Shown: positions 1-64,000 of the stretch, piece after piece | How the letters are laid out: the number at the start of each line of letters is the position of its first letter | Position numbering within the stretch: the stretch's first letter is position 1 | Source of the DNA: Pocillopora damicornis | Lineage: Eukaryota | Assembly (NCBI RefSeq): GCF_003704095.1 | Contig: NW_020847750.1 | Location: 1 to 64,000 of the forward strand | DNA: 64,000 nucleotides | Direction of reading: 5' to 3' | Made by a program: the position numbers and the translations under genes | Notes under the pieces: generated by a model | Seen by the model: only the letters and a program-made list of their open reading frames with translations | Told to the model about the DNA's origin: nothing | Databases searched by the model: none

Positions 1-1649
1 GTAACCGCCCCAAACAACTGGCAATTTGTATTCTGAAGATTTGTTTTGTTAATTTTGTCTTTTCCTACAACTCAACAATGTCTGACCCGTCTGGACAATT
101 TAACGCTGTCTTCAATAACCTTTCTTTTCTTTCAGTCCATCGCTCTTACAACTTCAAAAGGCAAGCAATATTTCTGCACGGTTTTCTTTTCTTTTCTAAT
201 ATGGTGGTTTATGAATACCTCCAACCCTATGCACAAGCGCAGGGAACAAAACTTGAATCATCCTACATATCTCATTTCAATAGAGAAGGGATGTCACCGG
301 ACAGTTACATCGGCAATGAGTCATACACGTTACACAAAACTTAAATTCTCAGAATTTTCTTGATGATTATCAATCTAGTTTCCAAAAAACTAGCGAAAGA
401 TATTGCTCATCGACAGTCATATCCTACAGAGTGAAATGACAAGAGTCATCTTTGTGCATCTCGTGTCACCCCAAAATGGTGCAAAAAGTGCTGACAGCAG
501 CTTTTTGTAATTTTGGAATGAATGGGAAATTCCCAAGGAAGACTCCATCTTAAAAGTCCAAAGAGGTCTTCATTTCGCTTTGTCAGATAATGAAGAGGTC
601 AAGAGGGATAGGATTTCTCCCTTCCGTGTCTTCAAATTGAGGAAAACCCCCGTTTTTGTCTCTTCTCGGTGTGTAAACTTTAATGTAAAGCAAATTAATT
701 TAACTCATGCTACCGCTAAATGAATATGATAACAGGCTCACACAGATCACGAAACACATCATGAGCATTCATAGCTTAAACGTTTGGTACTTCGATGACG
801 ATCTCAACGGCTTCTCTTGGGTAAACTGGATCAAAAATTGGAAAATTCGAAATTGACAAACTATTCAGGAGGCAAAATCCAACTGAATTAGCATGACGTA
901 TGGCATGTTGATCATTTCACAAAAAGAGAGTTTTGCGCATTATTTTCTTCTTTCAGCTCTTTTTCGCCATCTTGCTACAACAATTCACATAGAGAATTCG
1001 CAATTCACATAGACCTGTAGACAATTCTCATAGAAAAGATTTTTGTTAGAAAGCTGAAGATGGGTGGGCAACTTCACTTTCTGGTGGAAAGGGTGTCGAG
1101 TTTTGAGAGGGAAAGAATAGTTGAAAATTCGGGAAAAGTGAACCCACGGTCACGATTATTGATAGGAAATGATAGCAGTCAGATAGCGTATAGGTGTGAT
1201 TTTGCAGGCTATCAGCCCTCAAAGTGACTTGATTTTTATCACATGTTTAAAACAGAAGAAAAAAACAAAGAAAAGCGCAATTTCCAAAGTTGTAGTTTAT
1301 ATGACGTGCGATAATTGATGAAAACGTTTTACAATTTTCCCCAGCGTTATTAAATCTTGCGCGTGGATTCTTGATATTCGAGAGAATTTCATTTTTAGCC
1401 GCCTTGTTTTTATTCNNNNNNNNNNNNNNNNNNNNNNNNNNNNNNNNNNNNNNNNNNNNNNNNNNNNNNNNNNNNNNNNNNNNNNNNNNNNNNNNNNNNN
1501 NNNNNNNNNNNNNNNGAGACCCTTACAATATTTCAGATTAAATATAGTTCTATTTTTATTGTTTAACAAATTTCAATTCTTTCAGAAAAACAAAATTAAA
1601 GCAAGGTATCTCTCTATATGGAGCTGTTAGAAAATTTTATCCACAAAAG

Positions 1650-2951
1650 CTAGCTGAAAATGAGAGCCGGAAACTGTCCCCTGGTCACTGAAGTATTATT
1701 GAAGTCACAATTTGATTCACTAAACGTGAATTGCACTCCTCCGGATTCAACTGTTGTTTGTCCCTCAAGTCCGTACCATGAAATGAGACCTTTGAAAACT
1801 GACACTAACGTGTATTGTTTATTTGCTTCCAAACACAGTGCAGACTCAAATAATACATCGAAGCCATGATAGTTGTTCCAAGCGTCCTTTTTTGAGTGAT
1901 AAGTTCCTGATTCTTTTCCAAGACAAGAGTTTTGGACGGTATCTTTAACTTCTGTAAAAACAGTGTGCTTGCCATGTTTTGAGCCAAAATATTGAACTCC
2001 ACGTAACATGATTGGTTTGCTGACAGTGAACTTGATACTATCGGCTTTACTATAGTAACAGCCACTACTAAACTTCTGAAATCGGTTACTTCGCAGATGA
2101 AAGAGTTTACCCCTTCTGGTTTTCTTAAATGGCAAAGGCGACTTTAGGACGCCACAGTAGTGTTTCATCATGGTTCCAACCTCATCAAGAGTAAGAATTT
2201 GAGAATCAATCACAGCTGACACGAACTCCTTCTGTGAAATCAGTGGAAACCTTATTGCCTTTACAATATCTTCTCCAAGAATTTGTCGCTTCATTTCTCC
2301 AACAGGAATTACTCCTTGCCTTTCACATTCTTTTGTAGCCCAAAGATCAGCAGCTTTGAACAGTTCCACTTCCTTTACCTTTAACGTTCTCCTCTTCACA
2401 ACAGATTTAAGCACAGATCGCTCAACTGTAACAAATTCGTCTGACGTCACAGCCTCTTCTGTATGCATCTCGATCACGTTCCAGCATCGATCTGCTAAAT
2501 GTTTATCTTTCAATTTCCGAGCGTATGGAAGGATGCAAAAGACGTTGGATGCTTTCAGGTTTTCTCGCAGATATTCTGCACATTTCTGTGCGAGCGAGGA
2601 CACCATATATTTGTTCGCTAAGCAAAACACCTGCATCACATTACTTCCGGTTAAATTCACTCTGTCGGTGTACAAGAAACGAAACAACTCCAACAGACTC
2701 TCGTAATTACAGTCAGGCAGTTCAACAGAGTCTTTAGTCTCTGCCATTTGACCATAGAACATAGTAAAGAACAAAGGGCTACTGATTGCAAGCACAAACT
2801 TGTGAGCTGGAATCACCATCTTTCTTTCACCTTCGCCATTCGATAGTGGAACAACAAATTTTACATCGCTCAACAATTCATTATTGAACATAAGCGTTGT
2901 TCTCTCGACAATAGTTAGGAGTTTCGTCTGCCAATTATCTTCACCAGTCAT
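1650..2951 (-). CDS. Intronless BTB/POZ-BACK-PHR protein (BTBD1/2/3/6-like), 433 aa
   Basis: BTB signature SDVKFVV...IPAHKFVLAISSPLFFTMFYG...LLELFRFLYTD; BACK region ending IRFPLIS; PHR-like C-terminus ending RGQFPALIF. Confidence 0.92.
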   Translation of the reverse strand: MTGEDNWQTKLLTIVERTTLMFNNELLSDVKFVVPLSNGEGERKMVIPAHKFVLAISSPLFFTMFYGQMAETKDSVELPDCNYESLLELFRFLYTDRVNLTGSNVMQVFCLANKYMVSSLAQKCAEYLRENLKASNVFCILPYARKLKDKHLADRCWNVIEMHTEEAVTSDEFVTVERSVLKSVVKRRTLKVKEVELFKAADLWATKECERQGVIPVGEMKRQILGEDIVKAIRFPLISQKEFVSAVIDSQILTLDEVGTMMKHYCGVLKSPLPFKKTRRGKLFHLRSNRFQKFSSGCYYSKADSIKFTVSKPIMLRGVQYFGSKHGKHTVFTEVKDTVQNSCLGKESGTYHSKKDAWNNYHGFDVLFESALCLEANKQYTLVSVFKGLISWYGLEGQTTVESGGVQFTFSESNCDFNNTSVTRGQFPALIFS

Positions 2952-3183
2952 TGCTATGTTCTGCCTTCAGTTCTCTTCACAAATCTTATTCGATACAATG
3001 CACTTTTCTTTGACAGGGAATCAATTTTAAGACAGGTAAGTTGTCGTGACACTTTTTCACCTCCAATCACGCAGAAAAGATTCTTTGTTTCCAGGCTCTT
3101 CAGGTCTTTGCTCGTGCTGTTATGTATGTTTGCATGCATCTAATCGATCGAGATGCTTCCATTTAATGTGATGAATTCGAAAG

Positions 3184-3293
3184 AAACTGTGGTGCTTCGT
3201 CGGTGCAGTGGGCGGCATAACAAGGTAATTTGCTTTTATCGACTCAGTTGAAAATGTAAATTGGCCACCGTAGAGAGTTTCTAAAGCTGACGG
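3184..3293 (-). repeat. Degenerate interspersed repeat fragment; a related copy lies at about 14300-14445 in the opposite orientation
   Basis: Shared blocks (gaaactgtggtgc, aactcagttgataa-like, aattggccac, aaagctgac) match 14300-14445 in reverse complement by eye. Confidence 0.45.
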
Positions 3294-3376
3294 CAAGGTA
3301 GGTACGTCATGTATGGGCACATATTATGTCCTCAATACATATTACCACAACCGCTGACCGACAAATCCAGACGTGT

Positions 3377-3457
3377 GACTTCCGCTCAGATTGTCGAAAC
3401 GTCTGTCACCACTACAGGCAGCAGTCCTTTTTAGGACTACACTCAACCGGATGATCA
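3377..3457 (+). mobile_element. Degenerate Penelope-like terminal repeat fragment (same family as 8733-8950)
   Basis: tgacttccgctcagattgtcgaaacgtctgtcac matches 8867-8900; the CTGANGA hammerhead core is missing. Confidence 0.5.
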
Positions 3458-3478
3458 TCCCTCTTGATCCGTTATTAA

Positions 3479-3687
3479 TCAACCCCTTCACTCCCACGAT
3501 CTCGATATCATTTTTTTCTTCCCTGTTTGCGATACCTTTCTGAACATTTCAGCTCGAAGAGTTATGTGTCAAATCAATAGTTTTCATTGGTAGATGTTTA
3601 ATTTCTAATCACTTTTCTATCAGGAAATTTGTTGGTATTATTGAGAGAAATTACTTGTTGGTCATTGTTGAGAGTTAAAGGGTTTAA
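3479..3687. mobile_element. piggyBac-type MITE, degenerate copy
   Basis: Ends aaccccttcactccc ... gagagttaaagggtttaa; same terminal inverted repeats as the 16.7, 32.6 and 38.7 kb copies. Confidence 0.55.
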
Positions 3688-4117
3688 CGATCATTCTGTT
3701 TTTTCTTTTTTTCTGTTTTTCAAAAATTGTCTCACGAAGCACATGCAGGTTCTCTTCAGTTCATCATTAACACCGGTGGATATCTTATTGTCAAAATTTT
3801 AAGAGTTTTGGGCCAACACCTGACTTATTTGGGATCGACCTATGTGAGAAAGGAGTCCGCAAAAGAGAAACAAAAACAATTAATGACCTCCTCCTTCCAT
3901 ATTCCCCCCTCCCCCCCTCCCCCCCTCTGCCTCTTTCCCTAGACTGGAATATTCGCCCCTTGAATCATCGATGGCAATCACGTACCCGTCAGGCTTATCT
4001 ATAACAGATAAACTGATATTTGATATAATGTTATCATATACAAGTGTTGACGGATAACGCTGATCAGCGATCAGGCCAAGTCAACAGCCACATTATTATT
4101 AATCAACGTACAAGAAT

Positions 4118-7100
4118 ATGTTTATGAACGCTTTTTACCAGCTGATCATCTTAAGCGTGCTTCTATCGTCATCTTCTATAACAGGTAATACGCTGATGTT
4201 TTATTTCCATTTACTTTTCGATTGGAGGATTTCAACAAATATTTATGCTCTAGAAATGATTTATCAAAGATTTGTCGATTTATGTACGTTGCGCCATTCG
4301 CTTTTGATGAATGAAACAAAGCTCAAAGTTTGCGTTAAATAGTTGAGGTCAGTCAGGTGTAGCTACATGTAACTAAGTATTTGATTTTCTGTACGCAGTA
4401 TCGTCAGGTAAACAATGAGCCTATAATAAAGATGTCATTTTTACTGTTGCCCAATGGCATTGACATTGTGCGGTATTATGGGCTGTTATAAACTGCAACA
4501 AAACGATACTCGCTTAAGATACACGTGATAATTACGTCCGTGTTTTTTGGGGTTCGTTGTCTACTCTCTTTTAATACTCTCTGAACTTTGTACTTCAGTT
4601 TACTTATTGTGAACAATAAAGGATAAACCGCCCGTGGTGTTACACGTCACGCAACGCTCTCTTTCCAGCCGACCGTTACGTGTCATTTCGGCCCTCCTAT
4701 AAACTGCGGACTAAATTTGTATTGGGATGTTTTGTGATACAACTTTATTACAATATAATCAATAATTGCATCTATGTAACTTGAATCAATTGCGCCAAGG
4801 AAGCAAGAAGCGGGATGAGGTAGACGTTTCTCATCTTCACTCTGCCACAAAACGATAGACACATTTTCCATAACATTCCTGTATTGAAATTAACGGATTG
4901 AAGGAAAACAACTCTGCTAAACCATGAAGAAGGAGGGTCGAGTTATATTTCATGGTGTCACCGAGCGACTTGTGTCTAGACGAGAAAAACATCATGAGGG
5001 CAATTTAACACCCTTCCCTCCCCTAGAGCAGTCATTTACGCGAGCGTTGACTCTGCGTTATTAGGACAAGAGCCCAAGTAGTTTTAACTGTGAGTGAAAC
5101 TTTTGATTGCGTTCCTTAGTCTCTTTCCCCCTCTTTACATAGGGATGATCAGTTGGCCTGAAGGACTGTATGGATTACCAATGGCCATCAATGGCTGTCC
5201 CGTCGACCCATCTATCAACTGGAAAACTGGGACGCTGTACCAAGACTGCGAGGACACGGACCCACGAACGCAACATTCGCCCGACCTCCATTTAAACGCT
5301 TTCGTCAAATATGGAGACGTACAGCGGTCATTTTGTATGAAAACATCTTCTGTGAATGATTCCAACCGGGACCAGTGGCCCTCAGGGAAGTACTGTATTT
5401 ATCTGTGGGGGAAAACCTGCCCCTCGGGTATGCTTGAAGGTTGGGTCCAGTGGGACGACGAGAATACCATCATAATTTACAATAAAAACACGAGAAGGGG
5501 AACGTTACCAACAGGAGTTTACGGCCAGGATACGTAAGTACTCACTGAGTGGTTAAGTCACCACATTGTACATAATTATGTTCAAGTGCATTTGTACTTT
5601 AAAAGTTTTAAGTTCACCGATGATCTTTTATCAGCTAAATCGGCCATAAACCAAAAATTGTTTAAAGTAATTTCTCGAGAACCATAAAGGATATTTTTTA
5701 AATTCGCCAAACTTCAAATCGCCTGAGAAAGGCAAGCAGTTAAGCGATCAAAATTTTGTGCTCATTGATCATATAATTCCAGGTCTCGATTTAGAAACGT
5801 AAAATCTTTTAAAATCTACTCTCGTCAATTTTTTTATTTATTTATTTATTTCATGTTATCTTTGCAGCAGCCTTTTTTAGATTTTCATTTGTTTTGGCTA
5901 TTGACTTGCTTTACAGCTATGATTTTGTAATTATTAGGGACCACTCATTATTAATCGCCGGGGAGGGTTGGGAGACCACATGGTTTTTTAGGAAGAATGG
6001 AGGGGGGATCAGTTGTCGCCTACAGAGTATAGAGAGGGGACTATAGAAAATTGACTGCCAATGTGGGGAGGGTCATAAGAATATTACAGAGCCTAATCGC
6101 CTCTCGGCGGGAGAGGGGTAAGGTAAATTTTGTCGTGACACCGTCAAAATCCTTCAATTCCCCTCCCCTTCCCCCCCTTCCCGACCAGATGACAAATAAT
6201 GACTAGCCCCTTCTCTTATTTCAACATCATGTGCTGTGCTGTGCATGCGCAGACCCTATATGTAATGTACTGTCTTCGTTCCAATAGACGTATCTCTTAC
6301 TGCTGCAGTGTTCTTGGCTCGACCCAGACTCCCATCGATCTTCCGTTGACTTCGCCATTCTATCTGATAGCCTATGGTAGCAAAGTCTGCCAGTTGGTTA
6401 GGGGGGCGCAGTCTAGTCTAGAATACATATTTTACGAAACAGAATACTCGACTTTCATGACGAAAAACGATTATGGTGGTGCTCATCCCTATGGTGTGAC
6501 GAGAGACCCGCAAGGCCAAATGATCTTCTACTGCTATTATAGACGTGAGTTACAATTTATATTCTGAATTAAAACAGCGATCATCATCAGCTTTCTACAT
6601 GAGAGCACGTCAAAGAAAATCGATATTTTTTCAACAAACCGTAAACTCCAAAATGATTACAATTTTTGTATTATTTCGTACAATCTCTTATTCATAATTA
6701 TGATTAGCCCACTTTGCCTCGATCGCATCCTCTAAATTCAAAATAATATTGTAAGCTTTAGACAAGGCAAAGAAGGTAAATTATCATGAAGAAAAAATAA
6801 TGACGTACTTCCTCCATTTCGAAATAAGGTGTATTCCATCCAAATCCCCTCCTGTGATGTACCACGTGAACAAAAAAACGCTGAACCTGGGAACAAGAAC
6901 TTGCTCAAGTACGAGGCTTTAACTCGAACGATTTTGGACCTGAATTTTTAGATAGAGCTCTTTATAATGTTTTCTTTCTTTTTCGTTTTTTTCTTTTTTT
7001 TTGGTCTTAAATGCAGCTATCCATTGTCCAGCATTAAGAAAACCTGACAACGGAATGTTAAAACCAGCTCACTGTGGCGAAAATAATGAAACTACGTTTA

Positions 7101-8227
7101 ATGGCACATGTACGGTAACGTGCAATAGCGGGTACATACCTAAGAATCCCGCGGGACAAATCACGTCATGTTTGGAGAACGGAACCTGGAGCATACCCAT
7201 CGTCACTGGCTGTATACGTAAGTATTGCATTATGGGATAAACTGCTCGCTCATTAATTCTTAACCTACAGTAACAGTAAAAATGTATCTAAGTTTGTATA
7301 CTTTTACAGAAACTTGGATCCAATGTGATCCTCAAACTTTACCCATGGGGAAATTTGTGGTGCAAGTTATTAGGCAAAAAAAAAACTAGAAAGGAAAAAC
7401 TCTATTCACAGTACAAGCCGGATGAAGACCCCTCATTTTGATCCGTACATCTGCTAAACACGGGCAGCTAACTGTCTTAAGGGTATTTGTTCGTAAGAGA
7501 CTCGTTTGTGTACGATGATCTACGCCTGGCGCCGCTAAATCTAGTTGAAACCAACAGTTTTACATTTTGCTCCATTCTCAGCCGCTTCTATGATAGCAGC
7601 TTCATCTAGTATGATGACCCGAACCAGTACAATTCAACCAACAACAGTCTCGAAAACTTATCCAAGTACTCTATGCTTCACGACTTATTCTACTACAAAG
7701 TCTTCNNNNNNNNNNNNNNNNNNNNNNNNNNNNNNNNNNNNNNNNNNNNNNNNNNNNNNNNNNNNNNNNNNNNNNNNNNNNNNNNNNNNNNNNNNNNNNN
7801 NNNNNCCCTTTCCCCCTCCCCCTCTCTCATTATCCTTCCCTCTTTCCCCTTCCGACTTTCAACGCCTAGAATCGAGCAACGAACTTCTCTCTAATCCATT
7901 ATGGCTGGGTAAAATTGTGATTAATCGTCTCTATCAGTGAGCAGAGACGGATTTTTAAAAAAGCACGTACAGACAGGCACGCGCTGAAACTAGATTATAT
8001 TACTTTTGATCTGCCAGAATTTTTATGATTGGCACTATCCCTTGCTTGCTTTTCTAGTTTATCGTTTGCTGAAGGAAGAGAAGAGGAGAAGAACAAAGAG
8101 AGTGAAAGTCATCTTCATTACAAAACAATCACGTGAACGAATTGCCTTCACTCAACCTCGCTTTTTGCCACAGCTGTGGTTTCCCACCAAAGGAGACAAA
8201 ATACAGGAGGGAGAGCCTTTTTTTTGA
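4118..8227 (+). CDS. Apextrin-like (ApeC) + Sushi/CCP + Ser/Thr stalk protein, probably a type I membrane protein. Exons 4118-4184, 5143-5533, 6288-6544, 7017-7217, 7582-(gap at 7706), 8058-8227
   Basis: Signal peptide exon; ApeC motifs WPEGLYGLP..GCP, WPSGKYCIY, WDDEN, LPTGVYGQDT|RISYCC, PFYL..CQ.V.G, YCYY; Sushi CPAL.KPDNG...CNSGY...CLENGTWS; Thr-rich exon. Visible junctions are GT/AG and in phase (1,2,1,1). The last exon starts with a basic cluster; its link across the gap is inferred. Confidence 0.82.
5936..6211. mobile_element. MITE-like element in an ApeC intron
   Basis: Imperfect inverted termini agggaccactcattatt ... aataatgactagcccct, with G-rich and C-rich subterminal arms. Confidence 0.4.
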
Positions 8228-8732
8228 AAGCAGCATTTGAAGCTTTGATTTCTGTTCTATAAAGAAAAGCACTGTGGGCCTTTGGCGAAATTTTTGACGT
8301 GATGAGAAGATAATTTTGTGTATTTGGCTAAATGATTGCCAAAATTTACACAATAAAACTGCTGAAAATATTCAGTTTTGTAAAGATTAAAAGTTATACT
8401 CAAATATTGTTGTAAAGATTGACGTAAGACATATTCTGGCTTCAAACAGGTTTGAGTTAACCCTGATCGTTGAAAATAGCGATGTTATTCTTTACCGTTG
8501 TCGAGTAGTTGAGAGCGCCCTTCCGCATTGGTGGAGTGCAAAGAAAAAAAGGAACGTTTCCGCATTAAGTGTTAACCGTGTTGCTAAAATGGAAACATTT
8601 TTCTCTGCATTAATTTTTTCTTTATTTTCTTTGATTGGTTTAAAAAGTGAATAAATAATGGCGAGAAGTTGTATTTCAAATCTCTTGATAATGCTTTTTG
8701 TTACTTGAACAAACACTCAAGTTGTGTGTGAT

Positions 8733-8950
8733 AGTGTGGTTTGATCGTCTGAGTGAGTGAGTGTAGTCCGGAGAAGGACTTTTGCAGGTAGTTGTGACTG
8801 AAGTTTCGACAACCAGCTGAGCGGACGTCAGTCGACTGACAAAAACAACTCACTTGACGCTGATGATTACTTCCGCTCAAGCTGTCGAAACGTCAGTCAC
8901 TTCCCCAGACAACTATACTACACTATTACCGGGTTCAAACCATTTACTGT
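8733..8950. mobile_element. Penelope-like inverted terminal repeat remnant carrying a hammerhead ribozyme motif
   Basis: Inverted arms gtgactgaagtttcgacaacc.gctgagcgga / ttccgctcaagctgtcgaaacgtcagtcac; tail ccgggttcaaaccattta shared with about 32478-32500. Confidence 0.55.
8855..8899 (+). ncRNA. Minimal type I hammerhead ribozyme-like motif
   Basis: tgacg-CTGATGA-ttacttccgctcaagctgtc-GAAA-cg-TC-agtca: intact core, stem I tgac/gtca, tiny palindromic stem III, weakened stem II. Confidence 0.5.
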
Positions 8951-9026
8951 GCTGTACTTGTGTGTTGATCAATTTTTGTCTGCCTGAGGCGTAGGCGACA
9001 AGTCAAGGAAGAAAGCTTTGATCAAA

Positions 9027-9146
9027 GTCAGTATCTGAGCAACTGCGGACCTACCCCTCCCCTAAACCAACATGAACCCTAACTCGTGATAAGTTGACTG
9101 TTGCTGGGTTGGAGGGGGGAGCTGCGCGGTTGCTCTGATACTAAAA
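9027..9146. mobile_element. Short hairpin MITE
   Basis: Inverted termini tcagtatctgagcaactgcg / cgcggttgctctgatactaa with internal cccctccc / ggaggggg arms. Confidence 0.55.
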
Positions 9147-9328
9147 TTGAACCAAACATGTCATGCTTTTGAAATGGTTGAACGTCACTGAGGAAGCTTT
9201 CATATTAATTATCAATACATATAAGTAAGTGTGGTTTAAGAGATCGTGGCTGAGCAGATGCTAATAAGACGAAATATCTCTCGTTGCATTCATCGGTATC
9301 CTGCAAGAAAGGAAACGACTGCAGAACG

Positions 9329-10273
9329 ATGGCGGCAAATAATTTAACAGGGGAGAGAACACAAACGAGAACATTTCAAGAACTGCGCTGCTCCCCTTCC
9401 TTAGCAAGTGGATTACAACAACAGTCAATTTATCTCGCTACAGTCAACATTTTTCTCTCCGTCACAGCATTAATCGGGAATTCTCTTATCCTTGTTGCTC
9501 TTCGCAAGGAATCTTCCCTCCATCCGCCATCCAAAGTCTTGTATCTTTGTCTGGCAACAACTGATCTGTTCGTTGGTCTTCTTAGCCAGCCTCTGTATGT
9601 TACTCATTGGATGTCCTTGGTTCAAGAACACTGGAGTCTTTGTCGACTCGCAATTGACGCAGTCTCCATGACAGGCTTCACTTTATGTACAGTGTCTTTG
9701 TTGACGATGGCGGCCATAAGCGTGGACAGACTTCTCGCCCTATTGTTGGGGCTGAGATACAGACAAATCGTAACTTTGAAGCGCATGTATGCCTTGGTAG
9801 CTACCTTCTGGGTGCTATCCAGTCTCGCTGGGTTGTGTTACATGCTAGATCACCGCATAACCATTTGGTATGGCCAGACAACTAGGATATTTGGCCTCGT
9901 AATCCCAATTGCCTCGTACACAAAGATTTTCCGCACTCTCAGTCATCATGAGGCTCAAGCACAGGATCATATTCAACAACAGCCAAGCCGAGCAATTCAA
10001 CTGAACATAGCGCAATATAGAAAAGCAGTGCACAGTGCACTGTGGGTGCAGTTAGCATTAGTTGTTTGTTATGTGCCTATGAGTATGGTGGAAATTGGTA
10101 CGGCTTTTAGTAAAACATATTCATCGCAATTAATCGTTATTAGGGGAATAGCAGTAACTTTGGTCTTCTTTAACTCAACGGTGAACCCATTTCTTTACTG
10201 CTGGAGGATAAGTGAAGTAAGACTAGCAATAAAGCAATCAATCAGACAAGCACTTCGCTGTCCACGATGTTAG
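9329..10273 (+). CDS. Intronless orphan class A GPCR (cnidarian melanocortin/adenosine-receptor-like expansion)
   Basis: Seven hydrophobic segments; GN in TM1, LAxxD in TM2, DRL in TM3, CYVP in TM6, NPFLY in TM7. First ATG is 9329 (the ORF track starts at a TTG). Confidence 0.92.
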   Translation: MAANNLTGERTQTRTFQELRCSPSLASGLQQQSIYLATVNIFLSVTALIGNSLILVALRKESSLHPPSKVLYLCLATTDLFVGLLSQPLYVTHWMSLVQEHWSLCRLAIDAVSMTGFTLCTVSLLTMAAISVDRLLALLLGLRYRQIVTLKRMYALVATFWVLSSLAGLCYMLDHRITIWYGQTTRIFGLVIPIASYTKIFRTLSHHEAQAQDHIQQQPSRAIQLNIAQYRKAVHSALWVQLALVVCYVPMSMVEIGTAFSKTYSSQLIVIRGIAVTLVFFNSTVNPFLYCWRISEVRLAIKQSIRQALRCPRC

Positions 10274-12734
10274 ATCCTCCACGATTTACAATCGTGCTGA
10301 TGTTTTCAAAGCTGACTTAAAGAGTCTCATTTATTATTAGAGAAAACTCGTTGTGCAAGAAGAAACGAGAATCAAAAGAAGAGAATAAAATTAATTGCAG
10401 AACTCCGTTCAATTGAATGTACACAAGACTAACATCTTTCGTGTTTCGTGCTTCCTTCTTGATCATGGATACAACTTGTGATTTAATTACAAATAAACAT
10501 GCGTGCACGGTTTAGAAACAAACGGGGTGTTGGATTGATTTTAATATCTCTGCAATCTTCCCGGCAAAATGGAAATAAGTGATAAAAGGGGAGGAAGGTA
10601 GAGGAGATAGAGAGGAAGATAGCTGTTATTTAGCAGTAGTGAACAATTTCAAATTTTCACCGAACAATGAGGAAGCCCCATAATCCCCGTCAAGCCGGTC
10701 ACTAGACTAGCTAGCGACTCGAATTTGTGGACAGTGTTTTATATTACTTATGAAAGTATAAAGATGTTTCTATTTCTAGCAATTGACGTGTAACCGAGCA
10801 CATGAAAGAAATTTGACTTTGTAACACTGGAGGGGTCTTTAAGATCGATCGTTTTTCCGGATAGAATGTTACCGTGGGCGAATAGATTTCGAGGGGAAAG
10901 TGTTATAAACACTGATCCACTAAAAGTTGTTTCCGAGCTGTAATCGTTGTAAGTCTAGGACTTCTTATCTAATAGCGTTCACCAGTCAACTTGCACTTAC
11001 TCTTTTTTTGTCAAGGCCTCTTTAAAACGCATTACCACATGAGAGCAATCCAGAATTTTCTAACATTCAGGTAGAATTTATCCATTTCTCGAGCAAATAA
11101 CATGTCTCCTTGATAAACTACTTATCTTATCGTTCATAAAGTGGTTAAAGAGCGTTCTTTTATCGTAATAAATAATGGAAAAACTGATGTCTTTATGTTT
11201 GCCGACTTAAATTTGAGAATTAACTTTTAAAGTTTATTTACGCTTAAATTCAACTACTACAAATGAAATAAACAGCTGGTTCCCACCAACGCAGTCTGGG
11301 TGGGTCAACAGTCAAAAGGCCAATAACTAGCCGCCAAACTCGTAGAAGATCTTAATGGGGTAGTGACTTTTTAAGCTCACGGTTAAAATTTTTGTCTTTT
11401 CACCGCTAACGGTTTTGAGAAATTTTTCCGTGGAAGTCACCAGAAAATTTTTTAAGGTTAATATTTTTTACGGCTAATGGTTAAAATTTATCAATTTTTA
11501 TGTCCAGCAGCTATTTTTTTTCACTGCTTTACGACTAACAGATAAACCTCATTGAGACCTTTTTTTTACGTACGCCGGAGTCAAGCCCCGCGCTATGTGG
11601 GCAAATGGCACAAATAACATCCTTTTACAGATCCTTTTTGATAAATTTACAGCAAAAAAACAGAACTGACTTCTCTCAGGAAACACTTTCGGTGTCGTCA
11701 AACGTGTCTTCAAACGTCAGCTAGCCGTGAGTTTTAGAGTGAGTTCCACATTAACGAGTCACTCAGCCGTTATCGCTTAATATGCAATTTAAAAGATATT
11801 TGTTTTCAACCCTGAAGTATAAAAATTGACTCGGTGGGCAGCACTGAAAACTTGTAGTGATGAAAAGTAGGTTTTAAATACACAAAAAAGTTCTGTCCGG
11901 ATCCGTCTGAGACAGAAATATTCCGAAAGTTTTCAATAAAAAAAAATTAGAACCCTGTTTAAAAGATAAGCTAATATAACAGCTCATTGCTCTACATTAC
12001 GTAAATTATTGTGCCTACAGCAGCAGCAATTTGCATGTAGGAAATTGGCAAAATATGTATGTCTGAAATATTTTGCGAAATGTGCCAATGGTTGAAGAAA
12101 GAAGAGTGTGAAAAAGTGAAGCGTTATCAACAATAAGTAACTCGTCATTCAGAAAAACTTAACCAGCAACCGTCAAATGACCTAAAATTAAATCGTTTCC
12201 AGTCAGAGATATAACTCCACACATAAGACCCTCCTCTGAAACACTGCAAGAATATCTGGACCCAATCACCAATCGTACCGCTTGTATTCCTCGTTATAAC
12301 TCTGTTTCTATTAACCTGCCATCGTACCCACATAAAAACCCACTTCTAATCCCGATTATACAGTGTAAAAAAGACAGTTGCAACGAACTTGCTTTTAAGA
12401 ATGTAAAAAATGTAAGGTTAAAAGTGATATTACAGGCATGTTAAGTTGTTTTTATTGGAGAAGTATTTTAGCACCTGTGGTTTTTCCTCAGGAAATAAAA
12501 TACACAGTAAGACATGCGTTGAGCAAAAGAATTCGCGTGAAAGTCCTTCGAAGCAATTTGACGCGCGTGAAACTGTTCCCAATTGTCACGTCTTTTCGTG
12601 GTAGGCAGCTTTGGCGCGTTCGAATGTTCTTCGAATGTTCTTGAGTGTGAGACAATATATGTCTGTGTGTACAGTATTGTACAGAATAGTAATACAGTTA
12701 ACTCCTTTTTACTCTGTGAAGAACACAGCAGTCA

Positions 12735-15046
12735 TTATAAACCGAGCCTTTCAGCTTCTTTAGCTTCAAAAAATGTGTAGGAGAGAGTGATGGTGTCCAC
12801 TTTAGCCATGGCAGGATCTTCAGTGAATTCGGGATCAATGTAAAAAAATACTGGCATATCCACCTGCCAACAAAAAATAGAAGTGCTCTGATTAACATCA
12901 AACAGACTTTAAAAGAATTAAAATGTGGCCCAGTTTCCTTTATGACACCTGTAACAAAGAGTGGCTGTTCCTGGTGGACAGAAGCTCTGAGATGTTAAGT
13001 TAAAATGACAGCTTCCAAAGATGGAGTAAGGATCTCTCTATTACCATTATTATCATGAGCTAACCCCATACTCTAATTTGTACAAAACCTTTCACTGGCT
13101 TTACAGCATGGCTGTCAAAGCCATGAGGAATTCATGTGATATTTGTTGAAGTGGAACTCACAACAACTGAAGATGAGTGAAACACTTGAATAGGCCAACC
13201 ACCACACAAACACATTTCCAACATTTTACAGGTAAAAGCAGAGTTTGTCAGCTGAGGTTCAACACTAGCACTTAGATGGGCTGGAATTTGGTGATATGCC
13301 AGGTTGTTTCGGTGTCATATTTATCCTCCTAGTTTTATGTGGAAATGTATTCCTACTGGAAAGATTGTGAAAGCTTAACCTTACCTGTTCATGTGGATTC
13401 AGTCTCTGTTCCTCAAAGCAAAAGCACTAGGAATAAAAAAATCATTTGTAAATCACTCTGAAAATAATAATGTCACAAAGTAACAAAATCTTACTAATAG
13501 TAATAAGGGCAGAAAAAACACTATCCCTCCTTGCTCCTATGAGTGACTAAGACAGTATTTCTCATCACAATATCAATACAATATCAAGGAGACAAATGAA
13601 GTGATACAAATAAATAGAAAAGCCTCAACTAGTTGATTTTTTGTTGATCCGATACCAAATTCTCAAAACTAACATCATAAAAATTACATGGCTCATAGTA
13701 AAGAGAATTTTTAATGAGATCTGGGAGTAAAATGATTAAATTTTAACAACAAAATAAGACTTACCTGGATTTTGTTGAAATATTGTCCTGCTTCAAAGGG
13801 AATCACATTATATGTTGAAATTCCTGTGATGGGCTCATTAGTTGGGTTAGTAGCAGTGTAAAATGCCAGAGCTGTTTCCCCTGGTACAAGCTGGAAAAAA
13901 ATTCAGTGCAGCTCAAGGTCAAATGCTGCTGTCATTCACATGATGCAAAAATAATTCTAGATACACACACTGTAGATTTGTGATCTTGGTTGAACTGCAC
14001 ATGTCAAAAGAGATGATAGCACCAAACAAACTCATTTCAATTATACCCTGATAGCTGTCTGTTGAGGTCTGAAGTTCCACTGCATGGAAGCACTCCTATC
14101 TGCATTAAACCTGATAACTAACTCTCTTTCTGGTTTCCTTTCCATCTGCTCGATCTTCTCCCCAGATTCCTCTCTCTTCACTGTTCCACCCAAACCTGTT
14201 GCCTACACAGACAAAATAGAAACAAAAGTAATAATCCAGCTATCTTCTGTTATAACAGTGCATTAGCTTTGAGGTAAAGATAATCAAGATGTTCTTTCAC
14301 CCTGACAATATGCTAACGTTTAAAATGTCAGCTTCAGTATTTCTCTACAGTGGCCAATTCATAATATCAACTCAGTTGATAAAACCAAATTATAATGCAA
14401 ACCCCATTAAGGCAGTACTACAGTTGCTATAGAAACTTACCCCTTTTAAAGGTAGTGAGCCTTAGGTGAAGGATGTAGCGTCCCTCAAACAAAACAACAA
14501 TTCGAACTAGCTTAAATTTTTTTTACTTTGAAATCTTTTTTCAACTGCAACACAAACAAAGAACAATAAATTGAAATGGAGAGCGGAGATTGGTGGGGAA
14601 AGAAGGATAGTAAATGTACTTGTTGCTTGTGGCCAGGACTGTAAATCAAATTCACTTACCTGGCAGTAAAGGCGATAAAGAGGTACAGCAAGATATGAGG
14701 CTCCCACAACCGTGACTGCAAGGGCTATTATATAAATCGCTGTTGTCTTGTTCCGCATACTGGAGGCCGAATGTCCTTTCGAGCCGACACGAGTCACAGC
14801 AAAACGCCGACTGACACCCCACATCAAACCTGGAAACATTTTTAAGCGCCTTGCTGGTAGGAAGGTAATTTCCTTTGTCACCGAGAGTTCTTTAAAGCAT
14901 CTTGTGCAGATAAACCTGTTTCGTGTTATGCTATGAAAGCATACTCTCCCTACCATAAGCTTACATAATCTTGAACCCAGAACACCATGATGAGGATTCG
15001 AAAGCAATACTCTCTGGCCAGCAGTCCGAAGAAGCAACCCAATCAT
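12735..15046 (-). CDS. COX11: Cytochrome c oxidase copper chaperone COX11. Exons 15046-14660, 14202-14047, 13890-13765, 13426-13385, 12863-12735; 279 aa
   Basis: SYLAVPLYRLYCQ|ATGLGG, FNAD..MQWNF.PQQ, PGETALAFY, YFNKIQ|CFCFEEQRL (Cu-binding CFC), VDMPVFFYIDPEF, LSYTFF. All introns are phase 0 GT-AG; Arg-rich presequence. Confidence 0.97.
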
Positions 15047-16395
15047 GCTACAAAAGTCAAACTAAAAAAAATGATGAAACCACAATGTTCTTGTCTTTCT
15101 TGGATGGTCACAGTTTTTACAATCCACTTCTGGGAATTATGTCATCTGTCCGCCATATTGCATTTCACACTAACAGAGTGAGATTGGGTTTTAAAAATAT
15201 CACTCTCCTTCCCAGGGTCTCACGGCTCTGTTCATTCAACTTTTCTTTTAAAGTTTCCTTGCGTTTTATTTGACATCTGTTCCCTAAAATGTTGCATCAT
15301 TAAAACGGTGGAATTTCAAGACCTTCAAGCTCAGAAATTTTATTGCAGCAGAAATAATGCTTTTGCCACAAAAATACACACTGTAGTGTTGAGGTTGTTA
15401 TTATAGATAACCTTGAGTGATTAACCACCAGCATCAATCCGCCAAGTATTTGAAAAGTGCTGATTACAGAATTTACAAGTAAAATAGGGGCAAGGGGATT
15501 ACTAACGATAATCAGTGCTCTGCAGAGGGAGGTTCTGTCTTAAGGAGTACTTCCTTTAGTTATGCAAATGAGTAAGAATTTCTTCACAAGACAATTTTGG
15601 TTTTATCAACTGATTTGATCCCCCTTTAAGAGTATCTTAAGTTGAGGTATTTGGAAGGATAGGGTAATCTAACAGAGGGGCTGCCTCTGAGGTTCTCCAT
15701 AGCATCTCTAATTAACTTAACTGCTTCGTTATTACCATGTAATTGTTAACAAAAGTTTAGAAAATAAAAGGGATGAAGTTTTTGAAAAGGATACCAATTT
15801 CCATTTTAATATATATCGCGCAGGCACACATCCTGTCAAAAATAGAAAATGGTAAATGACAGGACCCATCCTCATGAAACTATTTTTGAAGACCTCATCA
15901 AAAAGGCTGAAACATTTTGGATATAGATTTCATCAGTGGGCCACTTTCCATACCTCCCCAAGGTAAGCTTTCATATGGAGAGAATAAATCTATCAATGGC
16001 AGTTAAAATATTCACCCAGATCTCCAACATTATACTTTAGACACCACTGAAGCACTAAAACATCACATCAATCAAGTGCATTAGCACTATATTTACAACA
16101 GCTTGCATATACAGAGCCTGTACATTAATATTCGATTTTATATTTAGTATATAAATTTATGTTAATCCTAAATTATTTATAACTTAGAACCTCATAATAC
16201 TGATTTGTACAATTATCTTACAACAAAGATATAGTTACATTTAAGGCCACAAAAAAAACAGTTGTCTGAACAAATGATTCCACATGTTTTTAAATAGCAT
16301 ATTATTTCTCCTCTAAGACGCAGCAAAACTTTACATTACATTTATATAACATTCATATTGACAGGGTCTGTAGAGTTCCAGTCACAAATGTCTAG

Positions 16396-19298
16396 CTATG
16401 AGATATTTTCCAAGGCACTGCACATGATTTCATCTTCTCTGCTGAACTCTTCATTTTCCTCTGAGCGATCTTGTGATTGATTAACCTGATGATTAAATGG
16501 TGGAAAGAAAAACATCTAAAAATTATAGAAAGAAAGGAAATAAAGGGAAACTTCTTCAAAATATGAATTAATGCAATCAAAACCTTGATTAGTCTTCCTT
16601 TTTGAACATATTTTCAAGCTTGATTGCACAGAAAACATGCTTATTCAGGGTAAATATATTTAATAAGTACCTTAACCCTTTAACTCCCAGATCAAATTTG
16701 TAATTCTCTTTACTCTCAACCAATTCATATAATGTCAGTGCAGAGAATTGAGTATTGGTTGAACTAATTATCCCCAAATTGATATTTTTCTTAATTCTCA
16801 TCACTTACCTGGTTGATATTGTATTGATGTTGTAAGGAGAAATTTTGTCTTGGTCACTAATGGTAGGGTTAACAATGTATTTCTAATTTGGGATCAGACC
16901 CACTGTTCATGAGGTCTGTACTTTCTCCAAATTTTAATTATTTTGTATTTTCAATGTTTTACTGAATTGTACTGGAACTATCAACAACTAGAAACATCTT
17001 ATGCACACAAACACTGAAAGAAATGTGCAGCTTATATAATTATTTTTTAAATCCTTACCTCCATTTTTTCAAAAGAGCTGTCCTGTTGTCTTGCACTCAA
17101 CTGTAATGAGGATAGGCTAGACTGTAGCATTGCCACCACTCTGTCCAAATGCCTGTTTCAATATAAACAGTTAATTGATATTTAATATCAATACCATATA
17201 TGTAAATAAGATGCTGAAGGAACATGTCATTAGGCTTAATACATATACAGTAGAATCCTGATTCCAGGATCTTCTTTTGGTAAAATACATAATCCTATTT
17301 TACTTTTCCCTCAGAGCCTTGGAAAATCAGAATTCCCCCATAGTTATTTGAATTTGGAAGAATTTGGGTTGAATGGGGAAGGTTCGCTAAGATCATAGGT
17401 TCATTTCACAGATAAAAAAGTCCACTTTGTATTCAATCTATTAAATGTGTAAAACAACATTGGTTTTTTAAGTAAACTAAAATGAACATTACTTGTTTAG
17501 TTTGTCTGCTGTGTCCAGTCTCTGCTGCTTTTGCCTTTCCATCATTACTCTTAATGTCTCCCGTGCCTGCAAGGTGTCAAAATATACTAACTTTTTTACC
17601 TGAAATAACTTTTTTTCAAATCGAATGGCTCAGAGCTGAACAAAATTCAGGAAAAACAAAAATTAAAACATCCAAGGAAATTCAATTGCACATAGAATGT
17701 ACTCATAACTACAAAAAAGTACAATTTAAGGAGTTCAGCTGCTGAGGCTACTGAGTACATCTCTTACTACTGTACTGATTTCTTCAACAGGACAGTATCT
17801 TATGGAAAAGAAATCTATTGGTTTACCCAGAGGGATACTGACAGAAAAAAAAGCATCAAATCAGGCAAGTCAGTTGAAGCTAATAATCAATTATTAACCT
17901 GATGTGGTCGAAGTTCATTGATCAAGTGATGAATATTAATAAATAGTAAGTTCAAGTCTTCTAGTTTTTCTTCTCTCTGAAAATAAAGGCAAAAAAGCAT
18001 TACATTACATCCCAGTAAAGAAAATGAATTGTGAATCAGTTAACCATTTCACTTAAAAGCAATTTCACCTGATGCATTAAAATGAATACTAATATTGAAT
18101 AATTTGTCCAGATGATACCTTACTTGGTTTGTAGTAACTATGACAGTTTTAAACTAGGAAGCTTCTGTAAAGAACTGTAATGGTTTCTGGACAACTTATC
18201 ACTCTTAGTCAAGTAAGTTGCATGTGTTGCTGAAAACCTGCGTATATTGACACTGTGTTAGGGTAAACATACCTTAGGTGACGAAGGAGATTTAATTAGA
18301 ATATCTAACAGCTCCAAGAAGTTTATGACAATGGAATGATTTAGTTTTTTTAGCTCTTTGATGCGATCTAAGGGAATAAGAAAAACAATATTCAAAATTC
18401 TGCAGAATAGATTAAATTGTAAATAGTAAGTTTCATTAGATATCAAAACAGTGCATTCATTTTAGTCATGAAGAAAAATAACTTTAGCCAATTCTTACTT
18501 GCAAGAATTAAGTACTTATTAAACTAAGGGATTGTACTTGCACTAGTTATACTCGACAGACCATTTGGCTTGTCCACTCTGTTGGGGGAGCGCTGCACCA
18601 GTATCACAGAAGTCAGGGGTTCAAATTGTGCAGGGGTCTCAATTTTTTCAGGCCTCATTTTGTACTGCTGCTTAAGAAGCGTTCATTATTGCAAACATCA
18701 CTCTCATATTCATTTATTATTTGCAGTTCACATATACGACTCTTCATATATTCACATTCATTCCGACCAGGGTAAATTCTCATGTTTAAAAATACTGTAC
18801 ATACCAAATCTCCCCTGAGTTGTATAAAGTCTGGTTATTCCCTGAAGTTCTAACGGTCTGATAATGGATTCGTCAGTCTGAGAAAAATAACGAATAAAAC
18901 AACATCAAAATGAAAAAATTATATTCTATGAAAGACACAACCTTAGGGCGAGCTCAGCACACTTTAACGGTCATCAAAGGCTATAAATGACAAATTAGTC
19001 TCAAAGCAAAATAATAAGAACTTAACGCTTCGTTTATCGTCAAGAAGTTGTAAATATTAGCGTGTAAACCTTGGTTGTATCGATCCTAATCAAGTAAGTT
19101 ACTTTATACTCTCTTTTCAGCAAAACAACATTCGATTATGAAGGGTAATACCTCAAAAGAAGCCCCAAAAATAGCGTAAGCTCCCTCAGCTGGAGTTGGT
19201 GGATCAGGTACTAATTGCTTCTTTACATTTTCATCCGTGTAAACCTTGTAGTATTGAGCTGGGGGAAGAGGAAACGGACAGACACCTTCTGCGGCCAT
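16396..19298 (-). CDS. MED7: Mediator subunit 7, seven coding exons (first 19298-19152; others near 18.8, 18.3, 17.9, 17.5, 17.1 and 16.4 kb)
   Basis: [17 protein letters not shown]...PDPP; [14 protein letters not shown]; [25 protein letters not shown]; [23 protein letters not shown]|ARETL; phases consistent. Confidence 0.95.
16672..16872. mobile_element. piggyBac-type MITE in a MED7 intron
   Basis: TTAA-CCCTTTAACTCCC ... tagggTTAA; TTAA flanks on both sides. Confidence 0.65.
18565..18755 (+). mobile_element. tRNA-derived SINE remnant in a MED7 intron
   Basis: Degenerate tRNA-like head (gagcgctgcaccagtatcacagaagtcaggggttcaaat, B-box-like) followed by tttttcaggc and an AT-rich tail; related minus-strand copy at about 32860-32980. 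Confidence 0.5.
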
Positions 19299-19413
19299 CT
19301 TGGAAATTACTCATACGGCTGAAGTGGACTATGGGTATTATTTCTCGTTTCCATTCCAATCAGGTTTTTCCCGCAAGGGAATGATGTTGAGCCCGCGTTC
19401 CTAACAACTGAAG
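19299..19413. promoter_or_regulatory. Compact bidirectional promoter / 5' UTR region between MED7 and DTD2
   Basis: The MED7 ATG at 19298 lies within a YY1-like ccaagATGgccgc; a plus-strand donor (gaag|gtaagg, 19413) fits a noncoding DTD2 first exon. Confidence 0.55.
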
Positions 19414-20019
19414 GTAAGGCGATACAGTAATGTAGTTTCTTCTGGTAATATTAATGTGGCTTTTCCCAAAATAATTTTGCAGGAACTTGAAAGAGAGGTC
19501 CTTGATTACAGTCTTCTTTTTCTCCTTGAAATTCTTGATATAGCATCACAGTATATGATGCTTCACATTTCCTTTTAAAATAGTTGGGATAGTGTAGTGT
19601 TAGATCAAGAAAAAAAACTTTAACTTGATAATTTTGGATATTCTCATCTCCTGTTTGCTGGATAATGTATAGATATAATATAGAGAAGTTGCATGTCAGT
19701 CACTTCTGGGAATTTAAAGGTCACCTATACCATGATAAGGGAATGTGTAAAGCTGAAAAGGAAGGACTAATTCCCAGATAGATTACAATAGTTACATTTT
19801 CCTAGTCCTATCCACAAGACCTTCTATTCTCTCTCAACCAGAGCTCAAGTAAAATTAGATCTGCATTGATTTTCAGGGAGGGGAAGTGCTTCCTCATATA
19901 ACTTTCAAAATAGTACAGATTCAAAGAAATAGTAAGTTTCTTAAGTAAGAAATAAGAAGGTGAATAACCTGTGCAAAGCTTATGTATTGATATTATTCCT
20001 TGGTGATCATGTTCAAGAT

Positions 20020-22879
20020 ATGGCCACCACTACAGGCTCAGCAGTTAATTGGTGTCCCTCAGTAAGGATCATCATACAGCAGTGTCTATCAGCCAGACTA
20101 CAGGTTCAACCACCAACAGAGACTGAAGATGAAAGATGGGTGGAGGTAAAGATGACAACCTGTAAGCTGGTTCTCATGATTTCAGTTGAGTTGTGATCCA
20201 CTAATGGGCCATCCAAACCTTTCAGATTTCCAGGGGAATTGTCATTTACCTGTGTTTTCTCAAAGGATCAAACCTGGATATCATACCCAAAGAAGGTAAG
20301 CTAACAGTAAAATGATAAAAGTTTGAATATATGCAATATGGTCTTCATTGTCTTCATGGTCCTACAGAAAGTCATGATGATGATAATTCTTTTAAATTCT
20401 CAAGCCAGTTTCTCCTCCCTCATATCCTCGAGAGCACTAGATTCAGAAAAACAAGGAATAAAAAAAGCTTTTAAAATTGCTTCATCTTGCCTTATGTTGT
20501 TCAGGTTTGTGGATTATAAAAGCATGGAGAATCCTGTCACCGTTTCCTTCCCAGACTCCCATTGTCTTTTGTCAACCCCACTGTTTGATTTTCCTTCCTG
20601 AAAGATGCTGACAGCCTTTCTCCATCTTGTCTCACTAACAAAGGCTGGATGTAAGGGGTTTTTTTTTTTTTCGTCATTTCTATAATCCTTATTGAGACCA
20701 TGGGTATTGTTACAAGAATCTGTAATGCTCTTCCTGAGATGGACTCTTCGTGTAGTGTGGCATTTACCATCTTTGGCTCTTCCTGTATTTTTTTGTAGCT
20801 TCGCAAATTTGTTGTAAATGATTTAGCTTATAAAATTGGAGCTTCACTCCATCTTTTTTTCTACTCAGTGAAATCAATTTTAAATGTAAGACTCAGTGAG
20901 ACCACAGGCCGACCAAGAAATGTGTCAGTTTTGGAGTTTCCTGGCGATGTTCTTATTGTTCCTCAGGTAAGTGATTGACAGAGCAAATCATGGCAGTTGG
21001 GTTAAGTATTATAGGCTAAGTTATTCCTTAGTGTTAGAACTTATCCAGGTTTCCTAAGCATGAAGGAACTTGTAGTGAAATTTTATATTTCTGCTCATTC
21101 TGCATGGAATGCTTCTTAGTCTTATTTGTGGTAAACCCCAGAAAGTTTCTGAGTATGGCCCACTACCCTTTTATATTCCTGGGTCAATAGACACACCGTG
21201 AGAATTAAGAACACAATACTGTGACACTTTAAAGACTCATTCCCAGACCTCTCCTTTCTATGCGCCAGGCCATCACCTCACTTGTGACAAAATCGGATGT
21301 TATTAAGAATTTCTTTATCACAAACCAACATCATAGACCAACTTCAAGATAAAAATATGCCTTGTAACAAGCTGTAGAAACCAACCCCCTCCTAGCCCCA
21401 GTCTATGCGGCTATCCATATGAGTTTGACTTTCGCGCGGATCATGAAAATAAAAGATGCGAGCTTGAGTTGAAATGTAATTGCCAGAACGTTCTTATGCC
21501 AGTCGTATTCCAAAATCGTCCGGTAAATTGCTCTTTCTTTTAGTGTTATTAGTATTTCCTATGTTAGTTACAATCTTGTTATTAGTTGTTCCGTCCCTAA
21601 TGTATTATGTTCGTAACACTTTATTTAGAAACCACAGGCAATGGCGTGTAGGTAAAAGAGTTCGATCGAGTCGTCATTAAATTAAACTCCTCTTAAATTT
21701 ATCGCTAGTGCGTTGGTTATACAAGTGAAAAAATTAATTTGCTTGGGCACAAATACATAGAGCATGATGTGTCAATGAGAGGCTGGAAAGGAGAAGCTGT
21801 TTCTAGTCCATAAAATATGGGGCTCAAAATAATAGGATGCTACCATTTCCTTTTTTAGTCTTCCCACTCAAAACCTAGAATGGATACTTCTTGTTAAAAA
21901 AATCTGTGATAATGATTTTTCAGGCAACACTTGGGGGAAAGATGAAAGGAAGAAGCGTTCAGTATCATTCAAATATATCGAAAGACGAAGGAAGGGTATT
22001 TTATGAAAAGTTTATCACCCTTTGTGAGGTATTTTTGTGTTAATTGTTTTCAGTTTTGTCGAAAACTCTAGACATCCTTCTGCGGGACTCTTTGTGAGTC
22101 ATACAGATGTTATGCGAGTGATGTGATTCTCGCACATAGTTTGTGCTCGTGTACGCCAAGAGCTAGGAGCAGACTTGCGTCATAATCTTTGTTAGCTTCC
22201 AGTTGTCATGGACGTATCGGCATTCCTCAGTTGTCCCATTAAATAACTTTTGTAAGGGTGTGCTTCTAAGAAGCGTAACTTACCCAGAACTTCTCCTTCT
22301 CTCCCTCCCTCATTTTATTTTATTCCTTTCTTCTCTTTCTCTCGTCTTTTCTCTCAAGTATAGTATTTTGTTCATTGGTGTATCTAGGAAACAGTCCAAG
22401 CTAACTCGACAAATCTACCGGACTCCCCTACGAAAAAAGTGAAGCACGGTGAGATTATTAGTGAAAACACAATTACACATGCCTGATTGGCGCGCTCTCC
22501 GAGTGCATTTCGCAAACTCGTGAAGTAACAACGGCTAATCAGAAAAAAGGAAAACATTACGTGGAGCCGATGAGAAACTGGAGTAAATACGAGCAAACGT
22601 CCATCAAGCGCTAGATCAAGACGAGTTACTAAGTCACAGAGTGAGGCGCGTTATCCAGACCAATTGTATTATGTTGAAAAACAAAATCAGTGCAATACGG
22701 ATTACTTTTACACACATTTGAAATTAAATTTATCATATTATTTAGCTTATGCTATTTTTTAAATTATACTAAGTGTTTTGCGTCACTAGTTTATTTTTCT
22801 GTTTTCAGGCACGTATGGAAACAGACAAGTGCTGAGTGTGGAAACAAACGGGCCATTTACACACGTGTTTGACTTTTAG
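20020..22879 (+). CDS. DTD2: D-aminoacyl-tRNA deacylase 2 (ATD). Exons 20020-20145, 20226-20295, 20869-20966, 21924-22028, 22388-22448, 22809-22879
   Basis: QQCLSARLQV; GIVIYLCFLKG; signature PQ|ATLGG, QYH, HG|TYGNRQVL..ETNGPFTH; phases 0,1,0,0,1 verified. Confidence 0.95.
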
Positions 22880-23519
22880 GACATCTTTTACGACGGTATC
22901 ATTACGACCTTACTACAGTATTTTGCGAGACTGGGTGTTCACGATGAAGAGGAGCAATTGATGAACTGATTGACTCTCTCTGTTTTTACGTACACTCGTG
23001 GTCATAAGCTTGCGAAAAATGCGGAACGACAAGAGAGGATCTCCTATTTAAGACCACGAAAGGAAATTGAGTTATGAATTCCCCATTGCAAGCCAAGAGT
23101 ATGAATATTGTAAAATCCGAGTGTGTATGCATTTTACAAATTTAGCGAATTAGTGTCAAACCCTGAGTGCACAGGTCTACCAATCAAGCCACTACGTCCC
23201 CTTACGTTGCTAAGTGCAGTCAAAGAAGAAACTTAAATCTTGAATTCAAGTACACTGTTACTATTTTTATGTATAAACTTAGTTCGCTATATTCATTATC
23301 CTGCAATGTTAATTAGATAAATATATAAATAATTTAATAATTGCTTGTGGTGAAACATTACATTGATTCACTAGCTAGACTTAAAATTTTGGAGTGAGGT
23401 AGCGGAGTTGCCTCCTTTTCAAGAATGTCGCGAAGTGGCTGTTCATTCGTGTAGATCTATTCAGCACAGAAAACTCTGTCCATTACTTGCGTTGCATCTT
23501 TTCATATGATTACAATCCT

Positions 23520-24723
23520 CTACTCAGTAAAAACCTTATTCCACATTTTATCCACAAGAGTTTCACATTGCCTTTTCCAACTGTACGTCTGTTCATAAGA
23601 TTTTCGCAGGCTTTGTATTTCTTTCAGGCGTTTTCCCCTTTTCTTCTCGAATACCTTTATGATCGCGTCTGACCAATCTTTTGCCTTTTCACTCTCAACC
23701 ACACAGTGGTCTCCAAATTCTACATCACTTAGCGCTTTTGCGAAACCTGAGCTTTTGCTAACAAGAATTGGCACACCGGCAGACAAGGCCTCGAGCGCAG
23801 TGAAACCGAATCCTTCAGTTCTTGAAGGCATAAGAACAAGATCCACGCTGACTAGTAATTGCTTTAATAGTTTTCTATCTTCAACGTAACACCCGAAACT
23901 CAATTGATTGTCGCGAACACCATACTGCAAAATCCTCTTCGCAAAATTGTCTTGTTGCTCACTAGATGCACCGACAAATTTTATTTGAAAGCAATCTTTT
24001 TTTAGCTCGTTAAGTGCGAATGCCTCGGCTACTATGTCGTAACCTTTAAGTCTGAAGTCCTCGTTATCACCACGCCCAAACACAAGAACCTGAAACATGT
24101 CATTCTCGTGTGGTGATTGTTCTGCATCCGTTAGATCCTCTATTATGCCAGGAGTAAATTTCATAACATCTTGCTCTTTCTTAACACAACGAAGACGATG
24201 GGAGTAAAAGCTCTCTAACTTTGGACCAACTGGCAGGACAAGGTCGGCTTTTGCACACAGCTCAAGCTCGCTTAGGTTCTTCTCTTCACCTTTGGCAATA
24301 GCTTTTGGATAGTCTTTGAACATACCAAGTTGCTCAGGCACGGTGTGAACCACGTGAACCCACTTGCACCTATGGGAGTTTTTAATAACTTGAGCTTGTC
24401 TTCCAAGCTTCACACCATGGCCGATGATTATGTCAATTTGAGGGTCTTTCGGTGGGAAAAATAATTGTTCTTGGGAAGTACAGGCTGTGAGTTGTTCTGC
24501 CTCGATAATTGTAACCCCTTTCTCTTTTGCTGTTTCCTTTACTTCTCTCCCACAAACACCATGTGGGACGAAGAAAGTGACATCGACGTCTGGATTTCTC
24601 GCCAAGTGAATAGCAAGTTCTCTATTAAAAGTTGATAAACCACCTTTCAGTGAATTCCATTCATCTGCCAATATAGTTATTCTCAATATTCTGTCGATGG
24701 AAATGCTCGAGTCCTCTGGTTCA
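23520..24723 (-). CDS. GT-B fold GT4 (Glycos_transf_1) glycosyltransferase domain; terminal exon of a longer protein
   Basis: EWNSLKGGLSTFNRELA, HVVHT, FGRG..EDF.LKGYD, PSRTEGFGFTALEALSAGVP (intact EX7E). The ORF track starts at a TTG; the frame stays open (EPEDSSISIDRIL) up to the gap at 24724 with no ATG. Confidence 0.9.
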
Positions 24724-24823
24724 NNNNNNNNNNNNNNNNNNNNNNNNNNNNNNNNNNNNNNNNNNNNNNNNNNNNNNNNNNNNNNNNNNNNNNNNNNNNN
24801 NNNNNNNNNNNNNNNNNNNNNNN

Positions 24824-26231
24824 TTCAAACTTCGAAAGAGTATCATGTTATTGTATAGAAATGTCCAGAATATAATTAACGTACTATGTAAGCAAAATTA
24901 AGCATCAAATAGACAACGCTTAAGCAACCTCATGACGCAGAGAAATACATGTTGCACTTTTTACGGANNNNNNNNNNNNNNNNNNNNNNNNNNNNNNNNN
25001 NNNNNNNNNNNNNNNNNNNNNNNNNNNNNNNNNNNNNNNNNNNNNNNNNNNNNNNNNNNNNNNNNNNNNNNNNNNNNNNNNNNNNNNNNNNNNNNNNNNN
25101 NNNNNNNNNNNNNNNNNNNNNNNNNNNNNNNNNNNNNNNNNNNNNNNNNNNNNNNNNNNNNNNNNNNNNNNNNNNNNNNNNNNNNNNNNNNNNNNNNNNN
25201 NNNNNNNNNNNNNNNNNNNNNNNNNNNNNNNNNNNNNNNNNNNNNNNNNNNNNNNNNNNNNNNNNNNNNNNNNNNNNNNNNNNNNNNNNNNNNNNNNNNN
25301 NNNNNNNNNNNNNNNNNNNNNNNNNNNNNNNNNNNNNNNNNNNNNNNNNNNNNNNNNNNNNNNNNNNNNNNNNNNNNNNNNNNNNNNNNNNNNNNNNNNN
25401 NNNNNNNNNNNNNNNNNNNNNNNNNNNNNNNNNNNNNNNNNNNNNNNNNNNNNNNNNNNNNNNNNNNNNNNNNNNNNNNNNNNNNNNNNNNNNNNNNNNN
25501 NNNNNNNNNNNNNNNNNNNNNNNNNNNNNNNNNNNNNNNNNNNNNNNNNNNNNNNNNNNNNNNNNNNNNNNNNNNNNNNNNNNNNNNNNNNNNNNNNNNN
25601 NNNNNNNNNNNNNNNNNNNNNNNNNNNNNNNNNNNNNNNNNNNNNNNNGGTGAGGTAAGACGCTACAAGGCCAGTTGGGATAATTGGAAAAGTGCATAGC
25701 TAGATTTTTTTGAGAGGGCTTATACACAGGAGGAGCACAAACCTCTTGTGAGGTCTCTGGGNNNNNNNNNNNNNNNNNNNNNNNNNNNNNNNNNCATACA
25801 GCAGGGAAAAGTCCGACTTGTGTGTCGGCTTTTAAAAATTGCGCACAATTTCCATATGTTTACCGTCCAGGTGAACATGAACAATGTACGATCGCATTTA
25901 TTTCATTTGTTTCAGCTATTTTAAATTTGAAAGAGCTGAAAACAACGTACTTCTTCACATCCACACCCCTGTCAAGTCTCCATAGACCGTACCATCAAAT
26001 TATCCTTTACTCCATTTCCCTTAATTTCGTTTCCAGGGTTATTCTTGTTATTAGTAATTTCTTTTCTCAGAAAGCGACTTTAAAATCGAATGATCTGGGA
26101 ACAAGAATGCTGGACAACAGGTCCCGGTTTTTCTAAGGGCGGATGACGCTATCCACAAGACCAGACAAATCCAATGGATTATGTAGCAAGTCTTGTGAAA
26201 ACCCTGTAATGAACTGGGTCCATGTTGAAAA
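24824..26231 (+). repeat. Island of polyamine oxidase locus sequence (upstream flank, exon-1 end and intron), probably a misplaced contig
   Basis: 24824-24967 matches 59044-59190; 25649-25761 (ggtgag|gtaagacg...) matches 59620-59720; 25800-26117 matches 59755-60068. Bounded by 100-N gaps. Confidence 0.8.
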
Positions 26232-26331
26232 NNNNNNNNNNNNNNNNNNNNNNNNNNNNNNNNNNNNNNNNNNNNNNNNNNNNNNNNNNNNNNNNNNNNN
26301 NNNNNNNNNNNNNNNNNNNNNNNNNNNNNNN

Positions 26332-29330
26332 TCAATTTTTTTACTACCAGTTCATAGCCTTTCAGGTCAGTTGCACTGTGTGATATAGCTATCATCACTT
26401 TTCCGTGGAATTCTTTCATGTCTTTAGAAGTCGATGGCCGTTCATTCAGGGAAAGCTCTACAACACTGCTTACTATGATCTCATTTGGTCCAAGAGATGG
26501 TGATCGGATTCTTGGACTCCATAATGAGCATATGACCTCCGTAGGTTTCCTCACAGCACGGCATGCAAATGAAAAACAACCAGGAAGCTCTTTTAACATT
26601 TTTACCTCTCCTCTCTCTGTGATCGTTTCTCTGAAAATTTTTAGATCCTGTTGTCAGACTTGAGTTAAAGAGTGAAAATAATACTATGGACGGAAATACA
26701 AAAAAACAGCCAGGCTAGTTATTCAATCGATGGCCATTATTAACGAAAGCACATGTCACTCGTAACTCGGGAAAAACCCAAAGATTGAATTTGCAGAGAG
26801 CCGACCTTAAAATATATCTAATATCCTCAGTTTTCACTTCGTAATTACATCATAAGCAAACATACTTACTTGAAAATCTCCCTCTTAATCTCTGTCTTGG
26901 AAAATAGTCGAGTGTTCAGAGCTGAAGCTCAAACAGAGAGAAATATCAAAATCAAAACAAAACTATTATTAACTGTGAGCAATTAGAACGAATTCCGGTT
27001 GCAGCGACCTTACCGGTAATTAAGCCAAGGGTTGCTTTTATTGCCTTTTTGGTGCTTATGTTATGTGGCATAACTAAAAAGTGATCAGTTCATTAATTAG
27101 GTTACCGGTAGTGTTTCAGCTTGATCCGGGTCAGTTGAAGATCTTAGCAAGAGAGGATCGCCCAATATTAGCAAGAAATGTGAATGTGTTTCTCGCGAAA
27201 AGTCTGCAATAATCTGCAAGAGACACCTAAGAATCCTCAACCTATCGAATTACCGAGTTTGCGCCCTGAATACAAATTATCATATACTTAAGAACTTAAG
27301 CCGCCACAACAACCGTGTATGTCAGTTGTACCGCAAGCGTTGAACTGAATGCTCCGATCATTTGCATTGCTTGATGAGTGTGATCACCTTTTGATCGCAC
27401 GAAACAGATAAGCTGAAATAAAACGATAAATCTCTCATGAAGCCTTCAACTATTAAATCATCACAGAGACTGCTCCTCTAAGATTAGAGTGATCGTTGGA
27501 CTTTCAGAGAGTTATTCAGTCCCAAGACCGCCCTTTTAGAATTCTCACAATTGCATGTCAAACGACCTATTTTTGTGTCGCCAGTCGCTTCCCTGAACAC
27601 CACTCAACGTTTAAGATCAACCCTTCAGAAAAAAAACAAGATTTGTCGGTGATTTTATACTGTAGGTAGAATATGCACACGCAATTTTGCGCTTAGAAAT
27701 CGCAGAAATAAATTACTTGTGTTCGATTTAGTTATAGCCCTTATTTAGATTAGTTTTGTTATTAATAATTAATTTAGCTCAATTGGATCAGTAACCGAAC
27801 TTGAAGAAAATGAATTGTCCAATTATGTTCGATTCACCGTAAAGTTCGAATGCCTAAATACCAAGACTTACTCTTCTACTTAATACATCGATAGTAAAAC
27901 TCACCCATTTCATTTTCTGTCACCTTTACACTAACAGGGCAAATAAGAAGTCTGTCACCACTAATTTTAACTTCAATGCTGTAGGTACCTGGCACCTTCG
28001 GCGTAAAATGTATTTCAAGCTTCCCATCTTTTTTGTTGCTAATAGCCAAATCCGCCACTTCCGGTGCAGGTTCAATCAATACTTCTACAAGACCCTTTAG
28101 GTCTGGCTGGTTAATTGTGTCACCCTCGGTCGTTTTTGGACATAATGTCATCACTGCCTTTACGCCAGCCTCAAGAGTTTCATCCAGTCCTTCCAAAGTG
28201 GTCAGACTCAGATCTATCTCCTCAGTTAAGATGTAACCCAGTCTTTGGCCCGCCTCACTTGCTGCCGTAAATTTAATATAAGAGGTTTCGCGATGTTGTG
28301 GAACTTCAGTTTCGCAAAGATCTTTAACTCTTTTATACAAATTTTTTCGATTTTGCATAATGTATGAACTTGAACCATACAGAACCACTTTTTCCACAAA
28401 GTCAACAGTTCGATCCACTTGTTCCACCAGTGATTTCGCTTTTCTTTTAGCATCAACAATTTTCTCAAGTCTTATAACGTGCGTATTCTCAATGTATTCT
28501 AGATATTCGACTGCCTCACGCTGACGTTCTTGACTTTCTACAATTATTTGTTGACATTTCCCAACTTCTCGTAAGGCTCTACGTTTGTCGACTGTAGCGT
28601 GGATTGTCGACGCTGGAGTTGTTTCGTCGCATTTGGACAGGGTTAGCATTTTTTCGTTTGCAATGTTTATTTTCGCTTGTTCAATTGCGTGTGTTGTAAC
28701 GAAGGATGCATGCGTTTCAAGCGCTCGTTCTCGAATGCCTGAAATTATTTCTTCGGCTGCCTCACAGACTCCATGATTAGCGATTTCAGCATTGATTTCT
28801 AACTCTTCGATACTTTTTTCAAACTGCTCGATCGCATCGATCAACACGTTTTCTTTTCCTCTAGCTAGCTCAATGTTCGTAATAATTCTCTCCACTTCGA
28901 TGTCAGCTGCCTCGTCGAGAGCCAAAAGTTCATGTTCCTGGTATGTCGTCACGGAGCAGAAAAAGCAAATGCAAGACTGACAATTCAGGCAGAAATAGAT
29001 TGTTGTTGACTGCAAGTGGTAATTCTCCAAGCAGAAATTTTCGCGCTTCAATAAGACCTCGTAAAGTTCTGGTCGAATCTCCGCTGCTGGTATGATTGTG
29101 TGTCCTTCAAACGTAACTTGAAGAGTCTCGTGTGCAGTCCAACAGCTGGGGCACATAAACATTTTACAGTCGACGCAATAACAACCTTTGAAGCTGTTTA
29201 TATTACAATTATCACATGTAATACTAACACCATCGTTACTTTTCTGAAAAGCAGAAGTACTCGTTAACCTCTCTGGGAAGTCGGCCGCTACTCTCTCCCT
29301 CCGAGCTTTAACTTCTTCCACTCGAGGCAT
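26332..29330 (-). CDS. RING-less TRIM-like protein (B-box1, degenerate B-box2, coiled coil, filamin Ig) spliced to a ZU5-like domain. Exons 29330-27905, 26921-26870, 26630-(gap at 26331)
   Basis: CDNC..YCVDC..MCPSC..AH...H; filamin DGKLEIHFTPKVPGTYSIEVKISG. Donor atgg|gtgagt (phase 1), 52-nt exon (1 to 2), then ttttcag|a gaa acg in frame with ITERGEV...PSLGPNEIIVSSVVELS...VMIAISHSA...YELVVK (ZU5-like). Confidence 0.8.
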
Positions 29331-30398
29331 TTCGAGGGGAACTTTTAGGCGTACATTTCATTAAAATCGCCACAAAATAAATGAAAACAATAACATAGCA
29401 AATATTCTTAGTTCCCTAAAGAGCCCCAGAAAAAGCAGGTAAATAGGTATTGAGCGTCTTTCCTCAGAAACTTATTTTCTAAGAAATCCCTGGTGCCCTG
29501 AGGAGAGTGGCCATCTGATCTGCCGCGCGAGATTGGTAGCGAAGTTAGACACGAAGGTGACGACTATCGAGAAAGTCGCTCGAAAGTCATCTCGCCCGAA
29601 GCTCTGTCGCCCTAAACTAGAGTTATGTCGTCCGAGATTAAGTAAAGCTACGTCAGCGTTATATATTAGGCTTTGAATCTTATTTTCAAGAAACGTACAA
29701 TTAAGGATGTGTGCATTTATTTTAAATTTTCTGAGTGATCGTTAAACTATGAGTACAAGTTTTCAAAATCCTTGTCAGGCAACCAGAGAACACAGGTTCT
29801 TAGATGCCAGATATTGTTTACATTATCATTAAATTTTCTATCACCATGGTTTCCCTTTTGGAGAGGAGCATTATCCCGAGGCTTGTTGACGTTAGCAGGC
29901 GACAACTCAGCATAACTTGGACAGATCTTTAGGAATTTCATGGATTTAACCACGCAGAAGAAGTTGCATTATTGTTAGACATTCAAAGCTTTCAAAGAAT
30001 GGAACAACAAAGGTGTCTATATAAGGAGAATGATCGGGGCAAGGAATATTCGAATTTGTTTCCATGAGACCCATTGTTTTATAAACTAGACAAGCAGACG
30101 TCTGCATTGTTCTGAAAAATTTGATGAAAGGTACCTTTTCATCCTTTCTCAATGCCTGCTCGAATTTGTCAATCCTCTCCCCCTGAATATCTTTTGAGCA
30201 TCCTGTGCTCTAGGGTCTTGCTAAGATGCTACATGTCATTGATTGGCCGTAGCCGGAGATCTGACTACGAAAACACGGGCAGCGGTATATCCTTGTAGGT
30301 TAATACTCAACATGGATGCAATGGCGGCCTCTGATGCGCCTATATGAGTTACCAGTAATGAATCTTCTCAATGGTTTTGCCAGGATTGTGATACTCAG

Positions 30399-32177
30399 AT
30401 GTCAAGAAGAGAAGTTTTAGCACTGTACAGGCGAATATTTCGAGTAGCACGGCAATGGAGAGCCGCAATACCTGCAGATACTGAGGCAGAGCGACAGTAC
30501 ATAAAAGATGAAGCCAGACAATTATTTCGTAAGAACAAGAACGTGAGTGAGGAATTATCGAAATTTCCATTATATTGGTACCTTAGTTTAATTATAAGAA
30601 AGCATTCGTAAATATGGAGTGGAGCTCGGAAATTTCAGGCTTAAGTTTCACTGTATGTGAGTCGGTCCAAATTCTGCCCATTAGAAATATTTGAAAGATG
30701 TAATGTTCCCTCAAAAGTGGTTTTGGTGAGATAATATTTCGGGTTGATCTACTCCATGTTAAATTGATTTGAAATATTTGCATGAGGCAGAATTTTCCAC
30801 TCATCATGGAAACAAAACTGGTTGCAGCTTAGAGTGCTAGGCAGTTTGGCAGTTTGTTATTTTTATGGTCCAGATACTATTGTGTGATTGTGAATAATCA
30901 CAAGGTTATCTGGTACTTTTCAGTTTTATGCAAGTTAGGAGGTGGCCTTTTAAAAAGAGTTGAAGAGAAAAGTTACCAAGTGTACTGAGGATTGCCTTCC
31001 CAGCATGTACCTGTACTAAATACCCAGCATTCTTTGTTCCTCATATACTTAGTAGCAGCTAACTAAGACTTTTTTCTCCTAAGTTCTTGATTGGAATTGA
31101 TCATCAGAAATAGTATGTTCTGTTCTTGGATTAAGTAGTCTTGTTCAAGAGAATAATGATATTGTGCTAATACATGGAAGCTCTGTCTAAAGACTGGTTA
31201 CTTTGATAGGTGTCCCTCTATAATAAGGGGGGTTGTGATCTTGAGGGAAAAAAGAGAAGCTGTTTGTGGTCTGAGAAGAGCAAAATACCTGGCATTTTGA
31301 GAAATTTGTGACCACCTTTAATAGATCCTTAAAGTTTAAGTGATTATTAACATACATCTTTAAGTTCTAGAGATGGAGCTGAAATAATTGTCCTTTTACA
31401 GATTACTAACACAAACGAGATAATGCTTTGTATCCATGAGGCCAATGCACGAGTTGAGATGGGTATGTAACTTAAAAGTTTTTAAAATTGTGTTGCATTC
31501 TTTCAGAAATGGTCTGATAGCCTTCATTATGAAGGTCAGTTAGGGTAGTCACAAAATACATTCCAAAAGAGTTAATACAGTAGCATTAAAGGAGAAGTTA
31601 TTGTGATGGCAAAATACATATTTTAGACTGAATCATTACTCTATGTATTTCAGGGCTTCACTATGGAACACCTTATCCTAGAATGGTAAGCCTGATATGC
31701 TTAGGAAGTTTTTTTTTTAACTGTGCTATAAATGCTTTTAAACACACTCCATTCATGGCAGATCATTCCCATACCATCTACACAACTAATAACCATAAGC
31801 TGTGAAGAGTGACACCACTTTCCCCAAAAAGACTGCCAAGTGGGTTATTCTGATTCAAATTTGAATTTGTAAGCAATTATAAAATGATTTGAGGTTGTTT
31901 GAATTGCATTTAATTTCTAGCCTCACCTTACAAAACTTAAATCATTGTATTTCAGTCCAAAAATGACTAGCTTAAGTTATTCTGAAATACTTTAACTTAC
32001 TATAAATTGAAATATCACTCAACTGAATGGGGAAATTACTTGTGTTATACATTATAGATACACATGCCGCCAACAGCTGTTCCAAAAACAAATACAAAAG
32101 AGCGGAAAACCCAAGAACGAATTAGAAAACAGGCCAAACCTGTTTACATGCACTCAGATGATGATGTTGATAGATAA
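30399..32177 (+). CDS. LYRM1: LYR motif-containing protein 1. Exons 30399-30542, 31402-31462, 31654-31685, 32058-32177
   Basis: EVLALYRRIFRVARQW...ERQYIKDEARQLFRKNKN|IT...ARVEMG|LHYGTPYPRM|IHMPP...KQAKPVYMHS; phases verified. Confidence 0.93.
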
Positions 32178-32642
32178 AATACTTTGGCATTGGACATTTT
32201 GGGCCAGTGAGTGACAAAGTTAACAGGAGTAAACGAGTTCACTTGTGTTGCTAACTTCATGCTGGTGACAATTCAAGATGATCTTAGAATCTTATTGTCC
32301 CAATTAAAGTGGCCCTGATTAAAACTATGACTGTGAAAGTGACTGACATTTCAACAACCATAGAAAAGACTCTGATGGCAACTTCAAATGAAATGGTGAT
32401 TTCCGTTGTCACCAACAACAGTTTATTTCTCATCCAATCCACCAGTTTACATTTGTGTTTACAATTGACTGCTAATCCTGGGTTCAAACTATTTATTATG
32501 AACTGCTCCAAGAATTATCAGTTACACTTGGAAAATTGACCAGTAGAGAGGATCCCTTACTGACTCAATGTATGTTTGAGAAAAGAAGTACATCCAAAAT
32601 GAAGTTCAAGTAAAGAAATTATTCTTGCAGGTGAGCTGCAAT

Positions 32643-32850
32643 TTAACCCTTCAACTCCCAGAAGTGATAAACATGCAACTTCTCCCAAAATGTCCATACA
32701 TTATCCAACAAACAGGTATTACGAATACACAAAATTATCTGGCAGATGTCATCTTGATCCAACACCAAATTCTCATAACTAATAAACAAGGTAATGTGTA
32801 GTAGCAAGAGGGGAGAATAAACAATCAGATCTTGGGAGTTAAAGGGTTGA
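32643..32850. mobile_element. piggyBac-type MITE
   Basis: TTAA-CCCTTCAACTCCCAG ... TTGGGAGTTAAAGGG-TTGA. Confidence 0.65.
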
Positions 32851-35084
32851 GCTATTATAGAAAAGAAGCCTGTAAAAATTCAGGCTTTGACAGGATATGA
32901 ATCAATGCCTCCCAGATACCTGTTGTACACTCCAACTGACAGAGCCACCAAGCTACATGCTGGGAGCAAGGCCAATTTAAAAGGATTGTTCTTTCCATAG
33001 AGGACTTCGATAAAATTTTTTCTTTAAAGGATACATAAGAAATAGAGTTTTTTCTTAAAACAATTCTTATTATTACAAAACAATTGATCACTTGATTGAA
33101 TGAATTTTTTTATTAAAAAGTCACTCTGTTACAATCATAACCAACAATTTAAAATCAATTCAAAAACTAGGTAGACTGCTGTGTGATTTAAAAATAAAAC
33201 CATCCATTAACTACCAGACTTAAAATTTATTTACTTGGCAAAAATAATTTTGCATGCAGATCTTCAAAGCCCCACTAAAGAAGGACATCTTACAATCCAG
33301 CAGTATGTATGATGGAGTTACATGCCACATCCATAATGCAGCATTTTCTTTCCAATATTCACATACTGAAATAATTGTAAGTGTGCACCAATAGACCAAC
33401 TTCATTCGCAAATGACATAAGTCATCATGTAAACAATATCAAATTGGAATGAGGTATCATTAGTGAAATAATTGAGAGAGATAGTTTTCACTTAAGGAAT
33501 AATTCACTTTCCAGTTGTGTGCTTAGCTGTTAGACTTTTGCACAGAGTGAAGCTAAGGGTGACCTTTTCATGAAACAAACCTCTAATACTTTCTTGTCTC
33601 TTTCATGACAAGATCAACCTTAGTCTCACTCCTGTTCTAAGGCTTCACAACTAATCTAACAACTGAAAAGCTGATGATTAAAGAAAGTCGTAATCACAGA
33701 GGTTTCAATACCTATTAATAATCATCCCTAATAATTTTTGGTAGAACTAACATAACAATGTTATAATGACAAGAGCTTGTTAAAGTAGCTTCAGGTGCCT
33801 GCTTAACAACAAAGGGAGTATAAAATACTCTAATACGTATGTGCGTGCTGGATATGAGTTGCATCATATGCAAAAAGGAAACCCACTGTAGCTGCAACAT
33901 GGTGATGAATTACATGATTAAAAAAATGTCTTAAAATACAATGGAAAAGATATAAATGAAGTATCCTTAAATTCTTTTGTGATAACTATTCACAAATTAA
34001 TTTTTCCTTACACTTCGGCTTTCAGGAAGGATGATGTTCCAAATGGAGTAATATTCCAATTGAGCAAACAGGATAGAATTGGTTTGGTTTTACTTTCCTC
34101 CATAATTGTCCTTAAAACTTGAGTCACTTTTATAACCAATCAGATTTGAAACTTACAATAAACCAATCACAACTTGATCGTGCACAATCCCCCCCACTCC
34201 CCTCCCCCCCTGCAGGAAGTTTGCTTGTCTTTCTTTGAGACATCTCATTTTCATCTTGTGCTATTTTCCTTTGTTCTGTTATGATGTTGTGATTACATAA
34301 GTTTTGGTTTCACAATACTCAATCCCTATGTCCTCTATCAGCACATAATACATTAAAACAACCAATATCCTGACTTTGTGATGCTCTCATCTGTCAGTGT
34401 TATGCCAAACTGCACTTAGGAATACATCCACTGAATGCAATAACATCAAATTACTTAACTAACTGAGAAGTTAAAAATTCAATGCTTGCTAACTACTGAA
34501 TAGCTAAACTTCAGAAAACTATTATTTTGTTTCTGAATGTGCTCAAAATTTGTTTTATACAAATACCAAATGAATCTAAAATATTACTGTCCGAGGGACT
34601 CATTTTTCTTCAACCCTTCTTTGGGGTAATTATAAGATGATTATTCGACAATCTGATGCTGTGTTATTATACATTCAACTCATGCAAATTTAACAGCAAT
34701 TTGCTGTTAGTTCTCAAATTTTTATTGAACTGAAAGAATAAATAAATTGTAAGAATATTTTTATACAAAAAGCTACCAAAAAATCTCATGTATTGTTTGA
34801 GTTTGTCTTTTACTTACAAAAGACACTTAAATTTACAAAATAAAAATGGTTCAAAATAATGTTGAGTAAAACTTAAATTACAGGATGACAACTCACACAG
34901 TGCTTTCAGTAACATTTGACATCCAACAGAAAGACAGGGTGTTAGAATTTCTTCACTTTGAAACTGTTAAATGTTTCCAGTTTACAGTGGGTGCTGCACT
35001 GAAAAAGTCAATGACTGCAAATCTTACAGAAAGCACTGATTTAAAATTTGACTCCTTTGTCACTTGAAATAAATCAATCAGTGT

Positions 35085-38000
35085 TTAAATATCTGCCCCA
35101 ACTTTGGTGTTTGTCTTCTCCTGCATTTCTTTCTCATATGTTCTTACATCATCAATGGTCATACCTTGAAGTGTAATTAAATTATTAATAGGGAGCTTAT
35201 GCACAAACGTTTTTTTTTGTTTTTTTTTTTTTTCATTCCTGACACTCACTACACCTTTTTGGTCAGTACAGTTTGGTTTAAAATAATGCTACATCACAGG
35301 CCTTACAGTCAACACATTAGCGTTAAAGCCACCACATCTCAGAATTGTCCCTACCTACGTTCTATAATGTACATTGCAATACTACAACTGGCATTACTTT
35401 GAGCTGATGTATTTTAGTATCTCTGTGCTACTCTGGCACAGAGTAAACACTCAAACAAATGGTGTAAATATGTGTAAGAAATTTAAGCTGGCAGGCAGGA
35501 GGTAAAGAAGTGGGCAATTAACAAAGCAAAGCAGGAAAGTTGAATAATTTACATAATGCACATGTACAAATTTTGTCTTTCATCACTTGAGAAATTTTTT
35601 ATTTAAAAGTACATACACTTACCAATCCAATCATCAATCCAAGCAAATGCTTGTCTGTGACCAAGTAATAAAATATCTTGAATAACCTGTCGAAATACAG
35701 TAGATAGTACAGCTTAATTCCTTTCTGTAGAAGTACTATGTAAATTAATTACCTAAAGTATTATTAATTACAATGAGACATGCCTGGCAACCAATCACAG
35801 TGATCTATAGCTGCCACAAGAAGCTCTATGGGCTTTGATCTAAAACATGACAGTTGGGGATGATCAGTCCCACAAATTCAAAACACTTCCAATTCATACA
35901 AGTAATTCATGCATTGGAAAAATTATTTCACGACGGATACAGTGACAACTAATGCAGCTTTTTCAAAGAGTTAAAGCTTTTGTGCGAAGGGGTGAAAAGT
36001 ATCAGAAACTGTATCAAAAACTGTTTTTTATCGGCAAGAGGTTCTGAGGAAAAACTATCCACTATTTACCTACATCATACAATTCCTTTTTTATACCACA
36101 GTCCACCTTTAATTTGCTTAAATATCATCATTCACCATTCAGCAATCATTACACAATATTTCTACCACCTTTGTTTACTTGGGTACAGGAATAAGAGAAG
36201 CACTGACCCTCACCTTATGCACGTAGGACTCTACTCTTGAAGCTAAGGCCCAAACATCAAAAGAAACACTAACTAGTTTATACGAGCACATGATGGGTTG
36301 AGTATCATCCTATAATTACAAACAGTTTCTGTTTTTAGTAATATTACAAGATTCAGGGGAAAAAACAACATGATTACATTATTCATGAATTATTGCCCAT
36401 GTTTCAAGTTTTGTTGTACTAGATCATATGCTTATGTAACCTTTATATGAGCACATGATGGGTTGAGTATCATCCTAAAATTACAAACAGTTTCTGTTTT
36501 AATAATATTTTAGAGGTTTAGGGGAAAAATGTCATAATTACATTATTCAGTAGTTATTGCCCATGTTTCTAGTTTTGTAAGTTGCACCATAACAACAGAG
36601 TACTCTGAAGTATCTATGTACGATACTTGTACATTAACAAAACTGAAAAAGTACAACACCGTCCAAATATGACAACGATTCCTTCTCTACAGATGTGTTC
36701 TCTAATATAAACAATTTTGTAAGTTAATATAAAGACAAATTCAAAGAGGTTTAAAGGAAATCATTTCACACCCCCAATTAGAAGGGACATCCTCATCAGC
36801 AAAGAACAGAACTATGTGGCTGCATAACTAGTTGATAATTCTGTGTGATGCAAAGCATCACCTCATGAATTTACAACCATTATTTTTAGTGTAATAGGAA
36901 ATTTCTATCAATTTAAAAAAAATTTTAATTTACTGTTGGAATGTGCATATCATTTAAATATTTAAGAAAATATTCTACACTCACCCTCCAACCTTCCTTT
37001 AAAGGACCTCTACCTGTTTTCTTTGATTTGAAATACCTACAGTCCTAGATTAACAGGAAAAATATTTCAAATTTCATTACTGATGTCACAAACATCCAAG
37101 TAAGTTGATCAAAATCTCCACACAATTTGAACTCTCCATCACTTTTGTTGTCAGAGCTGTGAGGCTTTCCTCAAGACCCACATGGTTAGCATCTCAGTTG
37201 GTAATGAAGCCAATATTTCACACTGCAATGTACACTACTGGCCCAATTTTAATGCTTTCAAATTCAGTGTAAAATCATAACAAAGGTCTAGGGATCTAAT
37301 CTCAGAATTTTAACACTCAATCTATTGTAGTTTCTTCGTTATTTTTTGAACCTTTGTACTCTCAAGAGGTTGTTTAATGTTAAACTCTTATCAGAAGTAT
37401 GCTATAGTTAAGCATATGACTTACCTCTTCTGGAACATAATGTTTTTCTGGTAATTCATCATAAGCTATATCAATTGCCACAACTTCCCTTGTTTCAAGT
37501 GTTTCCTCATCTAATTCAAAACACTGCAAGAAAGATACAACCAATCATATTTTGAAAAAAAAAAGAAAGGTCACATACAATGTTAAATCAATGCAAATAA
37601 CTATTAACATTTTAAGTGGAAAAAAACCAATGTCAGAACTATTTCACAAGTACAGTCTATGTGACCAGTATATCAAAATCAATTTGAATGAGATACAAAA
37701 AACTTGTTGAGATGTGAAAACTTAATTGTCATCATTGTGACAGTGTATTTCATCTCGGTGATCAGTTTAAAACTCAGTCTTTAGTATTTATTATACATAA
37801 CTTAAAGTTTAAAATGATAACTAAAGAAAGTCTTAGTTAAGAATTTACTTACGTTGTCTATACTTCCATTATCATTGAAATATTTCGTTTTAATCCTAAT
37901 TGAAAATCTTGGAAGAAAGGAGCACTGCATAGAGAAACAACAAAAGATTATGTAATTGTCAGAGATCAATTCCTCTGTTTTGTCTAATTTCTTGAAACTG

Positions 38001-41000
38001 GTCTCTAAGAGACCACAGATGCCTAACTATCAAATGAAAAGCTGTGATCATTATATTTCTCTAACAAACTCAGGTTATCATGCTAACACTTTGCTTTATC
38101 AGTCTGTAACTGAAAAATAAGTCTGGTAGCTCCAGATGGATTGTAATCTGCATATCAAGGAATATTTGTCTCCAAAATTCAAACAAATCTGTAAAAACAG
38201 TTCAAAGCCATCTTATTTTTTTTGTACTTTGCGGCTCTAAACAGTATGTACACATCACAATTTAGTTTACTTGTTTTAGAGTTACAGGGACATATAGAGA
38301 GGGTGTTTCTAAGGGGCTGTTGGGTTACTATAATCTGACTTGATATACATCACATTGATCTTTTCCACTTTTCTTTCCATTTCTTGTAATTCAACAATAG
38401 AAGGAAAAACCTCATCTTTTTTTCTGATAAAATGTCCTTTAAATTGCCCTGGCTAGTACTTTTTCAACGTAGACAGCTTATAACTTAAACATTTCTTGTG
38501 CAGGGCAGCCTTCTGTTGGTTTCAAGCTTATGGGAAATGTAAAAACTGTAATTCAAGTAAATAAAAAGAGGGTACTCACACAATATTCTGTTGATAGAGA
38601 GTGAAGGAGAATGAAAAGGAAGAGGAAATTATTATTAAAATACAAACTTAAACACAGAAACAACTATTACCCATCATTGAAAAAAGACCTTGAGAAGTAA
38701 ATGAGGTTGGAGATCATTTCCTTCAATGTTTGATGCATGTTAATTAACCCTTTTAACTCCCATGAGGGACCAAGACATAATTTCTCCTTACAATATCAAT
38801 ACAATATCAAGCACAGAAGTGATGAGAATAAAGAAAAATATCAATTAGGGGATTATAGATCCAATACCAAATACTCCAAGCTAACATCACAAGAACTGTA
38901 TGGCAGACAGTCAGAGTGAGATTGTCAGTAATGAGATTTTGGGAGTTACAGGGTTAAAAATTGTATGTCATTCAGGAGTAAACGACTAAGCCAAGTACAA
39001 GGGTTAACTAGTATATTTGAGGCAAACTCTCATAATCTTTACTGACCTGTAATAGTGAAAGGGTAATAATTCCAAGCCTTTTCTTCTACATAGAATATTT
39101 TTGGAATATAGGACCGCATCCATCCAGGAAGACGACTGAAAAAAAAAAGAAAAGAAAAAATGGAAAACAGTAAACTTCCCTTTATAACTGACAACCTCTT
39201 ACAACTCAATGCTGTTTTAAGAAATTCCTCCCAAGAATTTTCAGACAAGGGCATAGCTGGAAGGGGGGGGTGTTCCTGGGTGCCTGTGACCTCCCCTTTG
39301 GAAGCCTTGTTGTAAGCCTTTCTTTTTGACAAACAACCAGCAATATTCAGTGGTAAAAACTAATGAGTACCATCTGTTTACCACAGAGTGACCCCACTTA
39401 AAAAATCCTGGCTATGCCCCTGTGAGGGTAAGGTGTTTGGCTTATTTCACAACACTCTACACTAGCCCTGTCAGCCTGGTGCTAGAGCCCATTCCTCTCA
39501 TCTTTGGACACATTTAAACATGGGTTGTTTATGAAGTTAAAACAGGGTTAAAACAGGTTATCAGGTTGGCTGTGAGCAAGCTCTCTAGTGGGCACCATCA
39601 AATTCTACCGGCAGATTCTGTTTTCACTAATTGAATTTTGACAACTTTTTGACACCCAGGTTAATTAAGATTCTCTAAATAAATTATCTGCAGACTAACA
39701 GTCTGTCCAGCAGCTTGCTGGTCATGTTATCAGGAGGTTCACGATATCAAGATGATTACTCTCTGTTCCCAAGCCTCCCGCAGAAGATTATTGGTGACTA
39801 AATAGTGCATAGGAATTACCTCTGTAAACTGGCACAAATGTAACACCCAATCCTCACTCCTAAAATTACATTCTCAATTAGAGGTAACTTCACAAGGGAA
39901 ATACCCACAATACAACAGAAGTCTAATATAACACATACCATCTTCCATATACATATACAGGTGTACAAATTCACAAAATAACTTACAGTGAAATCTTGGA
40001 ATAAACCCTAACAAAATAACCCTCAAACTCCACACTGCAATTACATTAAATCTGCTATAACCTGTACCTGGATAAATAAACTCTCTTTTCTGTGAATTGT
40101 CCCTTTCCAAACTTTGGGTCCTCACAGGGCTCATTTTTCACCACATGGACTCCTTCACCTTGCTCACTCTGTTCATGGCTGTGTTTACTTATCATGAACA
40201 GTTGACCTATTTGATACTGGATATAAGCAATAAATAAATAAAAATTTTAATAAATATTAGCTTTTTTAGTGTTCAATGTATAAGTTGATATATTTACATG
40301 TAGGATCATGTGTGCTTCTCAGGACCCTCTGAATAAAAATTCAAAAGTATTGACTACCAACTTGAAGTAAAGCTTAATAATTGACATAACGCCAAACTGG
40401 TGACATGTGAATTAGTTTGCTGTTTAATAAACTGCAGCAAATAAATTGATCCCAGGTACTCCAAGAAGCATATCCATTTAAGCTTCAAAGTAGAGGGTTT
40501 GCAAACCCAGCAGTCTAAACCACATAGGCAAGCCATCAAGCACAACTGGGTGCTAATCATGCTTGTGGTCAGTGCTCAATGGTGCAACCATTTGGTCACC
40601 ATGGTGAGAAGAAAAAACTCAAAAACCATCCCTACCAAAGACTTTAATTTGAACAACAATACTGGATATTTTAAGATATGCTGATGAACTAAGTCAGAAC
40701 ATCAGACAATGCAAAGGGGAATCTGAAACCCAAAAGAATGGATATTCTGAAGAATAGCATATTTTATTTCATAAAAATGATACTTCCCCCTTACATTGTT
40801 AAAACTTCTGCAGCAAATTTTTCAAGTTATGTTTATATTAGATGTTTTGGTAAACTTAAAAGCACTGGAAACCAACAGAGAAACTTGTTTCACAACTGTT
40901 TATCTATACAAAAGTTGATATAAAATATTTATTGACATTCACTTTCAATATTTATTAAGTTTCATTTGCATAAACATACTCTATTTTGGCACATCATAGA

Positions 41001-42811
41001 AAAGTTATTTGTGAAAAACAAACAATTTTCACATCAGCTGAGATGAATATGACATCTAAAGAAGAAACAAGTGTTTTTTTTTCCAGTTTTTTAGTAAACT
41101 TTTCAGTTGCAGTGCCAATAAAGTGTTTGGATATTTTTTTAATTTTTCTATGATTTGTGAAAGAAATGAAAGAAAGTTAAAAAACCATCAATTTGGAAAC
41201 TAAGCTCAACATTTAATTTTAAGGGATTAACAGATCTTTTGTAGTCACTTGTTTGAGTTGTTTACAAAGTTCAGTAATGCTAACCATAACAAAGCAAACT
41301 CTATTATACAGCATGAATTAAATATTAAAAAATTGAAAATGTCTCCTTTGTTTTCAGTCCCAGTTGGTTTGTTGTAAGTTATTAGAATGAAAAGGAAAAC
41401 ATTTGATAGGCTGTACATGCATATTTGAACTGATACAATTATGGTTGTGTGGAAATTCTTTTCACTCAACAATCGGTTGATGAGATTTGGTTGTTACCTT
41501 CCAATGCTGTAATTAATGGATGTTGAGAAAAAACAGCCCAGCTTGTAAAGCTATTGTTGTTAGGTAAAATAGAAGCAATAACAGACTTTTATCGATCACA
41601 ATCACTGCCCAAGACTTACATGAAAGATAACACATGCAAATTAAAAGAGAAGTAACATTTCTAAAGAAAAAACTTAATTGATAAAATGATAACACAGATT
41701 TGTTCTCTAAGATATTTTGGAAACGTTTCATAAAATTTAATAAAAAAATTTGTCAAGCGTGTTAAAACAAATTTGCATGCAATATATTTTGTATTAAATT
41801 TAACGATCGAAAATGATATTATTGCTCGGAAATTGATAATATTTTCATCCAGGAAATTACTAATCAACAAAAGTTAAATTACCTGAAACTCGAGATAAGG
41901 AGGGGCTTTCATCAAACACTTCACTCCATTAAGAAAACTTGCAAATTAGGGTTAAAAATAAAGATATTGCACAAATTTTTTAATCCAAAAGTCCGAAAAG
42001 GATATTTACACATTAATTCACAAATTAGAGTTGAGCTTTTCGCTTTCTAAGAAATACAAGAAAGACAAAAAAAAAAGAGAATCACGCATATTTCGTGGTC
42101 ATTCGAATAGCACCGAGCCCTTCGGCTGTTATTAGCACAAATATCGCTTTTAGTTCGACACAAAAGATAGTACAACGGATCCATTTCGATTTTAATCTAG
42201 CTTTAAGGGCAACTCTAAAAGTTCATTTATCTGAAACAATCCTCAAATGCAGATACTATTTCTGGACTTTGTTTCATTCCCGCCTAACGCACGCAACACA
42301 GCAACTTTTATCGGTAATTTTGTCCATTACGAAGCGAAACCTCACAAGCTTCTACAGAAGATCTAGCGACCATAAAGCAGACTGTAAACTTTCAAATAAC
42401 AAGTAACCGAATCCAGAAAGCTATATATATTATCGATTTATTTCCGCACAACTTGGCGGTGACCCCAAATTATTGCGCGGCGAAATTGCTTATGTGATCT
42501 TCAAACCTATCCAAAGCAAGTCGCTCAAGTTGAGAAAATCCTGCTGTCAAAGTTCAAGTTCATACTAGTATAAAAAATTCATATTATTATATAATTAGAG
42601 TAATGCTAGAAATCTCGGTTGAAAATACAAATCTGAACTTGATCAAGAAGATATCCTCGATTAACCTGGTTTCGGGCTGACGTCTGGGTCTCGCGTGTCT
42701 TTTCGCTTACAGACGATCGACATTTCATCACGTTCAAAATTACGACGGTTAAGTAAAACATACCTCTTCCACCGTCATCGGCATACAGATCCTATACTCT
42801 TTCAATATCAT
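35085..42811 (-). CDS. PITPNC1: Cytoplasmic phosphatidylinositol transfer protein (RdgB-beta), 254 aa. Exons 42811-42764, 40216-40068, 39135-39047, 38587-38580, 37924-37853, 37523-37425, 37044-36985, 36309-36214, 35686-35623, 35164-35085
   Basis: MILKEYRICMPMTVEE|YQIGQLFMISKHSHEQS, GQFTEKRVYL, EKAWNYYPFTITE, KTGRGPL..GWR, PIMCSYKLV, LLGHRQAFAWIDDW; exon lengths sum to 765 nt in frame. Confidence 0.95.
36277..36577. repeat. Tandem duplication (period 165 bp) of an intron 3' end plus the start of PITPNC1 exon 8
   Basis: gagcacatgatgggttgagtatcatcct..aattacaaacagtttctgtttt...ttattgcccatgtttc occurs twice. Confidence 0.9.
38744..38957. mobile_element. piggyBac-type MITE in a PITPNC1 intron
   Basis: TTAA-CCCTTTTAACTCCCA ... 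TGGGAGTTACAGGG-TTAA. Confidence 0.7.
39247..39422. mobile_element. MITE with hAT-like termini
   Basis: agggcatagctgg ... cctggctatgcccctg inverted ends. Confidence 0.45.
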
Positions 42812-44908
42812 GTTGTCTAGTTAAGAAGAAAATACACTAACAAACTTCAAACAGCGTGCTACGATACAGTACTATAAAACATTTACCGCATCTCATAAAC
42901 AAATGACAATCGATGGTAAAATATAGCTTAGGTGCCATGCCTCCTGCATAACCCGATCGTGTGTCCTAAAAACCTGGGGCGCAAATACCGAATGAAAACC
43001 TGGATTTAGAAGATTTAGGAGGTCCGGGAATCTACGGGAAATCTTTCACGTCCGGCTTAAACTAACTTGCTTCTCGCTCGTGCCCACCCTTGTGATTACG
43101 GTAATTTCATATGCACATTTTTCGGACACATGAGTTCGAATGACGAGTCATCGACACAAACGGCACCCCGCGGCAATCTCTTGCACGCAAGACACGCGAA
43201 CTACGGGCAAACATGAGGAAAAGTAGCTTGTGTCAGTCAGCGAAGACGAGTAAAAAGGAGGCAAAAGAAGATGATATTTGTTAAATTAGTGGGAGTGCGG
43301 AGCAAAACCCAGCTGTTTCCCTGACCAACACATTTTTCGCTCGCCTTCTTCAAGTGAGAGCCTGGCAAAAGCTATGCGAAGGGCCGGGCGAGCGACCGGA
43401 AGCGCGTCACAAGAGCATTTCTCAGCCCTTACCCACTTCCCCCTCGCCTCACCGTTTTTTCGAGCCCACATGTCAGTTTAGATTTACAGGGAAAACCGTT
43501 AAATTAACCCCTCCCACTACCCTCCTCCCGCCCACACGAATGAGTGTGGAAAGGCCATGATATTTGACACCTTTTTTTGGATTTCGCCAAGGAAGGGACT
43601 AATTGCTTAACGTCGAACAAAACGCATTTGCTAATATTTATTCTATGAGGGAACAAATCGTTATAGCACACCTTAGGTTAATTTTCTTAAACAATGTGAC
43701 AGCTGTTCAGGTTTCATCAGGAAATTAGAAATGGCATTTTTATAAAACGAACCCACTATTGAGCTAAAATCTTAATACAAAATTTAACTAAAATGATTTT
43801 TTTTCTTTCTATGTTAAAAAAAAAAATTATTTCTTCTAACTGTTTTGAGTTTTTAATGGTTGTGGCGTCACGTAAAAACCAGGAATTGTACTTGATAGAT
43901 TTTAGTAATCTGTTTTTGTCTTATCGACAATATACGCTGGTCGTTTTTGCCATTATCAAACAAGTCTTGTTGAAATACAATCGAGTCCTCTATTCCTTGG
44001 TTTACGATTTTCCATTCTCTCCGGCTTCTTTTGTCCAGTGCTGATTTTTGTAAACAGGGTTGCTAAACGCTAAGTTACAATACAAATTGATGTGCTCGTC
44101 AGCATCAATGAATTCCAAGCACGTCCTCTCGAGTGCCGTCAATTTACCAGCCGTATCAACTTATATCAAAATGAAGGTTTCTTATTAATTTTGTACGAAA
44201 CTTTCTTAAGATTTAATTTTCGTGGATTGTCCTTGATACGCAAAAATATGTTGCCGAAAACAAAACATCCCTCAAAATGAACTGTCGTTAAAATTCACTA
44301 TTTGGTATCTTTTGTCAAAGTAGAAAATCCGCATGGGAAAAATTATCGCTTAAATTTTTTATCCTTCGCATTCCGATTTACTCGAGACATCCTTTTCCAA
44401 ATCCGTCGAAAGAAACGGGAAAAGATTTTTAGTTGAGGTTCACGAATTTCGAGTGACAGCGGTTTTAGAAAGCGAGACTAAAAGCGTGCGGTTTGTTAGA
44501 AACCACAACACTGATAAAAATTATTTTTAAAACCGAAAGATTAAGATAAAGGGAAACTACTCGAAAACGAAAATTTTCCGAGAATATTCACACTACATAT
44601 ATATAGATCGCCCATAGAGCGAAAGTCAGTAAGTCTAGTGGGGTGACTCTATGTCCTTAAAAATATATAACAGCTACCGGTTTTTATGTTGTTTATCGGA
44701 GTTCTTCACTCTCTAGTCCTTTCCGTCCAATATCGCGCAATTAGAATTCTCAAAGCATTTGTACGTGATATTGACTGACGGCATCGGGTAACACGCTATT
44801 GTTACGAGTAATGTCTTTCAGAAATGCAAAAGTGCTTTCTGTCTGTTAGGCAATATGTGACCTTCCTCCTTGACCTAAACTCAAGGGCACGTACACACCG
44901 CGATCTTC

Positions 44909-45940
44909 TCATGCAGGTGGTTTCAAAGATTTATCACATTGCGTGTGCTTGTCAGCCACTGCGTTATTTACCACGCTCTCGATTCGTATGGCTCGCAATG
45001 ATTGGGGTGAAGCTCCTTGATTTCTGACCGAGCATACCCCTCGTAGCGTGTCCATAATGGCGTTTCGAATGTGCCTCATCTTCCAGCAGTATATCACAGG
45101 ATTCAAAGTCGAGTTGAGATATGCAAGGGTTAGTGACCAAACAAAAAATCCCTTCAAGGGAGTGGTACGGCCATAGATTATCATAGACGACGTGGAGATG
45201 AAAAAAGGCGCATAACACGCCCAAAATACGACATATACGTAAAATATGCCCACAGTAGTTTTAAGGACGTTCGCAAAATTGGCCCCCTCTCCATTATACG
45301 CTTCTTGTCGCACTTCGCCACCTTCGATATCATTTTTAAGTCGACGCACGGTTAGATAAATCTTACTGTAAGCAATCGTTGTAAGAAAAAGACCAACGAG
45401 GCCTCCTACACACATGATTAGGTACTTCACATGGGGCGAAAGCCAGAGTACTATTACAGAAACACTCACACTCGCCAACCATAAAGAAGCCACTGAGGTA
45501 ACAACACGCTTGTGAGTCACAAGCTCCTGGTATCTGAGATGAAGATGGATTGCTAGGAATCTGTCTGCACTTACAGCCAACACGCCCAAGAAAGACGTTA
45601 TCGTGAACATGCCGATTATCGCATCGAAAACCATGTACGTGCTACAATTGGGGATAGCTTTGGATAATCCCTTGACAAGGAGCCAGGTGTAGAAAGGCTG
45701 ACTCAATAAGCCCACACCAACATCTGATGCAGCAAGACTCAGAAGGAGAGTTTCCAGAGTCTTCGGTAAACATGACGTCTTTTTAATCGCATAGATTGCT
45801 GCAATGTTCATCATGACTGCAGTGTGGCAGAGCAAAATGTTGAACACACAATTAGTGATGTACGTCGAACGAAGATCTTCAACTTCGGTAATTGAGGGGA
45901 AAAACTGCAACACCAATATATCACAAGACAAATTCTGCAT
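44909..45940 (-). CDS. Intronless orphan class A GPCR, 343 aa
   Basis: LAASD in TM2, DRF in TM3, CYAP in TM6, NSTLNPVIYCW in TM7; same broad family as 9329-10273. Confidence 0.92.
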   Translation of the reverse strand: MQNLSCDILVLQFFPSITEVEDLRSTYITNCVFNILLCHTAVMMNIAAIYAIKKTSCLPKTLETLLLSLAASDVGVGLLSQPFYTWLLVKGLSKAIPNCSTYMVFDAIIGMFTITSFLGVLAVSADRFLAIHLHLRYQELVTHKRVVTSVASLWLASVSVSVIVLWLSPHVKYLIMCVGGLVGLFLTTIAYSKIYLTVRRLKNDIEGGEVRQEAYNGEGANFANVLKTTVGIFYVYVVFWACYAPFFISTSSMIIYGRTTPLKGFFVWSLTLAYLNSTLNPVIYCWKMRHIRNAIMDTLRGVCSVRNQGASPQSLRAIRIESVVNNAVADKHTQCDKSLKPPA

Positions 45941-47374
45941 GACACGTACGAACTCCTGCTGGCCTTGCGTTTTTAAAAAATTTTTCCACGCACAGTTATG
46001 TAGTTTTTGACATCTGAAAAATTGACGACTTCGCGTGCTTAAATCGATTCTTTTGATGGAGAGAATTAAACGTGAGGATTTTCTACATTTAACTTGGTTT
46101 AACCGGCTAATTCAGTCACTTCTAGAGCTGCATCATTGTTTCAGCTTTTCAGCTGTCCTGTTGGTTTACATTAAGATTAAGAAAATGTTAATGAATAGTT
46201 TTGCGTCAGCAATAAAATTAAAATTTATAAAAACAACAAAAGGATGTGAATGTCGATTGACTTAAAAAGGTTAATTCAAAAAATAATCCCACATGACGCT
46301 GTAAACGTGTATGTAACTGTATGGAAAATATACAAAAAGAAACCTCCACATGCAGCAAAATTTTAGAGTGTCTTTAACAGCATTAAAACAATATGTTAAT
46401 AGTAAATGGTTAATTAAGCTAAGCATGTTCCAATATGTTAATCAATAAGAATGACAGAAACAATTCACCTGCTCAAACAACTCCTAACTGAACTAGACGC
46501 ATATCTGCGTGTACTCGGGCTTCTTCTTTTCAGAGAAACCTGATTGTTATGTTCAAGTGAAGATTATGTTTGTTGCCTCTGATGTTAATGGCAAAACTGC
46601 AACAACTGATATAGAGCTGTGAAAGTGTTTTATACTCACGAGACAAGATCGGATTTGCATATTTAATACTTTAAAAAAAACCTATAATACTTCATTCTTG
46701 CTCGTAAAGCTAGGGCGAGACGTAATTGCTTCTTCTCTCGCTAATCATTTTACGCGGATTTTCTTTTAACGTCGCATAGTTTGAGTTTAGATTTTTTTTT
46801 TTTCAAAAATTAATTGTAGCTTTTAAATTACTCTGTTTCCACGTGTCTTTACTTAAGAAGAATAAAAATGAATGAAAAGACGTTTCCATGTCATTTTTAG
46901 GTTATTCACATCCAGAGATAGTTTGACCCTCTGGCTCGGACACCTTGGATAACCTAGTCCCTTGAATGGACAATGAAATGTATTGTAATGTATGATTACC
47001 CACCCGGCGAAGTTATAATCTTGCACTTTATAATTTGAAACTCATGTATTTCAACTTTAATTTATTACCTAGGAAAACGGTAATTTTAACTAATATTTAA
47101 ATTTTAAACAGGATCTGACTCCAGCATAATATTAGAAGAACAAAACAAGATCTTGTGTAAATACCTGAAACAGGTATTTTCGTTAATAGATACTAATTAC
47201 ATCTGTTAACATCTTCGTAAAACAATGTATTAAAAAAGTCAAGTGTCAGTGTCATATGTGACAGCAAATTAAAGACCTCGAGAAACAGTAATCACTGTGC
47301 CAAGGTGTCGTCATCAATAGATATTAAATCTGCACACATCAAATTCGTAGACATGAATCATGAAATCTTTTATT

Positions 47375-47640
47375 TTAACGTATCTGAAACAAATATAGTG
47401 TCATATGCGAAAAGTATATACTGTATTGCTTGAATGGTTTGCTGGTGGAGAGTTTTTTACAAACTGTAGTGTCGTCATTCTCATTGTGTGTCATATCTGT
47501 CAGTTGTACATCAATATTTCCACAATCAATTTGAATATCTTTATATAAGGGGTTATCAGCTTTTAACCAATTAAGCGCTGTTATTATGAACTTAGGTCTA
47601 AAAAGTTGAAAATAAACATGTCCCTTGAGCTGAAGTTTGC
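47375..47640 (-). mobile_element. Helitron RepHel coding fragment (DUF6570-like region)
   Basis: Not on the ORF track; manual translation gives KLQLKGHVYFQLFRPKFIITALNWLKADNPLYKDIQIDC, resembling the RP....AL.WLK.NN.LY.DI motif upstream of the Helitron Rep domain. Confidence 0.7.
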
Positions 47641-47651
47641 TTATTTACAGG

Positions 47652-48300
47652 ATGCACGTCGCCTTTAGAGTCATCCTTTTTTTGGGTTTTCTGTTTCTAA
47701 TGGACAGATCTTGTTTTCACCAAAAATAAATAAATTTAAGTCCTTATCCTTAGCGCCGGACTAACTAGAATTAGAGCAGCGAAAACGCCACCGAACAGAA
47801 ATATAATGACCGACATTCTGATTATCAAGAGAGAGAATTTTACTGGAGGCAGAATACATGCCTCGAAATTTGCAAACAACACGATTACAGCGGGAGCCAA
47901 CTGGATTCATTTGGTAGATGACGACGAAACCAAACGTCTTGTAGAAGGAAAAGATGCATTAAAATTTTCGTACAATCATAAGTAACTCGTAAGACATTAT
48001 CGTGAGGTAAGTCGAGTCAATATCACCAAAATTACGATTTCTAAGAGAGAGACTGAGTGTATCATGCGCAGAAGGGGAACCTTTCTGTGCTATTTGATAG
48101 ACTTTCTTGGAGTCGGGGCTATCTATTGATCATCGCATATTGTTGTTTGTTTTAAAGAAAAAGGCTCTTTCCATGAATTTTACAGGGATGATGAAGGCCA
48201 AGGTATCACTGATTTTGCAGTTCTCAGGAGTTTAATGATTAAGTGGAATTAGAAAATTGAATATAAACAAATTTTCTGACGTGCCAGCGCGTATTGGTTT
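47652..48300 (+). pseudogene. Polyamine oxidase pseudogene: exon 1 (47652-48006) plus truncated exon 2 (from 48186)
   Basis: MHVAFRVILFLGFLFLMDRS then a frameshift and stop; FAD motif degraded to SAGLTR; GGRIH and GANWIH retained; gtgag|gtaag donor; exon 2 remnant DDEGQGITDFAVL breaks down. Confidence 0.85.
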
Positions 48301-49079
48301 TTTTTTACGAAACCACAGTTATAGGAAAAATTAAGTTTTATTTCACACGAGCTAAACTGTCTCAATACATGTACACCATCACCCCATGGGGGGGATTTGG
48401 AAATTAGTTCCCTAAAGGGATATAGTTATTTGTTGAGTACCTCCCAAAGGAGTAATTTTCAAAGGTTTTAGTTTGAAAACGAGTATAAATTCTAGCCATT
48501 ATGATGTTAAATCGTTTATGAAACCACGTGAAACTCAGTTCATAATGCAGAAACTTTGATATATCGTTTGTGCTGATGTATTAAGTGCATTTCACCAATA
48601 CTTGACTTCGGCTCAAACGCGAAGCTTAATTATGATACAGTAAGGGTAATGAATTCGCAAACCAAGCACAACTTTAAAGAGCCACGCCTAAAAACGGGTG
48701 TGGAAAATGGCATAATTTGGTCTCAAATTGGGTGAGTATTTGGAGAAGTGGCCGGTACACTCCTCATACTGAGGAACTGCGTAGGGTACCCACCTTCCCC
48801 CCCCCCCTTTTTTCCAGCATTCCCCTTCAATTAGCCTTTGTTGGCTGCCCAAATAATACCAGCAATTTTCTACTACACCGATTACAATTAGACATGTCGA
48901 TAAACGTCTTCCGTCTTAGGTGAAGTTTGAAAAATGAAAATTCATGAATTATCGTTAACTTTTTAATTGATATTACACTAGTGTTTCACAGGAGGAGCTT
49001 CATTATTTCACTACCAATGCAACTACTACTCAAGCAAAAAAATTATCGTAACTAAATTGATCCTTTGTCAAGCTACACC

Positions 49080-51812
49080 TTAAATACAGAGACATGAGCA
49101 AAAATAGGAAAGCAACAAGATTCCTAATGAAGACATCTTCACCGAAGTTGCCTCACTCTTCGGTTTTCGTGGCTTACTGGTAGGCTCAGACGGGGAGATC
49201 TGTTCAGCGATTCTTTTCCCTTTCTCGTCTCCACTTAGATAAGCTCCTTGCATGTAGCCGAACCACTCATCGTGTGTCGCTTCGCCAGCAAAGTACAGTC
49301 GTCCCAGGTTTTTTCCAATGTTCTTCCAGTCTTCAGAAGTCATACCCACCACTGGCTCTGAAAATGCGCCTTGTGTCAGCGGTTCCTTTGACCAGCGGTG
49401 ATAGTATATATCTGGGGAAAATACCGTGAAAATACACTAATTTCATGTTGAAAAACACAGCTGTAGAACGTTCAGCATGCGCAAGAAGATCCATCAATTT
49501 TGTCTAGCCGTGCATTAATTTTCCGCGCAAAAAAGAAAGCAAAGGGAAAAACCGTTGTCACGCAAAATTTCTTTACAATTTTGCAGTGTAGCTTCACCGA
49601 AAAAGTGAAGTGCTTTTTAAACGCCGTAACTTACTTGCTTGTGTGGTATTTAGACTTTTAAGACAACTCGGGACTAATACAGTTTGACTGCCTCTCGGCC
49701 GTTTCAGCGTTCGCACTGTGTAATATCTCCAGCCACACTGTCATTGTGCTGACAGTAAAGATTAATTCTTGTTGCAAAAGAGCTGACCTCAGCCAATAAG
49801 ACTAGCCACCTTCTACCAGTGTAGGCATTTAAGTGTTGTTTTTTTGTCTTATAATCCTGAACTTCTTAGTTTCTATTGAACCAAATACTGTAAAAAAACA
49901 GGCAAGCAGTGATTTTGAATGATCACAGACTATAGCCCTTACCCGTAGCTTCAGGGACGCCCTCTCCATAAACCTGCCGCAGTATTTTCATGATCTCTGC
50001 CTTTGTTTCATTAAATGATTGCCCCTCAATCCTTCGTCCTTCGGTTCCAGTTACCATAATTTCTAACATTCCGCTGTCAACAGAATATACCCCGGGTCTT
50101 GACAGGTCCTGCCACACAGGGAAACGCCCGCGCTCTTTGGAAGCGTACAAAATATATTCGCGATCATCCCAGAACTTTTTTGGAAATTTCAGGTAAATTT
50201 TTGTGTATATCGATAATGGGTTTTTATAAATGGCCTCTTTTTTCCAATCTGGAAGGGCTGGCTCGAAAGTAACCAAGTCGCTGGCCAGAACTCCGGAGCT
50301 GAATGTACAAAGAGCGTAATCTGCCTGGTAACTCCAACCATCGGAGGTCTGAGCTTCAACCGAATCCGGGTTTAGCTTGATTTTTGTGACAGTTTTGCCC
50401 AATAAAGTCTTCTTTTCCAGTGGCTTATACAGATCTTCAAACATAGACCACACTCCTCGCTCATCAGTCACCAAGAACTCTTCTCCAGGAACAAACAAAT
50501 TGTAGAAAGAAACTTCTTCTGGAGGTTTTGCGAACTCATAGTCTAATTCAAAATATTCAATGGCTCTTTCTATGGGCCGTTTTCCTTCCCATCCCATCAG
50601 TTGAAGACCAACGCGGGCAGGCATGTCGGGAAAGTTCTTTGTTCTTCTTTCATCTTGGAAGTCTTCAATTTTGTTTGTCACTTTGTCATCAAACTCATGT
50701 AAAACAGCAAAATCGGTGACATCTCTGCCATCTTCGTCCCTACAAAATTCATGAGAAATGACGGTAAAAAGTTCAAAGTATAACCAAATGTCAACGCAAA
50801 TTTTCATCTCTCTCTGTTTAATGGTCTCCACGAGGAAAAAAAAATTGCAGTGAGTCACTCAGAAACTCTTATAGATTATGGCATTAAAACGTTTGAGTAA
50901 TTAGTTTGGTAGCTACTTAGTTGGTTAGTTTGCTGGTTTGCCTTGCTTTGTCAGGTATTGTCTTTTAGAGTAGTGCTTCCAGACTCATGACTGGAGCTTA
51001 CATATTATCCATACACAGTTAAGTTTATCTATTCAATCGTCTCGGAGCGTGGAGCGCGGAGCGTGGAGCGCGGGGCGTGGAGCGCGGGGCGCGGAGCGCG
51101 GGGCGCGGGGGACAGCTAGGTGCCGATCAATATCTCAAGTCTTGGGTTCATGTAAAGGGTAAAGAAATCGAGGCTATCAAGCCTTTGATTTACATCTTAC
51201 TAAGATAAGCAGACGGCTACAGAGTTCTCTTTGTTAAGATGGAAAAAGTTTAGCTTTAATGCTTTGTTGGTTTTCTTTTTTTTACAAGTAATTTTTTTAC
51301 CTAAAAGCAGTGTAAAATCCTATATCTAGAAAGTCATGTTCGCAATGTTTTTTAAATTAATAGGTTGTCCTTTTTCATAATTCAGTTCCAGCCCTTCCTA
51401 TTTTGCAATTTTTCTAAAATTTTCAGCTTAATCGAAGTTAAAGCAACCTATCTTACCTCACAATAATGTTTGAATAATTATATTTGTGAACACGAACACC
51501 TCTCGCTTCCTTTCGTTCCACCAATGGTTTGGTGTCATCTTCATTCATAAAGTGAATCCAGTTTGCTCCCGTTTCAATCGTGTAGTTTGCAAATTTCACA
51601 GCATGTATTCTACCCCCAGTGTAATTCATCCCTTCCAGAATCAGAATGTCGGTGATGTTTCTGTCCAGTAGCGTTTTCGCTGCTTTAATTCCAGCGAGTC
51701 CAGCGCCAAGAATAAGGACTTTAGTTTTGCTTTGTTTTATTGGTGAAGACAAAGATCTGTCCACCAGAAACAGAAAACTCACAAGCAGGATGATCTTAAT
51801 CATGATGTACAT
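49080..51812 (-). CDS. Secreted, probably GPI-anchored FAD-dependent polyamine oxidase, copy A. Exons 51812-51457, 50739-49943, 49411-49080; 494 aa
   Basis: Signal peptide; VLILGAGLAG, GGRIH, GANWIH, DYEFAKPP, YTKIYLKFPKKFW, RRIEGQS..ETKAEIM, LYFAGEAT, GYMQGAYLSG; hydrophobic C-terminus SSLGILLLSYFCSCLCI; phases 2 and 1 verified. Confidence 0.92.
51044..51111. repeat. GC-rich heptamer microsatellite (GGRGCGY)x9 in intron 1 of oxidase copy A
   Basis: Directly visible. Confidence 0.9.
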
Positions 51813-52600
51813 TCTGTAAATGAACAAAGAAACTGATGATCAAAAGAGGATAAATAGCTCCTGAGGATTATTAAACTGGAGAAATATCCTCCTATCACAA
51901 TTCCGGAAAGAAATGTAGCATGTATTTTCTCTGCGTCACGAGGTTGCTTAAGCGTTGTCTATTTGGTGTTTTATTTTGTTTACAAAGTATGTTAATTATA
52001 TTCTGGACATTTCTATACCAAAGTCTGATTCTCTTTTGAAGTTTTAAAGAACCTTTCAGTGGCATTTTGATTAAAATTTCTGACTGCCGGCAATTTAGTC
52101 CATTCAAGACCGAGCAAGGCAATTTGATCAGGGGCGTAGTGACATCAACTGAGCGGTGTTGTAGTATGCACAAGCTTTCTCTTTTAAAAAAGCAAATCAA
52201 AGTTTGGAATCGCTTTACTTTTCTAATTAAACATCTAATATTCTTAAGAAGTTTGAAAGAAGGTTTCGGTGGAAATTCTGTCAAAATTTCTGACTGCGGG
52301 CCATTTAGTCAAATTGAGACCGTTCCCGGCTGCCGGGCATTTAGTCGTAGCGAGTTTTTTATGCCTGCTCAACCCCTGACAATGGGTCCTGCGCAGAGGT
52401 CAAAACTTAATTGGCTTTCACTGTTGAGAGTCCTTATGGCAAAATATTTCCACTCCTGACAGACTGTGAGAAAAAATGAAACTCCGAGATTCCGGGAGCA
52501 TAATGTGGAGGACAAGACTTATGACGCACGCCAAATTTCAGCGAGTTTCGCCTTCTAGAGATGATCAATTTTTGGAGAGTCATTTTTCCATCACCACGAC

Positions 52601-53032
52601 GCATTTTACAGCTTTTCGAAAAGCTCTCTCGAGCGTGATGGGGCGAATGAGTACTCCATGCAAAGAACCGAAACCATAACAAATGCAAATATCTTTTCTG
52701 AATTTTCACAAACTTCGATAAACAGCTATTATCAAACTCATGAAAGTGGAAGCAAGGCTGATCTGTAACTTCATCAGAAACTTCCTCTACATCTTTTTTT
52801 AGGTTAAAAGTGCATTTTAAAGCTTTTCGAAGCGGCTCTCTCGAGTGTGATGGGGCGAAGGAGTACTTCATGCGTAAAGAACCTAAAACCATAACAAATG
52901 CAAATGTATTTTTAACTGTTCTGGATTTTCGCAAACTTCGATTAACAGCTAATATCAAACTAATGAAAAGTGGAAATAAGACTGATATGTAACTCCATGA
53001 GGAACTTCCGCTTAATCTTTTATAGGTTAAAA
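52601..53032. repeat. Tandem duplication (about 211 bp period) in the oxidase intergenic spacer
   Basis: gcatttta.agcttttcgaa..gctctctcgag.gtgatggggcgaa.gagtac...aacttcga..aacagct...taggttaaaa occurs twice. Confidence 0.85.
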
Positions 53033-54262
53033 CTAAATATACCCCAAAAGCATTGATTTCAACACATTCGTTACTGACCCACCTAAGGCGCCGACCTTTA
53101 CGTGATCTGATCGAGATAGTTTTCTGTCGTAGCATAACAACATGAAAATAGTATGATTGTGTTAATGCTTCAACCAACTTTTGTACCTTACTCACAATAG
53201 TCTCATCCGTAGCGGGTTTGATTCATCACCTGAGTTTTTCACTGGACGAACTGACCGACCTTAAGTGTGTTTTTAATCAAAACATGTTTTGTGCGTGGTC
53301 ACTTATTGACCTCCATTTGATTTACATTAGAGCTTCACTCAATCAAGAGGACCTCGAGTCCCCCAAGCCAGCCACATTTGTCGACTTAGCTTCTTATCCA
53401 GAACTCAGTGATCAACAAGATTTCGTACGCCTAGACGTCTAAAATTTTGTGAATTTACGCTTTGATGTTTTTAAACGCATAACAGCGAAACCACCCCAAA
53501 GTCCGTAAGCTTTTGCATATAAATCCGTATAAGTATTTTAATTCTTTCAGGAGAAGAGAGATATAAGTAAGGGCAAAGCATAATTTACTTACTTTAGTTT
53601 GACGCGTCTCGATCTTTCAAATTTTCTTCTCTAAGTTTGCGATGTTTTCATGCAGATCATTCTGAAAATTATGCAAATTACGTAAGACACTCATCGAGGT
53701 AAGTGCAAAACTTGGCATGTTTAAGGTTTAGGAAAGCGTTACCTTCGTGGGTCCGGCGTCGCGGGTGAAAATTTGCGCGAGCAAAAAGAGGAAAATCGCA
53801 ATATAATTAGCGTTTTAGCCTCCATTTGGTGCAAAAATATTTTTGGATATATGTCTACGACAATATTTGTTTTGAGAGGCAAATAGTTCACCGAGAAGAA
53901 AACGGTAAGCCTCGAGACAACTTTTTCTTCAAAGTTGATACAGGAATATATCTATCACAGGCTTTTTAATAGGAAGGATTTTGTAAAATGAACCTGTGTG
54001 ATGGAATTGCAAAAGGCGTTTACTTTTATTCTACTTCAATGTCTGCTTAGTTACTTTCGAATTTAACTGCACCAGAGTACACTACTACATCTAGTGGTTC
54101 CTCTATGCAACACGAATGTTTCATCAAAGTTACAGTTATGTCACTCTATCAGTCAATAAGGGCTGCTCTAGGGCTATCAAGGTTAATAACAAATCTCTTG
54201 CCGGCTTGATGAATTGTTTTACTTCCACATGATTATAAACCAAAGAGGGAGCAACAAGATTC

Positions 54263-55735
54263 CTACTGAAGACACTTTGGTGGGGTTGCCTCACTCTTTG
54301 GTTTTCCCGGTTTTCTGGAAGATTCACTTGGAGAGATGTTCTCAGCGATCATGTTCCCTTTCTTGTCACCGGTCAGGTAAGCACCTTGCATATAGCCGCA
54401 CCAGTCTTCGCTCGTCGCTTCGCCAGCAAAGTACAGACGTCCCAGGTTTTTTCCAATGTTCTCCCAGTCTTCAGAAGTCATACCCACCACTGGTTCTGCA
54501 TATGCACCTTGCGTCAGCGGCTCCTTTGACCATCGCCGATAATAGATATCTGAAGAAAATATACAATAGTTATGTCAAGGAGAGTACTTGCATCATGATG
54601 TGGGAGACCCGCAGACTCTAATGGTAAATATCTTTGTGCAGTGAATAAAACTAGCCAGAACTCAGTCTTTTAGGGTGACATTCCGATTGGTTCGTCTTTT
54701 CTTGCTTGTTTTCAGTCTAGTTTAGTAATAATCAAGGTTTTCAAGGCCACAATTTCGTGTCTTAATTTTGTTGCTTTCTGTAGGGATAATTATCGGCAAA
54801 GGAAGAGACATACATTTATTGAAACTATCACGAAATTATCTCCCCACCTGACAATATTTTTTTTGACTACGTTCAGAATGAACGATATGATATGCTGATT
54901 TCTGGTTAAAAGGAACCCTGCAAAGCTGAACTATTGCCCTTTACCTGTCGCTTCAGGGATGCCATTCCCGTAGATCTCTCTCAACATTCCCATGATCTCC
55001 GCCTTTGTTTCATCAAATGATTGCCCCTCAATCCTTCGTCCTTGAGTCCCTGTCACAGTAATCAGTAACATCCCACTCGAAACGGGAAAGATCCCAGGTC
55101 TTGACAGGTCCTGCCACACAGGGAAACGTCCGCGCTCTTTGGAAGCGTACAGAATATATTCGTGATCATCCCAGAACTTTTTTGGAAATTTTAGAAAAAT
55201 TTTTGTGTAAGGCGACATCGGGTTTTTATAAATGGCCTCTTTTTTCCAATCAGGAAGGGCTGGCTCGAAAGTAACCAAGTTGCTGGCCAGAACTCCGGAG
55301 CTAAATGTACAAAGGGCATAATCTGCCTGGTAACTCCATCCATCGGAGGTTTGTACTTCAACGGAATCCACATTATGCTTGATCTTTGTGATTAATTTGC
55401 TCAGCAAAGTCTTCGCTTCCAATGGCTTGTAAAGGTCTTCGTACATGGACCATACTCCTCGCCCATCAGCGATGAAAAAGTCTTTTCCGCGCTCAAACAT
55501 GTTGTAAAAGGAAACCTCCTCTGGAGGCCTCGCAACCTCGAAATCGAAGTTGAAATATTCAATAACGCTTTTTATGGGTTGTTCAGCTGACCATCCCATC
55601 ATCTGCATACCAACACGGGCGGGGAAGTCTGGCTGGCCCTTCCTTTTTAGTTGGTAGTCTTCAATTTTGTGCTCGATTTTGTCATAAAACTCACGCAGAA
55701 CTGCAAAATCAGTGATATCGTTTCCTGCTTCGTCT
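54263..55735 (-). CDS. Polyamine oxidase copy B, exons 2-3 (55735-54945, 54549-54263); C-terminal hydrophobic tail out of frame
   Basis: Paralogous to copy A (YTKIFLKFPKKFW, LYFAGEAT, GYMQGAYLTG); ends EATPPKCLQ*; exon 1 lies beyond the gap at 55847. Confidence 0.88.
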
Positions 55736-55946
55736 CTACAAAAAATAAAAACAATTGTAGGTTTGCAAGAGCAACAACTTTTGAACGTTTTATCGGCGTA
55801 CCTTGGAGGGATACTCATCTCAAAATGGATATTCGAATTCAGTTTCNNNNNNNNNNNNNNNNNNNNNNNNNNNNNNNNNNNNNNNNNNNNNNNNNNNNNN
55901 NNNNNNNNNNNNNNNNNNNNNNNNNNNNNNNNNNNNNNNNNNNNNN

Positions 55947-56007
55947 CAAAGTGTCGTTAGTAGGAATATTGTTGCTCCCTCTTTGCCTTATAATCGTGTG
56001 GAAGTAA
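55947..56007 (+). CDS. 3' end of another polyamine oxidase paralog (hydrophobic tail only)
   Basis: KVSLVGILLLPLCLIIVWK*, followed by sequence homologous to the copy B 3' flank (reverse complement of about 54100-54280). Confidence 0.65.
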
Positions 56008-59000
56008 ACAATTCATCAAGCCGACAAGAGATTTGTTATTAGCCGTGATAGCCTTGGAGCAGCCCTTACTGGCTGATAGAGTGGCAAAACTGTAACTTTG
56101 ATGAAACATTTGTGTTGCATATAGGANNNNNNNNNNNNNNNNNNNNNNNNNNNNNNNNNNNNNNNNNNNNNNNNNNNNNNNNNNNNNNNNNNNNNNNNNN
56201 NNNNNNNNNNNNNNNNNNNNNNNNNNNNNNNNNNNNGGGTAAGGTGCAGTAAAATTCGAAAGTAATTAAGCAGGCTTTGAATAGAGAATGCTTCATTTTT
56301 GTGGGTCGCCCCTGTACTTATTATCTGCAGATAGTCCTGTGCAAGTACTAACTGCTCTCNNNNNNNNNNNNNNNNNNNNNNNNNNNNNNNNNNNNNNNNN
56401 NNNNNNNNNNNNNNNNNNNNNNNNNNNNNNNNNNNNNNNNNNNNNNNNNNNNNNNNNNNNNNNNNNNNNNNNNNNNNNNNNNNNNNNNNNNNNNNNNNNN
56501 NNNNNNNNNNNNNNNNNNNNNNNNNNNNNNNNNNNNNNNNNNNNNNNNNNNNNNNNNNNNNNNNNNNNNNNNNNNNNNNNNNNNNNNNNNNNNNNNNNNN
56601 NNNNNNNNNNNNNNNNNNNNNNNNNNNNNNNNNNNNNNNNNNNNNNNNNNNNNNNNNNNNNNNNNNNNNNNNNNNNNNNNNNNGGGTACTCACCAGGTTG
56701 CTATGTCAACCCCAACACCATGTTTTACTTAATGTGACAAAAAAGGCCTACAAAGGGGGAGAGGAGGTCACAGGAACCTCAGGACCCCCCTCCTCAAGCN
56801 NNNNNNNNNNNNNNNNNNNNNNNNNNNNNNNNNNNNNNNNNNNNNNNNNNNNNNNNNNNNNNNNNNNNNNNNNNNNNNNNNNNNNNNNNNNNNNNNNNNN
56901 NNNNNNNNNNNNNNNNNNNNAGGGCAAAAAACAACTCCTGCGTCAAACTTGAAGAAAAAGTTATTCCGAGACTCACCGTTTTCTTCCTATTAAAAAGCCT
57001 GTGATAGATATATTCCTGTGTCAGACTTGAAGGCGAAGTTCTATCGAGGCTCACCGTTTTCTTCTCGGTAAACTNNNNNNNNNNCAAATCAAATGTTGTT
57101 GAGGACAAATATCCGAGAATATTTTCGCGCCAAATGGAAACTAAACGAAAATGATATTGCGATTTTCCCCTTTCTTACTCACGCCATTTTTGANNNNNNN
57201 NNNTTTACCCATGACGCCGGACCCACGAAGATATTGCTCTCTCAAAGCTTAAACATGCTAAGTTTTACACTTACCTCGATGAGTGTCTTACGCAATTTGC
57301 TTAATTTCCAGAATAATCTGCATGAAAACATCGCAAAGTTAGAGAAAAAACTTTGAAAGATCGAGACGCATCAAACTAAAGTAAGTAAATTGTGCTTTAC
57401 CCTTACCCTTAAACCATTCGTCTCCTGAAAGAATTAAAATACTTATACAGATTTATNNNNNNNNNNNNNNNNNNNNNNNNNNNNNNNNNNNNNNNNNNNN
57501 NNNNNNNNNNNNNNNNNNNNNNNNNNNNNNNNNNNNNNNNNNNNNNNNNNNNNNNNNNNNNNNNNNNNNNNNNNNNNNNNNNNNNNNNNNNNNNNNNNNN
57601 NNNNNNNNNNNNNNNNNNNNNNNNNNNNNNNNNNNNNNNNNNNNNNNNNNNNNNNNNNNNNNNNNNNNNNNNNNNNNNNNNNNNNNNNNNNNNNCAAATT
57701 GAAGTCATTAAGTGACCACCTACAAAACATGTTTTGATTAGAAACACACTCAAGGTCGGTCAGTTCGTCCAGTAAAAACTCAGGTGATGAATCAAACCCG
57801 CTACGGATGAGACTNNNNNNNNNNAGGTACAAAAATGGTTGAAGCATTAACACAAACATGCTATTTTCAAGTTGTTAAGCTTACGACAGAAAAACTATCT
57901 CGATCAGATCACGTAAAGGTCGGCGTCTTAGGTGGATCAGTAATGAATGTATAGAAATCAATACTTTTGGGGCATATGCACTTTTAACCTATAAAAAGAT
58001 GCAGAGGAAGTTTCTGATGGAGTTACAGATCAGTCNNNNNNNNNNTTTTCATTAGTTTAGTTTATTATCTGTTTATCGTAGTTTGCGAAAATCCGGAAAG
58101 GTTAAAAATACATTTTCATTTGTCATGGTTTCGATTCCTTACGCATGGAGTACTCCTTCGCCCCATCACGCTCGCGAGAGCTTTTCGAAAAGCTTTAAAA
58201 TGCGTCGTGGTGATGGNNNNNNNNNNNNCCAAAAATTGATCATCTCTAGCGGGCGAAACTCGCTGAAATTTGGCCTGCGATATAAGACTTGTCCTCCATA
58301 TCATGCTCCCGGAATCCCGGAGTTTCAATTTTTTTCTCACAGTCTGTCATATTTTGCNNNNNNNNNNNTCAACAGTGGAAGCCAATCAAGTTTTGACTTC
58401 TGCGCAGGACGCCATTGTCAGGGACGGAGATGGCATAAATTATTCGCTGCGACTACCGTAATTTCCGGCCGTTTACCCGCACGGCCGATTACCCGCACCG
58501 GCCGATTNNNNNNNNNNNNNNNNNNNNNNNNNNNNNNNNNNNNNNNNNNNNNNNNNNNNNNNNNNNNNNNNNNNNNNNNNNNNNNNNNNNNNNNNNNNNN
58601 NNNNNNNNNNNNNNNNNNNNNNNNNNNNNNNNNNNNNNNNNNNNNNNNNNNNNNNNNNNNNNNNNNNNNNNNNNNNNNNNNNNNNNNNNNNNNNNNNNNN
58701 NNNNNNNNNNNNNNNNNNNNNNACTTTTTGGTGGCAAAAACGTGACATTAAAGTTAAAACATTTCAGTCTTTTTAGAGTTGTCTGATCTAACTTGAAAGC
58801 TTCTTTGTCGAGTTTAAAGGTCAAAGAAATTCAGACGCGTGCANNNNNNNNNNNNNNNNNNNNNNNNNNNNNNNNNNNNNNNNNNNNNNNNNNNNNNNNN
58901 NNNNNNNNNNNNNNNNNNNNNNNNNNNNNNNNNNNNNNNNNNNGACGACTCTACGCCTCTGATCAAACTGCCGGGCTCGGTCTTGAGTAGACTTTATTCC

Positions 59001-59269
59001 CGACAGTCGGAAATTTTAATCAAAATGCCACTGAAAGGCTCTTTCAAACTTCGAAAGAGTATCAGATTTTTGTATAGAAATGTCCAGAATATAATTCACT
59101 TACTTTGTAAGCAAAATAAAGCACCAAATAGACAACGCTTAAGCAACCTCGTGACGCAGAGAAAATACATGTTACATTTTTTCCAGATAAGAGGATATTT
59201 CTCCAGTTTAATAATCTTCAGGAGCTAGTTATCCACTTCTGATTATTAGTTTCTTTGTTCATCCACAGA

Positions 59270-59625
59270 ATGTACATCATGTTTAAGATCATCCTGCTTG
59301 TGAATTTTCTGTTTCTGGTGGACAGATCTTTGTCTTCACCAATAAAACAAAACAAAACTAAAGTCCTTATCCTTGGTGCCGGACTTTCTGGAATTAAAGC
59401 CGCGAAGACGCTACTGGACAGAAACATCACCGACATTCTGATTCTTGAGGGAAAGAATTACACTGGGGGTAGAATACATGCCATCGAGTTTGCGAACTAC
59501 TCGATTGAAACAGGAGCGAACTGGATTCATTTCGTAAATGACGGAGAAACCAAACCTATCGTGGATCGAAGGGACGCAAAAAAAATGCAAGGTCTTACCT
59601 CTAATTACTCAGACATATTGGTGAG
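59270..59625 (+). CDS. Polyamine oxidase coding exon 1 (signal peptide + FAD-binding start), probably the missing exon 1 of copy B on a flipped contig
   Basis: MYIMFKIILLVNFLFLVDRSLS...VLILGAGLSG...GGRIH...GANWIH; 356 nt with a phase-2 donor, identical in length to copy A exon 1. Confidence 0.88.
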
Positions 59626-60170
59626 GTAAGACGATTGGAATAAGTGGAGATGTGCATAACTAGATTTCTTTGAAAGGGCTTATACACAGAAGGAGTACAA
59701 ACTTCTTGTGAGGTCTCTAGCCACCTCTTCCCCTTCCTATGATAACTCGTAGCAGATAAAAGTCCGAAATGTGTGGCGGCTTTTAAAAATTGCAAGTAAC
59801 ACAGTTTCCATATGTTTACCGTCCAGGTGAACATGAACAAACTACGATTGCATTTATTTAATTTGCTTCAGCCATTTTAAATTTGAAAGAACTGACAACG
59901 TACTTCTTCACGACCACACCCCTGTCAAGTCTTCGTAGACCGTACCATCAAATTATCCTTTAGTCTATTTCCCTCAATTTCGTTTCCAGGACTACTCTTG
60001 TTACTAGTAATTTTTTTTTTCTCAGAAAGCGACTTTAAAATCGAGTGGAAACAAGAATGCTGGACATCAGNNNNNNNNNNNNNNNNNNNNNNNNNNNNNN
60101 NNNNNNNNNNNNNNNNNNNNNNNNNNNNNNNNNNNNNNNNNNNNNNNNNNNNNNNNNNNNNNNNNNNNNN

Positions 60171-61600
60171 ATTCTTAAGAAGTTTGAAAGAACGTTTCGG
60201 TGGAAATTCTGTCAAAATTTCTGACTGCGGGCCATTTAGTCTAATTGAGACCATGCCCGGCTGCCGGGCATTTAGTCGTAGCGAGTAATTTATGCCTGCT
60301 CAATCCCTGACAATGGGTCCTGCGCAGAAGTCAAAACTTAATTGACTTCTAAAGTTGAGAGTCCTTATGGCAAAATGTTTCCACTCCTGACAGACTATGA
60401 GAAAAAAGAAAAAAAATGAAACGCCGGGATTCCGGGAGCATGATGTGTAGGACAGGACATGTAGCACGCCAAATTTCAGCGAATTTCGCCCGCTAGAGTT
60501 GATCAAATTTTGGAGAGTCATTTTTCCATCACCATGACGCATTTTAAAGCTTTTCGAGAAGCTCTCTCGAGCGTGATGGGACGAATGAGTACTCCATGCA
60601 AAGAACCGAAACCATAACAAATGAAAATATCTTTTCTGAATTTTCACAAACTTCGATAAACAGCTAATATCAAACTCATGAAAAGTGGAAGCAAGGCTGA
60701 TCTGTAACTTCGTCAGAAACTTCCTCTACATCTTTTTTAGGTTAAAAGTGCATTTTAAAGCTTTTCGAAGCTGCTCTCTCGAGTGTGATGGGGCGAAGGA
60801 GTACTCCATGCGTAAAGAACCGAAATCATAAAAAGTGCAAATGTATTTTTAACTGTCCTGGATTTTCGCAAACTTCGATAAACAGCTAATATCAAACTAA
60901 TGAAAAGTGGAAGTAAGACTGATATGTAACTCCATGAGGAACTTCCTCTTAATCTTTTATAGGTTAAAACTAAATATACCCCAAAAGCACTGATTTCAAC
61001 ACATTCGTTACTGACCCACCTAAGACCCCGACCTTTACGTGATCTTATCGAGATAGTTTTTCTGTCGTAAGCATAACAACATGAAAATAGTATGATTGTG
61101 TTAATGCTTCAACCATTTTTGTACCTTACTCACAATAGTCTCATCCGTAGCGGGTTTGATTCATCACCTGAGTTTTTCACTGGACGAACTGACCGACCTT
61201 AGGTGTGTTTTTAGTCAAAACATGTTTTGTAGGTGGTCACTTATTGACCTCCATTTGATTTACATTAGAGCATCACTCACCCAAGAGGACCTCGAGTTCC
61301 CCCAAGCCAGCCACATTTGTCGACTTAGCTTCTTATCCAGAACTCAGTGATCAGCAAGATTTCGTCCACCTAGACGTCTAGAACTTTGTGAATTTACGCT
61401 TTGATGTTTTTAAACGCATAACAGCGAAACCACCCCAAAGTCCGTTAGCTTTTGCATATAAATCCGTATAAGTATTTTAATTCTTTCAGGAGAAGAGAGA
61501 TTTAAGTAAGGGCAAAGCACAATTTACTTACTTTAGTTTGACGCGTCACGATCCTTCAAAGTTTCTTCTCTAAGTTTGTGATGTTTTCATGCAGATCATC
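60171..61600 (+). repeat. Near-identical direct copy of spacer 52240-53660 (further array unit or uncollapsed haplotype)
   Basis: Colinear match by eye, including the 211-bp internal duplication. Confidence 0.9.
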
Positions 61601-61754
61601 TATCACAGGCTTTTTAATAGGAAGAAAATGGTGAGTCTCGGAAGAGCTTTTTCTTTAAGTTTGACGCAGGAATTGTTTTTTTGCCCTTCCTCTAGCATAG
61701 ACTCAGTAAATAATGGGGGATTATGATAAATCTGTAACCTTCGAAGGTTACTAG

Positions 61755-61997
61755 TGTAACGGAGAAGACAATCCGAACGCACAATATATATCACGGTTTA
61801 ATCAAATGAAGTACGTAATCAAAAGTACGAACGGAATAAGGAGATCGGTGTGAAATCGCAGATGAATAGGGCGAAGTAAAGATTGAAGATAGCGTAGTTA
61901 TGATTGATGGTAACGTTGAAGCTGAATTTGTGTGGTTCGAACTAAAAGAAAATGCAGCAGAAACTAAACTAAGAAAATATCCCTGAGAAATGTAACA
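61755..61997 (-). mobile_element. Solo LTR (243 bp), probably Gypsy-type, with a 4-bp target-site duplication
   Basis: CTAG|TGTAAC ... GTAACA|CTAG; TG..CA ends; ATTAAA about 45 nt before the 3' end on the minus strand. Confidence 0.7.
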
Positions 61998-63027
61998 CTA
62001 GCCTAATTAACAATGAAGCGATTATAAAGTGAACTGAAAGCGAAAAATAAATCGATTTACGTATCAAAGGAAAAAGGGAAATATCTTAAATGTGAAATAA
62101 AGAAAAACTTACTTTGGTCTAGCTCCTAATGATTGTAGATAAATCGCCGATAGTGGATCGTACGTGAATAGCAGACAAAGTTGGTGATGTCGACAGCAAC
62201 TTATAGCGATGAAATATGAAATGTAATATCTGGTACATGTGCTTAAATGAAACTGATTGAAATAAAAAACTTATTAAGTAATAATCATTAACCAACGAAG
62301 AAATAATAGACCGGAACAAACATAACAGAAAAGTACATAAGTTACGCGTTTCGAAACTAACAAAATCGACTCTTTAAAATGCATCAATGAGGCGAGTTTA
62401 TCAAGGGCGAGGCTTGAGGAGGAGGGTCCTNNNNNNNNNNNNNNNNNNNNNNNNNNNNNNNNNNNNNNNNNNNNNNNNNNNNNNNNNNNNNNNNNNNNNN
62501 NNNNNNNNNNNNNNNNNNNNNNNNNNNNNNNNNNNNNNNNNNNNNNNNNNNNNNNNNNNNNNNNNNNNNNNNNNNNNNNNNNNNNNNNNNNNNNNNNNNN
62601 NNNNNNNNNNNNNNNNNNNNNNNNNNNNNNNNNNNNNNNNNNNNNNNNNNNNNNNNNNNNNNNNNNNNNNNNNNNNNNNNNNNNNNNNNNNNNNNNNNNN
62701 NNNNNNNNNNNNNNNNNNNNNNNNNNNNNNNNNNNNNNNNNNNNNNNNNNNNNNNNNNNNNNNNNNNNNNNNNNNNNNNNNNNNNNNNNNNNNNNNNNNN
62801 NNNNNNNNNNNNNNNNNNNNNNNNNNNNNNNNNNNNNGACAGACGCATAAGTGACGTTCACATTAACGACATTTTGACTTTTTTTATCATATAATTAACA
62901 AATAGATTCTGTGTTGCCGTGGGATTGTTCAGTAACAGATCACAGATCACGTCAAATGTGATAAGAGCATCAGTGACATACCCCCCCTGTCCATCGATTT
63001 AGATTTAATGCCAGTAATGTTCATGCG

Positions 63028-63028
<1 letters not shown>

Positions 63029-63081
<53 letters not shown>
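63029..63081. repeat. Poly-T tract (53 nt)
   Basis: Directly visible. Confidence 0.9.
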
Positions 63082-63085
<4 letters not shown>

Positions 63086-63339
63086 ACATCACTGACACTC
63101 TCGCCTGCCCATCGTTTACTACTTTTCTGTTCTTGCCATATGTTGACGTCATGTGTGATTCTTCACTGAACAGAAGTACAGCAACATAGAATCTTTTTGT
63201 TTAGTAACATCATCACAAGCTGAGTGAAAGTGAACTCGTGGTTAATAAATATAGCTGAGAGCAGTTAGTACTTGCATAGGACTATCTGCAGGTAATAAGT
63301 ACAGGGGCGAACCACAAAAAAGAAGTAATATCTATTCAA

Positions 63340-64000
63340 AGTCTGCTTAGTTACTTTCGAATTACTCGAATTTTACTGCTACTACTATTAACCTCAATTT
63401 GATTTACACTTCATCACATCACCCCAGAGGACCATGAGTTCCCCCAAGTCACCCACGTTTGTCGACTTAGCTTTTCATTTATAACTCAATGATCAACAAG
63501 ATTTCGTGCGCCCAGACGCTTAAGTGTTTGTTAATCCACGCTTTGATGTTTTTAAACGCATAACTGCACAACCATCCCAAAATCTTTTGCNNNNNNNNNN
63601 NNNNNNNNNNNNNNNNNNNNNNNNNNNNNNNNNNNNNNNNNNNNNNNNNNNNNNNNNNNNNNNNNNNNNNNNNNNNNNNNNNNNNNNNNNCTCTTTGTTT
63701 AGTAACATAATCACATGCTGAGTGAAAGTGAACTCGTGGTTAATAAATCTAGCCGAAAGCAGTTAGTACTTTTACAGGACTATCTGCGGGTAATAAGTAC
63801 AGCGGCTTACTGTCTGCTTAATTACTTTCGAATTTTACTGCACCTTGCCCTCGTGGGCACGTAACTTTAGCCAATGGCTATCTATATATACCAAGCAAAA
63901 GCTAACAAATTCTCCCACAGAGTACACTACTACATCTAGTGGGTCCTCTATGCAACACGAATGTTTAATTAAAGTTACAGTAATGTCACTCTATCAGTCA
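63340..64000 (+). repeat. Further diverged copies of oxidase spacer and 3' flank segments
   Basis: 63425-63590 resembles 53345-53515; 63811-64000 resembles 54040-54155. Confidence 0.75.

What the first reader, a model, noticed from the sequence alone, without database searches (positions are those of the whole stretch)
23520..29330. Candidate chimeric immune protein: RING-less TRIM scaffold (B-boxes, coiled coil, filamin) + ZU5 + catalytically intact GT4 glycosyltransferase
Seen: the TRIM-like exon has a strong donor right after the filamin domain. A 52-nt exon carries the frame (phase 1 to 2) into a ZU5-like exon that runs into a gap. Downstream on the same strand, a GT4 exon with no start codon and an intact EX7E motif emerges from another gap. 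The only sequence in between is foreign oxidase-locus DNA flanked by 100-N gaps. Established: TRIM2/3/71-type proteins continue from filamin into NHL repeats; ZU5-UPA modules occur in PIDD1, UNC5 and NLRP1/CARD8 and can autoproteolyse; Glycos_transf_1 domains occur fused to coral NLR-type proteins. Inference: one gene in which a dimerising TRIM scaffold lacking RING and NHL carries a sugar-transfer effector, possibly released by ZU5 cleavage. I do not know of this architecture being described.
Basis: partly seen in the sequence, partly recalled or inferred. Interest (0 to 1): 0.82.

Follow-up and report, generated by a model that had tools for sequence, protein, structure and literature searches.

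The report
Coral TRIM-like ZU5 glycosyltransferase fusion gene
In the coral Pocillopora damicornis, a RING-less TRIM-type scaffold is spliced in frame to a PIDD/ankyrin-type ZU5 module that RNA links to a "conflict-type" GT4 glycosyltransferase; this adds a new front end to a coral immune-gene family already catalogued by computation.

Summary
On the minus strand lie three coding pieces: a B-box/coiled-coil/filamin exon (29330-27905), a 52-nt exon (26921-26870) and a ZU5-like exon (26630-26332, cut by a gap). A GT4-conflict glycosyltransferase exon follows (24723-23523, EX7E intact).

One 3671-nt RNA contig joins the ZU5 exon to the GT exon through 1195 letters that the assembly lacks. That count keeps the frame and gives 1391 codons.

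A gapless contig from a related Pocillopora has the same exon order. It carries ZU5-ZU5-UPA-type exons in the gap zone and no NACHT gene. The DNA between the window's gaps is misplaced filler copied from 59-60 kb.

The novelty claim needs trimming. ZU5+ZU5+GT4 proteins and a large coral GT4 expansion are already listed by Kaur et al. 2021 (eLife). Paralogs here carry NB-ARC-TPR or Death in front of the same module. Only the TRIM-like front end was not found elsewhere. Self-cleavage and the immune role remain inference. An unspliced, TRIM-only form may coexist. Verdict: a real gene and a new variant of a known kind.

The parts
27905..29330 (-). Exon A: start ATG at 29330, then 475 codons plus 1 nt. 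Holds a B-box1-like finger (about 29216-29097), B-box2 (29042-28926), long coiled-coil helices (about 28919-28311) and a filamin Ig domain (about 28205-27918). No RING.
   Evidence: Pfam. The AlphaFold model has helices at residues 138-340 and a beta-sandwich at 378-471. Best fold match is the Lin-41/TRIM71 filamin domain 4UMG, TM 0.82. B-box zinc ligands are invariant in alignment A2. RNA contigs cover the exon.
26922..27904 (-). Intron 1 (GT..AG). It contains the read-through stop at 27878-27876, which would end a 484-aa TRIM-only product if the intron is retained.
   Evidence: Joint 27905>26921 appears in 4 runs, with an alternative acceptor at 26927 in X5. Unspliced contigs also cover the intron. 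Against the ortholog there are 12 indel events here and none in exon A.
26870..26921 (-). Exon B: a 52-nt connector exon that takes the frame from phase 1 to phase 2.
   Evidence: Joints on both sides are seen in 4 runs. The exon is 100% identical in ortholog L039 and its splice sites are kept.
26631..26869 (-). Intron 2 (GT..AG).
   Evidence: Joint 26870>26630 appears in 4 runs, with sides of 30-53 nt.
26332..26630 (-). Exon C: the first about 99 codons of ZU5 domain 1, cut off by the assembly gap.
   Evidence: 41-42% identical to P0181 (1e-21) and P0153 (9e-16), across the stretch where P0153 hits Pfam ZU5. Ten paralogous exons exist in the genome, two of them over the ZU5 cut-off. dN/dS against the ortholog is 0.14. 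Pfam itself does not reach this exon.
24724..26331 (.). Gap zone: N runs at 24724-24823, 24968-25648, 25762-25794 and 26232-26331, plus three misplaced pieces (24824-24967, 25649-25761, 25795-26231). The true content was not read here. The transcript has 1195 letters in this place.
   Evidence: The pieces are 86-91% copies of 59043-60070 and are absent from L039. They have almost no RNA cover. The ortholog has 4.2 kb here, with exons homologous to the end of ZU5-1, ZU5-2 and UPA.
23520..24723 (-). Last exon: GT4-conflict glycosyltransferase, 400 codons from 24722, with stop TAG at 23522-23520. EX7E (EGFGFTALE) lies at 23816-23790. The 5' end is cut by the gap; in the ortholog the exon starts about 44 nt further upstream.
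   Evidence: PF20706 1.2e-83 and Glycos_transf_1 6.8e-22. PDB sequence matches to GlgA, MshA-type and WaaG GT-B enzymes line up the EX7E region. dN/dS is 0.22. RNA contigs cover it in 4 runs.

Best explanation
This is one expressed, multi-exon gene of Pocillopora. It encodes a protein of about 1390 residues.

**Architecture.**
- The N-terminal half derives from a TRIM-NHL-type gene: two B-boxes, a long coiled coil and a filamin Ig domain, with no RING and no NHL propeller.
- A 52-nt exon splices it to an ankyrin/PIDD1-type ZU5-ZU5-UPA module.
- That module ends in a GT4 'conflict-system' glycosyltransferase, in the place where most paralogs carry a Death domain.

**Shown here.** The exons, the splices, the transcript link from ZU5 to GT, the kept frame, the conservation in a sister lineage and the family relations.

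**Inferred.**
- The coiled coil dimerises the protein as in TRIM proteins.
- The filamin and B-box part serves as the sensing or assembly end, replacing the NB-ARC-TPR sensor of the paralogs.
- The ZU5-ZU5-UPA part is a regulatory hinge that may self-cleave.
- The GT4 domain is the output and transfers a sugar from a nucleotide sugar onto a target that is not yet known.

The gene belongs to the coral expansion of GT4 proteins that Kaur et al. 2021 proposed as immune or conflict effectors.
For: - **Domains.** Pfam finds B-box, Filamin and GT4-conflict.
- **Splices.** Joints 27905>26921 and 26870>26630 appear in four RNA runs from three studies. RNA contig X2 record 9 joins 26332 to 24723 with 1195 letters between.
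- **The bridging contig is spliced.** The orthologous genomic distance is 4206 nt, against 1195 letters in the RNA contig.
- **Frame.** 1197 nt gives 399 codons. The total is 4173 nt, or 1391 codons.
- **Ortholog.** L039 is a gapless 11.7-kb contig with the same exon order. Its splice sites are conserved, and the LYR-gene neighbour is kept on the 5' side.
- **Gap content in the ortholog.** A frame-keeping GT-AG exon model exists through ZU5-1, ZU5-2, UPA and GT.
- **Selection.** dN/dS is 0.14 for ZU5, 0.22 for GT and 0.58 for the TRIM exon. The TRIM exon has no indels in 1426 nt, against 12 in the 983-nt intron.
- **ZU5 fold of the family.** Profile A1 hits ankyrin-B ZU5-ZU5-UPA-DD (4D8O) at 9.5e-10. 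The paralog model matches 4D8O at 1.3e-15, then UNC5b and CARD8.
- **Paralog context.** ZU5-like exons sit beside GT4 copies on 6 of 10 other contigs. NB-ARC and TPR frames lie upstream on C495, and a TPR frame on C1088.
- **Literature.** GT4 is a predicted conflict effector, and ZU5+ZU5+GT4 is listed for Acropora (PMC8195603).
Against: - The 1195 transcript letters were not read, so an in-frame stop there cannot be excluded.
- My exon model in the ortholog sums to 1102 nt, not 1195. The 93-nt difference (31 codons) is unexplained.
- The TRIM-to-52-nt joint rests on contig sides of only 27-32 nt.
- Unspliced contigs over intron 1 are about as deep as the spliced joint in three of four runs.
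- The TRIM exon evolves fast (dN/dS 0.58; Fisher p = 0.055 against neutrality).
- No protein with B-box or Filamin plus ZU5 or GT4 was found in the searches run, so there is no second example of the full fusion. Those searches have length and word limits.
- Nothing here tests enzyme activity, the substrate, dimerisation or cleavage.
Confidence: 0.8

Rival explanations
1. Two functional units. One is a truncated TRIM-only protein of 484 aa that ends at the 27876 stop because intron 1 is retained. The other is a separate ZU5-ZU5-UPA-GT4 protein, like the 935-aa Stylophora one, started from a promoter in intron 1 or from the ATG at 26599. On this view the spliced TRIM-ZU5 joint is a minor conjoined transcript.
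For: - Contigs cover intron 1 in all four runs, at depths close to the spliced joint in X2, X5 and X8.
- The ZU5 and GT contigs are deeper than the TRIM contigs in X1 and X2. The tool warns that depth is unreliable.
- Stylophora P0151 is a ZU5..GT4 protein without such a front end.
- Constraint on the TRIM exon is weaker.
Against: - The joint is seen in every run. In X1 it is three times deeper than the unspliced contig (29.5 against 9.45).
- The only joints into the 52-nt exon come from 27905.
- The 52-nt exon has no ATG, keeps the frame exactly and is 100% conserved with its splice sites.
- The TRIM exon has stayed open and free of indels in both lineages.
Confidence: 0.15
2. A decaying fusion. 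The gene is transcribed and spliced, but the product is no longer functional: a young, lineage-specific rearrangement on its way to becoming a pseudogene.
For: - The fusion was found only in Pocillopora.
- The TRIM exon has dN/dS 0.58, and 1.6 in the B-box part, on few changes.
- The PIDD-type HFS site reads HLS in the ortholog.
Against: - ZU5 and GT are under clear purifying selection (0.14 and 0.22; Fisher p = 0.0006 for GT).
- Exon A has no stops and no indels. Only 12% of simulations with 60 random substitutions keep it open.
- B-box zinc ligands and EX7E are intact.
- The gene is expressed in three independent studies.
Confidence: 0.04
3. Assembly or scaffolding chimera. On this view the TRIM/ZU5 piece and the GT piece do not belong together and were merely joined across gaps.
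For: Four gaps and misplaced filler lie between the two pieces.
Against: An independent gapless metagenome contig has both pieces in the same order and strand. A spliced RNA contig joins them.
Confidence: 0.01

Closest known systems
Coral ZU5+ZU5+GT4 proteins of the GT4 'conflict' expansion (Kaur, Iyer, Burroughs, Aravind 2021, eLife, PMC8195603; Pfam PF20706)
   Same: Same C-terminal two thirds: tandem ZU5, a UPA-like region, then a GT4-conflict domain. The source data list ZU5+ZU5+GT4 and DEATH+ZU5+ZU5+GT4 in Acropora. Stylophora P0151 matches at 40-50% identity.
   Different: None of the listed architectures has a B-box, coiled coil or filamin in front of ZU5 or GT4. 'bbox' and 'filamin' have zero occurrences in the GT4 source file. 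No member of the family has been tested at the bench.
PIDD1, ankyrin and UNC5 ZU5-ZU5-UPA-Death supramodule; NLRP1/CARD8 FIIND
   Same: The paralog family gives profile and fold matches to ankyrin-B ZU5-ZU5-UPA-DD (4D8O), UNC5b (3G5B) and CARD8 (7JN7). The paralog consensus has H-F-S-R-F at the end of ZU5-2, the position of the PIDD1 self-cleavage motif.
   Different: The Death or CARD output is replaced by an enzyme. In the ortholog of this gene the motif reads H-L-S. Cleavage has not been tested.
TRIM-NHL proteins (TRIM2, TRIM3, TRIM71/LIN-41) and TRIM45
   Same: B-box, coiled coil and filamin in the same order. Paralogs in this genome and in other corals continue into NHL repeats, and some carry a RING. 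The filamin domain is closest to that of Lin-41.
   Different: There is no RING, so no E3 ligase activity is expected. There is no NHL propeller. The gene continues into ZU5-UPA-GT4 instead.
Coral NB-ARC/NACHT-TPR-ZU5-ZU5-UPA receptors and NACHT+glycosyl transferase NLRs (Hamada et al. 2013, as cited in PMC4083563)
   Same: Paralogs share the same ZU5-UPA module and the same GT4 family. C495 (NB-ARC, TPR) and C1088 (TPR) in this genome, and P0178 and P0179 elsewhere, are examples.
   Different: This gene has no STAND NTPase. The TRIM-like scaffold sits where the NTPase-TPR sensor would be.

Membership tests
GT4-conflict glycosyltransferase (Pfam PF20706; CAZy GT4, retaining GT-B) | Full-length match to the family profile above its cut-off | tested here: met
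   281.7 bits against a cut-off of 26, covering profile positions 2-385 of 385. The ortholog scores 268 bits.
GT4-conflict glycosyltransferase (Pfam PF20706; CAZy GT4, retaining GT-B) | EX7E motif in the C-terminal Rossmann half | tested here: met
   EGFGFTALE at residues 303-311 of the exon translation, window 23816-23790. It aligns with the same motif of GlgA in PDB 3FRO.
GT4-conflict glycosyltransferase (Pfam PF20706; CAZy GT4, retaining GT-B) | Sugar-transfer activity from a nucleotide sugar | not testable with these tools
   Needs an enzyme assay.
ZU5-ZU5-UPA supramodule (PIDD1, ankyrin, UNC5) | ZU5 domain recognisable by the Pfam profile PF00791 | tested here: inconclusive
   The window's exon and the ortholog's exons give no direct Pfam hit, even at E = 10. 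The link is transitive. The exon is 42% identical (9e-16) to P0153 over the stretch where P0153 hits ZU5 at 33 bits. Paralog exons on C1529 and C495 pass the cut-off.
ZU5-ZU5-UPA supramodule (PIDD1, ankyrin, UNC5) | Second ZU5 and UPA following the first | tested here: inconclusive
   This part lies in the window's gap and was not read. The ortholog has homologous exons (tblastn to P0151, P0181 and P0153 from 1e-5 to 1e-15). The paralog P0181 model matches 4D8O at 1.3e-15, but its mean pLDDT is only 48.
ZU5-ZU5-UPA supramodule (PIDD1, ankyrin, UNC5) | Self-cleavage at an HFS-type site (PIDD1, UNC5CL and FIIND only; not all ZU5 proteins) | not testable with these tools
   The paralog consensus is HFSRF and the ortholog reads HLS. 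Cleavage needs a protein experiment.
TRIM (tripartite motif) proteins | N-terminal RING finger | tested here: not met
   No RING hit. The open frame starts 9 codons upstream of the ATG. No RING-like ORF lies in the 1 kb up to the divergent LYR gene. No joint was seen in the 70 nt upstream of the ATG that were laid (29331-29400).
TRIM (tripartite motif) proteins | B-box zinc finger(s) | tested here: met
   zf-B_box at 34.7 bits against a cut-off of 24.1, in two stretches. Cys and His ligands are invariant in A2.
TRIM (tripartite motif) proteins | Long coiled coil after the B-box | tested here: met
   The AlphaFold model has helices at 138-231, 240-318 and 321-340, with pLDDT 80-94. Dimerisation itself was not tested.
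TRIM-NHL subgroup | Filamin domain followed by an NHL beta-propeller | tested here: not met
   Filamin is present. There is no NHL. The exon is spliced to the 52-nt and ZU5 exons instead, while paralogs keep NHL.

The most novel reading that the evidence does not exclude
A TRIM-derived, dimerising B-box/coiled-coil/filamin sensor has taken the place of the STAND NTPase in a PIDD1/NLRP1-like self-cleaving module whose released output is a glycosyltransferase. That would be an animal innate-immune switch built without an NTPase, one that acts by sugar-tagging a target rather than by death-fold signalling.
Probability: 0.15. Interest if true: 0.75.

Novelty: new variant of a known kind. Interest (0 to 1): 0.5.

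Why it matters
Corals hold very large, little-studied sets of putative immune genes. GT4 glycosyltransferases have been proposed as immune effectors only from comparative genomics, and none has been tested at the bench.

This locus shows that the ZU5-ZU5-UPA-GT4 cassette can be attached to quite different front ends: NB-ARC-TPR, Death, or here a RING-less TRIM scaffold. That fits exon shuffling of sensor and effector modules. It is a compact, expressed gene with a conserved ortholog, so it is a usable candidate for asking what a GT4 effector modifies and whether the ZU5 module self-cleaves.

It also corrects the assembly. The gene is broken in the P. damicornis scaffold by gaps and misplaced filler, so gene sets built on that scaffold probably lack or split it.

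Tried and rejected
- **Direct Pfam ZU5 call.** None was obtained on the window exon or on the ortholog's exons, even at E = 10. phmmer of the ortholog's ZU5 exon against PDB gave nothing.
- **P0012.** I took it for a possible ZU5-1 relative. It starts only at the end of ZU5-1, so the BLASTP against the window exon was empty.
- **The missing 93 nt.** The search for a 93-nt exon in the ortholog gave only two weak candidates. Relaxed tblastn of the paralog linkers gave nothing significant. One exhaustive splice-site enumeration timed out.
- **A second full fusion.** The best 150 of 8156 GT4 relatives (seven with a C-terminal GT4 scanned), plus two region searches of the ZU5-UPA part, showed STAND-TPR, DED/Death and Roc-COR partners. 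None had B-box or filamin. Length windows and word seeding limit these searches. A full-length ortholog in P. verrucosa could have been missed.
- **Within this genome.** The contigs with TRIM-like matches and those with GT4 or ZU5-like matches overlap only at this locus.
- **Paralog structure model.** The P0181 model has low confidence (pLDDT 48). I use only its top fold matches, which agree with the sequence profile.
  - No letters were placed in or proposed for the N runs.
  - The spliced, joined protein was not sent to any search, fold or complex tool. Exons were searched one by one by reference.
Full report
**Where and what.** The genome is Pocillopora damicornis. A hit named for that species (P0181) lies on a contig of 20,609 bases, the length of contig C2360 of this assembly. 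The finding lies on the minus strand of the window.

**Check of the observation.**
- The frame at 29330-27876 holds two B-boxes and a filamin domain, with no RING (Pfam zf-B_box 2e-08, Filamin 1.2e-07).
- A G|GTGAGT donor follows base 27905.
- A 52-nt exon (26921-26870) lies between an AG acceptor and a GTAAGT donor.
- An exon starting at 26630 runs open into the gap at 26332.
- On the far side of the gaps, a frame is open from the gap edge (24723) to a TAG at 23522-23520, with no ATG in front.
- That frame is a full-length GT4-conflict glycosyltransferase (PF20706, 1.2e-83, profile positions 2-385 of 385).
- Its EX7E motif is intact (EGFGFTALE, 23816-23790).

**Continuity across the gaps (the test asked for first).** I laid Logan contigs of four RNA runs from three studies on 23420-29400.
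- All four runs show the joints 27905>26921 and 26870>26630. Both are GT..AG on the minus strand and sit exactly at the predicted boundaries. X5 also uses an acceptor 6 nt upstream.
- One 3671-nt contig (X2, record 9) lies on 26630-26332 and on 24723-23423, with 1195 letters between that the assembly does not have.
- The ZU5 exon leaves 1 nt over, and base 24723 is the third base of a codon. So 1 + 1195 + 1 = 1197 = 399 codons, and the frame is kept.
- The whole coding sequence would be 4173 nt, or 1391 codons.
- I did not read those 1195 letters and put nothing into the N runs.
- The 30-letter loose ends that the tool printed at both gap edges continue the two exons in the same way as the ortholog's exons do.

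**The DNA between the gaps.** The pieces 24824-24967, 25649-25761 and 25795-26231 have almost no RNA cover. They are 86-91% copies of window 59043-60070, in the same order, and they are absent from the ortholog.

**Independent genomic copy.**
- The protein search with exon A found 484-aa gene calls that are 92% identical.
- One of them lies on a gapless 11,747-base Tara metagenome scaffold (L039).
- L039 is 93.7% identical to the window over 29400-26332 and 97.2% identical over 24723-23420. I treat it as a related Pocillopora lineage. I used it only for exon order, frames and domain calls.
- It carries the same LYR-motif gene head-to-head with exon A. That leaves no room for an upstream RING exon.
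- The splice sites are conserved and the 52-nt exon is 100% identical.
- Between the points that match 26332 and 24723 it has 4206 nt.
- That stretch holds exons homologous to the end of ZU5-1, to ZU5-2 and to UPA of paralogous proteins (tblastn E from 1e-5 to 1e-24). It holds no NACHT.
- The RNA contig has only 1195 letters in this place, so it is spliced and therefore RNA-derived.
- A GT-AG model that keeps the frame through all these exons exists. It sums to 1102 nt, and 93 nt (31 codons) remain unexplained.

**Selection between window and ortholog.**

| Part | dN/dS |
|---|---|
| ZU5 exon | 0.14 |
| GT exon | 0.22 (Fisher p = 0.0006) |
| TRIM-like exon | 0.58 (Fisher p = 0.055) |

The TRIM-like exon has no indel in 1426 nt, whereas the 983-nt intron next to it has 12. 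Only 12% of simulations with 60 random substitutions keep its frame open. The front end is therefore fast-evolving but maintained.

**What the parts are.**
- *Exon A.* The AlphaFold model shows long helices at residues 138-340 and an Ig sandwich at 378-471. The best fold match is the Lin-41/TRIM71 filamin domain (4UMG, TM 0.82). Relatives in this genome and in other corals continue in one exon into NHL repeats, and some have a RING. This copy has lost both.
- *Exon C.* Pfam's ZU5 profile does not reach it. It is 41-42% identical to P0181 and P0153 (1e-21, 9e-16). The match covers the stretch where P0153 scores over the ZU5 cut-off.
- *The ZU5 family.* The family profile hits ankyrin-B ZU5-ZU5-UPA-DD (4D8O) at 9.5e-10. 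A low-confidence model of the paralog P0181 finds 4D8O (1.3e-15), ankyrin-R ZU5A-ZU5B, UNC5b and CARD8 as its top folds.

**Family context.**
- The genome has at least 70 GT4-conflict matches.
- It has 10 paralogs of the ZU5-like exon, six of them on contigs that also hold GT4.
- On C495 the ZU5 exons and GT4 follow NB-ARC and TPR frames; on C1088 a TPR frame lies upstream.
- Annotated relatives fall into three kinds:
  - NACHT-TPR-ZU5-ZU5-UPA-Death (P0178, P0179);
  - PIDD1-like ZU5-ZU5-UPA-Death (P0180 to P0182);
  - a Stylophora ZU5..GT4 protein (P0151).
- GT4 therefore sits where the Death domain usually is.
- TRIM-like and GT4/ZU5-like matches share no contig other than this one.

**Known or new.**
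- Kaur et al. 2021 (PMC8195603) describe GT4 as a predicted conflict effector with more than 500 paralogs in Acropora and very variable architectures.
- Their source data list ZU5+ZU5+GT4 and DEATH+ZU5+ZU5+GT4. They list no B-box or filamin together with GT4.
- NACHT plus glycosyl transferase in corals has been reported since Hamada et al. 2013, as cited in PMC4083563.
- The back two thirds of this protein are thus a known, computationally catalogued kind. The TRIM-like front end is the new part.

**Mechanism.**
- *Shown:* one locus, spliced RNA, a kept frame and conserved domains.
- *Inferred from the families:* dimerisation through the TRIM coiled coil, sensing or assembly by the B-box and filamin part, a ZU5-UPA hinge and GT4 as output.
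- *Self-cleavage is possible but weakly founded.* The paralog consensus has HFSRF at the end of ZU5-2, and the ortholog of this gene reads HLS there.

**Open points.**
- Unspliced contigs over intron 1 suggest a coexisting TRIM-only form that ends at the 27876 stop.
- 93 nt of the transcript are not explained.

- The joined spliced protein was not sent to any tool.
- No gap letters were filled or proposed.

Noticed in passing
window 30399-30608 (+): A small LYR-motif (Complex1_LYR) gene lies head-to-head with the TRIM-like exon. The same neighbour is present on the orthologous contig (L039 679-891). This fixes the 5' limit of the fusion gene.
   Followed up: partly
window 24824-26231 and 59043-60070: Three short pieces between the gaps are 86-91% copies of 59043-60070, a stretch between N runs at the far edge of the oxidase-array zone flagged by another finding (49080-59625). 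They look like haplotig or misjoined fragments. The assembly of both zones is unreliable.
   Followed up: partly
window 1653-2951 (-), 9284-10270 (+), 44912-45940 (-): One exon encodes a BTB-BACK-PHR protein. Two single-exon rhodopsin-type GPCR genes are also present. These are ordinary neighbours with no evident link to the fusion gene.
   Followed up: no
G000:C3941:15208-31598: Five GT4-conflict copies on both strands lie within about 17 kb. They are the best-scoring GT4 matches in the genome (E down to 1.5e-99), with open frames of about 381-392 aa, so they look like stand-alone GT4 genes.
   Followed up: no
G000:C2968, C629, C155: Dense arrays of TRIM-NHL-like single-exon genes (open frames of about 630-760 aa) are the closest paralogs of exon A, at 40-49% identity. 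Several copies have internal stops.
   Followed up: no
L031 (G000:C495) 174-11072 and L033 (G000:C1088) 735-10000: These paralogous loci carry NB-ARC (C495 only) and TPR frames, then a ZU5-like exon, ZU5-2/UPA-like exons and GT4, all on one strand. In C1088 the stretch from the ZU5 exon to the GT4 exon has no gaps. Whether each is one gene was not tested with RNA here.
   Followed up: partly
L039 7497-9048: The last intron of the ortholog is 1.5 kb and should hide about 93 nt of exon that I could not locate. Alternatively the P. damicornis transcript differs here.
   Followed up: partly

Follow-up and report, generated by a model that had tools for sequence, protein, structure and literature searches.

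The 64,000-nucleotide stretch of Pocillopora damicornis DNA analysed here (contig NW_020847750.1; hereafter the window) carries a gene, gene A, which, judged by its clade and its residues, is a member of the Clade I (ZmPAO1-type) polyamine oxidase (PAO) family. The best overall explanation, to which we give a probability of roughly two thirds (0.68), is that gene A encodes an exported, GPI-anchored enzyme of this clade, inherited vertically, that would lean towards exo cleavage and act in extracellular polyamine turnover. Three features appear to be new: a conserved GPI-like tail, HEEL paralogues predicted to be retained in the ER, and a putative pair formed by His at position 62 and an acidic residue at position 196 (maize numbering).

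Gene A and the neighbouring copies

Gene A is the only provably complete PAO gene in the window and consists of an open frame of 494 amino acids over three exons, separated by GT-AG introns of 717 and 531 nucleotides (Table 1). The Pfam Amino_oxidase model matched all three exons. Contamination was ruled out by the spliceosomal introns, the coral-type neighbours (GPCRs, BTB-BACK-PHR, B-box/filamin) and the existence of Stylophora orthologues. Genes A and B are under purifying selection, with a dN/dS of 0.139/0.596 between them.

Table 1. Positions of gene A, gene B and related fragments in the window (maize PAO positions in brackets after residues)
Feature	Position (strand)	Description
Decayed exon-1 copy	47652..48006 (+)	frameshift, stops; splice donor kept; ~80% identical to A exon 1
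Gene A exon 3	49080..49411 (-)	aromatic residues Phe401/Tyr437 (Phe403/Tyr439); stalk rich in Ser/Pro/Lys; Ser470 as predicted GPI omega site; hydrophobic tail of 15 residues; stop codon
Gene A exon 2	49943..50739 (-)	substrate-binding region; Glu187 (Glu170), Glu206 (Val196 position), Tyr297 (Tyr298), Lys299 (Lys300)
Gene A exon 1	51457..51812 (-)	predicted signal peptide ~residues 1-22, FAD-binding Rossmann motif, His87 (Glu62 position)
Gene B hydrophobic tail	54219..54278 (-)	complete, though the assembly puts it out of frame
Gene B exon 3 as assembled	54263..54549 (-)	one base short near 54275-54290, giving a stop at 54263; ends before hydrophobic tail
Gene B exon 2	54945..55735 (-)	80% DNA identity to A
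Copy C, a further B-like copy: isolated hydrophobic tail with stop	55948..56007 (+)	at contig edge
B-type exon 1, intact	59270..59625 (+)	signal peptide, FAD motif; contig between 100-N gaps
Further copy of intergenic unit upstream of A	60171..64000 (-)	95% over 1416 aligned bases
Misplaced contig (island)	24824..26231 (+)	upstream DNA and a gap of 681 Ns, followed by 6 coding bases with splice donor and DNA resembling intron 1

The original prediction described an expanded array with at least five copies or fragments. This was an overstatement: one gene is provably intact, one is probable and there are signs of a third, which makes two or three genes. The sole exon 1 matching gene B is inverted relative to exons 2 and 3 of B and belongs to a gap-ridden block in which tail, intergenic DNA, exon 1 and intron 1 are repeated in reverse orientation; Ns make up 1371 of the 4324 bases of 55847-60170. 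This exon 1 is probably B's own, B being a whole gene only if the block was mis-oriented in the assembly, as we infer. Tail C comprises just the last 19 codons and the 3′ flank, with 90.6% identity to its B counterpart, and no exons 2 and 3 were found by tblastn for the decayed exon-1 copy. The island, flanked by two 100-N gaps, adjoins an unrelated glycosyltransferase ORF at its broken 5′ end; the upstream DNA of the island is 91% identical to the block near 59 kb that holds exon 1, and its intron-1-like DNA is 86% identical to the B-type counterpart. The copy of the intergenic unit at the end of the window is either a haplotype duplicate or the next repeat unit, and it leaves the window just before the expected position of the tail.

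Taken together, the placement of these pieces between 100-N gaps, the inversion of one block, the junction of another with an unrelated broken ORF and the 95% identity of block 60171-61599 to the DNA upstream of A make it a serious, if less probable, alternative that the array is mostly an assembly artefact, A and B being the sole genes and the rest uncollapsed haplotypes and misplaced contigs. Against this, the identities of tail C and of the island intron to their B-type counterparts are low for alleles. Moreover, three types could be told apart among exon-2 ORFs of the homologue library. P0070 is A-like, with 98% identity to A, and P0066 is B-like, with 95% identity to B; P0068 and P0071 make up another B-like type, 96% identical to each other and 89-90% to P0066. 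In the 40-row tree described below, the A/B split predates the split from Stylophora.

Relationship to the plant and fungal enzymes

The original prediction held that these enzymes are plant-like rather than of PAOX/SMOX or L-amino-acid oxidase (LAAO) type, and scores, fold and phylogeny supported this. Maize PAO (1b37) was the best solved match of all three exons of gene A, and the stretches quoted as plant-like motifs indeed align with it. Exon 2 scored 151 bits with maize PAO, about 20 with PAOX/SMOX and 30 with LAAO; on exon 1, maize PAO and human SMOX were nearly level (57.3 versus 56 bits). A full-length homologue from Oculina scored 270 bits with maize PAO, 114 with LSD2, 90 with SMOX, 78 with PAOX, 76 with MAO-B, around 68 with LAAO and 57 with Fms1. 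The structural model of a Stylophora homologue (pLDDT 92.6) matched maize PAO with a Z score of 48.9 and an rmsd of 1.9 over 427 residues, followed by LSD1 (Z 42) and by PAOX and Fms1 (both Z 39). LAAO was not among the 50 fold matches listed for this model, an observation that carries no weight as a test of LAAO relationship. Searches of two other kinds did not discriminate: the ESM Atlas feature search did not separate the amine oxidase subfamilies, its top rank going, in a tie at 0.96, to a cluster labelled 'monoamine oxidase A', while the NCBIfam search returned sub-threshold matches to the FAD motif only.

The phylogeny was computed with IQ-TREE (LG+C20) on 40 rows, none of them a vertebrate PAOX/SMOX, AtPAO2-5, Fms1, MAO or LAAO sequence. 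The 13 cnidarian, 5 hemichordate, 9 fungal and 6 plant rows formed a single branch (100/100), apart from an outgroup of seven rows (two plant LSD1-like, three bacterial, one rotifer and one snail protein). The coral genes group with the plant and fungal PAOs in a tree where Clade II is represented by a weak proxy only, the PAOX-like protein of the snail Lymnaea (104 bits to PAOX, long branch). Joining the animal rows with this protein was rejected by the AU test (p 0.0017).

Membership of PAOX/SMOX was rejected on the low scores and on Tyr437, where Clade II has Thr (position 439). These animal enzymes share with the coral gene the His at position 62, and the Asp partner of this His in PAOX matches the position of coral Glu206, but they are intracellular. 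LAAO membership was likewise rejected, on scores and on residues, although the fold family is the same. LAAOs are secreted animal producers of H2O2, present in mucus and venom. As for the fungal Clade I amine oxidases, they share the branch and carry signal peptides in 23 of 29 cases (PMC7576179), but differ in having mostly Gln62/Asn196 in the aligned rows and a longer loop, and the coral genes are not nested among them.

Putative cell-surface tail and active site

The signal peptide and the GPI-like tail proposed for gene A in the original prediction are supported by hydropathy and sequence pattern. The N-terminus, a 30-residue extension, reaches a best 11-residue Kyte-Doolittle mean of 3.40, and the hydrophobic C-terminus a value of 2.24. 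A cleavable signal peptide is the ancestral state of Clade I. GPI attachment signals follow a rule of small residues at omega and omega+2, a polar spacer and a terminal hydrophobic stretch without cytosolic tail. Gene A and all five close coral homologues examined fit this rule, with an [S/N]-x-A omega-site pattern, a 7-residue spacer and a hydrophobic end; B as assembled lacks an in-frame tail. The original prediction overlooked this frame change in exon 3 of B, which, if genuine, would make B a soluble form. Hydrophobic tails occurred in 7 of 17 named animal proteins, in none of 11 named plant proteins and in 2 of 93 named fungal proteins. Maize ZmPAO1 shares the N-terminal export signal, and the coral protein adds the stalk and the GPI-like tail. 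The gene A product is predicted to enter the secretory pathway, to be glycosylated and to sit on the outside of the cell, tethered through a GPI anchor attached near Ser470.

Both A and B keep Trp60, Glu170, Tyr298, Lys300, an aromatic residue at 403 and Tyr439. Gene A has the same residues as maize at all six positions, Phe403 included, while the aromatic sandwich 403/439 of gene B is Tyr/Tyr. The alignment confirmed that Lys300 and Glu170 are retained and that His (His87) occupies the Glu62 position. This His does not point away from Clade I, since His62 is found in published Clade I enzymes (1 of the 36 plant members of ZmPAO1 type and 4 of the 29 from fungi) and Glu62, present in 25 of the 36 ZmPAO1-like plant members, is not strictly defining (PMC7576179, Table 1). 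In the same compilation the AtPAO1-like members of Clade I have Ala at this position and cleave in exo mode; residue 62 therefore does not fix the cleavage mode.

The coral gene differs from ZmPAO1 by His for Glu62 and by an acid for Val196. Asp or Glu at 196 accompanied His62 in 57 of 75 aligned rows, Glu62 in 9 of 26 and Gln62 in 25 of 128, the rows not being corrected for kinship. Position 196 corresponds, by indirect mapping via Lymnaea, to Asp211 of mouse PAOX, a residue described as contacting His64 (PMC6407594). The predicted coral His62/acid-196 pair resembles His64-Asp211, hinting at back-conversion chemistry. The extracellular substrate would be spermine, thermospermine or spermidine, oxidised at a secondary amine; electrons would pass via FAD to O2, and H2O2 and an aminoaldehyde would be released. 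Because of the His and the acid, back-conversion (exo) cleavage appears somewhat likelier than the terminal (endo) type of maize, at odds of about 55:45. The most likely role would be extracellular polyamine turnover at epithelial surfaces, with by-product peroxide that may serve defence.

The same enzyme at the same location might instead cleave in the maize manner, yielding 1,3-diaminopropane, aminobutanal and H2O2 and supplying mucus with a wound or antimicrobial peroxide source. Mucus defence, wound response and symbiont control, the roles suggested in the original prediction, found no support in the data analysed. The Clade I scaffold with its Phe403/Tyr439 pair agrees with this, and the extracellular plant members use the endo mode (PMC7576179). 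A 'polyamine oxidase' of Anemonia viridis is, in addition, tabulated as secreted and 1.83-fold higher in algae-free animals, in a list shared with peroxidasin, the Hv1 channel and complement C3-2 (Ganot et al. 2011, PMC3141003, Table 1). We nevertheless regard this as a rather doubtful account: the His/acid pair replaces Glu62, the entrance loop is shorter, and no mucus or wound data were found in the literature searched. The Anemonia protein may moreover be another paralogue; its entry in the text searched is a table row that gives no clade, GPI claim or assay, the signal peptide being taken from the Nematostella orthologue and the transmembrane column reading 'Hyd.'.

More unlikely still is a surface oxidase or dehydrogenase that derives from Clade I but acts on some other amine, such as long-chain amines of dietary or algal origin, and which would serve nutrition or detoxification in the gut cavity and not polyamine signalling. 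The stretch from Glu170 to Asp201 counts 24 residues versus 31 in plants, so that the entrance loop is 7 residues shorter even though the start of peptide A (maize 174-182) aligns in gene A; the conserved Gly63 is replaced by Phe and Asn405 by Glu. These changes, at 63, 405 and the 183-192 loop, suggest that the pocket may take another amine. Lys300 is missing in some paralogues (Thr in Oculina P0007, Asn in Dendronephthya P0013), and a 'polyamine oxidase (MPAO)' reported as increased in recovering bleached Montipora was read there as nitrogen salvage (bioRxiv 10.1101/2024.04.02.587798). On the other hand, A and B retain the six active-site positions listed above, and suitable polyamines are made in the coral lineage, as P. 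damicornis enzymes are reported to produce spermidine, spermine and thermospermine (PMC12803844).

Distribution in animals, origin and significance

Named homologues were found in nine other anthozoan genera and three hemichordate genera, with relatives in sea anemones, soft corals and acorn worms. Salvi and Tavladoraki (2020) reported a loss of the Clade I PAOs in animals, which hold one PAO clade, a point the original prediction did not raise; all 18 metazoan rows of their table are vertebrates, insects or amphioxus, with no cnidarian or hemichordate (PMC7576179). The coral, anemone and acorn-worm members overturn this reported loss. In the literature searched, whose coverage left out most subscription journals, no publication assigned animal PAOs to Clade I; Supplemental Figure 9 of a Tethya preprint may show this same clade.

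The range of these genera fits inheritance with later loss better than transfer from fungi. The gene would go back to an early eukaryote and have passed down by way of the common ancestor of cnidarians and bilaterians, with loss in the animals sampled so far and local duplication in pocilloporid corals. The presence of homologues in hemichordates and in Desmophyllum and Dendronephthya, which are corals without algal symbionts, argues against a symbiosis-specific origin. The plant rows and the fungal rows each formed a branch of their own (100/99) that contained none of the animal rows, and nesting of the main anthozoan group within the fungi was rejected (AU test, p 0.0003). Horizontal acquisition from a fungus, an alga or another eukaryote is in our view very unlikely. 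In its favour, the range is patchy, the named animal matches being confined to Anthozoa and Hemichordata, the best tree does not unite the animal rows in a single branch, and donors could hide among the many close matches without organism name. The base of Clade I is weakly ordered, with the cnidarians in two groups in 200 of 200 bootstrap trees checked. Against a transfer, a single animal clade was not rejected (p 0.255), and the occurrence in hexacorals, octocorals and three acorn-worm genera would require a transfer before the cnidarian-bilaterian split or several transfers. A prokaryotic donor was rejected: bacterial and archaeal genomes were scanned with two strict peptide patterns, which detect close relatives only, and the single stretch confirmed among 48 candidates lies on a contig with the same two introns, that is, coral-like DNA in a bacterial bin. 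Plant genes have eight coding introns (PMC7576179), as compared with the two of the coral gene.

A wider scenario, to which we lend little credence, would give early animals a third, extracellular arm of polyamine catabolism (Clade I), lost by vertebrates and insects. Anthozoans would have divided it into GPI-anchored, ER-retained and soluble forms and endowed it with PAOX-like exo chemistry, and stony corals, with independently evolved thermospermine synthesis, would run a plant-like surface circuit from thermospermine or spermine to peroxide, acting on microbes or algal symbionts.

A cluster of two to three genes is ordinary, its function is a prediction, databases already label such proteins 'polyamine oxidase', and a cnidarian PAO described as secreted had already appeared in a table in 2011. 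The His/acid pair in a maize-type scaffold offers a natural test of the determinants of endo versus exo cleavage. Extracellular reactive oxygen in corals is tied to bleaching and immunity; a cell-surface, NADPH-independent source of peroxide, if true, would matter for coral redox biology.

Organization of the polyamine oxidase genes

Gene A contains an open frame of 494 residues spread over three coding exons, and Pfam Amino_oxidase matched all three. Both ends of the encoded protein are hydrophobic, and it carries five N-glycosylation sequons and a stalk rich in Ser, Pro and Lys. The probable exon 1 of gene B lies in a block where tail, spacer, exon 1 and intron are repeated in inverted order; we read this block as mis-oriented in the assembly. 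With this exon joined, gene B is identical to gene A at 367 of 494 columns (dN 0.139, dS 0.596, 470 codons). One base is missing from its last exon, which puts the still intact hydrophobic tail out of frame; this reflects an assembly error or else a recent switch to a soluble form. A pyrimidine tract followed by CAG directly precedes the start codon in 3/3 exon-1 copies, which suggests a non-coding exon upstream.

Coordinates of the PAO-like features and of their surroundings
Feature	Position	Strand	Remarks
Gene A exon 1	51812-51457	minus	open frame, GT-AG introns
Gene A exon 2	50739-49943	minus	open frame, GT-AG introns
Gene A exon 3	49411-49080	minus	open frame, GT-AG introns
Gene B exons 2-3	55735-54263	minus	
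Probable gene B exon 1	59270-59625	plus	block flanked by 100-N gaps
Orphan 19-codon PAO tail	55948-56007		
Decayed PAO exon 1	47652-48006		
Pyrimidine tract and CAG	51813-51840; 59245-59269; 47630-47651	minus; plus; plus	
GC-rich tandem repeat, gene A intron 1	51040-51110		short, 7-base unit
Direct repeat	52600-53030; 60540-60970		~210 bases, 82-84% identity, within each intergenic unit
GT4-conflict ORF	23520-24724	minus	281 bits
Ordinary coral-type neighbours	1650-2966; 9254-10273; 27876-29357; 44909-46111		BTB-BACK-PHR protein, two rhodopsin-family GPCRs, B-box/filamin protein

The original prediction of a tandem array of at least five copies or fragments did not hold: two or three genes are present, and the remainder consists of the 19-codon tail, the decayed exon 1 and a displaced contig with six coding bases in the window. 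The exon-2 ORFs of the protein set sort into one A type and a pair of B types, consistent with three real genes. As an array, this arrangement is ordinary. The 800-residue model P0004 of Actinostola apparently fuses tandem PAO copies and three Oculina homologues lie on one 33.5-Mb sequence, indicating that local PAO duplication recurs in anthozoans. The ORF with the Pfam GT4-conflict match, a family 4 glycosyltransferase of conflict systems, runs at its 5′ end into a 100-N gap adjoining the misplaced PAO island.

Family assignment and distribution in animals

Membership of Clade I is close to certain. Maize PAO was the best solved match of each exon: exon 1 scored 57.3 bits against 56 for SMOX, exon 2 scored 151 bits (LSD2 34, LAAO 30, PAOX and SMOX about 20) and exon 3 scored 38 against 29 bits. 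A full-length Oculina homologue gave 270 bits with maize PAO (SMOX 90, PAOX 78, Fms1 57). The modelled fold of the Stylophora homologue P0005 (pLDDT 92.6), used in place of joined gene A, superposed on maize PAO with Z 48.9 and an rmsd of 1.9 over 427 residues, and matched LSD1 (Z 42) and PAOX or Fms1 (Z 39) more weakly. According to Salvi and Tavladoraki (2020, PMC7576179), two features define Clade I, the Phe403/Tyr439 pair and an aromatic residue at position 298; in A and B alike, residue 298 and the 403/439 pair are aromatic. These data bear out the predicted plant-like rather than PAOX/SMOX or LAAO character, and alignment to maize numbering likewise confirmed the expected Lys300, Glu170 and His at position 62. 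The paralogues P0007 (Oculina) and P0013 (Dendronephthya) have Thr and Asn, respectively, in place of the catalytic Lys300, and are possibly inactive or dehydrogenase-like.

Trees were built from 183 rows (FastTree), 50 rows (quick tree) and then 40 rows (careful tree, leaving out nine rows without names and one long-branched bacterial row). The row set was grown from coral queries and contains no vertebrate PAOX/SMOX, AtPAO2-5, Fms1, MAO or LAAO. In the 40-row tree 13 cnidarian, 5 hemichordate, 9 fungal and 6 plant rows came out as a single branch (100/100). The plant rows formed one branch and the fungal rows another, neither with an animal row inside; the base of Clade I was unresolved and the cnidarians split into two groups. 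In AU tests, whose hypotheses were picked after the trees had been seen, a single group of all animal Clade I rows was not rejected (p 0.255). Nesting within fungi (p 0.0003) and the grouping of these animal rows with a snail PAOX-like row (p 0.0017) were rejected.

Among the matches listed, the closest named proteins were two from Stylophora pistillata, each listed on a contig of 275,729 bases. Gene A pairs with one Stylophora protein, P0006 (86% identity, 100/100), and gene B branches beside that group, so the A/B duplication predates the split from Stylophora. These placements point to a pocilloporid coral as the probable source of the window. The named homologues listed came from the anthozoans Stylophora, Oculina, Acropora, Porites, Desmophyllum, Actinia, Exaiptasia, Actinostola and Dendronephthya and the hemichordates Ptychodera, Glandiceps and Saccoglossus; the Clade I-like matches listed (best 120 of 163 and best 120 of 143) included no name from any further animal phylum. 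The library representatives at E 1e-30 or better (best 150 of 493) carry no taxon names. A PAO gene of coral type, interrupted by introns at the same two positions, lies at 1-2800 of L001, a contig in a bacterial genome bin; this contig is host DNA inside a prokaryote collection.

Predicted targeting and activity

The window encodes a real flavin amine oxidase of Clade I, the branch of extracellular plant and fungal PAOs, and the enzyme is probably surface-anchored. We estimate a probability of about 0.68 for the whole reading, an inherited surface polyamine oxidase leaning towards exo cleavage. Export of the gene A product is very probable and a GPI anchor is likely. The anticipated GPI-like tail was found by pattern in A and in 5/5 close coral homologues examined: small residues at omega and omega+2, a spacer of 7 residues and, 25-28 residues from the end, a hydrophobic terminal run. 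Such a hydrophobic tail occurs in 7/17 named animal, 0/11 plant and 2/93 fungal rows. A sister group of coral paralogues (P0010, P0011, P0032, P0036) ends instead in HEEL, which we take to be an ER-retention signal, and further members have neither ending. The family thus appears, from these termini, to be sorted to the surface, the ER and free secretion.

Polyamine oxidase activity is likewise a likely prediction. By analogy with the family, FAD would oxidize the substrate amine, Lys299 of gene A would position water at flavin N5 as described for maize (PMC7576179), and O2 would reoxidize the flavin, yielding H2O2. The coral enzymes combine His at position 62 with Glu/Asp at 196. We surveyed A, B and 264/304 collected proteins, 266 rows in all scoring ≥300 bits to the A3 profile, a few of which probably lie outside Clade I. 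Counted regardless of kinship, an acid at 196 accompanied His62 in 57/75 ungapped rows, Glu62 in 9/26 and Gln62 in 25/128. Via the snail protein alignment, position 196 maps to mouse PAOX Asp211, reported to contact His64 (PMC6407594), and SMOX is described with His at the equivalent position (PMC9355956). The coral pair thus resembles that of PAOX and tilts the hypothesis slightly towards exo cleavage; however, the exo mode reported for AtPAO1 with Ala at 62 (PMC7576179) counts against reasoning from residue 62. Compared with maize, the coral enzymes have a loop seven residues shorter and carry Phe in place of Gly63 and Glu in place of Asn405, leaving room for a different substrate. Enzymes of Pocillopora damicornis are reported to produce spermidine, spermine and thermospermine (PMC12803844), so suitable substrates exist in the lineage.

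Possible role and relation to the reported loss

Some corals with homologues are presumably free of algae, which, together with the hemichordate homologues, argues against a symbiosis-specific origin. An Anemonia PAO listed as secreted was 1.83-fold higher in algae-free animals (PMC3141003, Table 1) and a PAO is reported to rise in recovering Montipora (bioRxiv 10.1101/2024.04.02.587798); linked to the coral genes by name, these data would fit feeding or immunity.

Clade I is said to have been lost in animals by Salvi and Tavladoraki (PMC7576179), whose table holds 18 metazoan rows and no cnidarian or hemichordate. Polticelli 2012 (PMC3517346) collected SMO/APAO homologues, one from Nematostella, and in the portion cited here makes no reference to a group of plant type. 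In the Tethya genome preprint (10.1101/120998), sponges, cnidarians and lancelets are said to share a clade of amine oxidases with unknown function, which may be the animal Clade I group. Our literature searches, with most subscription journals outside them, found no paper placing animal PAOs in Clade I. The enzyme class is already known and the proteins are already auto-annotated; the interest lies in the presence in coral of a clade reported lost in animals, and these genes correct the published claim, and the reading is easy to test.
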